The notes beneath the pieces are model-generated. The model had not been told where the DNA came from. It searched no databases and was given only the letters and a program-made list of their open reading frames with translations. DNA of 44,149 nt from Deltaproteobacteria bacterium (GTDB lineage Bacteria > Myxococcota_A > UBA9160 > UBA4427): the NCBI GenBank assembly GCA_031400655.1, contig JANNQH010000876.1, positions 1 to 44,149 on the forward strand, written 5' to 3'. A program made the position numbers and the translations under genes. The number at the start of each line of letters is the position of its first letter. Positions within the stretch are counted from its first letter, which is position 1. Of the stretch, positions 1 through 44,149 are shown one piece after another.

Positions 1-594
1 CGCTGCGACGACCGCCCGCGCCCGAGCGATCCCGGCAGATTCGAGCACTCCCTCGTCGGCGGCCGAGGCGAGCAGCACGGGATGCGGTCCACCCTCGAGT
101 CGCGCCACGACGGCAGGATCTTCGTCGACGATGACCTGCGCGACGCCACTGCGCGCGAGCTCCGCGCCGACGCGCTGTCCGAGTCGGCCATAGCCGCAAA
201 CGATGACGTGGCCCTGCATCGTGGCGAGCAGTCGATCCATCGATTTCCTCCCCATCCATTCGCGGACACGGCCCGCGATCAGAAACTCTGCCGCCGCGGC
301 GGCCGTGTAGAGCGAGGCGCCGACGCCAACCAGGATGAATGCCGACGCGAAGAGTCTTCCGGCCGGGCCGAGCGGTCGAGCCTCGCCATAGCCGACCGTC
401 GCGAGCGTCGTGACCGCCATATAGAAGCCGTCGATCCAGCTCATCGCGCCAATCCATTTAAAGCCGATCGTCCCCACTCCGATCAGCATCGCGAGCACGC
501 CAAGCCCCACCTGGAGGTGGCGCGCCGTCGTGGCATCGCGGTCGCGTATGCCACGCCACTGCGGCGCATCGTCCCGGCTGGATTCGCTTCCCAT
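1..594 (-). CDS. Potassium channel protein with TrkA-N/RCK domain (partial; 3' end runs off the window)
   Basis: It is absent from the ORF track because it has no stop codon in the window. Reverse translation from the ATG at 594-592 reads MGSESSRDDAPQWRGIRDRD...GFYMAVTTLATVGYGEARPLG...MQGHVIVCGYGRLGQRVGAELARSGVAQVIVDED. The K+ selectivity filter TVGYG lies at 385-399 and is followed by a Rossmann GxGxxG motif. The listed + ORF 82..612 is its antisense shadow. Confidence 0.85.
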   Translation of the reverse strand, partial: MGSESSRDDAPQWRGIRDRDATTARHLQVGLGVLAMLIGVGTIGFKWIGAMSWIDGFYMAVTTLATVGYGEARPLGPAGRLFASAFILVGVGASLYTAAAAAEFLIAGRVREWMGRKSMDRLLATMQGHVIVCGYGRLGQRVGAELARSGVAQVIVDEDPAVVARLEGGPHPVLLASAADEGVLESAGIARARAVVAA

Positions 595-794
595 CGCGCG
601 GAGTGTCCTTGATCCTCGCGGATCACGCGAGTGATCGGTCGCGTGGGAAATAAGCCTTTAAACGCCTATCCGCACCCGCCTGACCATTCCACTTCCCGCC
701 GGCGACCCAGCGAGCGGCTCAGCGTCGGCAGGCTGTGGCCCGGGGCTGGGCGCGAAAACGCGGTGCGAGAATCCGGCGGGCGCAGGCCGAATCC

Positions 795-887
795 GAGTGG
801 CTCCCCTTCGTTTCGGACGATCGAGCCATGTGCTTGGCCCCGACGGATGATTCCCGGCGGGTGCTTGAAGATGTTCTGGCGTTTCAG
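795..887 (+). repeat. Copy A of a diverged coding relic (EWLPFVSDDRAMCLAPTDDSRRVLEDVLAFQ); possibly the 5' remnant of an IS91-family transposase gene
   Basis: It aligns codon for codon with 6998-7090. Of 31 codons, 18 encode the same residue, and 10 of those 18 differ only at synonymous positions (hand count). Confidence 0.45.
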
Positions 888-1203
888 CTCTGCGTGATGG
901 ACCGAGAGCTGGGCCCCGCTACGACGTAGCGACCGCTCGATTCTTCCGGCCCTTCATTCGCCACCTACTGAGTCGGCGTGAGAATCATTATTAAATGAGG
1001 AAAAGACCTTGTGTTTTCGGATTGATAGGCAGACTATCACCGAGAGTCCCTGTCGCGAGTCCCGCCGGGGCGACTGCTTCGTGGATGGACGAATGTCCCG
1101 ATCATGAGGTCGAGTAGGGCCACCCAGGAGAAGTCCAAGAAATCATTCGAGCGCCGCACGGGAGCTCGGTCCTCTCTTGGGAACTAATGAAAGGACCGAT
1201 GCC

Positions 1204-4200
1204 ATGGGCGATCTGAGCCAGCGTCTCTCGAGATCGAATCCCTATCGATCGACTCGCTGGCTGCGGAGCCTGGGGATCATGGCCTGCGTTGGGCTGCTCT
1301 TCTCCGCAGCGACCGCCGGGGGGCAGGCCGCCCCGAGCGCGGCTCCATCGGGCCCGCAGGCGCGCACGCAAGCCTGGAAGGTGCACGGCGTCAGGAGCAA
1401 CCAGCCCATCTACCGCCGCAGTGGCGAGATCCTCGTCGAGTATGAGAAGGGCGCGAAGCGGGACATCACGCGGGACCCCGGGCTGGCCTCCATGATCCGC
1501 GGCAAGCGGGAAGCTCGCGGCGACATCGAGGCCCTCACGTTCGACGAGGATACGGTCGGGTTCGAGGCGATCCGCGACCAGCTCCTCGCGACGGCCGGAG
1601 TGCGGCGCGTGGAGCCGAACCTCGTCCTCTCGACGGAGCAGGTGCTCGCGAACCCGCGAGCGCACGCCGACTACTCCTCCAAGCAGTGGCACCTCGACCC
1701 CGACAAGCGTGGGCGCGCCGCAAGCCCGCGAGATCGCTCGCAGGTGATGCGGCGCCTCGGCGCGCGCGCTTCGCGTAGTGAGGCCACCCGAATCGGTGTC
1801 ATCGATACCGGCGTCGACTACCACCACATCGAGTTCACGGGGCGCACCCTGCCCGGTGTGAATCTGATCAGCCATCCGTACCCGGGCGAAGACCCCGCGA
1901 GCGAGGGCGACCAGAACGGCCACGGCACGAGCGTGGCCGGCATCATCGCAGCGGCGGACGACGGGGCCGGAGTCCTCGGCATCGACCCGCGCGCCGAGAT
2001 CTGCAGCATCAAGACCTTCAATCGCGATGGCGACGGCTACCTCGAAGACATCATCGCGGGCATCGACTGGGCGATCGCCAACCGGATCCAGCTGATCAAC
2101 CTATCGTTCGGAACCTACGAGTACTCGGCGCTGCTCGAGGAAGCGATCCTCCGCGCCCAGAGCGCGGGCATCCTGCTGGTCGCGGCGGCGGGCAACGACG
2201 CAGCCGATACGGCGATGTTCCCCGCCGCCTTCGACGGCGTGCTCTCGGTCGGCGCCCATGACCAGGGCGGATGGACCAGCCTGTTCTCGAACTGGGGCGC
2301 GAGCGTCGACTTCCATGCGCCCGGCGATCGGCTCCTGACGACCGATCTCTGGCACGACGGGATCAGCCCCTACACCGTGTTCACGGGCACCTCAGCCGCC
2401 GCGGCCTACGCGACCGGTGTCGCTTCCCTGCTCCTCGAGAACGGGGAGTCCGCCGATTCCGCAGCGACCCTGATGCGAGAGAACGTCATCGCGCGTCCGA
2501 ACGACCGTCACGTGCGGCCCTTGCCCGACCTGTGGCTGAACGACCGACTCATCATGGCTCGCCTGCTCGGCGAGCAGTACGCGGAGCCCACGATCGTCTC
2601 CTTCACGACGAATCAAAAGGTCTTCGCGCACGCTGACGACGTCACGGTCCGCTACGAGATCCAGAACACCGGGACGCGTCCCAGCCCAAAGACCCCGGCC
2701 TGGCTCGTGGTGAAGGAGGGAGACGACGCGCGACGCATTGAGCTCGCGCGCATTCCCCGCCTCGCCCCGGGCGAGCACCACGCGGCGAGCCGCGTGATCG
2801 CCGCGTCCCAGCTGCTCGGGCAGACGGGCAGCCCCGGCTCCGGCCCCGACACGATCCCGCATCGGGTCCGGGTCGAGCTCACGCTCGCCGACTTTCCGCT
2901 CGCGACGGCCGCGCCCCGGCAGCTTCTCATCAACGACGATCTGTTGGTGGGCGTCGGCGTTCGCGCGATGTGGGTGAGCCCGCTCGACTTCAACGACGCG
3001 GAGGCCGAGCGGACACTCTACGCCACGGCGGAGAACGCGGGCCGCACTCGCGTCGATGATCTCGTGGCCAGGGTGTACGCCGTGAACGCCGTGCACGAGG
3101 GGGTCGGCCGGGCACCCAAGACCGATCTCGGCACGATCGCGATCGGAAGCCTGATGCCGGGAGAGATCATCGAGCTCCGGCTTCCGCTCACGGGCTTCGA
3201 GCCTCCTCCGAAACTGGTGACCTTCTGGATGGAGATCGAGCACCAGGGCCGGCCGCTGAGTCGTACCCTCCAGGGCTATCGCTACCCCCGAGCCGGCGGC
3301 CGCGCGAAGCCGGAGTACGCCTGGGCGGTCCACCGGGACATCGCGGAGCAGGCCGTCCTGCTACTCGAAGATCAGGGGATCCATCTCCCCGACCTCGCAC
3401 CGGGCTCGCTCTATCGGGGGAGCCCGAGCATCTTCAACACCTGGCCGGAAGAGATCGGGACGGGGCTCCCCTTGGCGGAGTGGACCGATCCGAGTTACTG
3501 GACCGACGCCGAGCTCGCATCGGGTGCAGCCACCTTCGGGTTGCAGAACTTCACGCTGATCGACGGCGCGAATGATGCGGACGGCGTCGACATCGCCTTC
3601 GGCTACACGTACGAGGACAACTTCGACAGCCACTTCTGGATCGTCGACAACTCCGACGACGATGGTCTGGATTCCGGCGGCAACCACCACAGCGCACTCT
3701 CGAAGCTGCGCGCGCTCTTCTACGGGCGGAACCCCGCGAAGGGCGTACCGGCAGACAGCATGCTCGCCTACGGGGCGATCGACCACTACAACGCCGGCTA
3801 CAAGCAGGCCGCCTGGTGGTTCCTCGGCCACGCTGTCCACCTGATCGGAGACCTCTCGGTCCCGAGCCACGTCAACGACGAGAACTACCACGGCTTCTGG
3901 GGCGCGACCTATCACGATTGGATGGACAAGGGAAACAACGACCGCTGGGATTTCAGCGACGCGGCGGCGCAAGGCGGCTTCGTCAATCCCTTCAGCCCCG
4001 CGGCCGCGGGCGACCCGGTCCGCTACCTCGCCTACACGACCGCGCAGATCGGTAACGCCTTCCCTTACGCAGAAACGAACTACGGCAGCCATGACGGCTT
4101 CAAAGGCAACCGAACGGCCGGCGGCGATACGCCGCACTACGACGCGGCGATGCAGGCGCTCTTCGCGACGCTCGCTCCGAGACCGATCGAGGTGTGGCAC

Positions 4201-5970
4201 GTCAACAAGGACGAGGTCGACGACTTCTTCTTCGGATGTGAGCTCGTCGATTTCATTGGATTTGAAGACCCGGCAGATTGCTGGGGCGGCCCTGACGGCC
4301 ACATCGACAAGGACAACACCGACGACGACGACCTCCCCCAGGTGCCTGGCAACCTCGACGGGAATGGCAACGACAGCGACGGCGACCTGACTCGTATTGG
4401 GACGGTCAACTACCCCTATGCGATCCGGGCCGCGGCAGGGCTCATCTACTACTTCGCCGTCCAGACGGGTCAGATCGCCATCACCGTCTCGAATACGAAC
4501 AGCAGTGGTCCGGGTTCGCTGCGCGATGCGATCGCGATCAGCCCGCCCGGCAGTGTGATCGAGTTCGCTGCGAGCCTGTCGGGCGGAACCATCGCGCTCA
4601 GCTCGGGCGACCTCGTGATCGACAAGGATCTGACCATCGACGCGTCGGCGCTTGCGGCCGGCGTGACGCTCGACGGTCTCGGTCTGGACCGGATCTTTAC
4701 GATCGCCCCGGGCGTCACCGTCCGCCTGGTCGGTCTCGACATCCGCGGCGGCTCGCAGACCTCGGGCGGAGGGATCTACAACGACGGCGATCTCTCGCTC
4801 GTCGATTGCAGCTTCGAGAACAACCACGCGAGCAGCTGGGGCGGTGGTCTCTTCAACAACGCAACGGCCACGGTCGAGCGATGCACGTTCTCGGGCAATA
4901 CCTCGGGAAGCGTGGCGGCCGCCCTCTGGAACAACCAGAACGCGACCCTGACCGTGATCAATTCGACGGTATCGGGGAACAACGCCTACTGGAATGGCGG
5001 TGCCCTCTTGAACTACCAGGGCAACGTCTCGCTGATCCACTCGACGATCACGGGCAATACGGCCGGCAATGGCTTCGGCGGCCTGGGCGGCGGCCTCGAC
5101 AACGACGCGGGCACGATCCATCTGGAAAACTCGATCGTGGCGGGCAACAGCGCCTTGCTCGCAGCGAACGTCGCCGACATCAGCAACCGGAATGGGGGCA
5201 CCATCACGTCCGCCGGTAGGAACCTGATCGGCGACAACACGACGGTCGGCGTCCAGTTTCCAGTCGGGCCGCTGGTCGGTACCGCCGCCAGTCCCCGCAA
5301 TCCGCTGCTGGCAGCCCTCGCCAGCAGTGGCGGCCCCACGCTTACGATGTTGCCGCTCCCGAACTCCCCCGCGATCGATGCAGCGCTCGTAACCGGGCTC
5401 AGTCCCACGACGGACCAGCGAGGCGTGTCTCGTCCGAAGGGGCCTGCAGCCGACCTGGGCGCAGTCGAGCTCACGCGCACCCACGTCTATCAGCTCGTCG
5501 GCGTGACGACCGCGGGGGGCGCGCCAGTCAGCGGCGCTTTCACCTTCAACGGCACCACCGGCACAATCGATTGGGTCCGCATCACGACCGCCCCCGATCC
5601 CGCATACAGTCTGCTCGCAGACACCTTCAACGTTTTTGGCGCTCTCTTGGTCTACACACCCGAGCACCAGCTGGTGGCCGGGAGCTCGACAAACACCATC
5701 GTTCTCAACTTCGGCGCCTATCTGGGGATGCAGACGTCCTACGTGCTCACACAGGAGCCCAATCCCGGAGGCCCCTCCTACATCTATGTCGCCCAGTCCA
5801 ACGGCTACGACCGAGTCACTGGATCCGTCGTCGAGTACTTGCCGGAGCCGACTTCGGGTGTGGCCTTTCCCGCCGCGGTGCTGACACTAGTCGGGTTGGC
5901 GCAGGGCGCGTCGCGACGGCGGAGAGCGCGGGCCAAAGAGGCGATCGGGAGCCAGTCGGCGGCGGCGTAA
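1204..5970 (+). CDS. Secreted multidomain protein: S8 subtilase (with I9-like propeptide), Ig/CARDB-like segments, zinc phospholipase C-like domain, parallel beta-helix and PEP-CTERM sorting tail
   Basis: The ATG at 1204 has an AGGA about 8 nt upstream; the ORF track opens the frame at TTG 1177. The signal peptide reads RWLRSLGIMACVGLLFSAATAGGQAAP. S8 catalytic motifs are VIDTGVD, HGTSVAGII and GTSAAAAYATG. PLC-like motifs are AVHRDIAEQAV, DSHFWIVD, FLGHAVHLIGDLSVPSHVND and YHDWMD. Beta-helix repeats follow the pattern GGGIYNDG.../GGGLFNN.../GGALLNY... and end in TDQRGVSRPKGPAADLGAVE. The C-terminus reads LPEPTSGVAFPAAVLTLVGLAQGASRRRRA. Confidence 0.9.
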   Translation: MGDLSQRLSRSNPYRSTRWLRSLGIMACVGLLFSAATAGGQAAPSAAPSGPQARTQAWKVHGVRSNQPIYRRSGEILVEYEKGAKRDITRDPGLASMIRGKREARGDIEALTFDEDTVGFEAIRDQLLATAGVRRVEPNLVLSTEQVLANPRAHADYSSKQWHLDPDKRGRAASPRDRSQVMRRLGARASRSEATRIGVIDTGVDYHHIEFTGRTLPGVNLISHPYPGEDPASEGDQNGHGTSVAGIIAAADDGAGVLGIDPRAEICSIKTFNRDGDGYLEDIIAGIDWAIANRIQLINLSFGTYEYSALLEEAILRAQSAGILLVAAAGNDAADTAMFPAAFDGVLSVGAHDQGGWTSLFSNWGASVDFHAPGDRLLTTDLWHDGISPYTVFTGTSAAAAYATGVASLLLENGESADSAATLMRENVIARPNDRHVRPLPDLWLNDRLIMARLLGEQYAEPTIVSFTTNQKVFAHADDVTVRYEIQNTGTRPSPKTPAWLVVKEGDDARRIELARIPRLAPGEHHAASRVIAASQLLGQTGSPGSGPDTIPHRVRVELTLADFPLATAAPRQLLINDDLLVGVGVRAMWVSPLDFNDAEAERTLYATAENAGRTRVDDLVARVYAVNAVHEGVGRAPKTDLGTIAIGSLMPGEIIELRLPLTGFEPPPKLVTFWMEIEHQGRPLSRTLQGYRYPRAGGRAKPEYAWAVHRDIAEQAVLLLEDQGIHLPDLAPGSLYRGSPSIFNTWPEEIGTGLPLAEWTDPSYWTDAELASGAATFGLQNFTLIDGANDADGVDIAFGYTYEDNFDSHFWIVDNSDDDGLDSGGNHHSALSKLRALFYGRNPAKGVPADSMLAYGAIDHYNAGYKQAAWWFLGHAVHLIGDLSVPSHVNDENYHGFWGATYHDWMDKGNNDRWDFSDAAAQGGFVNPFSPAAAGDPVRYLAYTTAQIGNAFPYAETNYGSHDGFKGNRTAGGDTPHYDAAMQALFATLAPRPIEVWHVNKDEVDDFFFGCELVDFIGFEDPADCWGGPDGHIDKDNTDDDDLPQVPGNLDGNGNDSDGDLTRIGTVNYPYAIRAAAGLIYYFAVQTGQIAITVSNTNSSGPGSLRDAIAISPPGSVIEFAASLSGGTIALSSGDLVIDKDLTIDASALAAGVTLDGLGLDRIFTIAPGVTVRLVGLDIRGGSQTSGGGIYNDGDLSLVDCSFENNHASSWGGGLFNNATATVERCTFSGNTSGSVAAALWNNQNATLTVINSTVSGNNAYWNGGALLNYQGNVSLIHSTITGNTAGNGFGGLGGGLDNDAGTIHLENSIVAGNSALLAANVADISNRNGGTITSAGRNLIGDNTTVGVQFPVGPLVGTAASPRNPLLAALASSGGPTLTMLPLPNSPAIDAALVTGLSPTTDQRGVSRPKGPAADLGAVELTRTHVYQLVGVTTAGGAPVSGAFTFNGTTGTIDWVRITTAPDPAYSLLADTFNVFGALLVYTPEHQLVAGSSTNTIVLNFGAYLGMQTSYVLTQEPNPGGPSYIYVAQSNGYDRVTGSVVEYLPEPTSGVAFPAAVLTLVGLAQGASRRRRARAKEAIGSQSAAA

Positions 5971-6025
5971 GCGGACGCGGTGAGGAGAGATGCCATGCGG
6001 CGTGCGCGGATACGCCGGCTGGTGC

Positions 6026-6361
6026 TCAAGCCTCTCGCGAGCGCGAGTCGCCTTCCTGCACGACGACCTTGTCGCGCTCGATGATCTTGCGGAACCCCGC
6101 ATCCGTCGTGGCCCAATCGACCACATCGACCCGGTAGGGAAGATCGGATTCCGAGAAGGCATCGACGATCGCGGCGTGGGTCGCGAGCGGGAGAGACCGA
6201 TCGGCCACGACGACGAGGTCGAGATCGGAATGTTTCTTCGCGGTGTGGCGGGCGCGGGAGCCGAACGCCCAGACTTCGAAGGCGGGTACGTGTCGACGGA
6301 GGATCTCGCGCACGATCGCCCAGTGCTCCGGCCGGGTCTCGATCGGCGGTCGATCAGACAT
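6026..6361 (-). CDS. Nucleotidyltransferase-domain protein (MNT/MntA-type antitoxin, HI0073-like)
   Basis: Reads MSDRPPIETRPEHWAIVREILRRHVPAFEVWAFGSRARHTAKKHSDLDLVVV, which contains the GSxxR...DLDL minimal nucleotidyltransferase motif. The ATG at 6361-6359 overlaps the upstream gene's stop by 8 nt (ATGTCTGA). Confidence 0.85.
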   Translation of the reverse strand: MSDRPPIETRPEHWAIVREILRRHVPAFEVWAFGSRARHTAKKHSDLDLVVVADRSLPLATHAAIVDAFSESDLPYRVDVVDWATTDAGFRKIIERDKVVVQEGDSRSREA

Positions 6362-6779
6362 GGCGCGCTTCGAGGCGCCGCAGCAGATCGCGGGCATCGA
6401 CGATGAAGCGAAGCGTGCCGTCGTAGACCTGGCGGGCCTTGGTCTGGTCGTAGGTATGCGCGGTGATGTTGCGAAGCAGTCGGTATTCGAACCACGGGTC
6501 CACTTCGGCGATCAGCCCCTTCTCTGCCGCGGCCCGCACGATGTCGCGAAAGCTCGACTCGTCGACCTCTTCCGGACTCGCCGCTTCGGCTTCGAGCTGG
6601 CGACGGATCATCTTGATGCTGATCTCGTAGACGAACTCGAAGTTCTGGATCACGCCGGCGAGGAGGGTATTCCTGACCTTCGCCGACTGGTGATCGAACC
6701 ACGCTGCGTCCCCGACGATTTCGAGGCCGGCTTCGAGCGAGGCAATCGAGTTGCGCAGCGGAGTCAGGTCGAGGGGCAT
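6354..6779 (-). CDS. Nucleotidyltransferase substrate-binding protein, HI0074 family (HEPN/HepT-type toxin)
   Basis: Reads MPLDLTPLRNSIASLEAGLE...NFEFVYEISIKMIRRQLE...YRLLRNITAHTYD. The Rx4H HEPN motif lies at 6456-6473. An alternative start is the ATG at 6797. Confidence 0.85.
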   Translation of the reverse strand: MPLDLTPLRNSIASLEAGLEIVGDAAWFDHQSAKVRNTLLAGVIQNFEFVYEISIKMIRRQLEAEAASPEEVDESSFRDIVRAAAEKGLIAEVDPWFEYRLLRNITAHTYDQTKARQVYDGTLRFIVDARDLLRRLEARHV

Positions 6780-6997
6780 TTTCGATCCGACGGACATGCA
6801 GCGCGACCGGACGTGATCGCCGCACGTCGAGTACACATCAGAAGCCGTCCCGGGACAACTCGATGCCCAGTCGGGCGCGTTTCCGACGGCGGCCCGAGAC
6901 GCACCCGCTTCCGCAACCGAGCGAAGCACGCATCGCGCTCGGAGCGGTCCCAGCGCCTGCGGCCCAGCGAAGCGCGCGTTCGCGCGCGGAGTGGAAG

Positions 6998-7090
6998 GAA
7001 TGGCTCCCCTTCGTGGCCGAATATCGAGCTCTTTGCGTAGCCCCAGGGGAAGAATTTCGACGAGTTCTCGAGGGCGTGGGCGCGATTCGG
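6998..7090 (+). repeat. Copy B of the coding relic (EWLPFVAEYRALCVAPGEEFRRVLEGVGAIR)
   Basis: Homologous to 795-887 (see that entry). Its GTGGCCGAATAT (VAEY) also resembles GTCGCCGAATAC (VAEY) at 7378-7389, near the N-terminus of the IS91-family ORF downstream. Confidence 0.45.
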
Positions 7091-7275
7091 TAATCGGCGT
7101 GACGTCGATCTACCGGCGAAAGACTGCCTCCAATCCCGGGCCAGCGTACGAAGTCTGCCTGGTTCCGCGGTTCATCGTCTGACAACGGCCTGAGGGGCGC
7201 AAACTCGCGACTCGTTCGGCCCACGATTTTGATCGCTCACCCAGTTCGCCGACTGGTCGGAGATGTCGTGGCCGA

Positions 7276-8165
7276 GTGAACCTGGGGCCACGGCATTCCG
7301 ACGGACGATCCTTGCGGCACTGTCATTGTGGGGACTCTGTGTCATCCCGCCGGTCTGGTCCTGGTGGATCCCTGGCCGTCGCCGAATACCTCCGCCACGA
7401 GCCCGAGAAGACGCACCTGCACGAAGTCATTCGCGCGGAGCTCGTCCCATTTCTTGCCCGCGCGAGATTTCATGGCGCTCCTGTCGCTCGGTTCGTTGAG
7501 CGCGAGATCTGCGCCTACCTCGAGTACGGCGTGCTCGCGCATGGATTCATCCGCGTCCATTGCGACGCCTGCAGCCACGATCGTCTCGTGGCGTTCTCGT
7601 GCAAGGGCCGGGGCTTCTGTTCGTCCTGCCGCGGTCGCCGTATGGCCGACACGGCGGCGTATCTCGTCGACCGGGTGCTCCCCGAAGTCCCGATCCGGCA
7701 GTGGGTCCTGACGTTCCCCTATCCACTGCGATACCGATGCGCCTGGAACGCCAAGCTCGCGAGCGCGGTCTTGCGCTGACCCTTCGATCGGTCTTCGCGG
7801 ATCAGCGGCGCCGCGCGCGAGCGCTGTTTGGGATTCGCAAGGGGCAGTGCGGCTCGGTCACGTTCCTCCAACGGTTCGGCTCGGCACTGAACCTGACGCC
7901 GCACTTTCATTCACTCGTCCTCGACGGCGTCTACCGCGGGCCATCGCACAGGCTCGGAGGCTTCGCGGGGCTTCCGCCTCCCGAGATAGAAGACGTAGCC
8001 CGGGTGCTGGCGGAGACGGCCCGCCGCATCCTGCGTGCTCTCGAGCGGGATAGCATCGACGAGGGACATGACACCGTCGCTCGAGCCGATCCGCTGATGG
8101 CGATGACCGGCGCGGCCTCGATACCCCCTCGCATCGCGATGGGTCCCGAACGGACGACTCGTGGC
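7276..8165 (+). pseudogene. IS91-family (Y2 rolling-circle) transposase, frameshifted and 3'-truncated
   Basis: Frame 1 reads EYLRHEPEKTHLHEVI...FVEREICAYLEYGVLAHGFIRVHCDACSHDRLVAFSCKGRGFCSSCRGRRMADTAAYLVDRVLPEVPIRQWVLTFPYPLRY, which includes the zinc-binding N-domain. Homology continues in another frame after about 7760 (GSVTFLQRFGSALNLTPHFHSLVLDGVY...LPPPEIEDVARVLAETARRI) and is lost near 8165. Confidence 0.8.
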
Positions 8166-8169
8166 GAAG

Positions 8170-8680
8170 ACGCAGGGATTGCGTGGGCTCTTCGTGATCG
8201 ATCTCGAGCGCCGCACGTCGCGGCTTGCCGGACTCGCTGCGTCGTCCGACGAATCATGGATGAACCAGATTGCCCGAAGCTCGACCGATTGCGACGAGGG
8301 CTCCCTTTCGGGTTATCGAATCCCGATCCATGATCGTGATTCGTCGTTCATCCGAGCGTTCGATCCGGCGCTCATGAGCGCTGCTGTCCATCCGGTGGAG
8401 CCTCCAGCCCGAGGCTCGAACCTCGATGCGTGCGCCGATTGATGCGCCCGGCCAAGTTGGTCGGGATGTAAAAGCCGGATCATTCTGATCGGGGAGGTGC
8501 TTGCTCGCCGGGCGATCCGGCAGTACCTCGGCCAGCATGGCGACGAATGAAACGACCAGGGCTCGGCGACCGATCGATCCGAGGCGCGTTCAGTGCTCAC
8601 CGAGTGGACGGTCCGATCGAATGTCACTCGAACGGGCCATCCAAAGATTCCTCTCCGTCTCCGACGCGAAGAGGGGCTCT
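8170..8680 (+). pseudogene. DDE integrase-core (rve) transposase fragment: C-terminal half, with stop and frameshift
   Basis: Reads FVIDLERRTSRLAGLAASSDESWMNQIARSSTDCDEGSLSGYRIPIHDRDSSFIRAF...PPARGSNLDACAD, then a stop, then ILIGEVLARRAIRQYLGQHGDE in another frame. This matches the usual ...PRSPNLNAYAERF...ILIGERHLRR...HYH... layout. Confidence 0.6.
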
Positions 8681-8748
8681 TCGTGCGGATCCGGGCGCGC
8701 GGGATACGCTGAAATGACTCGTCGCCGAATATGTAACAAGAGAGGATC

Positions 8749-9177
8749 ATGATGATCAGCGAAACGCGAGTGCTCGAGCTTCTTCACGGCCGGGATGCCG
8801 CTTTCATCAACGCGGACATCGAGGCCTATCTGGCGTTGTGGGAGCCGGAGGGCACGATCGAGTTCGGGGCGCATCGCTTCGTCGGTGCGGAGGCGATGCG
8901 GCAGGCGATCGTCGCCGCCTGGAACGTCTCGCGCGCGCTCCACATGGAGACGCGTGCCTACGCGATTCACGGTCGTTCGATCCTGAACGAGTACGTGATC
9001 GTCTGGGAGGACCGGCGGACGGGAGCGCGCACGGTTGCGGCGGGCATGGGGGTTCTCGAGGTCGGAGAGCGAGGTCGGTTCACGTACCTGCGTGACTACA
9101 TCGAGACGACGGGCGCCCCGCGGCCGAGCGCGCTCGAGCTGCCGGCGGTCCGGAAGCTTTTCGACGGGGCGGGCTGA
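8749..9177 (+). CDS. SnoaL-like / NTF2-fold protein
   Basis: 142-aa ORF with a GAGAGGA RBS. It reads LLHGRDAAFINADIEAYLALWEPEGTIEF...FTYLRDYIE, typical of small NTF2-like proteins. Confidence 0.7.
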   Translation: MMISETRVLELLHGRDAAFINADIEAYLALWEPEGTIEFGAHRFVGAEAMRQAIVAAWNVSRALHMETRAYAIHGRSILNEYVIVWEDRRTGARTVAAGMGVLEVGERGRFTYLRDYIETTGAPRPSALELPAVRKLFDGAG

Positions 9178-9191
9178 GGGCAGACGAGCCG

Positions 9192-9212
9192 CCTGGCCGA
9201 ACGGCCAGGTTT
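9192..9212 (+). terminator. Intrinsic-terminator-like hairpin between convergent genes
   Basis: CCTGGCC-GAAC-GGCCAGG followed by TTTC. It starts 15 nt after the stop codon of the gene ending at 9177. Confidence 0.45.
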
Positions 9213-9299
9213 CGCGATCCAGGTGCTTCGCGTGTCACCCCTACCGCCAGTCCGCTGGCCGGCGGGACCATTCCCTCCTGCGAAGTCGACGACCGTCAT

Positions 9300-10022
9300 T
9301 CATTCGTCTCCCGGGCCCGACAGCGCGCCCGTCGTCACGCGCACGAGTGCTCGTCCGATTTCGGGAAGACGACCCTTCGCAATTCGACTCGTCGGGCCGC
9401 TCACGATCATCGCCGCGAGCGGCTGGCCGTCTGCGGACAGGATCGGCGCGCCGACGACGCGCGCGTCCGCGATGATCTCGCGATCGTTGACGGCATAGCC
9501 TCGACGGCGCACCCGCGCGAGCGCCGCATCACCATCGAGGTCGGGATGGGCACGGCGCAGGTCCGCGAGCTCGTCTGCGGAGAGATGCGCGGCGATTGCC
9601 CGCGCGGCCGAGCTGTGGATCAGCGGCAGCTCGGCGCCGACCGGCGCGGCGATTCTCAGCGCGTGCCGGCTCTCGACGACTTCGCGCACGCGCAGCCGCG
9701 CATCCTCTAGCGCGACGAGCATGACGGTCTCGCCCGTCTCGTCGCGCAGGCTCTCCATCCGGGGTCGGAGTATCGCGACGAGGCTGGCTGCGGAGGTACG
9801 GCGCGCGAGTCTCGCCAGGGTCGGCGCGATGCGCCAACGCCCGTCCGCGGTTCGATCGAGCCAGCGCGCGGCGTGGAGCGTCACCGCCAGGCGGTGTGCG
9901 GCGCTCTTGTCGAAACCGATGGCGCGGGCGAGCTCGCTCACGCCGAGGGGTTGGCGCTCGGCGAGCAGCTCGACGAGGCGGCAGGCGTTGTGGACGGATT
10001 GAATCTGCTTGACGGTCGACAA
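9300..10022 (-). CDS. IclR-family transcriptional regulator
   Basis: Has an N-terminal wHTH (VHNACRLVELLAERQPLGVSELARAIGFDKSAAHRLAVTL) and a C-terminal IclR effector domain. The start codon is TTG. Confidence 0.9.
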   Translation of the reverse strand: MSTVKQIQSVHNACRLVELLAERQPLGVSELARAIGFDKSAAHRLAVTLHAARWLDRTADGRWRIAPTLARLARRTSAASLVAILRPRMESLRDETGETVMLVALEDARLRVREVVESRHALRIAAPVGAELPLIHSSAARAIAAHLSADELADLRRAHPDLDGDAALARVRRRGYAVNDREIIADARVVGAPILSADGQPLAAMIVSGPTSRIAKGRLPEIGRALVRVTTGALSGPGDE

Positions 10023-10055
10023 TGATTTCCCCTAGGCTTCTTGTGAAGACACATA

Positions 10056-10074
10056 CGTATTACATAGTAATACG
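10056..10074. promoter_or_regulatory. Perfect palindrome CGTATTAC-ATA-GTAATACG in the IclR/PhyH divergent intergenic region (candidate IclR operator)
   Basis: 8-bp perfect inverted arms with a 3-nt spacer. It sits in the only AT-rich stretch of the 74-nt gap between the divergent start codons. Confidence 0.5.
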
Positions 10075-10096
10075 AACTGGACAAGGGAGATTCAGC

Positions 10097-11344
10097 ATGG
10101 CGACCGATTCTCAAGGTTCGGGACTTCCCTGGGTGGACGCGATCGCTAGGTCCTTCGAGCCCGTCTCCTTCGTTGGATTCCATCGCGATCGCCTTCCGTC
10201 GCTCGTCGCTCGTCACGGCAAGCTCGTCGCCCGCGATCTCGAGGGAGCGGCGCCCTTCGCCTTCCGCCTGCCGAGCGGTGTCGCCTTCACCTGGTTCCCG
10301 TCGCCCGATGGTGTCCGGATTACCGAGGGCGACGACAAAGCCGACACAGTTGTCGAGCTCAATGAAGAGACATTCTCCGAGTTTATCCATCAGCTGCTGA
10401 CGGCCTCGGGCTCAGTCCAGACGGGCCGCGCCAAGATCGTGCGGGGAAGCATCGTCGGCTGGCAGCGGTTCGAGCCGGCGATTCAATCACTTTGCGAGGG
10501 TCGCGAGATCTATGGCCCGCAAGTCTGGGAGACGCTCGTCGATCGGAGAGGCCAACCGCTCGACCTGCGGCGTCGATTCTCGAGAAACGACGATCTCGAA
10601 GAGATTCGCCACTACTTTCATACGGCAGGTTTCGTCCATCTGGAAGCCGTCTTCACGCCCGAGGAAATCGAGCGATACGGAGCCGAAGTGGAGCACGTCC
10701 GCTCTCGGACGACGCCCGGCGACCCCTTCTCCTGGTGGTCGATCGACGCGTCCGGCCGCGAGGTCGTGACCCGCATCAACTATTGCGGTCGCCATTCGAA
10801 GGCGCTCCAGGCGCTTTCTCACGATTCCCGGCTCGAGCGCTTCGCTCGTCTTGCGGGATCGACGTTACGAGTCTGCGACGACCGCCTCGACGGACCGATG
10901 GTGTTCATCAAGAATTCGCACGTCGTGAAGGGCAATGGAGATCTTAGTTGGCACGTGGACGACGGGATCGGAGGCCATCCCGTGATGTGTCCCCTTATCC
11001 AGGCGGGGGTCCAACTTGACCGCGCGAACGCCGAGAATGGACAGCTCGGCATCCTGGCCGGCTCGCATCGTTATTCGAAGCATTGGATCCAGTGGGGCCA
11101 GGAGGAGGGCCTCCCCGCCGTCTTCCTCGAGACCGAACCGGGCGATCTCACGCTCCACTACGGAGATGCGATGCATACGACGCCGCCTCCGACCGGTGCG
11201 AATGCCGGGCGTCGTGCCCTCTACTACAAGTTCGCCGAGCCCAAGACGTTCGAGTGGATCCCCGCGGACTGTCACTACAACGACGCCCTCTTCCGCCCGG
11301 ACACCAGCGGTCGGACGTCGAGCCGGGCGGCTTCGGGAAACTGA
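10097..11344 (+). CDS. Phytanoyl-CoA dioxygenase (PhyH) family Fe(II)/2-oxoglutarate oxygenase with an extra N-terminal domain
   Basis: The ATG at 10097 follows a GGGAGA RBS. The C-terminal half reads LSWHVDDGIGGH...NGQLGILAGSHRY...GDLTLHYGDAMHTTPP, consistent with an HxD...H facial triad. Confidence 0.8.
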   Translation: MATDSQGSGLPWVDAIARSFEPVSFVGFHRDRLPSLVARHGKLVARDLEGAAPFAFRLPSGVAFTWFPSPDGVRITEGDDKADTVVELNEETFSEFIHQLLTASGSVQTGRAKIVRGSIVGWQRFEPAIQSLCEGREIYGPQVWETLVDRRGQPLDLRRRFSRNDDLEEIRHYFHTAGFVHLEAVFTPEEIERYGAEVEHVRSRTTPGDPFSWWSIDASGREVVTRINYCGRHSKALQALSHDSRLERFARLAGSTLRVCDDRLDGPMVFIKNSHVVKGNGDLSWHVDDGIGGHPVMCPLIQAGVQLDRANAENGQLGILAGSHRYSKHWIQWGQEEGLPAVFLETEPGDLTLHYGDAMHTTPPPTGANAGRRALYYKFAEPKTFEWIPADCHYNDALFRPDTSGRTSSRAASGN

Positions 11345-11382
11345 CGAGCCCCAGCTCACGGTTCGCGGAAGGAGAATGCTGC

Positions 11383-12186
11383 ATGGCCGACCAGGAGATC
11401 GAAAAGCGGATCGAGCAATGGGCCGACGCGCTCTACCAGGCGCAGCGGGATCGCGTCCAGATCCCGGGGCCCAGCCGGAGCTACGGCGAGCTCTCGCTTC
11501 ACGACGCTTACGAGGTCCAGGCCCGAGTCGTCGCGAAGCGCGTCGAGGCGGGCGAGCGTCAGGTCGGCTGGAAGGTCGGTGCGACGAGCTTCGCCATCCT
11601 CGAGCAGATGAAGGGCAAGATTGACGGGCCGAGCTATGGCGTCCTGATGAGTGGGACGACGTTCAGCGACCCCGAATACGTCTCCGCCGCCGACTTCTTC
11701 GGCATCGGGCTCGAGGCGGAGATCGGGATCGTGCTGGAACATCCCCTGCGAGGGCCGGGCGTCACGAACGTCGACGTCCTTCGCGCTGCGTCCGGCGTGG
11801 TGGCGTCGGTCGAGATCCTCGACGGGCGCATCTTGACGGGGACTTCGAGCCTGCAGGACGGGATGGCCGACAACGCCTTCCACGGGGCGTCGGTGCTGGG
11901 GACGCGGATGGCGCCCGCGCGGGGCTTCGACTTCCAGCACGAAGGTGCGGTCGTCCGCAAGAACGGGAAGCTCTTCGGGAGCGGCTGCGGGGTCGAGGCG
12001 CTCGGCAATCCTCTGAGCGTCGTGAGCTGGCTGGCCAACGAGCTCGCGAAGCACGACCGCCAGATCGATGCGGGACACGTGATCTCGACCGGATCGTTGC
12101 TGAAGATCCTGCCCGCTGGCGCCGGCGACGTGGTCGAATTCTCCTTCGCGCATCTGGGCGTCGTTCGCTTCGGCATCGTCGCATGA
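11383..12186 (+). CDS. 2-keto-4-pentenoate hydratase-like (MhpD/FAH-fold hydratase/decarboxylase family)
   Basis: The ATG at 11383 follows a GGAAGGAG RBS. Reads LHDAYEVQARVV...QVGWKVGATS...GLEAEIGIVL...VEILDGRI...MADNAFHG...GNPLSVVSWLAN. Confidence 0.8.
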   Translation: MADQEIEKRIEQWADALYQAQRDRVQIPGPSRSYGELSLHDAYEVQARVVAKRVEAGERQVGWKVGATSFAILEQMKGKIDGPSYGVLMSGTTFSDPEYVSAADFFGIGLEAEIGIVLEHPLRGPGVTNVDVLRAASGVVASVEILDGRILTGTSSLQDGMADNAFHGASVLGTRMAPARGFDFQHEGAVVRKNGKLFGSGCGVEALGNPLSVVSWLANELAKHDRQIDAGHVISTGSLLKILPAGAGDVVEFSFAHLGVVRFGIVA

Positions 12187-12298
12187 CCAGACCGTGCGCG
12201 CGCCCCATGCGGAGGGGCCGCGATGGAGGCCTTCCGTGTGCTTCCGCGCCTGAGTGGGCGCAGGTGATCCGAATCCATCGATCTGTAAAGGAGACGAC

Positions 12299-13507
12299 AT
12301 GGTCGACGTCCGCCCCCTCGATCCGGCCCTCTTCCTCCCGGAGCCCGCGCCGCGCGCGGTGAAGTACACGATCGTGTCGGTCGACGATCACGTCGTCGAG
12401 CCGCCCCACGTCTTCGAGCGCTACCTCCCGAAGAACCTGCGCGAGCGCGGTCCCCGCATTGTCGAAACGCCCGAGGGCCACGAGGTCTGGGCCTTCGACG
12501 GCGGCTACCACACGCAGGTCGGCATGAACGCGATCGCGGGTCGGCGTCCCGAGACCGTGCGGTTCGAGCCCTTCCGCTTCGAGCAGATGCGGCCCGGCTG
12601 CTATGACGCCGAGGCCCGCGTCAAGGACATGGACGTCGGGGGCATCTGGGCGCAGCTCAACTTCCCCTCGTCGATCACGGGCTTCTGCGGCCGCCACTTC
12701 GCCGCCGCGACGGACCGTGAAGTCGGGCTCGCTTGCGTGAAGGCCTGGAACGATTGGATCTACGAGGAATGGATCAGACCCCATCCCGAACGGTTCATTC
12801 CCAACGCGATCACCTATCTCACCGATTCCGGCGAAGCCGTGAAGGAGATCCGGCGAAACGCGGAGCGCGGCTTCAGATCCGTCACTTTCCCTGAACGTCC
12901 CCAGGCGGTCGGGATGCCCAACCTCTGGGACCGCGCCCACTGGGATCCGATCATCCAGGCGTGCGTCGACACCGCAACGGTGATCTCGCTCCACGTGGGC
13001 TCGTCGGGCATGTACCCGATTCCGGAGGGCGCGCCGCAGCTTCAGCTCGGAGCGACGATGTTCGGCCAGCTCTCGCTGGCGGCGTGCTCCGAATGGCTCT
13101 GGTCGGGTCATCCGCTCCGCCACCCGACGCTCGAGATCGTGATGTCCGAAGGTGGGATCGGCTGGGTTCCGATGCTTCTCGACCGCCTCGACAACATCAT
13201 CGACCGCTCGGGGTACGGACTCGGCTGGGAGATGCGTCCCGCGGAGGTGCTGCAACGCAACTTCTGGTTCTGCACCTTCGACGATCCCTCGACGATCGAC
13301 GCTCGCCATCGCATCGGAGTCGATCACATCCTCTTCGAGACGGACTATCCACACGGCGACGGAACCTGGCCCGACTCGCAGCAGGTCGTCGAGCGCTACT
13401 GGGGCCACATCCCAAATCACGAGGTTCGCATGATGTGCAGCGAGAACGCGGCCCGGCTATTCCATCACCCGCTTCCGAAGGTCGTGCTGCCGCAGGATCG
13501 GGCATGA
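12299..13507 (+). CDS. Amidohydrolase-2 family protein (PF04909, ACMSD/LigW-like metal-dependent hydrolase/decarboxylase)
   Basis: The ATG at 12299 follows an AAAGGAG RBS. Reads IVSVDDHVVEPPHVFERYLP...FETDYPHGDGTWP. It is a paralog of 21399..22613. Confidence 0.88.
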   Translation: MVDVRPLDPALFLPEPAPRAVKYTIVSVDDHVVEPPHVFERYLPKNLRERGPRIVETPEGHEVWAFDGGYHTQVGMNAIAGRRPETVRFEPFRFEQMRPGCYDAEARVKDMDVGGIWAQLNFPSSITGFCGRHFAAATDREVGLACVKAWNDWIYEEWIRPHPERFIPNAITYLTDSGEAVKEIRRNAERGFRSVTFPERPQAVGMPNLWDRAHWDPIIQACVDTATVISLHVGSSGMYPIPEGAPQLQLGATMFGQLSLAACSEWLWSGHPLRHPTLEIVMSEGGIGWVPMLLDRLDNIIDRSGYGLGWEMRPAEVLQRNFWFCTFDDPSTIDARHRIGVDHILFETDYPHGDGTWPDSQQVVERYWGHIPNHEVRMMCSENAARLFHHPLPKVVLPQDRA

Positions 13508-14394
13508 CCCTCGCCGACGGCTTCGAGACGCTGACCACCGAGTTGCGGGACCGCGTGCTCCTCGCGACGCTGAACCGACCAGATCATCTGAACGCCTTCA
13601 CGGTCGCCATGGCGGACGAGCTCGAGGCCCTGTTCCGGCAGGCGAGCGAGGACGACGAGGTCGGAGCGATCGTCGTGACCGGAGCGGGTCGCGCATTCTG
13701 TGCCGGCATGGATCTGTCGGTTCCGGGGAACGTATTCGGCCTCGACGAATCCCTCCGACCGACCTTGGGCGACATGGAGACGCGACTGGCGGATTCGGCG
13801 ATCCATGCCGGGGTTCGCGATACGGGGGGACGCGTCAGCCTCGCCGTCTTCGCCTGCAAGAAGCCCGTGATCGCGGCGATCAACGGGCCCGCGGTCGGAA
13901 TCGGCGCGACGATGACCCTACCCATGGACGTCCGTCTCGTTTCGGACAGGGCACGAATCGGATTCGTCTTCGGCAAGCTCGGCGTGACTCCGGAGGCCTG
14001 CTCGACCTGGTTCCTGCCGAGACTGGTGGGGCTGTCCCAGGCGATGGAGTGGATCTATTCCGGTGAGATCTTCGACGCGGGCGAAGCCGTGCGCGCGGGC
14101 CTGGCGAAAGCCGTGGTGCCTTCGGATCGCCTCGTCGAGACGGCGATCGAGCTCGCGAAGCGATTCGTTTCGCACCGGTCTCCAGTCTCGATCGCCTTGA
14201 CGCGACAGATGCTCCTGCGCAACGGCTCCCTCGCCCACCCATTGGATGCCCACCGCATCGAATCGCTCGCGATGTTCTATACCAGCACCGGCGACGGCAA
14301 GGAAGGCGTGCGTTCGTTCCTCGAGAAGCGTGATCCCGACTTTTCGAGCAAGGCGAGTGAAATGCCCCCTTTCTATCCGTGGTGGAGCGTCTGA
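13504..14394 (+). CDS. Enoyl-CoA hydratase/isomerase (crotonase) family protein
   Basis: The start overlaps the upstream stop (ATGA). Reads VLLATLNRPDHLNAFT...IVVTGAGRAFCAGMDL...KPVIAAINGPAVGIGATM. Confidence 0.9.
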   Translation: MTLADGFETLTTELRDRVLLATLNRPDHLNAFTVAMADELEALFRQASEDDEVGAIVVTGAGRAFCAGMDLSVPGNVFGLDESLRPTLGDMETRLADSAIHAGVRDTGGRVSLAVFACKKPVIAAINGPAVGIGATMTLPMDVRLVSDRARIGFVFGKLGVTPEACSTWFLPRLVGLSQAMEWIYSGEIFDAGEAVRAGLAKAVVPSDRLVETAIELAKRFVSHRSPVSIALTRQMLLRNGSLAHPLDAHRIESLAMFYTSTGDGKEGVRSFLEKRDPDFSSKASEMPPFYPWWSV

Positions 14395-16125
14395 GTGTCG
14401 ATCCGGATGAAGGTCGATGCCGGGAATGCATTCTCCAGGGAAGCCGACGATCGGGATCCCCGCTCGGTCCGCATCATTCGCCAGCGCGCGATGGATCACG
14501 TTTGTGGGGCCGGTGGACGGTACGAGACGGCGATGGAAGTCGTGAACGGGGTGAAGCTCCCGGTCTTCGTCCAGCGTCATCGTTCGGTCGTGGATCTTCT
14601 CGACGAGGCGGTCGCGCGATTCGCCGATCGCGCCTTCATGTCGTTGAACGGGCACACCTGCTCGTACGCAGCGGCGGCCGAGGCGTCGGAATCGATCGCA
14701 CGAACGCTGGCGGAACGCCACGGCGTTCGACCAGGCGACCGAGTCGCGATCTTCGCGGCGAACAGCCCGGATTGGTTCCTGACGTTCTGGGCGACGATGC
14801 GCCTCGGCGCGATCGCTTGCGCGTTCAACGGGTGGTGGACGGGCGAGGAGGCTCGAAACGCGATCGACCTCGTCGATCCCGTGGTGTTGCTGGCGGACGC
14901 GGGTCGGGCGGCTCGGCTCACCGACGGCCCCCTCGAAGTGCCGCTGCTCGACGTCGCCCGTGACGCCGCAGCGAAAGGGACGTCGTCCGATCAGGCACGC
15001 CGTTCCAACATCAGCGTCGACGAGGACGACGCCGCTTTGCTGCTCTTCACATCGGGTACGACCTCGAAGCCCAAAGGCGCGTTGATCTCGCATCGCGGCA
15101 TCGTCGGCTTCGTGCAGACCCACCTCTGCAATGCCGCGATCGGTGCCCGGGTGGTCGCGGTCGCTTCCGATGGTCCGGAGTCGCCCACCAGCCCGTCGAC
15201 TACGCAGAGCACGCTGTTGCTGACCTCGCCGCTCTTTCATGTCTCCGGCCTGTTGGGCGGGATGATGATGGCGGCGGTGGCGGGCACCCACGTCGTGATG
15301 CGATCGGGTCGTTTCGATCCGGCCGACGTGCTCCACTTGATCGAGACCCATGGGGTCACGAACTGGTCCCCGCTCGGAGCGACCGGGGCGAGAGTGCTTC
15401 GCCATCCGTCTTTTTCGCCCGAGCGTGTACACACCGTCCGTCAGATCGGGTTCGGCGGCGGTCCGACGACCCCGGCTCGACGGCTGGAGATTCTGCACGC
15501 GTTTCCCAATGCATCGCTCTCCGTGTCGAACGGCTACGGCTCGACCGAAACCGTGGCGACGGCCACGTCGATCTCGGGCTCGGAATACGATCGGAATCCC
15601 AGGGCAGCGGGACGAGCGCTCCCGACCGTCGAAGTCGAAATCTGGGACGACGAGGATCGGGTGCTCGAGGACGACCAGCTCGGACGGGTGATGGTGCGCT
15701 CCGCGTATCGCTTCCTGGGCTACTGGAATTCACCGGAAGCGACCGCGGCGGTCCTCCGACGAGACGGATTTCTCGACAGCGGCGACTTCGGGCGGCTCGT
15801 CGATGGATTGCTCACGATCGATTCGCGTGCCCGGGACATGATCATCCGATCCGGTGAGAATGTGTCGCCCCTCGAAGTCGAAGCAGTGCTCGAGAGCCAC
15901 CCGGCCGTGGCCGAGGCGGCCGTGGTCGCCGTCGATCACGACGAACACGGTCAGGAGGTGGCTGCGGTGATCGTACCGAAAGCGGAATTGGAGGTCGTCG
16001 AGCTGGAGGCGTTTTGCGCCGCACGGCTCGCGGCCTACAAAGTGCCGGCGAGATGGGTTCTGCGCGCCGAGCCCCTCCCGCGCAATGCAGCGGGAAAGGT
16101 CGTGAAAAGAGAGCTCGTAGTATGA
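14395..16125 (+). CDS. AMP-dependent synthetase/ligase (acyl-CoA synthetase)
   Basis: The GTG lies directly after the upstream TGA; an alternative start is the ATG at 14407. Reads LLLFTSGTTSKPKGALISH...GYGSTE...DSGDFG...RSGENVSP...LPRNAAGKVVKREL. Confidence 0.9.
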   Translation: MSIRMKVDAGNAFSREADDRDPRSVRIIRQRAMDHVCGAGGRYETAMEVVNGVKLPVFVQRHRSVVDLLDEAVARFADRAFMSLNGHTCSYAAAAEASESIARTLAERHGVRPGDRVAIFAANSPDWFLTFWATMRLGAIACAFNGWWTGEEARNAIDLVDPVVLLADAGRAARLTDGPLEVPLLDVARDAAAKGTSSDQARRSNISVDEDDAALLLFTSGTTSKPKGALISHRGIVGFVQTHLCNAAIGARVVAVASDGPESPTSPSTTQSTLLLTSPLFHVSGLLGGMMMAAVAGTHVVMRSGRFDPADVLHLIETHGVTNWSPLGATGARVLRHPSFSPERVHTVRQIGFGGGPTTPARRLEILHAFPNASLSVSNGYGSTETVATATSISGSEYDRNPRAAGRALPTVEVEIWDDEDRVLEDDQLGRVMVRSAYRFLGYWNSPEATAAVLRRDGFLDSGDFGRLVDGLLTIDSRARDMIIRSGENVSPLEVEAVLESHPAVAEAAVVAVDHDEHGQEVAAVIVPKAELEVVELEAFCAARLAAYKVPARWVLRAEPLPRNAAGKVVKRELVV

Positions 16126-16139
16126 GTGGTTCCGATCGT

Positions 16140-16424
16140 CGGCAGAGCTGCCGCGGCTCGATCGCCCGCCAATCGCTCGTGCACGGCCCGAAAGTCGACT
16201 CGAGCCAGGCCGCGGGATCATCGCCGCTGGCGCTCGCGACGAGCGTCGTAACCCCGACTGCGGCGAAGGCTTCGGCCTGGCGCAAAAGAACCGAAGGCGA
16301 GGTCCCGGGTGCGACGGCGGGATGCATGACGGTGACCTCGATCTCGTTGGGCGCGCGGTCGATCTCGGCGCAGTTCCCGTCCGGGCCCATGCCAACGATG
16401 CGAAGCTCTGCTGGTCCGCCATGA
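16140..16424 (-). pseudogene. C-terminal relic of a luciferase-like (LLM) oxidoreductase
   Basis: The reverse frame reads ELRIVGMGPDGNCAEIDRAPNEIEVTVMHPAVAPGTSPSVLLRQAEAFAAVGVTTLVASASGDDPAAWLESTFGP. This resembles the C-terminal 90 aa of the intact LLMs at 35768 and 36653. A stop lies immediately upstream and no N-terminal part is present. Confidence 0.4.
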
Positions 16425-16432
16425 TCTCAACC

Positions 16433-16465
16433 CCCGCTCATCTTCCAACATAACGAGCGGGTTTT
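16433..16465 (+). terminator. Possible intrinsic terminator
   Basis: CCCGCTC-(15 nt)-GAGCGGG followed by TTTT. The long loop lowers confidence. Confidence 0.3.
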
Positions 16466-16491
16466 GCAGCGGTTCCCTAGTCTGAGCCGTC

Positions 16492-17423
16492 ATGCGCCAC
16501 TCTGAAGGACCCGACCCGAAGCCGCATACACGTCATCGTCCGAACGGCGCTGGAACGGCGGAGACCTCTGGTTCGAGGAGCTCCGACGGGGCGGCACGCG
16601 ACAAGGCGCGTCCCGACGACGCTCTCTTCCTGCGCCTTCCCGATCCGGACCACTTCGAGCCCACCTCGTTCACCGGCGGTCCCTGGGATCCGCACCATCA
16701 GCATGGCGGCGCCGTCGCAGGTCTGTTGACCCGCTGCCTCGAGCGGGCGCCCATGCCGGTACCGATGCGCCTGACACGGATCGCGCTCGAGATTCTTCGC
16801 AGCGTTCCCCTCGTGCCCCTGCGCGTCGAGACGCGCATTTTGCGGGCGGGACGACGTACCCAGAGTCTCGAGGCAGGCCTTTTCGACGGAGCAACACTGG
16901 TCGCTCGGGCGACCGCCCTGCGCATGCGGCGCGCCACGACCTGGCCGAGGTGGCCTCGCAGCCGGCGCTGCCAGCCGATCTCGACGCCCGTCCGGAGCAA
17001 GCCCTCTCCCTCGCGACGACCGATCGCTTCGAGGGCAGCGGGAGGCCGGTTCCGGGCTTCGTGCGCTCCGTCGAGCTCGCCTCGCTCCAGAAGAGCGTGC
17101 GTGATGGCGTTCCGGCGACGGTCTGGGCACGGCTGCTATGCCGCGTCGTCGAAGGCGAGGATCCGTCGCCGACGGTGAGGTTGGCGACCCTCGTCGACTT
17201 CGCGAGCGGGACCGGCAGTAGCCTCGATTTCGCCCGCTACTTTTCAATCAATCCCGACCTTACGATCCACGCACTCCGCGAAGCTCGGAGCGAGTGGATC
17301 GCGATCCACGGCGCAACCTGGTTCGCCCGCGATGGGATCGGCCAGAGCTCGGCTGCTATCTACGACGAGCAGGGGCGGATCGCCGGGGTTCAGGTCTCGT
17401 TGCTGCTCGAGCGTCGCGGCTGA
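16492..17423 (+). pseudogene. Thioesterase-like superfamily protein (double hotdog, TesB-like), apparently frameshifted
   Basis: The N-terminal half is in the frame of 16492 (FEPTSFTGGPWDPHHQHGGAVAGLLTRCLE...ILRAGRRTQSLEAGLFDGATLVARATAL). The C-terminal half is in the frame of 16950 (PGFVRSVEL...PATVWARLLCRVVEGEDPSPTVRLATLVDFASG...INPDLTIHALREARSEWIAIHG...IYDEQGRIAGVQVSLLLE). The switch falls at about 16915-16950. Confidence 0.6.
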
Positions 17424-17568
17424 GCGTCGGAGCGCTTCGACCTCCTTGGAGTGCTCCTGCGTGGGCGATCCGTTCAGGAGGAGCGGCCGGCCGAGTGCCC
17501 GACGCCCTTGGGCGATCGCGAGACGGCTGGTCCCGCCGAAGCTCGCACGAGCGTCTCGGACGGCGAGG

Positions 17569-18348
17569 TCATGCGCTGGCGGCCCCGTCGACGGGCAGCG
17601 CGACTCCGGAGACATAAGAAGCCTCGTCGGAGAGCAGGAACAGGGCCGCGTTCGCGATCTCTCGCGGCATCCCGGTTCGTCGCATCGGTGTATATCGTGC
17701 GGCTTCGGCGGCGAGCGCTTCGGTGTCGACGGGTTCGCTCGAGGGCTGGTCCGGGCGGGCGACGAAGACCCGGAGCATCGGCGTGTCGATCGGACCGGGG
17801 CAGATCGCGTTGACGCGGATGTTCTCGGGCGCATACCGCTTGGCCAACGCCCGGACCAATCCGATGACCCCGAACTTGGCCGCCGAGTAGACCGGGCTCA
17901 AGGGCGAGCCCATGAGACCGGAGACCGATGACGTGAAGAGGAGCGCGCCCCCACCGCGTTTGCGCAGATGGGGAATCGCGGCCTCCGACGTCACCAGGAC
18001 CGAGCGGAGGTTCAGGTCCATCGCGATCCGATACGCCTCCATGTCGATGCCTTCGAAGGCGTGGGGACCGGGATGCCCGACGTGATTCCAGACGAAATCG
18101 AGCCCCCCGAATGCGGCCACCGTCTCGGTCACGATGCGTCTCGCCTCCTCGTCCTGACCGAGATCGGCCGTGATTCCGATCGCCCGTCCGCCCGCCTTCT
18201 CGATCTCGGAGACGACCTGCTCGACACCCGTGCGGTCGATGTCCGCGACGGCCACCGCGGCCCCCTCCTCCGCGAAGCGGATCGCGCCCGCACGCCCCAT
18301 GCCCGACGCCGCAGCGCTGACGAGCCCAAGTTTTCCCCGAAGCCGCAT
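17569..18348 (-). CDS. SDR-family oxidoreductase
   Basis: The ATG at 18348 follows a GGGAGGG RBS. Reads GKLGLVSAAASGMGRA...YSAAKFGVIGL...NAICPGPIDTPM. Confidence 0.9.
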   Translation of the reverse strand: MRLRGKLGLVSAAASGMGRAGAIRFAEEGAAVAVADIDRTGVEQVVSEIEKAGGRAIGITADLGQDEEARRIVTETVAAFGGLDFVWNHVGHPGPHAFEGIDMEAYRIAMDLNLRSVLVTSEAAIPHLRKRGGGALLFTSSVSGLMGSPLSPVYSAAKFGVIGLVRALAKRYAPENIRVNAICPGPIDTPMLRVFVARPDQPSSEPVDTEALAAEAARYTPMRRTGMPREIANAALFLLSDEASYVSGVALPVDGAASA

Positions 18349-18457
18349 GGCCACCCTCCCTTCGCGCGGGACTTCCTGCCCGACCCGCGCCATCGGCTCG
18401 CTCCGTGCGCTCCCGGGGTCGTCTCCCTGACGACGGGAGGGATCGTCGACGCTCGCC

Positions 18458-19768
18458 CTAGTCCTCGCCGATCGACGCCCTCGACGCCAGCTCCCGGAGG
18501 CGCTCCTCCTTCACATGATGTCTGGGAAACGCATCGATGACGTAGTCTTCGAGAGAAGGCCCGACCCGCTCGCGTCGACGCGTGAACGCGCGGGCAATGG
18601 CAGGTTCCAGACTTCTCCGCTTCGCGTCCCGGCGTGCCGCATCCCGCTCGATGAACTCCGGCAGGACCTCGCGTGCCAGCAGCTCGAGCGACTCCATGAT
18701 GTGCTCGTGGCGGTTCCGGCCGGATTGCTGCACGAAGATGATCTGGTCGACCCCGGCCTCCTCGTAGCGCCGGAGGTACCGACGCAGCTGCTCGGGCGTG
18801 CCGACGGCGCCGCGCAGTCCCGACGTCTCGCCGGCGGCCAGCTTCGCACCCAGCGTCTCGCTCTGGAGGGCAAGCTCGATCTCCGGGTCGTAGCCGCGCG
18901 CAGAACGTTGATGCTGGAAGTCGCTCCAGACGTCGGTGCGTCCCGGTCGATGTTCGCCATAGACGTAGTAGTGGCCGAGGGCGTAGCCGAAGAAGTTCGC
19001 TCCCTCGAGGCCGCGGCGCAGCGCCTCCCGCTCGTCGGAATGACACATCACGGTCGTCGCGCAGGCGACGGCCGGATTGACGGCCTCTCCGATGGGGACG
19101 CATTGCTCCGCGATCGCCCTCTCGTAGTCGCGGACCCAATGCGCGGCGTCCTCGGGATCGATGAATGCGAAGGTCAACGCGCCCATTCCATGCTGGGCGG
19201 CCCGGAGGATCGATTCGCGTCGGGTACACGCGAGCCACAGTGGGGGATGTGGCTTCTGGACGGGCTTCGGCACGACGTTGCGGGGCGGGATCCGAACGAA
19301 TCGACCGTCGATCCCCGTAAAGGGCACCTCCGTCATGCAGCGGATCGTGACCTCGAGCCCCTCCCTCCATTGCGCGTATTTTTCCGCGGGGTCCATTCCG
19401 AACCCCAGGATCTCTGCCGCCGAGGAGGACTCGCCGGAGCCGAAGTCGACGCGTCCGTTCGAAACGAGATCGAGGGTGGCCAGACGTTCTGCGGTGCGTA
19501 CCGGATGGTTGTAGCTCGGCGGCGTCTGGATGATTCCATGGCCCAGACGCATGTGGCGCGTGCGCTGGCTGGCCGCCGCAAGGAAGACTTCGGGCGCACT
19601 CGAATGCGAGTACTCCTCCATGAAATGGTGCTCGACGCCCCAGACGTAATCGAAGCCGAGACGGTCCGCGAACTCGCATTGGTCGAGCGCTTCCTGGAAG
19701 AGCCGCCGCTCCGCGTCCTCTTCCCAGGGCCGAGGCAGCTGGTGCTCGTAGAAGATTCCGAACTTCAT
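18458..19768 (-). CDS. LLM-class (luciferase-like) flavin/F420-dependent oxidoreductase, long form (436 aa)
   Basis: Reads MKFGIFYEHQLPRPWEEDAERRLFQEALDQCEFADRLGFDYVWGVEHHF.... The start overlaps the upstream stop (ATGA). Confidence 0.9.
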   Translation of the reverse strand: MKFGIFYEHQLPRPWEEDAERRLFQEALDQCEFADRLGFDYVWGVEHHFMEEYSHSSAPEVFLAAASQRTRHMRLGHGIIQTPPSYNHPVRTAERLATLDLVSNGRVDFGSGESSSAAEILGFGMDPAEKYAQWREGLEVTIRCMTEVPFTGIDGRFVRIPPRNVVPKPVQKPHPPLWLACTRRESILRAAQHGMGALTFAFIDPEDAAHWVRDYERAIAEQCVPIGEAVNPAVACATTVMCHSDEREALRRGLEGANFFGYALGHYYVYGEHRPGRTDVWSDFQHQRSARGYDPEIELALQSETLGAKLAAGETSGLRGAVGTPEQLRRYLRRYEEAGVDQIIFVQQSGRNRHEHIMESLELLAREVLPEFIERDAARRDAKRRSLEPAIARAFTRRRERVGPSLEDYVIDAFPRHHVKEERLRELASRASIGED

Positions 19769-21351
19769 CGGCTGTCGTCCTCGTCCTTCCGCTCTCCCGA
19801 GAAGCGCTCCCGCAATCGGTTCTTCAAGATCTTCCCGCTCGGGTTGCGGGGAACCCGGTCCACGATCTCGAGCTGCTCGGGGACCTTCTGGACCATCAAG
19901 GACTGGGCTTTCAAGTAGGCGACCATCTCCTCGAATGCGAGCGGATCGTCCGGCCTTCGACATGCAACGACCGCACAGACGCGTTCTCCGCTCGCAGCAT
20001 CCGGAACGCCGATGACGGCGACGTCCGCCACCTTCGGATGTTCGTAGAGAAGATCCTCGATCTCCTTGGCGCTGATGTTCTCGGCCTTGCGGATGATCAC
20101 GTCCTTGATCCGTCCCGTGATGACCGCATAGCCGTCCAGATCGAGGTAGCCGAGGTCCCCGGTGCGGAAGAATCCATCCGTGTCGAACGCGCTCGCGTTG
20201 AGACGGGCGTCGACGTAACCCTTGAAGAGCTGGGGGCCTCGGACCCGCAGCTCGCCCTCCTCGCCGGGAAGGGCACGGGCTCCGTCCGACTTGACGACCC
20301 GGATCTCGGCTTCGGGCGGATTCGGTCGTCCTTCGGTCTCCGCGAGCTTGTCGTCCGGATCGCCCATCCCACACATCGTGACGAGTGGACATTCCGTGAG
20401 CCCATAGGACGAGACGATCCCCTGGCCGCCGATCTCGTTCTTCATCTCGAAGTGAAGCGTCGGAGGCTTCGGCGCCCCACCACCCGGGAACGTCCGGATC
20501 TCGAGGAAGATCGACCGCCCCGGGCTCCTTCGCTGAGCTTCCAGATAGACGTTGAAGAACGCGGTCCCCGATCCAGCGTGATGGACTCCGCACTTCGCCA
20601 GGAAGTCGATCGCTTCAGGCCCGAACTTCTCGACGACCAGCTGCGCCGCCCCCGACATCAGGCTCGCCATCGAGCAGATCGGACCGCCGACGTGCGTCAC
20701 GGGAAACACCAGCGCCATCCTCTCTGCCGGCCGTAGGTCGAGACAGCGCGCATAGCCGGCGGCTGTGGCCATCAGGGTCTGATCCGTGTGGAGCACACCC
20801 TTTGGATCGGCGGTGGTCCCGGATGTGTAGAACACCCAGCGGGGCGCCTCGCTGGGCGTTCGCGGCACGGGAGGAAGCGAGGCGGGATCGCCCTCTGGCA
20901 GCTCGTGCTCCACGATCCGTACGGCGAGATTCGAGCGTTCGGCGGCGAGCTCGCGCGCCATGGCCTCATAATCGAAGCCTCGGAACGTCCTGGGGACGAT
21001 GATCATGCGCGCGCCCGTCTGGCGCGTGATGAAGTCGACCTCACGCTTCCGGTAGATCGGAATGATCGGGTTCTGGAGGGCAGAGAGACGGGCGAGCGCG
21101 GCGAACAGGACGAGACTCACGATCCGCGTCGGGAGGATCCAGGTCACCGGATATCCGTCTCCGACACCCAGATCGCGCAGTCCCGCAGCCGCCCTGCTGG
21201 CCGCATCGCGGAATCCGGCGAAGCTGAGCGACCGCCCTGATTCGTCGAGACAGCAGAGCGCGTCGGGCGTGGCTCGCGCCCTCGCCTCGACGAGATTCCA
21301 GAGTCCTCGTCCTTTCGTGTCGATCACGCAGCCTCCATGCCTCTTCTGCAT
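19765..21351 (-). CDS. AMP-dependent synthetase/ligase (fatty-acyl/aryl-CoA ligase)
   Basis: Reads WVFYTSGTTADPKGVLHTDQTL...SYGLTE...FRTGDLG...ISAKEIE...VPRNPSGKILKNRL. Confidence 0.9.
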   Translation of the reverse strand: MQKRHGGCVIDTKGRGLWNLVEARARATPDALCCLDESGRSLSFAGFRDAASRAAAGLRDLGVGDGYPVTWILPTRIVSLVLFAALARLSALQNPIIPIYRKREVDFITRQTGARMIIVPRTFRGFDYEAMARELAAERSNLAVRIVEHELPEGDPASLPPVPRTPSEAPRWVFYTSGTTADPKGVLHTDQTLMATAAGYARCLDLRPAERMALVFPVTHVGGPICSMASLMSGAAQLVVEKFGPEAIDFLAKCGVHHAGSGTAFFNVYLEAQRRSPGRSIFLEIRTFPGGGAPKPPTLHFEMKNEIGGQGIVSSYGLTECPLVTMCGMGDPDDKLAETEGRPNPPEAEIRVVKSDGARALPGEEGELRVRGPQLFKGYVDARLNASAFDTDGFFRTGDLGYLDLDGYAVITGRIKDVIIRKAENISAKEIEDLLYEHPKVADVAVIGVPDAASGERVCAVVACRRPDDPLAFEEMVAYLKAQSLMVQKVPEQLEIVDRVPRNPSGKILKNRLRERFSGERKDEDDSR

Positions 21352-21398
21352 CCCGATCCTCTCGAACGCGACGGTCTCGAGAGCGCATGAGATGGGAA

Positions 21399-22613
21399 TC
21401 AGGACGTGATTCCGAACCGCTCGAGTCCGTAGGCTCTGATCGCATTCTCACGAAAGAGCATGTCGATCTCCCTCTGGTCGAGTCCCGCCTCCTCGACGAG
21501 CCTGCTCGCGGTCTCCAGCGTGTTCGGAAACGTCGAGTCGGAATGCGGGTAGTCGACCTCGAAGGTGATCTGGGCCATTCCGACGCGATCTCGGAGAAGG
21601 AGACCCGTCGAATCGTCGAAGATGCATCCCCAGATCCGTCCCGGGACGTAGCTGCTCGGCGGATGTTCGAGGTCGATGCCGGTCCCGCCTTTGCGCCCTC
21701 GTTTGAGCCAGATCTTGTCGGCCCGTTCGAGGACGAAGGGCATCCAACCGACCTGTCCCTCCGAGTAGGCGATTCGCAAGCTCGGAAATCGATCGAATAC
21801 GCCCGATATCAGGACATCGAGCAGGGAGCCCATCGTATTGGAGAAGGAGAGCGCGGAGGACACGGCGTTCGGCGCGTCGCTCGACGTCGAGGGCATCCTC
21901 GAAGAGGACCCGATGTGCATGTTCACGACCGTCTCGGTCTCCTCGCAGGCTCGGAAGAATGGATCCCAGTGACGTCGCGGGTCGTGGAACGACGGCAGGC
22001 CGAGGTGGAAGGGATTCTCGGAGAAGCTCACGGCGAACGACCCTTTTCGCGCGCAGCGACGGACTTCCCGGGCGGCGAGCTCGGCGTCCCAGAGCGGCAC
22101 GATCGTCAGCGGAATCAATCGCCCCTTCCCGTCGCCAGCGCACCATTCGTCGATCATCCAGTCGTTGTAGGCCTGGACGCAGAGCAGCGCGAGCTCCTTG
22201 TCCTTTCGCTCGTAGAAGGTCTGACCACAGAATCGAGGCAGGATGTTGGGGAAGCAGATCGAGACGTCCGTGTGGTTGGCGTCCATGTCCTGCAGCCGTT
22301 CCTTCTGCTTCCACGTTCCCGGGCGGACTTCGTCGAAGGTCGTCGGGACGTTCGACATGTCGCTGAATCCGGCCGCCGCCGATACGCGCGGGAACGGGTA
22401 TTCCAGATCGTCGTAGATCCACCAGTCGCACCACGCTCCGTCCGGAGTCCCGCGTTCCGCGCGGAAGACCCCTCCGAGATAGGAGAACTTCGCGCGGTCG
22501 CGCACGATGTGCGGAGTGCGACCGGCGTACCGCGACGGAAGGCGACTCATCCAGAGATCGGGCGGCTCGACGACGTGATCGTCGACGGAGATGATCTTCG
22601 GAATCTCGACCAT
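21399..22613 (-). CDS. Amidohydrolase-2 family protein (PF04909)
   Basis: Reads IISVDDHVVEPPDLWMSRLP...FEVDYPHSDSTFP. It is a paralog of 12299..13507. Confidence 0.9.
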   Translation of the reverse strand: MVEIPKIISVDDHVVEPPDLWMSRLPSRYAGRTPHIVRDRAKFSYLGGVFRAERGTPDGAWCDWWIYDDLEYPFPRVSAAAGFSDMSNVPTTFDEVRPGTWKQKERLQDMDANHTDVSICFPNILPRFCGQTFYERKDKELALLCVQAYNDWMIDEWCAGDGKGRLIPLTIVPLWDAELAAREVRRCARKGSFAVSFSENPFHLGLPSFHDPRRHWDPFFRACEETETVVNMHIGSSSRMPSTSSDAPNAVSSALSFSNTMGSLLDVLISGVFDRFPSLRIAYSEGQVGWMPFVLERADKIWLKRGRKGGTGIDLEHPPSSYVPGRIWGCIFDDSTGLLLRDRVGMAQITFEVDYPHSDSTFPNTLETASRLVEEAGLDQREIDMLFRENAIRAYGLERFGITS

Positions 22614-22630
22614 GGAATGCAGCTATCGGG

Positions 22631-22993
22631 TCAGATGTCGTAGGCGATGTTGTATTCCACGACCTGGCCGTCCCGAAGCTTGAGCAGATCCGTGTACGCA
22701 TGGTATTCGTCCGCCTCGTCCCGACTCGAAATCCTGAGGAATCCACGGATGGCGATCATCGCGTCGCCGATCTTGACGTGGGTCGGCACGTGCTCGGTCC
22801 GTTCGCCGCGTCCGCTTCGAGAGGCGATCGACTCCTCGAGGAAGCGCAGGTAGCCCGACCGATCGAAGGGCGCATCCACGCCCTCGACCCCGAGCATCGT
22901 CAGGACGAGATCGGCGTGGAGGTAGCGGCAGAGCCGCTCGGCATCGCCGTCATCGGTCGCGCGAAAGAGGTCTTCGATCTTCTTCTTGTCCAT
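22631..22993 (-). CDS. SnoaL-like / NTF2-fold protein
   Basis: Reads MDKKKIEDLFRATDDGDAERLCRYLHADLVLTM...LLKLRDGQVVEYNIAYD. An alternative start is the ATG at 23029. Confidence 0.7.
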   Translation of the reverse strand: MDKKKIEDLFRATDDGDAERLCRYLHADLVLTMLGVEGVDAPFDRSGYLRFLEESIASRSGRGERTEHVPTHVKIGDAMIAIRGFLRISSRDEADEYHAYTDLLKLRDGQVVEYNIAYDI

Positions 22994-23045
22994 CGTGGGG
23001 TCGTGTCCTTTCGTGCGGATGGCTCCCATCCGTTCATCCGCGCGT

Positions 23046-23678
23046 TCATCGTCTCCTGGTCAGCACACCCGTCAGCATGCAGTCCACGATGGCCTCCGAG
23101 AGACTCGGATCGAGGGGGGCATCTTCGATGACGACTCGGTCCGTATAGGTGAGATGGATCGCGGTGATCAGATCCGCCATGTGTTCGACTTCGACGTCCG
23201 CTCGGACCTCGCCCTGCGCAACGCCTCGCCGGAGGATCTCCTCGATCAGACGACGAAGGGCCCGGGAGCCCCGCTCGATCACGTCGGTCTCGGTCGACAG
23301 AAGCAGCTGCGTATCACGGGTTAGGAGCAGATGAAGCAGGGGATGGGCGCGGCCGTAGGCCAGGGAGACTTCGTGGAGCACGCGCAACGCGCCCGCTGCG
23401 CCGCCCCGCGCCCTCGAGACCTCGTCGACGAGCGTCTCGTTCCACTCGGTGATCAGGCGATCGACGACGACCTGGAAGACATGGGTCTTGTCCGTGAAGC
23501 GGCGGTAGAAGAGGGGTCGCGAGACGCCGGCCAGCGCGACGATGTCCTGGATCGTCGCCTTCTGGAAGCCGACCGTGCCGAAGACTTCGGCCGCCGCGGA
23601 CAGGATGCGCTCCTGGCCCTCGTCGAAGAGCTCGTCCGCAGACGCATTGGTTCGGACCTGTTTGAGGGTTGACGGCAA
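23046..23678 (-). CDS. TetR/AcrR-family transcriptional regulator
   Basis: The HTH reads ERILSAAAEVFGTVGFQKATIQDIVALAGVSRPLFYRRFTDK. The start codon is TTG and lies inside repeat R1. Confidence 0.9.
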   Translation of the reverse strand: MPSTLKQVRTNASADELFDEGQERILSAAAEVFGTVGFQKATIQDIVALAGVSRPLFYRRFTDKTHVFQVVVDRLITEWNETLVDEVSRARGGAAGALRVLHEVSLAYGRAHPLLHLLLTRDTQLLLSTETDVIERGSRALRRLIEEILRRGVAQGEVRADVEVEHMADLITAIHLTYTDRVVIEDAPLDPSLSEAIVDCMLTGVLTRRR

Positions 23679-23768
23679 GACTGGTACCCCGTTACAGTGG
23701 TGACACGATTTGTAACGCGCGAGCCCAGGCCCCGCAATGGGCCACGGGGCGAATGATCGACTACGACC
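23640..23768 (+). repeat. R1: 129-bp copy of the duplicated TetR/oxygenase divergent control region
   Basis: Hand alignment with 34441-34572 gives 6 substitutions and one 3-nt indel. R1 spans TetR codons 1-13 (leftward), the promoter/operator, and ATGATCGACTACGAC (MIDYD, rightward). Confidence 0.9.
23669..23717 (+). promoter_or_regulatory. Putative sigma70-type promoter overlapped by inverted repeat CGTTACA-N14-TGTAACG (candidate TetR operator)
   Basis: TTGACG at 23669-23674 and TACAGT at 23693-23698, with 18-nt spacing. The 7-bp inverted arms lie at 23690-23696 and 23711-23717. This architecture is inferred and untested. Confidence 0.45.
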
Positions 23769-23842
23769 ATCTGGGCACGACTCCCGCGCATCCGCCGCAC
23801 GTTCAATGGCTCGAGATTCTGCGCTTCACAAGGAGCACATCG

Positions 23843-24763
23843 ATGGTTGGATTCGAAGTCAAACCGCTGGAGAACATTGGCGCAGAAATCGTCGGACTGG
23901 ACCCGAACGGGCTCACCGACGAGGTTCAGCGCGATCTCTACGCAACCTGGATGGAATTTGGAGTCCTGCTCTTTCGCGAGGGGGCGAGCGATGCGGCGAC
24001 GCATCTCAAGCTCGCAAAGGTCTTCGGCGACCTCGAGGTTCATCCCCTCAAATCGCTTCTCGTCGAAGGCCAAGAGGAGTTGATCTGGCTGGGCGGTCAA
24101 GACAAGAATTCGGGCGGTTCACGCGTGATCGATGGCGACGTTCGGCTGGGCCAGGTCTATTGGCATCAGGACACCGCTTATACACCTAATATCTGCAAGG
24201 GCTCCATGCTGCGAATGATCACGAAGTCCAGACGCGCGGGCAATACGATCTGGGCCGACACGTCCAAGGCCTACGACGCTCTACCCAAAGAGTTGGCCGA
24301 GCGAATCGAGCCGCTCGAGACGCTTCAGAGGTACTCGGATCTCGCTCGCAAGACGTGGGGGATGCCCGGTCACGAGGTGCGACGAGCCACCCCCGAAGAA
24401 GGCCCGCCGAGTCAGGTCGATGTTCCTGACTTTCCGCGTGTTGCCCATCCTATGGTGATCACGCATCCCGAGAATGGTCGCAAAGCGCTGCTGCTGAGTC
24501 CGCTCGGCTATCTGACCATCCTCGGCCTGCCCGAGGATGAAGCGGACGAAATTTTCGAAGCCGTCGTGGCGCATACGGTGCAGCCACAGTTCTGTTACGA
24601 CCATCGGTGGACGGAAAATGATCTCGTCTTGTGGGACAACCGTCGAACCCTTCACTACGCACTGGGATATCCGGTCGATGACAATCGTATCGTTCAGCGG
24701 ACCACGCTTGCAGGTCCGCTGCCGACCGGTCACGTGTACGAAGAGGCGAGCTCCGATCACTGA
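23843..24763 (+). CDS. TauD/TfdA-family Fe(II)/2-oxoglutarate dioxygenase
   Basis: The ATG at 23843 lies 7 nt after AAGGAG. Reads MVGFEVKPLENIGAEIVGLD...YWHQDTAY...DLVLWDNRRTLHYA. An upstream in-frame ATG at 23753 (MIDYD) belongs to repeat R1 and is probably vestigial. Confidence 0.85.
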   Translation: MVGFEVKPLENIGAEIVGLDPNGLTDEVQRDLYATWMEFGVLLFREGASDAATHLKLAKVFGDLEVHPLKSLLVEGQEELIWLGGQDKNSGGSRVIDGDVRLGQVYWHQDTAYTPNICKGSMLRMITKSRRAGNTIWADTSKAYDALPKELAERIEPLETLQRYSDLARKTWGMPGHEVRRATPEEGPPSQVDVPDFPRVAHPMVITHPENGRKALLLSPLGYLTILGLPEDEADEIFEAVVAHTVQPQFCYDHRWTENDLVLWDNRRTLHYALGYPVDDNRIVQRTTLAGPLPTGHVYEEASSDH

Positions 24764-24785
24764 ACCGTCGGTTCGGGACTGCCCC

Positions 24786-25754
24786 ATGAGCTTCGCTTTG
24801 ACCGAGGACGTAGAAAGGTTCGACATGGGTGTGCTCGCAGGAAAGGTCGCAGCAGTCACGGGTTCCGGGCGTGGAATTGGCCGGGGGATCGCGCTGAAGC
24901 TCGCGGAAGAGGGCGCACGGGTCGTCGTGAACGATCTCGGTGGTGCTGTCGATGGCGGTGGCACGAGCCCCGTCGCTGACGAGGTCGTGGAGGAGATCCT
25001 CAAGGCCGGGGGCGAGGCGATCGCAAACTACGACAGCGTCGCCTCCGTCGAGGGCGGTCGCGCAATCTTCCAATCGGCCATCGATGCCTTCGGCGGCCTG
25101 GACATCCTCGTGAACAACGCGGGCGTGCTGCGCGACCGAACGATCTTCAAGCTTGAAGAACAGGATTGGGACGCGGTCATCGCGGTTCACCTCAAGGGCC
25201 ACTACTGCTGTATCCGCCCCTTCGCGCAGTACATTCGCGAGACCGGGCGACTGGGCTGTCGGATCATCAATTTCTCGTCGGTCTCGGGACTCTGGGGCAA
25301 CTTCGGTCAATCAAACTACGGGGCGGCGAAGGCGGGCATCGCGGGCTTCAGCCGAGTCCTGGCCATCGAGCTGGCAAAATACGAATGCACGGTGAATACG
25401 ATCTCGCCCGGGGCTGCGACGCGCATGACGGTCTCGCTCGGCGCAGGCGGGGCCGAGGTCGTCGATGCCGACGACCCTCTCCAGAGCCCCGGGATCGTCG
25501 CCCCGGTTATCACGTGGCTCGCCTCCCCCGCGGCTCATGCGATCACCGGTGAGATCATCCATGTCGTTCCGGGCGTGCTCGGCATCATGCAGCAGCCGAA
25601 GCTGATCAAGAGCTATACGGCGGACCATCTCTGGACGCTAGGCGAGCTCGACGAGTTGATTCCGAGCCTGGTCGAAGCGCGCAAGCAGCACGACGATCGA
25701 GTGGCAGCAGCAGCCGAACCCGAGAGGGTCGAGTCTGCGGAGGATGGTCGATGA
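24786..25754 (+). CDS. SDR-family oxidoreductase (resembles the 3-hydroxyacyl-CoA dehydrogenase domain of MFE-2-type enzymes)
   Basis: Reads GKVAAVTGSGRGIGRGIAL...VNNAGVLRD...NFSSVSGLWGNFGQSNYGAAKAGIAGF. Confidence 0.88.
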   Translation: MSFALTEDVERFDMGVLAGKVAAVTGSGRGIGRGIALKLAEEGARVVVNDLGGAVDGGGTSPVADEVVEEILKAGGEAIANYDSVASVEGGRAIFQSAIDAFGGLDILVNNAGVLRDRTIFKLEEQDWDAVIAVHLKGHYCCIRPFAQYIRETGRLGCRIINFSSVSGLWGNFGQSNYGAAKAGIAGFSRVLAIELAKYECTVNTISPGAATRMTVSLGAGGAEVVDADDPLQSPGIVAPVITWLASPAAHAITGEIIHVVPGVLGIMQQPKLIKSYTADHLWTLGELDELIPSLVEARKQHDDRVAAAAEPERVESAEDGR

Positions 25755-27022
25755 GTCGAACGATCTTCTCCCGGGCGAACGTGCTCGACCCGGGTGCTCC
25801 GCCCGGATCGCGCGCCCGTGAGCGGGCCACGGTCGTAGTCAAAGGCAACAAGATCTCATCGGTCGGCGGGAACGTCGAGCCGGAACCCGACGACGTCTTC
25901 ATCGATCTCGACGGCCGCACATTGATGCCTGGCCTCACGACCTGTCACTTCCACTCGACCTATCGCGATGTGGCTGGGCAGGTCGAGCCCCTCGGTTGCG
26001 AAAAGCCTCCCGTCTATCTCGGCCTGATCGCGGCGGAGCATCTGCGAGGCGCGCTTCACGCGGGGTTCACTGGGGTCGTGAGCGCGGGCGCGATCCCAGC
26101 CGATATCGACGCACAGTGCAAGATGGCGATCGAGGACGGGCTGATTGAGGGACCTCGAATGCTCGCGGGCAGTCGCGGTCTCGATACGGTCGCGGCTTCG
26201 ACCGATCTCGAGCGGTGGTGGTGGGAGATCCACAATCACGGCGCCCAACGCCTGGCGAGCGGCGTCGATGGATTTCGCGATGCCGTGCGCGATGAGGTGA
26301 AGCGCGGAGCCGAGATCATCAAGATCTTTCCCACGGCCGGTCATGCGGGCTACCCGGGCCGTCCGGGTACCGAAGGCCAGATGACCCTGCACGCGGACGA
26401 ACTGCGTTCCGTTGTCGACACGGCCCATCAGGTCGGCGTCAAGGTTCGCGCGCATTGCGTTTGGAAGTCCGCGATCCGAACCTGCATCGAGGCCGGCGTC
26501 GACGTGATCGACCACGGCGACCAGATCGACGACGGGCTGATCGAGTTGATGGTGGAGCGGGGCACCTTTCTCGTGCCGAGCATGTTCTTCGTCCATGTCC
26601 TGCTGGGCGAGGCGGCGGGGATGCTCGGCGGGACGGACAGCCTGGAGGCCGCCCGGCGCGATCAGGGCAACATGCTGGAGTGGCTGCCTCGCGCCAACGC
26701 GGCCGGTGTGAAGATCGTCTGCGGCGACGACTATGGGATCATCACCCTGCCCCATGGCCGATATGCCGAGGAGCTCGCGTACTACGCAAACCAGGTCGGG
26801 ATCCCGTCCGAGGACGTACTGCGCTGGGCGACGGTCAATGGCTACGAACTTCTGGGACTCGGCGCGCGCGCGGGGCGGATCGAGGCGGGCTATCTCGCGG
26901 ATTTGCTGGTGGTCGATGGCGACCCCGCGCTCGACCTCGCCCTGCTGCAGGATCCGGAACGCCTGCAGGCAGTCGTGTTGGGAGGCCGCTTCGCGGTGAA
27001 TCGCCTGGAGGATGCTTCGTGA
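25751..27022 (+). CDS. Amidohydrolase-1 family metal-dependent hydrolase
   Basis: Overlaps the upstream gene by ATGA. Reads LMPGLTTCHFHSTY...IKIFPTAGH...VRAHC...VIDHGD...GDDYG. Confidence 0.8.
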   Translation: MSRTIFSRANVLDPGAPPGSRARERATVVVKGNKISSVGGNVEPEPDDVFIDLDGRTLMPGLTTCHFHSTYRDVAGQVEPLGCEKPPVYLGLIAAEHLRGALHAGFTGVVSAGAIPADIDAQCKMAIEDGLIEGPRMLAGSRGLDTVAASTDLERWWWEIHNHGAQRLASGVDGFRDAVRDEVKRGAEIIKIFPTAGHAGYPGRPGTEGQMTLHADELRSVVDTAHQVGVKVRAHCVWKSAIRTCIEAGVDVIDHGDQIDDGLIELMVERGTFLVPSMFFVHVLLGEAAGMLGGTDSLEAARRDQGNMLEWLPRANAAGVKIVCGDDYGIITLPHGRYAEELAYYANQVGIPSEDVLRWATVNGYELLGLGARAGRIEAGYLADLLVVDGDPALDLALLQDPERLQAVVLGGRFAVNRLEDAS

Positions 27023-28179
27023 GCCTCAACGGGCGCGTCGCGATCGCCGGCGCGTACGAACATCCGAGCCGCCTCGCCCCGGGAAAGTCAGAGCTTCAGC
27101 TGATCGCCGAGGCGGCTAAGGGCGCCCTCGACGACGCCGGTCTCACGCTCGACGATGTCGACGCGCTCTACTCCGCCCATGCGAATTCCCTCCAGATGGG
27201 GGTCGTCGCCGTGGCCGAGTATCTCGACCTCCATCCCAATCACCTCGACGGCACGAATATCGGCGGGGCCTCCTTCGTCTCGCACGTGGGCCACGCGGCG
27301 GCTGCCATCCACGCGGGGCTCTGCGAGGTCGCGCTGATCGTCTACGGCAGTACGGCGGCCTCGAACGCGGTCGCGATCGGGACAGGCCTCGACATGGGGA
27401 GCGACCCCGTCCTCGCCTTCGAGAACCCCTTCGGCCAGGTTCTGGCTGGCAGCTACGCGATTGCCGCTCAGCGTCACATGCACCAGTACGGAACGACCTC
27501 GAATCAGCTCGCGGAGATCGCAGTGGCGATGAGGGCCCATGCATCGCTCAATCCCGATGCGAAGATGCGCGAGCCGATCACGGTCGCGGATGTGGTCGGA
27601 AGCCGGATGATTGCCGACCCTCTCCATCTGCTCGATTGCTGCATCATCACCGATGGGGCCGGTGCAGTCGTCGTGACGAGTGCCGAGCGGGCGCGGGATC
27701 TTTCGAAACCGCCGGTTCTCGTACGCGGCTGCGGCGAGGCCGTCTGGCACCAGAGCCGGGGTCGCTCCGATCCCCTGATCATCGCGGCCCGCCAGTCAGG
27801 CGAGCGTGCCTTTGCGATGGCGGGAGTGGAGCCCGCGGACATCGATTTCTGCACGCTCTACGATTCTTTCACGATCACCGTGCTGCTTACGCTCGAGAAC
27901 CTCGGCTTTTGCAAGCCCGGGGAGGGCGGTGCCTTCGTCGAGAACGGGCGCATCGCTCTCGGTGGCACGCTGCCGGTGAACCCCGATGGCGGCGGCCTCT
28001 CTTCGAACCACCCCGGCATGCGTGGGATCTTCCTCGTGATCGAGGCCGTGCGTCAGCTACGCGGCGAATGCGGATCGAGGCAGGTTCGTGATGCAGAACT
28101 CGCCTGCGTTCACGGGACGGGTGGCATGCTGACGCACATGCACAGCGGGGCGACTCTCATTCTCTCGGGAGATGTATGA
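27019..28179 (+). CDS. Thiolase-superfamily protein (SCP-x / lipid-transfer / Ltp2-like)
   Basis: The GTG overlaps the upstream stop (GTGA). Reads RVAIAGAYEHPSR...LLDCCIITDGAGAVVVTSAERA...NPDGGGLSSNHPGMRGI. Confidence 0.85.
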   Translation: MSLNGRVAIAGAYEHPSRLAPGKSELQLIAEAAKGALDDAGLTLDDVDALYSAHANSLQMGVVAVAEYLDLHPNHLDGTNIGGASFVSHVGHAAAAIHAGLCEVALIVYGSTAASNAVAIGTGLDMGSDPVLAFENPFGQVLAGSYAIAAQRHMHQYGTTSNQLAEIAVAMRAHASLNPDAKMREPITVADVVGSRMIADPLHLLDCCIITDGAGAVVVTSAERARDLSKPPVLVRGCGEAVWHQSRGRSDPLIIAARQSGERAFAMAGVEPADIDFCTLYDSFTITVLLTLENLGFCKPGEGGAFVENGRIALGGTLPVNPDGGGLSSNHPGMRGIFLVIEAVRQLRGECGSRQVRDAELACVHGTGGMLTHMHSGATLILSGDV

Positions 28180-28583
28180 GCGAGAAGATCGTCTACGAAG
28201 CACCGATCGTGACGCCCGAGACCGAGGCCTTCTGGCAAGGATGCAGTCGAGGGGAGCTGTTGCTCCAGCGTTGTGTCGATTGCGCGGAGCTTCAGCACAA
28301 ACCGCGCGGGTGCTGCGCCGCTTGCCTTGGCCCGCGTCTCGAGAACGTGGTGTGCTCCGGGGCCGGCTCGATCTTCAGCTTCACGATCATTCGGAAGAAC
28401 CGTCTACCCGCGTTCAAGGAGGCAGGACCCTACGTCGTCGCCTGGGTCGAGCTCGAGGAGGGGCCGCGCCTCATGGCGAACGTGGTCGGCATCGAGGCGG
28501 CCGACGTGCGGATCGGCCTTCCCGTCCGGGTGGAGTTCGTGCCGGCTGGCGGGCTCGCCGTGCCGAGATTCCGCGTCGCTTGA
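28176..28583 (+). CDS. Zn-ribbon + OB-fold protein (DUF35), partner of the thiolase-like protein
   Basis: Overlaps the upstream gene by ATGA. Reads FWQGCSRGELLLQRCVDCAELQHKPRGCCAACL (Cys4 ribbon), then GSIFSFTII...YVVAWVELEEGPRLMANV. Confidence 0.85.
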   Translation: MSEKIVYEAPIVTPETEAFWQGCSRGELLLQRCVDCAELQHKPRGCCAACLGPRLENVVCSGAGSIFSFTIIRKNRLPAFKEAGPYVVAWVELEEGPRLMANVVGIEAADVRIGLPVRVEFVPAGGLAVPRFRVA

Positions 28584-28669
28584 GCCGGGGTGTGTGGCAA
28601 GCAGCGCCCGGGACGCTTGGCCGGATGGCCCGTCGGTCAGTCACGAAATGATCCGTCGAAGGAGGAGAG

Positions 28670-29479
28670 ATGACCGAGCAAGCTCCGCGCGTCCGACTCG
28701 AGAAGCACGGCCCGATCGCGACCATCGTGCTGAGTCATCCGCGAAAGCTGAACGCCTGGAACTGGCAATCGGCTCGCGAGCTGAGTGCCCACGCGGACGA
28801 CCTCCGCTTCGACGAAGGGACTCGCGTCGTCATCGTGCGGGCGGAGGGCCGCTCGTTCTGTGCCGGGGCGGACGTTGCGGGCCAGGATGACGATTTCACC
28901 GGCCGCTCACCCGCCGAGACGGTCCGAAATTTTTATGAACGCTTCCGTTGGGTCAACGAGCGATTCAATGTGCTCACGAACTTACCGCAGCCTGTCCTGA
29001 TGGCCGTTCAGGGCCACTGTCTCGGTGCAGGGCTCGAGCTCGCGATGATGGGTGACATCCGAGTCGCAGCGGAGGACGCGTCCTTCGGCCTGCCGGAAGC
29101 GCGGATCGGGGGCCCTCTCGATACAGGGGGCGACATGCGGCTCGTCTCGGAAATCGGCCCGGGTTGGACGCGGCTGCTGGCTTTCACCGGCCGCCGAATC
29201 GACGCGGCTACGGCGCTTCGCCTGGGCATCGTCCAGGAGGTCGTGGCGCGCGACGACCTGGAGACCCACGTCCGCGCGCTGGCTCAGCAGATCGCCGACA
29301 ACGCGCCGCTCGCGGTTCAGGCGATGAAGCGCACGATCAATTTCTGGGCGGAGCGCGGAATGTCAGAGGCGATTCGCTTTCAGGCGGCGAGCTCTGCACC
29401 CTGCTTCGTCTCCGACGACATGGTGGTGGGCTACGAGGCGGCCAGCGCGAAAGTCAAACCCGAGTTCCTCGGAAAGTAA
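28670..29479 (+). CDS. Enoyl-CoA hydratase/isomerase family protein
   Basis: Reads IATIVLSHPRKLNAWN...VIVRAEGRSFCAGADV...PVLMAVQGHCLGAGLELAMMGDIRVA. Confidence 0.9.
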   Translation: MTEQAPRVRLEKHGPIATIVLSHPRKLNAWNWQSARELSAHADDLRFDEGTRVVIVRAEGRSFCAGADVAGQDDDFTGRSPAETVRNFYERFRWVNERFNVLTNLPQPVLMAVQGHCLGAGLELAMMGDIRVAAEDASFGLPEARIGGPLDTGGDMRLVSEIGPGWTRLLAFTGRRIDAATALRLGIVQEVVARDDLETHVRALAQQIADNAPLAVQAMKRTINFWAERGMSEAIRFQAASSAPCFVSDDMVVGYEAASAKVKPEFLGK

Positions 29480-29524
29480 GTGCCGCGCGGCGTAGATGCG
29501 GACGGATCACGCGAAGAAGTGTTC

Positions 29525-29945
29525 ATGGAATTCGCACTCCAGATGACCTTTCAGAAGTAGGGCCATCCCCCGGACTTCACGCATGCGCGCGTCTTTGCCG
29601 AGGAAATCCAGATGGCGTTGATGGACGGACGGTCTTTGGGATCGGAACCGGGGACAGCGCGCTGCTGAAGCTTGGGGGAGCGGCCCATGCAGCCCGCGAA
29701 CCGTCACCTCCAGGTGGGCTACGCGGCCCACGAGCACTGCCGGGTCGAATCCTCGGATCACAATCGTTCCCTGGTCGTCGACGGAGGGCTGATGGAGTAC
29801 CTCGGGCGTCGCTTCCTGATCGCGGGAATTCCGGAGGAGCTTGCGGAGCAGGGCGCGCGAAACCTCTTCATTCCTTCGGTCGTCGGGGATCCCCACGGCT
29901 ATGCGGATCGTCTGGCCGAAAAAGTGCTTCCGGCGTTCCGTTGGG
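29525..29945 (+). pseudogene. Heavily decayed LLM-class oxidoreductase relic (stops, frameshifts, internal deletions)
   Basis: Opens MEFALQMTFQK then a stop; compare MEFWQSLAL and MQFWLSIAR in the intact copies. Later pieces read GRTVFGIGTGDSA (another frame) and FLIAGIPEELAEQGARNLFIPSVVGDPHGYADRLAEKVLPAF, which is typical of an LLM C-terminus. Confidence 0.4.
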
Positions 29946-30122
29946 GTCGGCCGAGGCGTGGCCGGCCCCGACACGCAGTGCGACGACGTGCGCCTGGGCC
30001 TGGTCGGTCTTCTCGACGATTCTGTCGATAGTGAGCGTGTTCGATGTCGACATGTAGTCTCCTCTGGCCAAGAGCGGACGTACGGGATATCAAAGGCCGC
30101 CACAATCAATTGCATTCGAAAG

Positions 30123-30542
30123 ATGGACATGACGCACGTTCTCGATGCCGTGATCTCCGGAGAGACGCCGCGGGCCGACTACTCGTCCCGCCTCGAGCTT
30201 CCCCGTCCCCAAGGATGGGAGCGCGGGCGCGTCTGGGCGCGCTGGACGGTGGGCCCGGACTACCTGACGCCCTGGGGTGCCGTCTTTGGCGGCTACATCG
30301 CGGCCGTGGCCGACGAATTTGCCGGCATGGCCGCGCTGTCCGTGCTCGAGCCCGGCGTTCGCTTCGGTACCTCCGACCTGCGCATCTCCCTGATGCGGGC
30401 GCTACGGCCGGGCGTAGTCGAGATCGACGCGCGCGTGCTCTCCCACGGCCGATCCGCGGTCCATGTCGAGGTCGACTTCGTTCGACAGGACGGCAGCCTC
30501 GCGGTCCGGGTCTCGGCGACCCAGGTCCTTGCACATGGCTGA
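30123..30542 (+). CDS. PaaI-family (hotdog-fold) thioesterase
   Basis: Reads MDMTHVLDAVISGE...LTPWGAVFGGYIAAVADEFAGMAA...IDARVLSHGRSAVHVEVDF. Confidence 0.82.
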   Translation: MDMTHVLDAVISGETPRADYSSRLELPRPQGWERGRVWARWTVGPDYLTPWGAVFGGYIAAVADEFAGMAALSVLEPGVRFGTSDLRISLMRALRPGVVEIDARVLSHGRSAVHVEVDFVRQDGSLAVRVSATQVLAHG

Positions 30543-30656
30543 GGACTAGCGCTCCGCTCCGTCGAAGCGGGTCGGATTGAGACACCGTGGAGTGTCGCAG
30601 GAGCCGTCGGTGCGGCTCGCAACCGACCGCGAGTGCTGGTCCATTCCCATCCTTGG

Positions 30657-30677
30657 ACCGATCGCCGATCGGTGTTT
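30657..30677 (+). terminator. Hairpin ACCGATC-GCC-GATCGGT followed by GTTT, between convergent genes
   Basis: 7-bp perfect stem. It touches the stop codon of the reverse-strand XDH-family gene. Confidence 0.3.
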
Positions 30678-32962
30678 CAGCCGCGCTTCGTCTCGATGGC
30701 TTCGAGCACCCGGGGCGGGGTCATGGGCAACCGGTGCATGCGCACGCCGATCGCCCGGGAGACCGCGTTCCCGACGGTCGCGAGCGGCGGCACGATCGGC
30801 GTCTCACCGACACCGCGCACGCCATAGGGATGGAGCGGATTCGGGACCTCGACGACGACTGTGTCGATCATCGGCAGATCCGACGCGACCGGCATCCGAT
30901 AGTCGAGGAATCCCGGGTTCTCCATCTTCCCGTTCTTGTCGAAGAGATACTCCTCCCAGAGCGCCCAGCCGATGCCCTGAGCGGCTCCGCCCTGGAGCTG
31001 CCCTTCGACGTAGCTCGGATGGACCGCCTTGCCCGCGTCCTGGACGACCGTGTATCGCACGACCGTCGAGCGGCCCGTCTCGGGATCGACCTCGATGTCG
31101 CAGAGATGGACCCCGAAGCCCGGCCCCGCCGCGGGCGGATTGACCGAGGCGCTCGCGATGATGGGGCCGCCGGTGCGACCCATCTGCTTCGCGATCTCGG
31201 CCAGCGAGAGCGGCTTGTTGTTGGAGGCCCCGTTGGTGCCGATCGCCTGCCCGTCACGCCACTCGACCGCGTCGACCTCGCAGCCCCAGATCGTGGCCGC
31301 ACGCGCGCGCAGGTGCTCGATCACGAGCTTCGACGCCTCGATCACGGCCATGCCCGTCGCGTAGGTCACGCGACTTCCGCCCGTCGAGTCGCAGTAGCCG
31401 ACCGAGTCCGTGTCCCCGACGAGCGGGCGTACGCGCTCGACGGGAATTCCCAGCTCCTCGGCGACCATGATCGCCATCGAGGCGCGCGAGCCGCCGATGT
31501 CCGGGTTCCCGGTCCGGACGACCGCCGACCCGTCGTCGTCGATCGACACCGTCGCACTCGACTGGAACCCGACATTGAACCAGAAGCCGGCCCCGACGCC
31601 GCGTCCCTGGTTCTTGCCGAGGGGCGCCGTGTAATGCGGATGGCTCTTCGCCGCTTGGAGACACTCGATGAATCCGATGCGATCGAACTTCGGACCGTAC
31701 GAAGCCATGTCCCCCTCCTTCACGGCATTCTTCAGCCGCAGGTCGATCGGGTCCATCCCGAGCTTCTGGGCCAGCTCGTCGATCACCGACTCGAGCGCGT
31801 AGGCCGCGTTGGGCGCGCCCGGCGCCCGATAGGCCGCGACCTTCGGCTTGTTGAGAGCGACGTCGAGTCCCTCCAGCCGGAAGCTCGGAAAGTTGTAGGA
31901 CGCGAAGATCGTCATCGCCCCAGCACCCATCGGCGACCCCGCGAAGCCGCCCGCCTCAAATTCCATGAGCGTATCGGCCGCGACGAAACGTCCGTCCTTC
32001 TTCGCGCCGAGCTTGACCCAGATGCGCGTGCCCGAGGTCGGACCCGTCGCCCGGAAGACCTCCTCGCGCGTCATCACCATCTTGACGGGCCGCCGCGCCT
32101 TGCGCGACAACAACAGCGCCACCGGCTCGAGATAGACCGTTGTCTTACCGCCGAACCCGCCGCCGATCTCGGACGGCGTCACGCGGATCAGGTTCGGGTC
32201 GAGCTGGAGCATCCCCGCGACCAGCGACTTGACGGAGAACGGGCCCTGGGTCGAGCACCAGATTTCGGCCTCACCGTTCTCACGGGTCATCACGACCGCT
32301 GCATGGGGCTCGATGTAGCCCTGATGCGCCATGCTGACCTCGTACCAGCCCTCGACGACGACGTCCGCCGTCTTGAACGCCGCATCGACGTCGCCCTTCG
32401 CGTTCGCGAGGCGCATCATGATGTTCGTGTCGCCCTCGGGCAGCGGCGGCACGCCGACGGCCTTGCGGCCCGGGTGCAGGATCGGCGCGTCCTTCGCGAG
32501 CGCCTGATCGAGGGAAAGGACCGGCTTCAGGACCTCGTAGTCGACCTCGATCGCCTGGCAGGCTTCGCGCGCCTGCTCGAGGGTCGTCGCGGCGATGGCC
32601 GCGATCGCATGGCCGTGATAGAGGGCCTTGCCGCGAGCCATGATATTGGCCTGGAGATCCCTCGGGTCGATGAGCCTCTCGCCTGCGAGCAGCATGCCCG
32701 AGCTGTCGAGCTCCGGAAAATCCGCGCCCGTGACGACCGCCTTTACTCCGGGCAGCTTCAGCGCGGCCGAGATGTCGATCCGCTCGATCCTCGCGTGGGC
32801 GTGTGGGCTTCGAAGGATCGCGCCCCAGAGCATGCCCGGCAGCGCCAGATCCGCGCCGTAGCCGGCCCGACCCGTCACCTTGTCGACGCCGTCGTGGCGG
32901 ATCGGTCGCGTACCCACGACCTTGAACTTGCGATCGCCGTTGCGGCTGGTCTGGTAGCTCAT
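30677..32962 (-). CDS. Xanthine dehydrogenase/aldehyde oxidase-family molybdopterin-binding subunit
   Basis: The ATG at 32962 follows a GGGGAGA RBS. Reads FKVVGTRPIRHDGVDKVTGRAGYGADL (a/b hammerhead), then AAYRAPGAPNAAYALES...GGFGGK...DAGKAVHPSYVEGQLQGG. Confidence 0.9.
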   Translation of the reverse strand: MSYQTSRNGDRKFKVVGTRPIRHDGVDKVTGRAGYGADLALPGMLWGAILRSPHAHARIERIDISAALKLPGVKAVVTGADFPELDSSGMLLAGERLIDPRDLQANIMARGKALYHGHAIAAIAATTLEQAREACQAIEVDYEVLKPVLSLDQALAKDAPILHPGRKAVGVPPLPEGDTNIMMRLANAKGDVDAAFKTADVVVEGWYEVSMAHQGYIEPHAAVVMTRENGEAEIWCSTQGPFSVKSLVAGMLQLDPNLIRVTPSEIGGGFGGKTTVYLEPVALLLSRKARRPVKMVMTREEVFRATGPTSGTRIWVKLGAKKDGRFVAADTLMEFEAGGFAGSPMGAGAMTIFASYNFPSFRLEGLDVALNKPKVAAYRAPGAPNAAYALESVIDELAQKLGMDPIDLRLKNAVKEGDMASYGPKFDRIGFIECLQAAKSHPHYTAPLGKNQGRGVGAGFWFNVGFQSSATVSIDDDGSAVVRTGNPDIGGSRASMAIMVAEELGIPVERVRPLVGDTDSVGYCDSTGGSRVTYATGMAVIEASKLVIEHLRARAATIWGCEVDAVEWRDGQAIGTNGASNNKPLSLAEIAKQMGRTGGPIIASASVNPPAAGPGFGVHLCDIEVDPETGRSTVVRYTVVQDAGKAVHPSYVEGQLQGGAAQGIGWALWEEYLFDKNGKMENPGFLDYRMPVASDLPMIDTVVVEVPNPLHPYGVRGVGETPIVPPLATVGNAVSRAIGVRMHRLPMTPPRVLEAIETKRG

Positions 32963-33094
32963 GCTGTTTCTCCCCACATCGACGCGGCCGCGTCGAGGAC
33001 GGTCCTCGCGAGCGATCGTCATGTCGTCGCATCTCGACTCGGTTCGGCTCTGCCGGCGGCTCGGCTCCCGAATCGGCTGTGTCGATCGGCCCGC

Positions 33095-33547
33095 CTATTT
33101 CGTCCACTCCTCGGGCGGCTTCCCATCTCCGACATCCGCATGGACCGAAACCACCGAGACCCGCTCGACATTCAACGTCGCCGTCACCCGCTCGTCGCCC
33201 GGCCGATCGAACGGATAGCGGTCTTGGCCCATGTACTTCTTCGCGATCGAATCGATGAAGCGGCGGTCCTTGTCGTCCTCGAGGGTGACCCGGCCGCGGA
33301 TCTCGATGTATCGCCAGATGTTCTGCGGATCCGGGACGGACAGGGCCACCCGGTCGTCCGCGCGGAGGTTGCGGTATTTTTCGCGGGTCTTCGTGAAGCT
33401 GAAGCGAACGTGACGACCGTCCCAGATCAGACAGACTGGATGATTCGAAAGCATGCCGTCCGGCCGCACGGTGGCCACGTGCGCGAAACACTTCGCCTCC
33501 AGGATGTCGACATGGCTCGCGGGGATCTCCCGCAGAATCTTGGGCAT
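33095..33547 (-). CDS. PPOX-class (pyridoxamine-5'-phosphate-oxidase-fold) probable F420/FMN-dependent protein
   Basis: Reads ILEAKCFAHVATVRPDGMLSNHPVCLIWDGRHVRFSFTKTREKYRNLRADDRVALSV...WRYIEIRGRV. Confidence 0.8.
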   Translation of the reverse strand: MPKILREIPASHVDILEAKCFAHVATVRPDGMLSNHPVCLIWDGRHVRFSFTKTREKYRNLRADDRVALSVPDPQNIWRYIEIRGRVTLEDDKDRRFIDSIAKKYMGQDRYPFDRPGDERVTATLNVERVSVVSVHADVGDGKPPEEWTK

Positions 33548-33705
33548 GGTGAATCCCTCTTTGACTCCGAGGTCTCGCCTCGAGAGCTAGCCCCGATCCG
33601 TTATTAGATCGGCCGGTTTACGAAATGATCTCTACCGGTGGTGAAGAAAATCCCGCTGATTCTCCTACGCGCCAGGAAACCCTGCAGGCGATCTCATCGC
33701 GAGCA

Positions 33706-34401
33706 TCACAAGGCTCTCACGGTGAATTCGTTACCGCGCCCGACGTCGATCGGAAGCGATTGCGAGAGATAGCCGTTCGCCGGGTCGCGGACGTAATCCA
33801 GATAGCCTTGGTCGAAGGCGTTCTCACCGAGGATCACCGCTCCAGGCTTCAGCCGGGGTTCGATCAGCTTCAGTACCGGCAGGTAGAGGGATAGTGCGCC
33901 GTCGATCAGCAGCAGATCGACTTCGCCGCCGACATCCCTGAGAGTCTGCAAGGCGTCGCCTTCGCGAATGTCGACCAGATTGGCGAGGCCCGCCGCGTCG
34001 AGGTTGGTGCGCGCCCGCCCCACCTTGGCGGACTCCAGTTCGGTACCGATGAGATGCCCGCCGCCGTTGTCCCGGAGCGCGGCAGCGAGATAGATCGCCG
34101 AGATCCCCATCGACGTGCCGAACTCGACGATGCGCGTCGCCCTGCGGGCGCGAGCGATCATATAAAGGAAGCGCCCGAACGTCGGCGAGACGGCAAGGAA
34201 ACTGGCCGCGCAGCTCCGATAGACTGCCCGATAGTCCGCGCGTTCCTTCGCGAGCCACTGGCTGCCCCATTGCTCCATCGATGCGCCGGAGACCCCCATA
34301 TCCGTCATGACCCCGGCCATATTCTCTCGGTCTGCCGATTCGGCCTCCTGATGAAGCCTGCCCAGGATTTGGGGGACAGGTCCGGTTGTTAGTGTGTTCA
34401 C
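33706..34401 (-). CDS. Class I SAM-dependent O-methyltransferase (caffeoyl-CoA OMT-like)
   Basis: The GTG at 34401 lies 8 nt after AAAGGA. Reads RIVEFGTSMGISAIYLAAAL...LIGTELE...DLLLIDG. The track's longer ORF (to 34479) borrows 13 vestigial TetR codons from repeat R2. Confidence 0.82.
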   Translation of the reverse strand: MNTLTTGPVPQILGRLHQEAESADRENMAGVMTDMGVSGASMEQWGSQWLAKERADYRAVYRSCAASFLAVSPTFGRFLYMIARARRATRIVEFGTSMGISAIYLAAALRDNGGGHLIGTELESAKVGRARTNLDAAGLANLVDIREGDALQTLRDVGGEVDLLLIDGALSLYLPVLKLIEPRLKPGAVILGENAFDQGYLDYVRDPANGYLSQSLPIDVGRGNEFTVRAL

Positions 34402-34440
34402 GTCATTTCCTTTCACGTTTCCTGGGGGCCGAATTGGCAT

Positions 34441-34572
34441 AGACGCATCGGTTCGGGCCTGTTTGCGGGTTGACGGCAAGACTGGTACACCGTTACAGTG
34501 ATGACACGATTTGTAACGCGCGAGCCCACGCCCCGCAATGGGCCACGGGGAGGCGAATGATCGACTACGACC
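34441..34572 (+). repeat. R2: 132-bp copy of the duplicated TetR/oxygenase control region
   Basis: See R1. Here the rightward MIDYD continues into the P450 gene. The leftward TetR-like codons (MPSTRKQARTDAS) have no TetR continuation. Confidence 0.9.
34470..34518 (+). promoter_or_regulatory. Second copy of the putative promoter and the CGTTACA-N14-TGTAACG operator
   Basis: TTGACG at 34470-34475. Inverted arms at 34491-34497 and 34512-34518. GGAGG RBS before the ATG at 34557. Confidence 0.45.
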
Positions 34573-35744
34573 CCTATGCCGAAGACGTCCTCGCGGATCC
34601 CCATCCCTTCTACCGCCGTCTGCGCGAAGAGGCGCCCGCCTACTACGTCGAGAAATACAACGCCTGGGCGCTCTCGCGCTTCGAAGACGTCTGGATGGCC
34701 TCGGGCGATCCGACGCGGTTCTCGTCGACCGGGGGAACGCTGCCGGCGCAGGTCCTGACGAAGGAGCAGCCAGTCATCCCGATCCTCAACTACATCGATC
34801 CCCCCCAGCACACCGAGCTGCGGGGCATCTTCAAATCCCGGTTCACGCCGCGGGCGGTCGGAGCGATGGAAGGCATGGTGCGCGCGGCGGCCGTCGAGCT
34901 CCTCGAACGCGGCGCGCAATCGAGTGAATTCGACTTCGTCGACGACTTCGCGATCCCGTTCTCGACCCGGGTCGCTGCGCACGTGATCGGCGTTCCGCCC
35001 GCCGACATGCCCTCGATGGTCGAGTGGATGCAGCGCTTCTTCGGTCACGATCCCGACAGTGGAAGCATGACCCCGGACGGAATCGAGGCGCTCGAGGAGG
35101 TGAACTGCTACGGCGCGGATCTGGTCCGGGAGCGGCGGCGCCGGCCGACCGACGCCTCCGACGCGATCAATTCGCTGATCGCCCATGAGCGCGCGACGGG
35201 CCGATTCTTTGCCGACGAGGAGGCCGGGATGCACCTCGGCATGCTCGTGATCGCGGGCGCCGAGACCTCCGCGAAGGCGCTCGCCCTCACTGTCTCGCTC
35301 CTGGCACGCCATCCCGATCAGCGTCGCCGTCTGCGGGAGGAGCCCGGGCTCGTGGTCGACGCCTTCCACGAGGCCCTGCGCTTCGACAACCCGACCCAGT
35401 TCCTCTGTCGGACCGTCGCGCGGCCGACCGAGCTCCATGGCCAGAAGCTCGTGCCCGGCCAGGGCGTGATGCTCCTCTACGCTTCCGGCAATCGCGACGA
35501 GCGCGAGTTTGCGCTGCCCGACCGCTTCGACGTGACCCGGCGACCCGCCCGCCTCCTGAGCTTCTCGGTCGGACGTCATCTCTGCCTGGGAATCCACGTC
35601 GCTCGCCTCGAGGCTCGAGTTGCCCTCCAGGAGCTCTTGTCGCGCCACCCGGAATACCAGGTCGACTTCGCCCGGGCCGAGTCGATCCGCACCGAGTTCA
35701 TCCGGGGCTACAGCCATCTGCCCGTATCGCTCCGGCGATCCTGA
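34557..35744 (+). CDS. Cytochrome P450
   Basis: Reads MIDYDPYAEDVLADPHPFYRRLREEAP.... Contains AGAETS (I-helix), EALRF (ExxR) and the heme loop FSVGRHLCLGIHVARLE. Confidence 0.92.
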   Translation: MIDYDPYAEDVLADPHPFYRRLREEAPAYYVEKYNAWALSRFEDVWMASGDPTRFSSTGGTLPAQVLTKEQPVIPILNYIDPPQHTELRGIFKSRFTPRAVGAMEGMVRAAAVELLERGAQSSEFDFVDDFAIPFSTRVAAHVIGVPPADMPSMVEWMQRFFGHDPDSGSMTPDGIEALEEVNCYGADLVRERRRRPTDASDAINSLIAHERATGRFFADEEAGMHLGMLVIAGAETSAKALALTVSLLARHPDQRRRLREEPGLVVDAFHEALRFDNPTQFLCRTVARPTELHGQKLVPGQGVMLLYASGNRDEREFALPDRFDVTRRPARLLSFSVGRHLCLGIHVARLEARVALQELLSRHPEYQVDFARAESIRTEFIRGYSHLPVSLRRS

Positions 35745-35767
35745 TCCGACCGCGGCGGGGAGAACCG

Positions 35768-36640
35768 ATGGAATTCTGGCAATCGCTGGCCCTGACCGAG
35801 ATGGACGAGCTGGTCGAGCTCGCGCGCTTCGCCGAAGAGGTCGGCTTCGACGGCATCACGATTTCGGACCATCTCGCGACGCCTAAGGAGATCCGCACGA
35901 CCTATCCCTACACGGAGGACGGCAAGCCGATGTGGGCGCCGGACGACGCTTTTCCCGACCCCTGGGTCCTGATCGCGTCGATGGCCCAGGAAACGAAACG
36001 CATTCGATTCATGCCCTTCGTCTACGTCCTTCCGATGCGAGACCCCTTCAGTGTCGCGAAGCTCGTCTCGAGCGCAGCCGTGTTGTCGCAGGAGCGCGTC
36101 GTTCTCGGCGTTGGAACCGGCTGGATGGAGGAGGAATTCGCCCTGGTCCAGCGCGCGTTCCGTCGCAGGGGACGGCGCACGGATGAGATGCTCGAGGTGA
36201 TCGCAAAGCTCCTCTCGGGCGCGACGGTCGATCACGAGGGCGAGTTCTACGCCTTCGAGGGTGTCCACATGGCGCCTGCGCCGACGCGTCGGGTCGAGGT
36301 CCGGATCGGCGGCCTGAATCGCGCCGCCCTGATCCGGGCAGCTCGACACGACGGCTGGCTCGGCCTCGGCCACTCGCCCGAGGAGGTCGAGGCGATCGTC
36401 GCTTTTCTCGAATCGGAACGGAGTCGACTGGGGCGCAGCGAAATGCCCTTCGACGTCATGATCTCCCACCACCCCAGCGATCCGGATGCCGGGGAATACG
36501 AGCGTTACCGGGACGCGGGCGTCGACAGCGTCAACGTGCCGCCCTGGCGCTACCGGGGCATCGCCTCGATGTCGCTCGACGCGAAGCGCCGGTCGCTCGA
36601 GGAATTCGCCGAGCGATACATCGTGCGGCGCGCGGCCTGA
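35768..36640 (+). CDS. LLM-class oxidoreductase, short (~290 aa) form resembling the F420-dependent subgroup
   Basis: Reads MEFWQSLALTEMDELVELARFAEEVGFDGITISDHL...VLGVGTGWMEEEF...RGRRTDEMLEVI. Confidence 0.88.
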   Translation: MEFWQSLALTEMDELVELARFAEEVGFDGITISDHLATPKEIRTTYPYTEDGKPMWAPDDAFPDPWVLIASMAQETKRIRFMPFVYVLPMRDPFSVAKLVSSAAVLSQERVVLGVGTGWMEEEFALVQRAFRRRGRRTDEMLEVIAKLLSGATVDHEGEFYAFEGVHMAPAPTRRVEVRIGGLNRAALIRAARHDGWLGLGHSPEEVEAIVAFLESERSRLGRSEMPFDVMISHHPSDPDAGEYERYRDAGVDSVNVPPWRYRGIASMSLDAKRRSLEEFAERYIVRRAA

Positions 36641-36652
36641 AGGGAGCTCGAC

Positions 36653-37522
36653 ATGCAGTTCTGGCTTTCGATCGCGCGCACCGACGTCGATCAACTCGTG
36701 CCCCTGGCCCGGCTCGCGGAGGAGCTCGGCTTCGCCGGCGTCACGATGAGCGATCACATCGTGCGCCCGCGACAGGTCGAGTCGCGCTACCCGTATTCGG
36801 CGTCCGGTCAGATGGCGACCGACGAGACGACGCCCTATCTCGATCCCTGGGTGCTCGTCGGCGCGCTGGCGCGGGCGACGAAGCGCCTGCGCTTCATGCC
36901 CTGCGTCTACATCCCGGCCCTGCGCGATCCCTTCTCCGTCGCGAAGAGCGTGGCGACCGCAGCGATCGTCTCCGACGATCGGATCCTGGTGGGGATCGGG
37001 GTCGGGTGGATGAAGGAGGAGTTCGACCTCGTGGAGCGGCCCTACGCGAATCGCGGGGCGCGGACCGACGAGCTGATGGCGGTCGTCCATGCGCTGCTCG
37101 GCGGCGGCATGGTCGAGCATCACGGAAAATTCTACGACTTCCCCCCAGTCGAGATGGCGCCCGTTCCCCGTCACCGACCGCCGGTCCTCGTCGGCGGCCA
37201 CAGCCCCGTCGCCCTGCGGCGCGCGGCGCGGGCCGACGGTTGGCTGGGCGTCCACTACGACGTCGAGACCGTAGTCGGCATTCTCCAGAGGCTGGCTGCA
37301 CTCCGGCGGGAGGCCGGCAGGACTTCGCTTGCCTTCGACGCCGCGACCGCGCTGACCGCTCCCCCCGCGGACGAAGACCTCGAACGCCTCGAGGCGGCCG
37401 GCGTTACGATGATCGTGCATCCCCCGGTGCTACGACCCGATGGAGCCCGCTCGAGCTTCGACGAGAAGCGTGAACGACTCGGGGCCTGGGCCCAGCGCTA
37501 CCTCCCGCGAAACGCAGCCTGA
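36653..37522 (+). CDS. LLM-class oxidoreductase, short form; tandem paralog of the preceding gene
   Basis: Reads MQFWLSIARTDVDQLVPLARLAEELGFAGVTMSDHI...LVGIGVGWMKEEF...RGARTDELMAVV. Confidence 0.88.
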   Translation: MQFWLSIARTDVDQLVPLARLAEELGFAGVTMSDHIVRPRQVESRYPYSASGQMATDETTPYLDPWVLVGALARATKRLRFMPCVYIPALRDPFSVAKSVATAAIVSDDRILVGIGVGWMKEEFDLVERPYANRGARTDELMAVVHALLGGGMVEHHGKFYDFPPVEMAPVPRHRPPVLVGGHSPVALRRAARADGWLGVHYDVETVVGILQRLAALRREAGRTSLAFDAATALTAPPADEDLERLEAAGVTMIVHPPVLRPDGARSSFDEKRERLGAWAQRYLPRNAA

Positions 37523-37530
37523 GGACGCCC

Positions 37531-38658
37531 ATGTACTTCGACTTCCGGACATGGTGGCGGATCGCGGGCCTGATCGCGCGCGAGCCGTTTCGGCTGCGAC
37601 GTGCGCTCTTTCTCTGGGCCGCATTCGTCGGCCTGAGCCTGCTCTCGGTCGTCAACATGATCTGCTTCGTGCTCGATCTCCTGCTCTTCCCGCGGCTGCG
37701 TGATCAGGCGGTGGTGAAGCCGATCTTCATCGTCGGCAACGGCCGGAGCGGGACGACGCACATCCACCGCATCCTCTCCGCCGACGGCGACCGCTTCTCG
37801 TTCTTCAAGACGTGGGAGCTGCTGCTGCCCTCGGTACTCGCGCACCGCCTGGTCGACGCGCTCGACGCCTTCGATCGTCGGATCCTCGGCAGCTGGGTCC
37901 GCGGCAGGCTCCAGCAGCGCGAGGACGACGCGCTCGAGGAGATCCGCAAGCTCCACGATTGGCAGTCGACTGGCTCCGAAGAGGACGACTTCGTGATGTT
38001 CGCCAACTGGAGCTCGGTCAGCCTCACCTTCCCGTTTCCCTATCCCGAGCTCGAGTACCTGTTCTGGACGGATCGGGAGCCCGAGGTAAAGCGCCGCCGG
38101 ATCCTCGCGTTCTACAAGGCCATGCTCCAGCGACTCCTCTACTGCCGCGAGGGCGAGCACATCCACTGCTCCAAGAGCCCGCAGTTCACGCTCAAGATGC
38201 ACGGGCTGCTCGAGCAGTTTCCGGATGCCCGCTTCATCGTCATGCTGAGACATCCCTACGAGACGATCCCGAGTCTGCTCGACCTGATGTCGCAGTACTG
38301 GCGGGCCATGGGCGCGCCGGAGGAGCTGGTCGGGGCTTCGGCCGAGCTGCTCGGCGAGATCCAGATCGCGCAGTACCGCTACGCCGTCGAGGTCGTCGAC
38401 CAGCTGCCCGAGAATCAGAGCATCATCGTGGATTTTCGCGACCTGTTGGCGGACCCGAAGCGCGTCGTCCATGGGATCTACGATCGCTTCGGGATCGAGA
38501 TGACGGAGGCATTCGACCGTTTCCTCGAGGAGGAGCGAGAGGCGGCGCGCGCGTTCAAGAGCCAGCACGAATACGATTCAGAGGGTCAGGGTCCCGCCCG
38601 TGAGCGCGTCGCTCGCGAGCTCGCAGACCTCTTCGAGCGCTTCGGCTGGGAGATTTGA
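37531..38658 (+). CDS. Sulfotransferase-family protein with an N-terminal hydrophobic anchor
   Basis: The PAPS 5'-phosphosulfate loop reads IFIVGNGRSGTTHIHRIL, followed by KSPQFTLKM...FIVMLRHPYETIPS. The hydrophobic segment reads LFLWAAFVGLSLLSVVNMICFVLDLLLF. Confidence 0.82.
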   Translation: MYFDFRTWWRIAGLIAREPFRLRRALFLWAAFVGLSLLSVVNMICFVLDLLLFPRLRDQAVVKPIFIVGNGRSGTTHIHRILSADGDRFSFFKTWELLLPSVLAHRLVDALDAFDRRILGSWVRGRLQQREDDALEEIRKLHDWQSTGSEEDDFVMFANWSSVSLTFPFPYPELEYLFWTDREPEVKRRRILAFYKAMLQRLLYCREGEHIHCSKSPQFTLKMHGLLEQFPDARFIVMLRHPYETIPSLLDLMSQYWRAMGAPEELVGASAELLGEIQIAQYRYAVEVVDQLPENQSIIVDFRDLLADPKRVVHGIYDRFGIEMTEAFDRFLEEEREAARAFKSQHEYDSEGQGPARERVARELADLFERFGWEI

Positions 38659-38686
38659 TGTCGTCGAACGCGAGGAACGACGTCTG

Positions 38687-39325
38687 ATGGCGCAGCACGC
38701 ACGCTCGCGACCCGAGAAGGCCGTCGTCGTCTCTGACGCGCCGGGCGCCGAGCTGCATTACCACCTGACCAGGCTCGATCTCTCGAGACGCGCGCTCTCC
38801 CTCCCGGTCGAGTCCGAGCCCCCCCGGTCCCTCACGAACTTCGCCGAGCTCTGGGGACCCGAGCCGAAGCTCCGATCGCTCGTCGCGCGGTGGCCCTTTC
38901 CGGCGCGTGCCTGGCTGGTCTCCGAATTCGTACCGGTCTCCTACGAGCGGACCTGGCGTTCGGGCGTAGCGAGCCCGGGCCTGCGCATGGTGAGCACCGT
39001 CCATCGCAGACCGGATCTCTCCCGCGACGCATTCGAGCAATACTGGCTCGGCCCGCATGCTGCCGTCGCGAAGAGCTATACGGTGCCCGTCTGGCACTAT
39101 GTCCAGAACGTCGTCCTCGAAGCCCTGGGACACGACTCCGACGTGGACGGCTTCGTGGGGATGCATTTCCGCACGGCCGAGGAACTGCGGTCCCGATGGC
39201 GCGATCATCCGAGGGAGGCGGCACGAGGTGCCGATGATGCAGCGAATTTCATGGCGACCGAGAGGTCGGTCGCCGTCACGACGATCGAGACGGTCTGGGA
39301 CGACGGAGTCAGCGCCAGAGGCTAG
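38687..39325 (+). CDS. EthD-domain protein
   Basis: The ATG at 38687 follows a GAGGAA RBS. The C-terminal half reads MVSTVHRRPDLSRDAFEQYWLGPHAAVAK...VQNVV...VDGFVGMHF. Confidence 0.65.
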   Translation: MAQHARSRPEKAVVVSDAPGAELHYHLTRLDLSRRALSLPVESEPPRSLTNFAELWGPEPKLRSLVARWPFPARAWLVSEFVPVSYERTWRSGVASPGLRMVSTVHRRPDLSRDAFEQYWLGPHAAVAKSYTVPVWHYVQNVVLEALGHDSDVDGFVGMHFRTAEELRSRWRDHPREAARGADDAANFMATERSVAVTTIETVWDDGVSARG

Positions 39326-39338
39326 AGGCGGGCAACTC

Positions 39339-40217
39339 ATGGATTTGAAGAAGACGGGAATCTGGTTCCACACCGACGCTTTGAGCGCCACGGAGGCGGA
39401 GACGCTGGTTCGTCGCGTCGAGGCGCTGGGATTCGGCGCCTTCTGGTTCGGGGAGGGCTTCGGTCGGGATCCGCTCGTGCACGCCGCCTTCCTGCTCGCG
39501 AAGACGACCGCGATCGTGATCGCGACGGGAATCGCATCGATCTACTCCCGCGATGCCGTCGCGATGGTCGGAGGGGCGAATGCGCTCGCGGAGCAATCCA
39601 GCGGCCGCTTTCTGCTGGGTCTCGGAGTCTCCATGCCGCCCCTGGTCGAGCCACGGGGACATCGCTTCGGCCCTCCGCTCGAGTCCATGCGCGCCTACCT
39701 CGCCGCCATGAAGGCCTGCCGATACGCCTCGGTCCCGCCGCGGGAAGCCCCTCCGATCGTGCTCGCCGCCCTCGGTCCCGAGATGACGCAGCTCGCCGCG
39801 CGGGAGACCCGGGGCTCCCATCCCTGCAACGTCACGCCCGAGTACACGGCGCGGGCCCGCGAACGAATTGGCCCCGACGCCTGGCTCTGTGTCGAGCAGA
39901 AGGTCGTTCTCGAGACCGCTCCGGCGCGCGCGAGAGAAATCGCCCGCGCCGGTCTCGCCCTCTACCTGGCCGTTCCCCACCAGCGGCGCAACTGGTCGCG
40001 ACTCGGCTTCGACGAGTCCGACTTCCTCGAGGGCGGATCGGACCGGCTCGTCGACGCGCTCGTGGCCTGGGGGAGCACTTCGGCGATCGCGGATCGGATC
40101 CGAGCACACCTCGACGCGGGGGCGACCCACGTCTGCATTCAACCGCTGCTGCCATCTGGCGAGCGTGTGCCGAGCGACGAGATGCTGGTCGCCCTGGCCG
40201 AGGCGGGCCCACCCTGA
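39339..40217 (+). CDS. LLM-class oxidoreductase, short form (a different subfamily from the tandem pair)
   Basis: Reads [46 protein letters not shown]...[10 protein letters not shown].... Confidence 0.88.
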
Positions 40218-40221
40218 GCCC

Positions 40222-40380
40222 GAGCCGTACGCTCGACGTCTCCAGGCTCTCGCCCGTCGACCAGCCCACGGCCCGGCGCGAGTAGAGATCGACCACGGTC
40301 GCCACGTACAGCCAGCCCTCGGCCGTCCAGACGTACGTCATGTCGGTAACCCACTTCTCGTTAGGCCCTTCGGTCGAAAC
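40222..40380 (-). mobile_element. IS3-family transposase (orfB integrase-core) relic, about 50 codons
   Basis: The reverse frame reads [42 protein letters not shown], the canonical start of the IS3 DDE core. No other part of an IS is present. Confidence 0.65.
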
Positions 40381-41014
40381 TTCTCGTCCTCGAGGCGTCT
40401 TCGCGCGTCGGGGTCGGAAGGATCTTGCAGGGCGAGTGCGACCTCGAAGCGCCCCTCCATTCGGCCCTCCACGCGGCCCGCCTCGCGGCCCGCCTCGCGG
40501 CGCATACGGCGCATGCGCTCGAGGTGCTCGAGGTGCTCGAGCGCCTCGGACAATGCGTAGTGCACCCCGATCCAACCGTCGTTGCGGCGCGCGACTCGTC
40601 GCTGCGCCGGCCGCGCGCATCGAAGCTCTGACCGGTGAGCGCGAACTCCTCCGCCATCCAGCCGACGCCCACGCCGAGCATGAGTCTCTCCCCCGAGAGC
40701 ACCGTTGCGGTCGACACGGCCTTCGCCAGCGTGAAGGGATCGCTCATCGACAGCACGTAGACACTCGAGAGAAATCGCAGCCGCACCGTCACCTGCGCCA
40801 GCGCCGCGTTCGTCACCTAGCAATCGGGATAGGGCGTCGCGGTGCCCGCCTCCATCTTTCCATCGGAGGCCTAGGGATAGCGGGATACCAGCTTCCCGGG
40901 TAGCACGAGGTGATCGCTGACCGAGATTCCGGCGAAGCCCAGGGCCTCGACGTGGCGTGCGAGGGCGGGCAGCTCGGCCGTCGGCGTGCGCGAGAGGGAT
41001 TGAAAGACCTGCAT
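40381..41014 (-). pseudogene. LLM-class oxidoreductase pseudogene (two nonsense codons, internal deletion with frameshift, 3' end cut by the IS3 relic)
   Basis: Reads MQVFQSLSRTPTAELPALARHVEALGFAGISVSDHLVLPGKLVSRYP, then a stop, then ...PYPDC, then a stop, then ...[48 protein letters not shown]...RGRRSDE. After a frame change it reads [12 protein letters not shown].... It is colinear with 36653..37522. Confidence 0.72.
40454..40541. repeat. Three adjacent short tandem-repeat arrays inside the LLM pseudogene
   Basis: 12-bp x4 at 40454-40501 (the last two units identical, CCGCCTCGCGGC), 9-bp x2 at 40500-40517 and 9-bp x2.7 at 40518-40541 (CTCGAGGTG). On the reverse strand this encodes [31 protein letters not shown]. 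Confidence 0.8.
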
Positions 41015-41015
41015 C

Positions 41016-42116
41016 TCAGCGGGTCCCCGTGAAGCGCGGGATCGCGTCGAAGGCGACGACGCGCTGCTCGACCTGCGGCTTCTCTCTTCCCTTGACGGTC
41101 CGAAGCCCCATCGTGCCCCGCGCGTGGCCCGCGGTCTCGATCCAGTTCGGATGCGATGGATCGCGGTGGGCGATGACGATGCGGACGCGGCCGTCGGACT
41201 CGGAGCGAGCAGCCACGTGGTTGAGGTCGATGCGGTGGTCCCGATGCTCGAGGGATTCGAGCCAGTAATTGTTGAGCTGGAAATTCCAGTAGTCGCAGTC
41301 GGGCGGGCGGAACTCGAGCAGCAGCGCCTGGTCCGCATCGAGCTCCCAGTACCCCTGGAGATAGAAGAGATTCGGGTCACCCTGGGCCCCCATCACGTCG
41401 AGGGGCCGCGCCTCGTTCGGATGCGCCTGGAACGCACGCGCCCAGTCGGCGAAGAGCGCCGTGTTGTTCTTCACGTAGGCCGCGGCGGAGAGCAGACGAT
41501 CGTGGAAGATCACCGGGTCGAGAGCAGGCATCTCCGCGTCCCCTCCGATCCGCTCGAGGGAGAGCTCGGCCAGCGTCTCTTCGTCCCGTTTCGAAAACGT
41601 CTGCCGCACCACCAGCTGATGCGGACGGACGACCGTGTCGAGGGCGATCCAGTTTCCCGGCTGCTCGCGCGCAGAGATCAGGATCTCGAAGCGATCCCCG
41701 CGATCGAGTCGGAGCTGACTTCCCTCGAGCGATCCGCTGCAGCCTGAGCGCGGGCTCCCCATTCCGCCGAAATAGGCGCCCAGGCTCAGATACGGGACGC
41801 TCCCGAGGCGCCCGCGAATCCGGTAGTCGTAGGCGTTGTCGAGGGGCGCCGTCAGGTAGTGGGAGTCCGGATTGTCGCAGCCGAGCTTGATGTCGGGCCG
41901 ACAGCCGAGACCAAGTCGCGGCGTTCTCGCCTCCGCGTTCTCGACCTGGCTCTCGAGGGCGAGTCGCAGGATGCGCGTTAGGTAGCGATAGCCCTCGGCG
42001 CGATCTAGCGGATCGCTCGGAACTTCGGGCCGGAGAATCGTGTGTCCGGCGCTCTTGAGGACCTCGCAGAATTCGTCCCAGAGCGCCCCGGTCTGCATGC
42101 GTTCGAGCTTGTCCAT
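41016..42116 (-). CDS. DUF1214-like domain protein (conserved hypothetical)
   Basis: 366-aa ORF from the ATG at 42116. Reads DYWNFQLNNYWLESL...DGRVRIVIAHRDPSHPNWIETAGHARGTMGLR, which resembles the DUF1214 signature. Its stop lies 1 nt before the LLM pseudogene start. Confidence 0.6.
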   Translation of the reverse strand: MDKLERMQTGALWDEFCEVLKSAGHTILRPEVPSDPLDRAEGYRYLTRILRLALESQVENAEARTPRLGLGCRPDIKLGCDNPDSHYLTAPLDNAYDYRIRGRLGSVPYLSLGAYFGGMGSPRSGCSGSLEGSQLRLDRGDRFEILISAREQPGNWIALDTVVRPHQLVVRQTFSKRDEETLAELSLERIGGDAEMPALDPVIFHDRLLSAAAYVKNNTALFADWARAFQAHPNEARPLDVMGAQGDPNLFYLQGYWELDADQALLLEFRPPDCDYWNFQLNNYWLESLEHRDHRIDLNHVAARSESDGRVRIVIAHRDPSHPNWIETAGHARGTMGLRTVKGREKPQVEQRVVAFDAIPRFTGTR

Positions 42117-42234
42117 CGGCGCGGCTCCCGACCCGCGCAGCGCGGACGTGCGAAGTCGCGATCGATCATCGCGGACCTGGATCGGGACCGCTACGGTCCG
42201 ACCGTTCGATCCACAGCGCCCGCGGAAGGCGTTT

Positions 42235-42656
42235 TTGTCCCACCTCGCAAGCTGGCTCCCCCGATACGACTTCGACGAGCACCACGAGCTCCCGATCGCC
42301 GCCGACGCCGCGACCGTGCGCAGAGCCCCGGCCCGCGAACGGGCTTGATGGCGCTCGGCGGATTCGTGCTGCTGGCGGACGAGCCGCTCGAAGTCGTGCT
42401 CGGCGTGACCGGGCGTTTCTGGAAGCTCGCGGGCGAGATCCTGCCGAGCGACCCCGCGAGCTTTCGCACACCGCCGCCGCCCGGCACCGCGCGGGCCGCG
42501 GTGAATTTCCTGCTCATCCCGCGCCCCGACTGCACGACCCTGGCCTCGACGGATACGCGCATCCTCTGCGCCGACGACCGGACGCGGCGGATCTTCGGCT
42601 GGTACTGGCGCGTGATCCGGCTCGGGAGCGGCGCGACCCGGCTCGCTATGCCGTGA
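42235..42656 (+). pseudogene. Conserved hypothetical (SRPBCC/DUF2867-like by eye), apparently frameshifted
   Basis: The N-terminal piece reads SHLASWLPRYDFDEHHELPIAADAATV in one frame, with a stop at 42346. The continuation LMALGGFVLLADEPLEVVLGVTGRFWKL...RRIFGWYWRVIRLGSGATR is in another frame. The start codon is uncertain. Confidence 0.35.
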
Positions 42657-42729
42657 AGGGCGTGACGCGCTCGTCGTCTTCCTGCGCGAGAACGAAGGGG
42701 CGCCGGAGGTCCGCATCAGCCAAGGCGGC

Positions 42730-43074
42730 ATGAACCCCGAGGTCGAGATCGAGACCGCTGCCTCGGGCATCTTCAAGCTCCACGACTGGGGCGTCATCGG
42801 CAGCCAGACGCGCATGCGCGGCTTCGCCCAGTACAGGATGCGTTTCACGCGGCGCTCGGGCGCCTGGCAGATCGAGCGCCTGGACCTTCGCTACCGCTAC
42901 CGCTACCGCGAGGACCACGCGGTCTACCTCGACGGCAAGCCCGCCTGGACGACGCCGACGCTCGGTCACCTCGACGCCGACGGCGACCCGGACGTGATCT
43001 CGTGGAGTCTGGTTGCCACGCCCGGCGGCTTCTCGACGCACTACGTCCCGGAGGCGCTGCGGGGACTGAGTTAG
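42730..43074 (+). CDS. SnoaL-like (NTF2-fold) fragment, probably N-terminally truncated
   Basis: Reads GFAQYRMRFTRRSGAWQIERLDLRYRY, typical of the C-terminal half of SnoaL_4-type proteins. The frame is open upstream (GRDALVVFLRENEG...) but has no start codon and overlaps the preceding gene. Confidence 0.35.
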   Translation: MNPEVEIETAASGIFKLHDWGVIGSQTRMRGFAQYRMRFTRRSGAWQIERLDLRYRYRYREDHAVYLDGKPAWTTPTLGHLDADGDPDVISWSLVATPGGFSTHYVPEALRGLS

Positions 43075-43278
43075 GTGCGGGTGTCCCGCTGCTGCGGGGC
43101 CTCGATCGACCGCGTCGCGCTCGACGCGTGCGGCGGTGTAGCGATCAGGAATGAATCAGAGACGGGCTTCGAGCCTGGAGCGGAGGGCGAAAGCCTGCGG
43201 CCCACGCGCGCGGCAGGGACGCAGCGCCCACGGCCCGGCGGAGGACGCGCTGGGCGCGCCCGGAGCGGTGGGCAGACG

Positions 43279-43354
43279 TGGCTCCCCGGGCAGGACTCGA
43301 ACCTGCGACAAGGCGGTTAACAGCCGCCTGCTCTACCAGCTGAGCTACCGGGGA
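43279..43354 (-). tRNA. tRNA-Asn (anticodon GTT), 76 nt with encoded CCA
   Basis: The reverse strand reads TCCCCGGTAGCTCAGCTGGTAGAGCAGGCGGCTGTTAACCGCCTTGTCGCAGGTTCGAGTCCTGCCCGGGGAGCCA. It has a 7-bp acceptor stem, anticodon stem-loop GGCGG-CTGTTAA-CCGCC and a GGTTCGAGTCC T-arm. Confidence 0.95.
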
Positions 43355-43451
43355 ACGGGATGCTCGGGCCGGCCGAGTTTAGAGCCTGGTTCTCCATCCG
43401 CAACGCTCACGAAGAGGCAGAATCGGGGCGACTCCCCATGGCCGAGGCCTC

Positions 43452-43934
43452 TCAGGCGTCCCCGAACGAGATCTCGACGACCTCGAGGTCGCGCTGGCCC
43501 TTGGGCACCTTGACGCTGACCTCGTCGCCGACCGACTTGTTCATCAGGGCCTGGGCGACCGGAGAGGTGACCGAGATGCGGCCCTGCTTGGCGTCGGCCT
43601 CGTCCTCGCCGACTATCGTGTAGCGGATCTTCTCGCTGTTCTCGCTGTCGACGAGCTGCACGGTGGCCCCGAAGCGGACCTTGTCGGGGGTTTGGCCGGT
43701 CGTGTCGATGATCTGGGCGCGGGCGATCTTGTCGTCGAGCATGGCCATGCGGGCGGCGATGTGGGCCTGCTTCTCCTTGGCGGCGTGGTACTCGGCGTTT
43801 TCGGACAGGTCGCCGTGGGCGATCGCCGTCTCGATGTCCTTCACGTTGGCGGGACGGTCGACGCTCTTTAGACGCTGGAGCTCGGCCTTCAAGGTTTCGT
43901 AGCCGCGCTGCGTCATCGGCACTCGCTGGGACAT
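43452..43934 (-). CDS. greA: Transcription elongation factor GreA
   Basis: The ATG at 43934 follows a GAAGGAAG RBS. Reads MSQRVPMTQRGYETLKAELQRLKSVDRPANVKDIETAIAHGDLSENAEYHAAKEKQAHIAARMAMLDDKIARAQIID...ISVTSPVAQALMNKSVGDEV. Confidence 0.95.
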   Translation of the reverse strand: MSQRVPMTQRGYETLKAELQRLKSVDRPANVKDIETAIAHGDLSENAEYHAAKEKQAHIAARMAMLDDKIARAQIIDTTGQTPDKVRFGATVQLVDSENSEKIRYTIVGEDEADAKQGRISVTSPVAQALMNKSVGDEVSVKVPKGQRDLEVVEISFGDA

Positions 43935-44149
43935 GGTCTTCCTTCTGGGGGGCGGATTGGCTTTCGTCGCAGGGACGCGGCGGAGTCCGATGAGTGCGTT
44001 TCGGACGCCGCATCGATTCGGGGAGAGGCTCGCAGACCCCGGCTCGCGACCGGTCGGCAAAATAAGCTACCCAGCACGCGCGGCTCGGGCAAGCAATCGG
44101 CCCTTTGGGGACGAGACGAGGGGCGGACAGACGGATGGACCAACCGGAG

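Follow-up and report, generated by a model that had tools for sequence, protein, structure and literature searches.

The window analysed here, a stretch of 44,149 nucleotides, carries one long gene on the forward strand, followed by a toxin-antitoxin pair on the opposite strand and, at the far end, a tRNA-Asn gene (Table 1). The long gene is preceded by a Shine-Dalgarno-like AAGGA at about 1190-1194, 8 nt upstream of the ATG at 1204. GC3 lies between 0.79 and 0.92 across the whole frame and is uniform up to the stop codon, and the alternative frames over the same interval were junk. Promoter and terminator scans for the gene returned nothing informative. The first-pass annotation, which was made from the sequence alone, had read a single polypeptide and had its domain order right, and the uninterrupted frame, the ribosome-binding site and the even GC3 mark it as one gene; the gene encodes one genuine secreted polypeptide of 1,588 residues.

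Table 1. Features of the protease locus and its surroundings (window positions; residues are those of the encoded protein)
Feature	Position	Strand	Remarks
Island left end, 93-nt repeat copy 1	795-887	+	9-nt core TGGCTCCCC at 798-806
Complete gene	1204-5970	+	1,588 aa; uninterrupted ORF; stop codon 5968-5970
Sec-type signal peptide	1204-1329	+	Residues 1 to about 38-42; putative cleavage site
Propeptide-like alpha/beta unit	1375-1632	+	Residues 58-143; I9-like by fold only
Peptidase S8 catalytic domain	1771-2571	+	Residues 190-456; D201, H240, S397; oxyanion N331
Two beta-sandwich domains	2587-3282	+	Residues 462-561 (CARDB-like) and 572-693
Predicted divergent Zn-PLC / S1-P1-nuclease superfamily domain	3316-4473	+	Residues 705-1090; profile and fold search
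Repeat module	4474-5472	+	Residues 1091-1423; GSLRDAI start, PMP-type GGG..N repeats
Choice-of-anchor-Q domain	5299-5472	+	Residues 1366-1423; end of repeat module
Orphan domain	5473-5832	+	Residues 1424-1543, about 120 aa; no detectable homologue
PEP-CTERM-like tail	5839-5931	+	Residues 1546-1576: LPEP, 21 mostly hydrophobic residues, RRRRAR
MNT nucleotidyltransferase	6026-6397	-	Toxin-antitoxin pair partner; same island module as protease gene
HepT/NTase_sub_bind	6354-6929	-	Toxin-antitoxin pair partner; same island module as protease gene
93-nt island-end repeat copy 2	6998-7090	+	TGGCTCCCC at 7001-7009; bounds module 1
tRNA-Asn(GTT)	43279-43354	-	3' end TGGCTCCCC (43279-43287), the attachment core

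The amino terminus has the layout of a signal peptide, with an Arg-rich n-region, hydrophobic LGIMACVGLLFSAATA and then ATA/GQA. A helix is predicted over residues 16-32 in the structure model and similar signal peptides start the homologues, all of which agrees with the signal peptide noted earlier. The predicted structure continues with an extra strand (58-64) and a beta-alpha-beta-beta-alpha-beta unit (67-143; pLDDT 70-92). When the larger model containing this region was searched with Foldseek, it aligned to pro-subtilisin E (3whi) and pro-Tk-subtilisin (2e1p) across a stretch that takes in their propeptides, and such pro-subtilisin structures aligned over more columns than mature subtilisins did. 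The inhibitor I9 model (PF05922) gave no match to residues 1-187 even at E <= 10. Of the I9-like propeptide originally proposed, the pro-subtilisin-like order of fold elements was therefore recovered in the model, but not the HMM match.

The catalytic domain matched PF00082 over residues 194-416 with an E value of 2.6e-42 (145.6 bits, against a gathering score of 21.8), and D201, H240, S397 and N331 were invariant among 14 homologues. The model of the N-terminal part (pLDDT 79) has the subtilisin alpha/beta fold, with Foldseek E values of 1e-20 to 1e-23 and TM scores, normalised to the target, of up to 0.85. The Asp-His-Ser order and this fold confirm the S8 triad that had been read from the sequence, and by its residues the protease is predicted to be catalytically intact. 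Both beta-sandwich segments noticed earlier are seen in the predicted structure; as an isolated piece, the CARDB-like one scored just under the cut-off of PF07705 (22.2 bits against 22.7). Fervidolysin (1r6v), which consists of a propeptide, a catalytic domain and two sandwiches, aligned over 733 columns, and the present protein follows its arrangement from the N-terminus through the two Ig-like sandwiches.

The domain that follows the sandwiches matched no model in Pfam or NCBIfam, PF00882 and PF02265 included, either within the whole protein or as an isolated domain, and the single segment likewise found nothing among the PDB sequences. We collected 34 homologues of this domain, and a profile of 24 homologues run against the PDB matched only zinc-dependent phospholipases C (Zn-PLCs), namely 8cqm (E value 2.1e-5) and 1ah7 (E value 0.013). 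In this alignment H879, D883 and H889, all three invariant in the family, correspond to H118, D122 and H128 of PLC (H-x3-D-x5-H). The sole PDB matches of a profile of the N-terminal half were to Bacillus cereus PLC and were weak (E value 2.7-5.8); it is only in these that D793 and H810 align to PLC D55 and H69, and H710, the counterpart of PLC H14, was assigned by order alone, all three again being invariant in the family. PLC E146 aligns to H904, a position that other family members fill with H or E, and PLC H142 aligns to the invariant G900, with an invariant H896 one helical turn earlier. The candidate metal ligands are H710, D793, H810, H879, D883, H889, H896 and H904, with D908 as a further candidate. 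Because the H142 equivalent is unaligned and the W1 equivalent is internal, the metal site may differ from that of PLC.

An AlphaFold model of the domain (pLDDT 85, pTM 0.90) is all-helical. Its top 17 Foldseek matches in the PDB were Zn-PLCs, the first 10 with probabilities of 0.98-1.00; the best E value was only about 1e-2, and the target-normalised TM scores for PC-PLC were held to 0.5-0.6 by the large insertions in the domain. One free-standing relative touched PF00882 (E value 1.1e-4; 22.6 bits against a cut-off of 26.8). The homologue profile and the fold search thus support an assignment to the PLC/P1-nuclease superfamily that had been made from motifs alone and on which the curated HMMs are silent. 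We regard residues 705-1090 as a supported, divergent member of the Zn-PLC / S1-P1-nuclease superfamily and a predicted metal-dependent phosphoesterase. An acidic Asp/Asn/Gly-rich stretch formerly taken for a linker is instead a conserved loop inside this domain; only its insert at 1042-1053 was of low confidence, and the DxDNTD...DGD motif (loop at about 1034-1064) and the last helix of the domain (1061-1087) follow.

Members of the PLC/P1 superfamily complete their metal site with the first residue of the mature chain, and known PLCs are made as precursors whose N-terminus has to be freed. Y705 aligns to a His that directly follows the signal peptide in the free-standing relatives and is their mature residue 1, and the linker before the domain (residues 695-705) was of low confidence in both structure models. 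Five residues separate Y705 from H710, as they do H1 from H6 in the free-standing relatives, a spacing that we take to resemble W1..H6 of the S1/P1 nucleases more than W1..H14 of PLC.

The repeat module matched Chlam_PMP weakly and Fil_haemagg with an E value of 0.057, and it is 44-48% identical to the same module in seven other family members. Judged by its repeats, it probably forms a parallel beta-helix stalk. The first-pass annotation had described a beta-helix ending in TDQRG..RP...DLGAVE; the ending proved to be that of choice-of-anchor Q (NF041518; 70.7 bits against a cut-off of 25), while the helix fold itself is read from the repeats. In a relative from Cloacimonadota, PF13229 follows the same PLC-like domain. 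Searches with the orphan domain and tail (residues 1420-1588) found no homologue, whether as a small protein or within long proteins, and no paralogue in the same genome; only the choice-of-anchor-Q motif was matched.

In the tail, LPEP occupies residues 1546-1549 and RRRRAR residues 1571-1576, with 12 more residues before the stop. PEP-CTERM is defined by a PEP motif, then a hydrophobic helix, then a basic cluster, close to the C-terminal end of a protein that also bears a signal peptide (PMC1569441). This tripartite layout, on which a PEP-CTERM signal had been called, is present, but the profile searches, named beforehand as a test able to refute the call, failed to support it. As an isolated piece the tail scored 8.9 bits against TIGR02595 (cut-off 16), and it was absent from the genome-wide PEP-CTERM list even at E <= 10. 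A genome-specific model, for which 48 tails from the same genome were used, was expected to rescue the call and did not, giving 3.3 bits, against 26.3 bits for the tail of a close relative (P0004). The PEP-to-Arg spacing is 21 residues, compared with 14-19 in nearly all canonical tails of the genome. The suggested search of the genome for an exosortase found four such genes above the Pfam cut-off, two of them also above TIGR02602, together with at least 48 canonical PEP-CTERM matches above cut-off. On another contig of the same genome (C478), a choice-of-anchor-Q domain is directly followed by VPEP. Since the profile tests failed, exosortase targeting of this protein is only plausible.

The PLC-like domain occurs in 948 protein clusters (50% identity), of which about 35 carry it fused to S8; the fusions come from Acidobacteriota, Gammaproteobacteria and Fibrobacterota, all of them represented by metagenome-assembled genomes. 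An hhalign comparison shows the fused set to be homologous to the free-standing one (probability 100%, E value 6.7e-48). A profile of the free-standing relatives from the FCB group (Fibrobacterota-Chlorobiota-Bacteroidota) found no PLC in the PDB, only chance dynein matches. Throughout the family, the catalytic triad of the protease is conserved, and so are the candidate metal ligands. S8, the two sandwiches and the PLC-like domain make up the conserved core of the family, and the C-terminal modules are swapped between lineages; the beta-helix follows the core in at least seven other cluster representatives and is missing from most members, and the close relatives P0003 and P0004 carry a canonical VPEP-CTERM tail. 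The architecture, which had at first gone unrecognised, is therefore not unique. Homologues are named in the databases only as 'S8 family serine peptidase', 'hypothetical protein' or 'cysteine-rich repeat protein', literature searches for the S8/PLC-like architecture gave nothing relevant, and no conserved neighbour or partner gene was found at the homologue loci examined. The protein belongs to a rare, uncharacterised family, and its PLC-like domain was previously unannotated.

The protease gene and the toxin-antitoxin pair form module 1, between the two copies of the 93-nt repeat, and lie within 42.5 kb of DNA inserted at the tRNA-Asn 3' end. The empty site is present in a sister genome (G023), where the tRNA-Asn 3' end directly abuts the sequence from window position 806. 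Neither the gene nor the pair was found in 46 related genomes, and the protease gene is accessory, on a strain-specific acquired island. The 93-nt repeat was detected only by translated comparison, the nucleotide repeat finder having seen no flanking repeats, and there is no integrase next to tRNA-Asn or anywhere in the 44-kb window. With its integrase gone from the window and its repeats diverged, the island is old and decaying. Acquired DNA beside a toxin-antitoxin pair had been expected here and was found, with an MNT/HepT-like pair downstream of the gene; the 'mobile-element-flanked cassette' of the first-pass annotation did not hold as worded and is refined to a module of a tRNA-Asn island with 93-nt end repeats. 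At one homologue locus a different toxin-antitoxin pair, ParDE, comes after the homologue gene.

We consider it fairly probable that the protein is a Sec-exported, multi-domain extracellular or cell-surface hydrolase that combines a protease, a Zn-PLC/P1-like phosphoesterase, a stalk, an orphan domain and a tail. After export, the propeptide would be removed autocatalytically. The tail would keep the protein in the inner membrane until it is let go to the surface or matrix, by an exosortase or by some other processing event, and its two enzymes could there break down polymers or membranes, to acquire nutrients and phosphate or to attack other cells. Tentatively, the fusion may also be a self-activating two-enzyme polyprotein, with the protease placed upstream because the metal site of the phosphoesterase requires a residue with a free N-terminus. 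In the free-standing relatives, signal peptidase would expose a His at the exact position of Y705; in the fusion, the second enzyme might be activated when the S8 domain cleaves the short, flexible linker that precedes Y705. Once internal, the PLC-like domain would depend on the covalently attached subtilase. Self-activation would explain why S8 lies strictly upstream in about 35 clusters from three phyla, while the C-terminal modules are exchangeable.

Other readings of the locus differ in how well they fit these data. It is highly improbable that the long frame is an assembly artefact, with two genes or two strains chimerically joined in a metagenome-assembled genome of 969 contigs. The genome is indeed fragmented, with a second haplotype of the protease locus on contig C491; a near-identical contig (L014) matches at about 98% identity up to the PLC/beta-helix boundary and at about 70% from precisely that point on, stopping shortly afterwards, and the last 165 residues lack a homologue. 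However, the S8-sandwich-PLC-beta-helix junctions recur, with beta-helices 44-48% identical to this one, in at least seven other cluster representatives from independent assemblies, and P0003 has the identical order of PLC-like domain, beta-helix, extra domain and PEP-CTERM. The coding signal is even to the stop codon, and a diverged remnant of the same tail is kept on C491 at the same locus. A different question concerns the middle domain, which might be an S1/P1-type nuclease, a nucleotidase or another phosphoesterase rather than a phospholipase. In that case the targets of the protein would be extracellular protein and nucleic acid, as in the digestion of matrix eDNA or the scavenging of phosphate, and not membranes. 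We think this doubtful. The S1, P1, TBN1 and SmNuc1 nucleases come next behind the PLCs in the fold ranking, the first conserved His is preceded at a distance of five by an aromatic residue or a His, which presumably fits the P1 spacing and not that of PLC, and H904-x3-D908 resembles an H-x3-D ligand pair. Yet these fold matches had E values of 4-8 and probabilities below 0.1, against about 1e-2 and a best probability of about 1 for the PLCs, both sequence profiles matched only PLCs in the PDB, and the sole Pfam bridge is PF00882.

The tail might instead simply anchor the C-terminus in the membrane, or be recognised by some other sorting enzyme, which is possible although somewhat unlikely; the enzyme would then stay attached to the inner membrane on its periplasmic side, or be freed by its own protease. 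The low scores against TIGR02595 and the genome's own tail model, the missing genome-wide hit and the atypical spacing point this way, as does the best weak match of the isolated tail, which was to MYXO-CTERM (15.4 bits against a cut-off of 20). The tail is not itself a MYXO-CTERM, because it has no Cys. An exosortase signal is favoured by the presence of all three PEP-CTERM elements in the right order near the C-terminus (PMC1569441), by a genome rich in exosortases and their substrates, and by the canonical tails at the same place in the nearest homologues. Choice-of-anchor domains, moreover, by definition precede sorting signals. The first-pass annotation had also suggested a contact-dependent factor, and an antagonistic effector or adhesin whose beta-helical stalk shows toxic protease and lipase heads to neighbouring cells would be in keeping with the weak Fil_haemagg and Chlam_PMP matches, with the membrane-damaging toxins among the Zn-PLC relatives and with a gene on an accessory island. 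We consider it improbable, and the claim found no support: neither a gene for two-partner secretion or another delivery route nor an immunity-like gene adjoins, no neighbour or partner is conserved across the homologue loci, and the beta-helix is missing from most family members. The adjacent pair is an MNT/HepT addiction module, and a different pair, ParDE, comes after a homologue, which fits island maintenance rather than immunity.

The type of system is not itself new in kind. The locus reveals a domain family that present HMM libraries overlook, with about 950 clusters, every one of them from bacteria that are uncultured or have hardly been studied, and this family is now tied to the zinc phospholipase-C / P1-nuclease superfamily. 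In the fusions, an intact subtilase always accompanies the domain, which suggests a way for a metal enzyme dependent on a free N-terminus to function in the interior of a longer chain. Ecologically, the fusions would be secreted dual hydrolases of Acidobacteriota, Fibrobacterota and their relatives, with protein as one substrate and phospholipid or nucleic acid as the other. The locus also illustrates modular evolution cleanly: strains exchange the stalk and anchor modules at the C-terminus, and the protease gene travels on a tRNA-Asn island for which a sister genome shows the empty site.

Compared with known systems, the N-terminal half shares with fervidolysin (1r6v) and the pro-subtilisins (3whi, 2e1p; S8) an N-terminal propeptide, an Asp-His-Ser catalytic domain and the subtilisin fold (target-normalised TM 0.8-0.85), and with fervidolysin also two beta-sandwich domains C-terminal of the catalytic domain. 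Unlike in these proteins, the propeptide escapes the I9 HMM, and nearly 900 extra residues supply a second catalytic domain, a stalk and an anchor. The PLC-like domain has the all-helical fold of the Zn-PLCs (1ah7, Listeria PlcB 8cqm, the alpha-toxin N-domain 1ca1; PF00882) and the S1/P1 nucleases. Its H-x3-D-x5-H ligand block aligns with that of the Zn-PLCs, as do, in weaker matches, the SHF(W/Y)..D block and the Asp ahead of it. The domain differs from the Zn-PLCs in its length (about 390 residues against about 245), with large insertions and the added DxDNTD...DGD loop, in the displaced H142 equivalent (H896), in its lack of a match to curated HMMs and in being fused behind a protease. The position of Trp1, a free N-terminal ligand in Zn-PLC, is taken by an internal Tyr705 that would be free only after proteolysis.

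With choice-of-anchor Q and PMP-type proteins (NF041518, PF02415) the protein has in common the DQRG..RP..D(L/I)GA(V)E motif, the GGG..N repeats and the placing of the domain near a C-terminal sorting region; unlike on contig C478, a domain of about 120 residues separates the motif from the anchor. The PEP, hydrophobic helix, Arg cluster and signal peptide are those of the PEP-CTERM / exosortase system (Haft 2006, PMC1569441; TIGR02595), and the genome has four exosortases and dozens of canonical substrates, whereas the tail is sub-threshold in both the curated and genome models, has a 21-residue spacing and runs 12 residues past its Arg cluster. The island lacks an integrase in the 44-kb window and has diverged repeats, in which it differs from tRNA-integrated islands with tandem accretion; it shares with them the insertion at a tRNA 3' end, the short direct repeat of that end, the repeated end sequence, a toxin-antitoxin module, IS debris and an empty site in a close relative.

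The protease gene, whose upstream neighbour is a K+ channel gene, was confirmed as a single uninterrupted ORF. An AAGGA site lies 8 nt 5' of the ATG at 1204, and GC3, calculated per 300-nt block, stays between 0.79 and 0.92 through to the stop. Overlapping frames translate into Arg-rich junk. An antisense ORF of 768 codons also overlaps the gene; the GC content of the genome is 66%, at which spurious long ORFs are frequent. The real frame was identified from the homologues. The features of the gene, its product and its surroundings are collected in the table.

Features of the protease gene, its product, the island and related loci
Feature	Position	Details
Protease gene	1204-5970 (+)	stop-free translation, 1588 residues
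Signal peptide	residues 16-32	hydrophobic helix (AlphaFold2 model)
Propeptide-like unit	residues 67-143	beta-alpha-beta-beta-alpha-beta, preceded by strand 58-64 (AlphaFold2 model)
Subtilisin fold		after the propeptide-like unit, before the beta-sandwiches (AlphaFold2 model)
Two beta-sandwich domains	residues 462-561 and 572-693	AlphaFold2 model
Repeat module	residues 1091-1423	PMP-type repeats, then choice-of-anchor-Q domain
MNT/HepT-like toxin-antitoxin pair	6026-6929	3' of protease gene
IS91-like remnant	7343-8187	downstream of protease gene
93-nt direct repeat	795-887 and 6998-7090	31 codons, 58% identical, tblastx E 2.6e-9
tRNA-Asn(GTT)	43279-43354	3' end, 43279-43287, is the 9-mer TGGCTCCCC
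Empty-site 9-mer	L068 (G023:C173) 3547-3555	sister genome
Free-standing PLC-like protein	L029:5293-6780	example with H-x-Q-x-x-H-Q start

Pfam placed a Peptidase_S8 match at residues 194-416 (E 2.6e-42), and D201, H240 and S397, along with the oxyanion N331, were invariant when the window protein was aligned with 13 relatives, in agreement with the complete S8 triad noted earlier. Residues 1-709 were modelled with AlphaFold2 (pLDDT 79, pTM 0.81), and the model was compared with the PDB using Foldseek. Subtilisins were matched at a TM of 0.85 normalised to target, and pro-subtilisin E (3whi) and pro-Tk-subtilisin (2e1p) aligned over 402 and 431 columns, respectively, with the propeptide covered in both. 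The modelled fold and these alignments are consistent with the proposed I9-like propeptide, but the I9 HMM found no match in the window protein. The two beta-sandwich-like segments are both present in the model; the CARDB HMM scored slightly under its cut-off (22.2 versus 22.7 bits).

Pfam, NCBIfam and a PDB search with the single sequence all failed to recognise residues 705-1090. Residues 700-1100, used as a database query, gave 34 homologues, nearly all of them 1030-1100 residues long and nearly all annotated with PF00082 only. Searched against the PDB, a profile of 24 homologous middle domains matched zinc phospholipases C (PLCs) exclusively, namely Listeria PlcB (8cqm, E 2.1e-5) and Bacillus cereus PC-PLC (E 0.008-0.014). 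In this alignment H879-x3-D883-x5-H889 fall on the PLC ligands H118, D122 and H128, and H904 falls on E146. The N-terminal half-profile matched B. cereus PLC alone and weakly (E 2.7-5.8), with D793 on D55 and H810 on H69. These candidate ligand residues, together with H710 and H896, were invariant in the family alignment, apart from H904, which is H or E across the family. With an AlphaFold2 model of the domain (pLDDT 85, pTM 0.90), the best 17 PDB fold matches comprised only Zn-PLCs, namely PC-PLC, PlcB and the N-domain of clostridial alpha-toxin. The top 10 had probabilities of 0.98-1.00; E values ran from about 1e-2 upward, and the TM normalised to target was at most 0.61. Nucleases of the S1/P1 type ranked after them (E 4-8). 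The placement in the PLC/P1-nuclease superfamily, made from zinc-ligand motifs, is thus upheld by profile and fold. As to substrate, the five-residue spacing Y705..H710 is nearer to the W1..H6 spacing of S1/P1 nucleases; on the fold and profile evidence we favour a putative PLC-type enzyme.

The stretch read by the first-pass annotation as an acidic linker sits within this domain, and only the insert at 1042-1053 is disordered. The insert is lineage-specific; the DxDNTD...DGD motif around it is conserved and is followed by the long last helix of the domain (1061-1087, pLDDT 97-99).

When 1.84 billion representative proteins were searched exhaustively with a profile, the PLC-like domain was found in 948 clusters at E <= 1e-3 and in 37 at E <= 1e-30. 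In a strong group of about 35 clusters the domain lies downstream of an S8 protease, at residues ~650-1100; in the remaining clusters it occupies the extreme N-terminus of proteins of 300-1300 residues. The S8-fused forms were found in metagenome-assembled genomes of Acidobacteriota, one gammaproteobacterium and Fibrobacterota, and the free-standing forms in Ignavibacteriota, Bacteroidota and Cloacimonadota, frequently with a type-IX secretion tail (loci L026-L066). Comparison with hhalign showed the two groups to be homologous (probability 100%, E 6.7e-48), and one free-standing member matched PF00882 under the cut-off (E 1.1e-4). The domain was not found among 24 congeneric and 16 same-order genomes. 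In the Acidobacteriota locus L074 the S8 part (5673-6986) and the rest (7001-10975) were called as adjacent genes with 14 nt between them, owing to a frameshift, an assembly error or a natural division of the fusion.

Among 14 free-standing proteins, 13 have a signal peptide that abuts a His (typically ...A-H), with x-Q-x-x-H-Q next; since the domain starts right after the signal peptide, the mature protein would start with His. This first His aligns with Y705, a position that fused forms fill with Y, F or H, and residues 695-705 were of low confidence in both AlphaFold2 models. The upstream S8 protease might free Y705 and so complete the metal site, a self-activation that we consider possible but less likely than not. 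It would explain the invariant order of S8 followed by PLC-like domain, and would mirror the N-terminal processing by which PLC precursors are activated.

The C-terminal modules varied among relatives. Seven homologues (P0003, P0005, P0006, P0008, P0009, P0011 and P0012) carry, in the corresponding place, a module with 44-48% identity to the putative beta-helix module of the window protein. In P0003 the PLC-like domain is followed by the beta-helix, another domain and a VPEP-CTERM, P0004 runs from S8 through the PLC-like domain to that same other domain and a VPEP-CTERM, and most other members end directly after the PLC-like domain. From these architectures, S8, sandwiches and PLC-like domain form a core with exchangeable C-terminal parts. 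The Cloacimonadota protein L037 carries a PF13229 beta-helix after its free-standing PLC-like domain, so this pairing arose more than once. Many core members of different phyla share a short conserved C-terminus, (L/I)P(A)xxxx(L/I)LL(D/N/Q)-COOH, also after extra TIG domains (P0007, P0010, P0013, P0016, P0018, P0020, P0022, P0023, P0025, P0026, P0033, P0048, P0058 and P0078), which could be an undescribed sorting or secretion signal; the window protein has the beta-helix and a PEP-type tail in its place.

The contig of a near-identical strain (L014, GCA_031394605.1) is 97.7% identical to the window up to the PLC-like/beta-helix boundary. Identity then falls to ~70% at window 4446-4640 (L014 8530-8794), beyond which the sequences diverge; a stop codon comes shortly after the drop, as does the end of the contig. 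The drop may mark a breakpoint of recombination or the place where the assembly stops, and the pattern looks like module swapping or truncation. The same contig carries a ~1.2-kb rve-type IS (3519-4740) between the K+ channel and protease genes (versus window 653).

At its C-terminal end the repeat module carries a choice-of-anchor-Q domain (NF041518, 70.7 bits versus a cut-off of 25), which corresponds to the TDQRG..RP-type motif reported before. The orphan domain that follows (residues 1424-1543) had no homologue in its own genome or among the small and long proteins searched. The tail reads LPEP-TSGVAFPAAVLTLVGLAQGAS-RRRRAR, then 12 residues, and this layout of PEP, helix and basic cluster defines PEP-CTERM (PMC1569441). 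Four exosortase genes, two of them above TIGR02602, and 48 PEP-CTERM matches over cut-off are present in the genome. The window tail, however, is absent from the genome-wide list, scoring 8.9 bits against the curated HMM (cut-off 16) and 3.3 bits against a genome-specific HMM built from 48 of the genome's tails, versus 26.3 bits for the tail of P0004. Its PEP-to-Arg spacing is 21 residues, versus 14-19 (mode 17) in nearly all tails of the genome. The PEP-CTERM assignment therefore holds in layout but not in score, and given the low scores and atypical spacing, exosortase sorting is only plausible. On another contig of the genome (C478, ~6403-6660, +), a choice-of-anchor-Q motif (..CDIGAVE) runs directly into a canonical VPEP-CTERM tail, which shows the normal wiring of this domain to the exosortase signal here.

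The gene lies on an island. The 9-mer TGGCTCCCC that ends the tRNA-Asn gene begins both copies of the 93-nt repeat (798-806 and 7001-7009). In the sister genome (G023), whose flanks are 95-98% identical to the window, the K+ channel flank (window ...806) abuts the tRNA end as ...GAATCCAAA-TGGCTCCCC-GGGCAGGACTCGAACC. Because the flanks are joined directly there, window 807-43278 (42,472 bp) is an insertion at the tRNA-Asn 3' end, and because the island end is repeated, 795-6997, with the protease gene and the adjoining toxin-antitoxin pair already recognised at first pass, is a separate module. The repeated end suggests that two modules accreted in tandem. A search for an integrase within the window found none, and window 807-7300 had no match in the sister genome. 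At least 8 copies of the IS91-like remnant (77-80% identity) occur in the sister genome, so this IS family is, or has been, active in the genus. A homologue from Acidobacteriota, P0008, is directly followed by a ParD/ParE pair (L070-L072, 12363-12951), so toxin-antitoxin neighbours differ within the gene family.

A 1501-bp contig of the same metagenome-assembled genome (C491) represents a second haplotype of the locus, with features at 264-881 and 1211-1414. It carries the K+ channel (96.6% identity), then a degraded protease-tail remnant, and the island-end repeat occurs there in a third copy. The remnant, VELEP...RRRRAR, is 74% identical in nucleotides to window 5841-5930, with LEP for PEP and the spacing of the window tail. 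The protease gene and toxin-antitoxin pair are absent from C491, which implies either that their presence varies between strains or that the bin contains a mixture of strains.

These comparisons show a conserved core with variable display modules, encoded by an accessory, island-borne gene, and, as judged from residue conservation, two putative catalytic centres on one predicted exported chain. The S8 protease would remove its propeptide autocatalytically, as other subtilases do, the tail may display the protein on the surface or within the matrix, and the displayed protein might degrade protein along with a phosphoester substrate. Overall, the evidence leaves the first-pass annotation largely right in observation and right in part in its interpretation. 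The N-terminal 700 residues share their four-part layout with fervidolysin (1r6v, 733 columns aligned with Foldseek), and the whole is a rare S8-PLC-like architecture whose PLC-like domain is a new family within the already known Zn-PLC/P1 superfamily.

Follow-up and report, generated by a model that had tools for sequence, protein, structure and literature searches.

A gene block in a deltaproteobacterium is bracketed by two nearly identical copies of a control region that itself contains gene starts, which raises the question of how such a region came to stand on both sides of the block and which transcription units it may now serve. The window, as we call the whole stretch of DNA analyzed, is a contig of 44,149 nucleotides (JANNQH010000876.1, assembly GCA_031400655.1). 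In our best explanation, to which we assign a probability of roughly 0.8, the block was inserted between a TetR-family repressor gene and a divergent P450 operon in what may have been a recombinase-independent event, a 132-bp unit came to lie on both sides of it, and TetR would now control four transcription units.

Results

The repeat pair and its gene starts

The two copies of the TetR/P450 control unit, R1 (23640-23768, 129 bp) and R2 (34441-34572, 132 bp), are direct repeats to which no strand was assigned. R1 comprises codons 1 to 13 of the TetR gene, a 74-nt intergenic region, and codons 1 to 5 of the P450 gene. Gapless matching paired 110 nt of R1 and R2 at 95%, and MAFFT alignment of the 129 and 132 nt gave six substitutions and one 3-nt indel, with a longest exact match of 27 nt; the runner-up direct repeats in the 44-kb window were 36 to 45 nt long at 65 to 75%. 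Both methods bear out the similarity given in the preliminary description, which had called it unmatched elsewhere in the window, and both copies contain the elements named there, the leftward TTG-CCG-TCA-ACC, TTGACG, the inverted repeat CGTTACA-N14-TGTAACG, and the rightward ATGATCGACTACGAC. The search for further copies covered the 44 kb of this genome in the window and the other fetched loci, and found the unit twice in the former and not at all in the latter.

The TetR-family repressor gene (23046-23678, minus strand, 210 amino acids; Pfam TetR_N PF00440, E=1.1e-13, with C-terminal domains also matched) starts at a TTG inside R1. Relatives have ATG or GTG at this position, and all homologs begin with MP at the same start. 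Its best PDB matches, Mce3R and FadR, are remote only (E about 1e-7). R1 also holds a vestigial P450 start (MIDYD; 23753-23768, plus strand), which has lost its GGAGG ribosome-binding motif through an R1-specific 3-nt deletion; in the related contig L016, six of the seven changes between the vestigial P450 ATG and the TauD ATG are nonsynonymous in the vestigial frame. R2 contains the live P450 start (ATG 34557) and a vestigial TetR start of 13 codons (34441-34479, minus strand; MPSTRKQARTDAS), which we take to be the older N terminus in preserved form. ATG 23753 is in frame with the downstream TauD gene, and TTG 34479 with the downstream methyltransferase gene, with no stop in between in either case. 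TauD and the methyltransferase each have a ribosome-binding site and a start of their own, and the methyltransferase read from GTG 34401 has 231 amino acids, the commonest length among its homologs. The starts used in relatives and the lengths of homologs thus bear out the earlier call that, of the two gene starts in each copy, one is live and the other dead.

Relatives with an empty site

In four relatives (L005, L103, L104, and L105) whose flanks are 94 to 97% identical to those of the window, TetR and P450 stand back-to-back around one 132-bp unit, and the positions at which their homology to the window ends are precisely 23768 and 34441. In more distant loci (L006 to L009, L097, and L098; TetR 74 to 78% identical), TetR is likewise divergent from the P450 operon, and in L099 and L100 it adjoins this operon on the same strand. 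The empty-site relatives directly show what the preliminary description had proposed, namely that a divergent TetR/P450 unit was ancestral and that the block at 23769-34440 split it, and the adjacency of the two genes in relatives agrees with this. The ancestral locus was a TetR gene divergent from a P450/luciferase-like monooxygenase/sulfotransferase operon, with a 74-nt intergenic region common to both, and a 10,672-bp fragment inserted in the lineage of the window, the 132-bp unit now being found on both sides. R1 and R2 share derived bases relative to all empty-site units, such as the TTG start in place of GTG, and are therefore sister copies made in this lineage, which supports the split-unit reading. 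An interspersed intergenic repeat of the REP or MITE-like kind does not fit the window and the fetched loci, each unsplit relative having one copy, at the orthologous site; the unit is thus no generic repeat, a possibility that had been raised earlier.

The surroundings of the locus also vary. L103 and L104 are devoid of the segment corresponding to 11344-22468 of the window and keep a 48-codon stub of an Amidohydro_2 gene, and the flanks of L005 show yet another gene order.

The block and the resident operon

The inserted block (23769-34440, unstranded, 10,672 bp) is absent from the four empty-site relatives. It is made up of two operons that converge on each other, one starting next to R1 and the other next to R2. 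The first (23843-30542, plus strand), delimited by Pfam and by gene calls in L003 and L004, encodes a TauD-type dioxygenase (23843-24763), an SDR (24786-25754), an amidohydrolase (25751-27022), a thiolase-like protein (27019-28179), a ChsH2-type OB/DUF35 protein (28176-28583), an enoyl-CoA hydratase (28670-29479), and, past a 640-nt gap, a 4HBT thioesterase (30123-30542), all on the plus strand and assigned by Pfam; open reading frames in the gap (29480-30120) had no Pfam match. The second (30677-34401, minus strand), delimited by Pfam and by the length of the methyltransferase, encodes this methyltransferase (33706-34401), a PNPOx-like protein (33095-33547), and a molybdopterin-binding aldehyde oxidase/xanthine dehydrogenase-type subunit (30677-33022), all on the minus strand. 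Block open reading frames with a Pfam assignment encode metabolic enzymes throughout. Beyond R2 lies the resident P450 operon (34557-40217, plus strand), in which Pfam identified the P450, two luciferase-like monooxygenases, a sulfotransferase, an EthD protein, and a third luciferase-like monooxygenase; gene order is identical in L005 and likewise in L006 to L009, with an additional DUF1214 gene after the P450 in the latter.

A putative bidirectional control region in each copy

The palindrome CGTTACA-N14-TGTAACG, a putative TetR operator, occurs in the window only at 23690-23717 in R1 and at 34491-34518 in R2 (both unstranded), compared to 0.02 sites expected. Its core, GTTACA-N14-TGTAAC, lies just upstream of TetR in most of the sampled relatives (L005 to L009, L097, L098, and L100); it was not found in L099, nor did 1.15 Mb of unrelated loci contain it. 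Every aligned copy and every relative with the motif has the same half-sites around a variable spacer. Three features expected of a TetR-family regulator, an N-terminal helix-turn-helix, a conserved divergent or adjacent target, and a palindrome in the shared intergenic region, are present.

Rightward promoter-like sites (TTGACG-18-TACAGT, plus strand) have their -10 element inside the left operator half-site; the one in R2 (34470-34499) faces P450 and the one in R1 (23669-23698) now faces TauD. A leftward candidate promoter (TTGCGG-17-TACAAA, minus strand), with its -10 element inside the right half-site, was read by eye at 23709-23737 in R1, where it would be the TetR promoter, and at 34510-34538 in R2, where both hexamers are identical and it now faces the methyltransferase operon. 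It scores under the threshold of the scan tool and is supported by conservation judged by eye: TTGC, TACAAA, and the 17-nt spacing recur in L005, L006, and L009. On these grounds, each copy is a putative bidirectional control region with two overlapping, divergent candidate promoters.

Transcription from R1 would run leftward into TetR and rightward into the TauD operon; from R2, it would run leftward into the methyltransferase-PNPOx-MoCo operon and rightward into the P450 operon. By occupying the putative operator of one copy, TetR would shut off the two promoters there, and all four units should consequently respond to one ligand. One repressor now probably controls four transcription units instead of two. 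The earlier claim that the same putative operator precedes two oxygenase operons holds insofar as the motif is present in both copies, but it was an understatement, since a leftward candidate promoter also lies in each copy and the methyltransferase-PNPOx-MoCo operon has thus probably been recruited too.

It is conceivable, if rather doubtful, that the copies are only scars, that the block operons use promoters or regulators of their own, and that the duplicated operator is without consequence for them. The ribosome-binding sites and starts of the adjoining block genes and the weak prediction of the leftward promoter are in keeping with this. However, just 74 nt separate the TauD start from R1 and 39 nt the methyltransferase start from R2, a promoter scan found no promoter-like site in either leader, and Pfam found no regulator gene in the block. 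Moreover, homology of the TauD leader to three loci with an 84%-identical TauD (L010 to L012) starts at 23773, so that the leader is cut 5 nt from the repeat edge, and the operator half-sites and promoter hexamers are constant in both copies across three strains amid changes at other positions. Judging from the sequence, the block came without an upstream region of its own; its short leaders might hold promoters of an unrecognized kind.

How the insertion may have arisen

Neither a transposon or insertion sequence nor an integrase-mediated genomic island fits the block. Pfam found no transposase or recombinase domain in it, there was no Rfam match, and the block ends have no terminal inverted repeats, the best inverted match (12 nt with one mismatch) not being terminal; the duplication is of 129/132 bp. 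No tRNA target lies within 9 kb of the block, the only tRNA being tRNA-Asn at 43279-43354. The composition is native, with a GC content of 0.650 versus 0.657 and 0.677 in the flanks and a block-flank tetranucleotide correlation of 0.97 to 0.98, the same as between flank segments.

The route that we favor, which is the least certain element of our reading, is a single recombinase-independent event in which incoming DNA would have become attached by its two ends to target strands at points separated by 132 bp. This might have happened at a staggered break, the filling in of which would produce the 132-bp duplication, or by a replication template switch with return 132 bp behind the point of departure. 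No donor locus, circular form, or second block copy was found among the fetched loci, which leaves several models of the insertion, with equivalent footprints, to choose from.

One such model, already considered in the preliminary description and in our view unlikely, is Campbell-type integration, in which a circle carrying the block and its own 132-bp unit would have entered the TetR/P450 intergenic region by a single RecA crossover. The repeats on either side of the block are the target sequence itself, as expected of a homology segment, 130 bp suffices for homologous recombination, the block composition is native, R1-specific changes could be allelic differences of the donor, and a comparable pattern in Arabidopsis was ascribed to insertion of a circular product (PMC2869330). 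But the circle would need TetR codons 1 to 13 and P450 codons 1 to 5 between the methyltransferase and TauD, which would require that this structure had already existed in an earlier copy. No methyltransferase-unit-TauD junction or extra unit was seen in the fetched loci, and R1, sharing derived bases with R2, is not a distant allele. As for a circular or donor form, there was no plasmid match, and a metagenome pattern scan gave no match and likewise missed the known relatives.

The alternative of a duplication followed by deletion, also mentioned earlier, appears distinctly improbable. It would involve a larger tandem duplication of the unit together with a then-neighboring block, later trimmed to two 130-bp copies, and the neighborhood is indeed rich in indels (11344-22468 missing from L103 and L104, different order in L005). 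It would, however, require at least two illegitimate junctions, both sparing complete promoters by chance; no remnant of a duplicated TetR or P450 gene extends past the unit edges, and the unsplit relatives have no block gene in the 1.3 to 10 kb of flank available on either side.

Returning to the favored single event, it would be a long shot to regard the insertion with its duplication of about 130 bp as the footprint of a recurrent recombinase-independent process rather than a one-off accident, for example one in which breaks or template switches are favored at divergently transcribed regions.

Polarity of the event

The reverse order, in which the split form came first and R1-R2 deletion gave rise to the unsplit relatives on repeated occasions, is very improbable. 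Recombination of 130-bp direct repeats would restore exactly one unit, but the copies contain the 5' ends of both TetR and P450, so a contiguous ancestor must have existed. R1 and R2, with their shared derived bases, resemble each other far more than either resembles a single unit; between R2 and the L005 unit, about 14 differences over 132 sites were counted from the alignment. R1 and R2 show fixed differences at four sites plus the indel, and R2 keeps the state of the relatives at four of these five (three substitutions and the 3-nt indel), the fifth being ambiguous. The empty-site units have many private changes and none of the three R1 markers in the TetR codons, and thus are not products of R1-R2 deletion. 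Finally, nine unsplit loci from about four lineages, with TetR identities of 74 to 94%, are all without the block. The age of the insertion is less easily read: divergence between the window and the split locus L102 ranges from 1 to 8% per 500 nt in a mosaic along the locus, and over the P450 flank L102, which is split, and L103, which is not, are equally close to the window, so that recombination among lineages blurs dating.

Both repeat junctions were reproduced at 99.9% identity in Logan contigs (L003 and L001), the R1-TauD junction is present in L016 (98% identical), and a single 15.5-kb scaffold of a 96 to 98% identical strain from another sample (L102) spans TetR, R1, the whole block, R2, and P450; a misjoin, against which the preliminary description had cautioned, is at odds with such recurrence across assemblies and strains. 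Neither an assembly chimera nor a generic multicopy intergenic repeat therefore has more than a negligible chance, even though the window looks like a metagenome-derived contig and two contigs of one sample (L002 and L004) break inside the repeat, since L001, L003, and L102 cross the copies, whose exact matches are no longer than 27 nt, since the copy-specific markers are stable across strains (those of R1 being identical in L003, L102, and L016), and since relatives have one unit at the orthologous site and all other fetched loci have none.

Discussion

We propose that this locus represents a regulon caught growing through promoter-operator duplication, its regulatory control being deduced from the putative sites. 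The direction of the event and its relative age are established by the empty-site relatives together with the fossil gene starts. Our reading predicts that one TetR binds two sites, that four units are coinduced, and that the TauD and methyltransferase transcripts begin within the copies. The block, with its TauD-type dioxygenase, beta-oxidation-like enzymes, and MoCo oxidoreductase with methyltransferase, may form one pathway with the P450/luciferase-like monooxygenase/sulfotransferase operon, and linking both enzyme sets may help to guess the substrate. As direct repeats of 130 bp would make the block excisable by homologous recombination, presence/absence polymorphism is predicted in the population. 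A 132-bp target duplication without mobile-element genes is unusual for bacteria, and the pattern can be screened for elsewhere. Were the process recurrent after all, newly arrived operons would systematically be wired into existing regulons, and regulon growth could be traced across bacteria by searching for long target duplications with fossil gene starts.

The textbook case of a divergent TetR-type repressor/target promoter-operator region is tetR/tetA of Tn10, and in regions of this type one bound repressor shuts both promoters. Similarly, the TetR-family gene described here is divergent from its target, and a palindromic putative operator overlaps back-to-back candidate promoters. Unlike in tetR/tetA, the control region is present in two copies separated by 10.8 kb, each with a different pair of units at its sides, and the repressor is only remotely similar to characterized TetR proteins (Mce3R and FadR, E about 1e-7).

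KstR, KstR2, and Mce3R head actinobacterial multioperon TetR regulons of lipid and steroid catabolism, in which one repressor serves several catabolic operons and the same operator motif recurs in several, often divergent, promoters. The enzyme repertoire of our locus (P450, ChsH2-type OB fold, thiolase-like protein, enoyl-CoA hydratase, and SDR) resembles that of these regulons. However, their operators are short motifs in otherwise unrelated promoters, whereas the second site here is a 132-bp copy still bearing fossil gene starts, so that the step by which the regulon would have been enlarged is still visible.

Target-site duplications of transposons measure 2 to 15 bp. Like these and the att repeats of integrase islands, the repeats described here are direct, derive from the target sequence, and bracket an insert; unlike in transposons and integrase islands, the repeat is 132 bp long, transposase, integrase, inverted ends, and tRNA target are missing, and the composition of the insert is native. 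In Arabidopsis, transposed non-transposon genes were found to be flanked by direct repeats of target-site, largely genic, sequence; the target origin of these repeats was shown via the orthologous empty site, and a circular product of tandem repeats was proposed as the route (Woodhouse et al. 2010, PMC2869330). Our locus likewise has an insert between target-derived direct repeats, recognized against an empty site, and differs from that survey (PMC2869330) in being a single bacterial event, with no circle found and with a proposed regulatory consequence.

Structure and ancestry of the split TetR/P450 locus

The preliminary description had reported, from hand alignment, a near-identical direct repeat, R1 (23640-23768) and R2 (34441-34572), without a match elsewhere in the window, and a repeat finder and a gapped alignment agree in this respect. 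The repeat finder returned a gapless core of 110 nt with 95% identity at a spacing of 10,801 nt, the second-best direct repeats across the 44 kb being only 36 to 45 nt long and 65 to 75% identical. The gapped alignment (129 versus 132 nt) contained six substitutions and one 3-nt indel, with a longest exact shared run of 27 nt, and the likeness stops sharply at both edges. With two mismatches allowed, CGTTACA-N14-TGTAACG was found at two sites of the window only, one in R1 and one in R2 (0.02 expected by chance).

Both junctions are reproduced in other assemblies, which excludes a mis-join artefact. Proteins identical to those of the window recur there, and two Logan contigs, both 99.9% identical, cross R1 (L003; window 22741-29534) and R2 (L001; window 32874-37098). 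The R1-TauD junction is also present in L016, a strain from another project (98% identical), and L102, an ENA scaffold of 15.5 kb that comes from a different sample (96-98% identical), runs from inside the TetR gene through R1, the entire intervening block, and R2 into the P450 operon. The markers distinguishing R1 from R2 are identical in L001, L003, L016, and L102.

In four relatives, L005 (NCBI GCA_964416215.1; TetR 94% identical) and L103, L104, and L105 (JGI metagenomes), the TetR gene stands back-to-back with the P450 gene, with nothing between them but the control unit. Blastn comparison of these empty sites with the window gave two alignments per locus, which end exactly at 34441 and 23768 and overlap by 132 bp in each relative. 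This overlap is the single-copy unit, doubled in the window around 10,672 bp (23769-34440; here, the block) missing from the relatives. TetR is also divergent from the P450 operon in the more distant relatives L006 to L009, L097, and L098 (TetR 74-78% identical). Because both copies hold the 5' ends of both genes, a contiguous TetR-P450 ancestor is required. Thus, the main interpretation put forward earlier, an ancestral divergent TetR/P450 unit split by the block, stands together with the observation from which it came, backed by the four empty sites. In L099 and L100 (TetR 69-72% identical), the P450 gene lies 3' of TetR or TetR-SnoaL on the same strand (L099:379-1336; L100:1029-2528).

The entire neighbourhood is indel-rich. 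L103 and L104 lack ~11 kb present in the window between the PhyH and SnoaL genes (11344-22468; L103:2922-4254; L104:1245-2674), and because a ~48-codon Amidohydro_2 stub is all they retain, this looks like a deletion in these relatives. Gene order in L005 differs again (SnoaL, DUF1214, 4HBT_3, PhyH, IclR). The DUF1214-type gene shifts its place: it is found within the P450 operon in L006 to L009, L097, and L098 (L006:7654-8736; L009:7602-8681), adjoins SnoaL in L005 (L005:6836-7936), and lies past the end of the P450 operon on the opposite strand in the window (41016-42130).

Direction and age of the duplication

R1 and R2 share bases absent from all four single units, such as the TTG start versus GTG, and CTGGTAC. 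Only four fixed positions and the indel set the two copies apart, and R2 differs from the L005 unit at ~14 of 132 positions (hand count from the alignment). Many changes are private to the single units, and the three TetR-codon markers of R1 are missing from all of them, so these units did not arise by deletion between R1 and R2. The duplication postdates the separation from the L005 and L103 lineages, with their flanks 3-6% off the window, and predates the one between the window and L102 and L016 (2-4%). These dates are approximate, since divergence varies in a mosaic fashion along the locus: between L102 and the window it ranges from 1 to 8% per 500 nt. On the P450 side (34573-36750), unsplit L103 lies as near to the window (2.4-2.9%) as split L102 does (3.8-4.8%), whereas L102 is by far the nearer of the two in the 132-bp unit. 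These patterns suggest recombination among lineages around the locus.

The polarisable changes between the copies fall on R1, so that R2 keeps the older TetR N-terminus as a fossil. The R1 substitutions, three in number, affect TetR codons 5, 8, and 11. They are probably neutral, and adaptation as the cause of these amino acid changes in the live TetR was rejected, since the first ~20 TetR residues are hypervariable across the family.

Live and dead gene starts

The assignment of one live and one dead start to each copy is backed by the starts of relatives, the extent of Pfam matches, and homologue lengths. TTG 23678 is the true TetR start: in relatives, the codon that aligns with it is ATG or GTG, and all TetR homologues begin there with MP. 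ATG 34557 reads on into a full-length P450. From the TauD start at 23843, the Pfam match begins at residue 5, and close homologues have 306 to 312 amino acids. The ~70 nt 5' of TauD are conserved in the 84%-identical TauD loci L010 to L012, with homology from 23773, 5 nt off the R1 edge, and are TauD's own leader. From GTG 34401, the methyltransferase has 231 amino acids, the commonest length among its homologues listed.

The dead starts, ATG 23753 (the P450 remnant in R1) and TTG 34479 (the TetR remnant in R2), are in frame with TauD and the methyltransferase, respectively, without an intervening stop. The distance to the real start is 30 codons for TauD and 26 codons for the methyltransferase (23753-23845, 34399-34479), and by a rough estimate the chance of both being in frame and stop-free is a few per cent. 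Fusion proteins could have been translated in this way right after insertion. As real N-terminal extensions of the present proteins, these stretches were rejected, because homologue lengths fit the internal starts, the frame from ATG 23753 to the TauD ATG is broken by indels in L010 to L012, and six of the seven L016 changes in this stretch are non-synonymous in that frame. The stretch 5' of TauD is thus free of coding constraint. Loss of the ribosome-binding motif at both dead starts is only half an old pattern: the 3-nt deletion that removes GGAGG before ATG 23753 is common to every R1 copy, and the R2 change from GGGG to GGTG is confined to the window and the Logan strain and absent from L102.

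Gene content

Since the window has 66% G+C, ORFs were chosen by third-position GC and Pfam matches. Left of R1, on the minus strand, are TetR (23046-23678), a SnoaL/DUF4440 protein, an Amidohydro_2 protein, and an AMP-binding ligase. The block consists of two convergent operons with their 5' ends toward R1 and R2. On its plus strand, TauD (23843-24763) is followed by SDR, Amidohydro_1, thiolase-like, ChsH2-type OB/DUF35, and enoyl-CoA hydratase genes and, after a 640-nt gap with no recognisable gene, by a 4HBT thioesterase gene. The minus-strand operon comprises the methyltransferase (33706-34401), a PNPOx-like protein, and a molybdopterin-binding oxidoreductase subunit (30677-33022). Right of R2, the plus-strand P450 gene (34557-35744) precedes genes for two luciferase-like monooxygenases, a sulfotransferase, EthD, and a third luciferase-like monooxygenase.

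The 640-nt gap (29480-30120), which may be what is left of a decayed gene, holds ORFs without a Pfam match, one of them a 61-amino-acid gene call in contig L004, and is shorter by 330 nt (29520-29849) in strain L102. L102 also lacks ~365 nt within the first luciferase-like monooxygenase gene of the P450 operon (window 36135-36500; L102:2977-3622), which is probably inactivated there. Elsewhere in the window, a very long ORF (1177-5970; 1597 amino acids) contains a 25-nt repeat family at 3778-4642. A 44-nt inverted repeat with 86% complementarity (12370-12413 and 22553-22596) corresponds to the N-terminal regions of two opposed Amidohydro_2 paralogues (12254-13507, plus strand; 21399-22613, minus strand) and is a possible inversion substrate.

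As a conserved unit, the block does not hold in the TauD relatives L010 to L012 (84%) and L013 to L015 (76%), because TauD lies in unrelated contexts there. One scan of genome-contig matches to the block enoyl-CoA hydratase gave only Acidimicrobiia MAGs, 63-67% identical, with no synteny to the block. In L013 to L015 (10001-12914), the TauD homologues adjoin a sulfatase and an EthD gene, and the P450 operon of the window also holds a sulfotransferase and EthD, which hints that the block and P450 modules both act on sulfated compounds.

Origin of the duplication

We favour a one-step insertion, in which the incoming DNA would have been attached to target strands at points separated by 132 bp, either through the filling-in of a staggered break or through a template switch during replication, because one event suffices and no pre-existing third copy is needed. 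Two further recombinase-independent routes remain, and the data do not decide among the three. Campbell-type integration, raised in the preliminary description, would start from a circle already carrying the unit; alternatively, a larger duplication would have been trimmed by deletions. Neither a donor nor a circle nor a further block copy was found, this genome having been searched over 44 kb. Transposition and integrase-mediated insertion both fail their defining tests, given a native block composition, no transposase or integrase among the block ORFs by Pfam, no inverted termini on the block, no plasmid match for the locus by megablast, and no tRNA target, Rfam and tRNA scans of the window having detected a distant tRNA-Asn (GTT; 43279-43354, minus strand) as its only RNA gene.

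Control elements and putative regulation

The palindrome is the best-conserved intergenic feature. Its half-sites are constant and its spacer is variable in all aligned copies of this lineage, and GTTACA-N14-TGTAAC, with a free spacer, occurs just 5' of TetR in L005 to L009, L097, L098, L100, and both L102 copies. It was absent from 1.15 Mb of unrelated loci and was not found in L099. In L100, the palindrome is still 5' of TetR despite the same-strand P450 gene. A search of JGI metagenome contigs with the operator pattern CCGTTACANTGNNGACNCNATTTGTAACG gave no matches, known relatives included, and has no bearing on extra copies.

On the plus strand, R1 and R2 contain a promoter-like site, TTGACG-18-TACAGT, with its -10 element within the left half-site. 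A candidate minus-strand promoter, TTGCGG-17-TACAAA, read by eye and below the scan threshold, has its -10 element within the right half-site; L005, L006, and L009 retain its TTGC element, TACAAA, and the 17-nt spacing despite differing neighbouring bases. Together, these elements would form the classic pair of overlapping divergent promoters with one shared operator.

We infer that both copies are bound by TetR, which would shut off the two promoters in each. In that case, TetR itself and the TauD operon would be under the control of R1, and the methyltransferase-PNPOx-MoCo operon and the P450 operon under that of R2. Having arrived without a regulator and with hardly any upstream sequence, the block probably relies on the R1 and R2 copies for its expression. 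What the analysis shows is the structure, the ancestry behind it, and that the palindrome is conserved; the regulatory consequence is probably larger than that first described, namely, one putative operator preceding two oxygenase operons. A plain insertion would split the bidirectional promoter, but the duplication would give all four units a complete one, which may be the reason for the survival of this variant. A sequence search of the PDB gave only remote matches to TetR, so no ligand can be inferred.

Comparison with known systems

The locus is clear and testable, yet it represents a single event in an uncultured organism. A shallow literature search gave no bacterial precedent for duplication of a repressor's whole control region around an insertion. 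In how they would work, R1 and R2 resemble divergent control regions of the TetR/TetA type, and also the TetR regulons that span several operons of lipid and steroid catabolism in actinobacteria. The TetR protein has only remote relatives among the solved members of its family. The nearest analogue of the R1/R2 pattern was found in plants: transposed genes of Arabidopsis are flanked by direct repeats that stem from the target site itself and are partly genic, as comparison with the orthologous empty site revealed (PMC2869330), and the block between R1 and R2 shows the same structural pattern.
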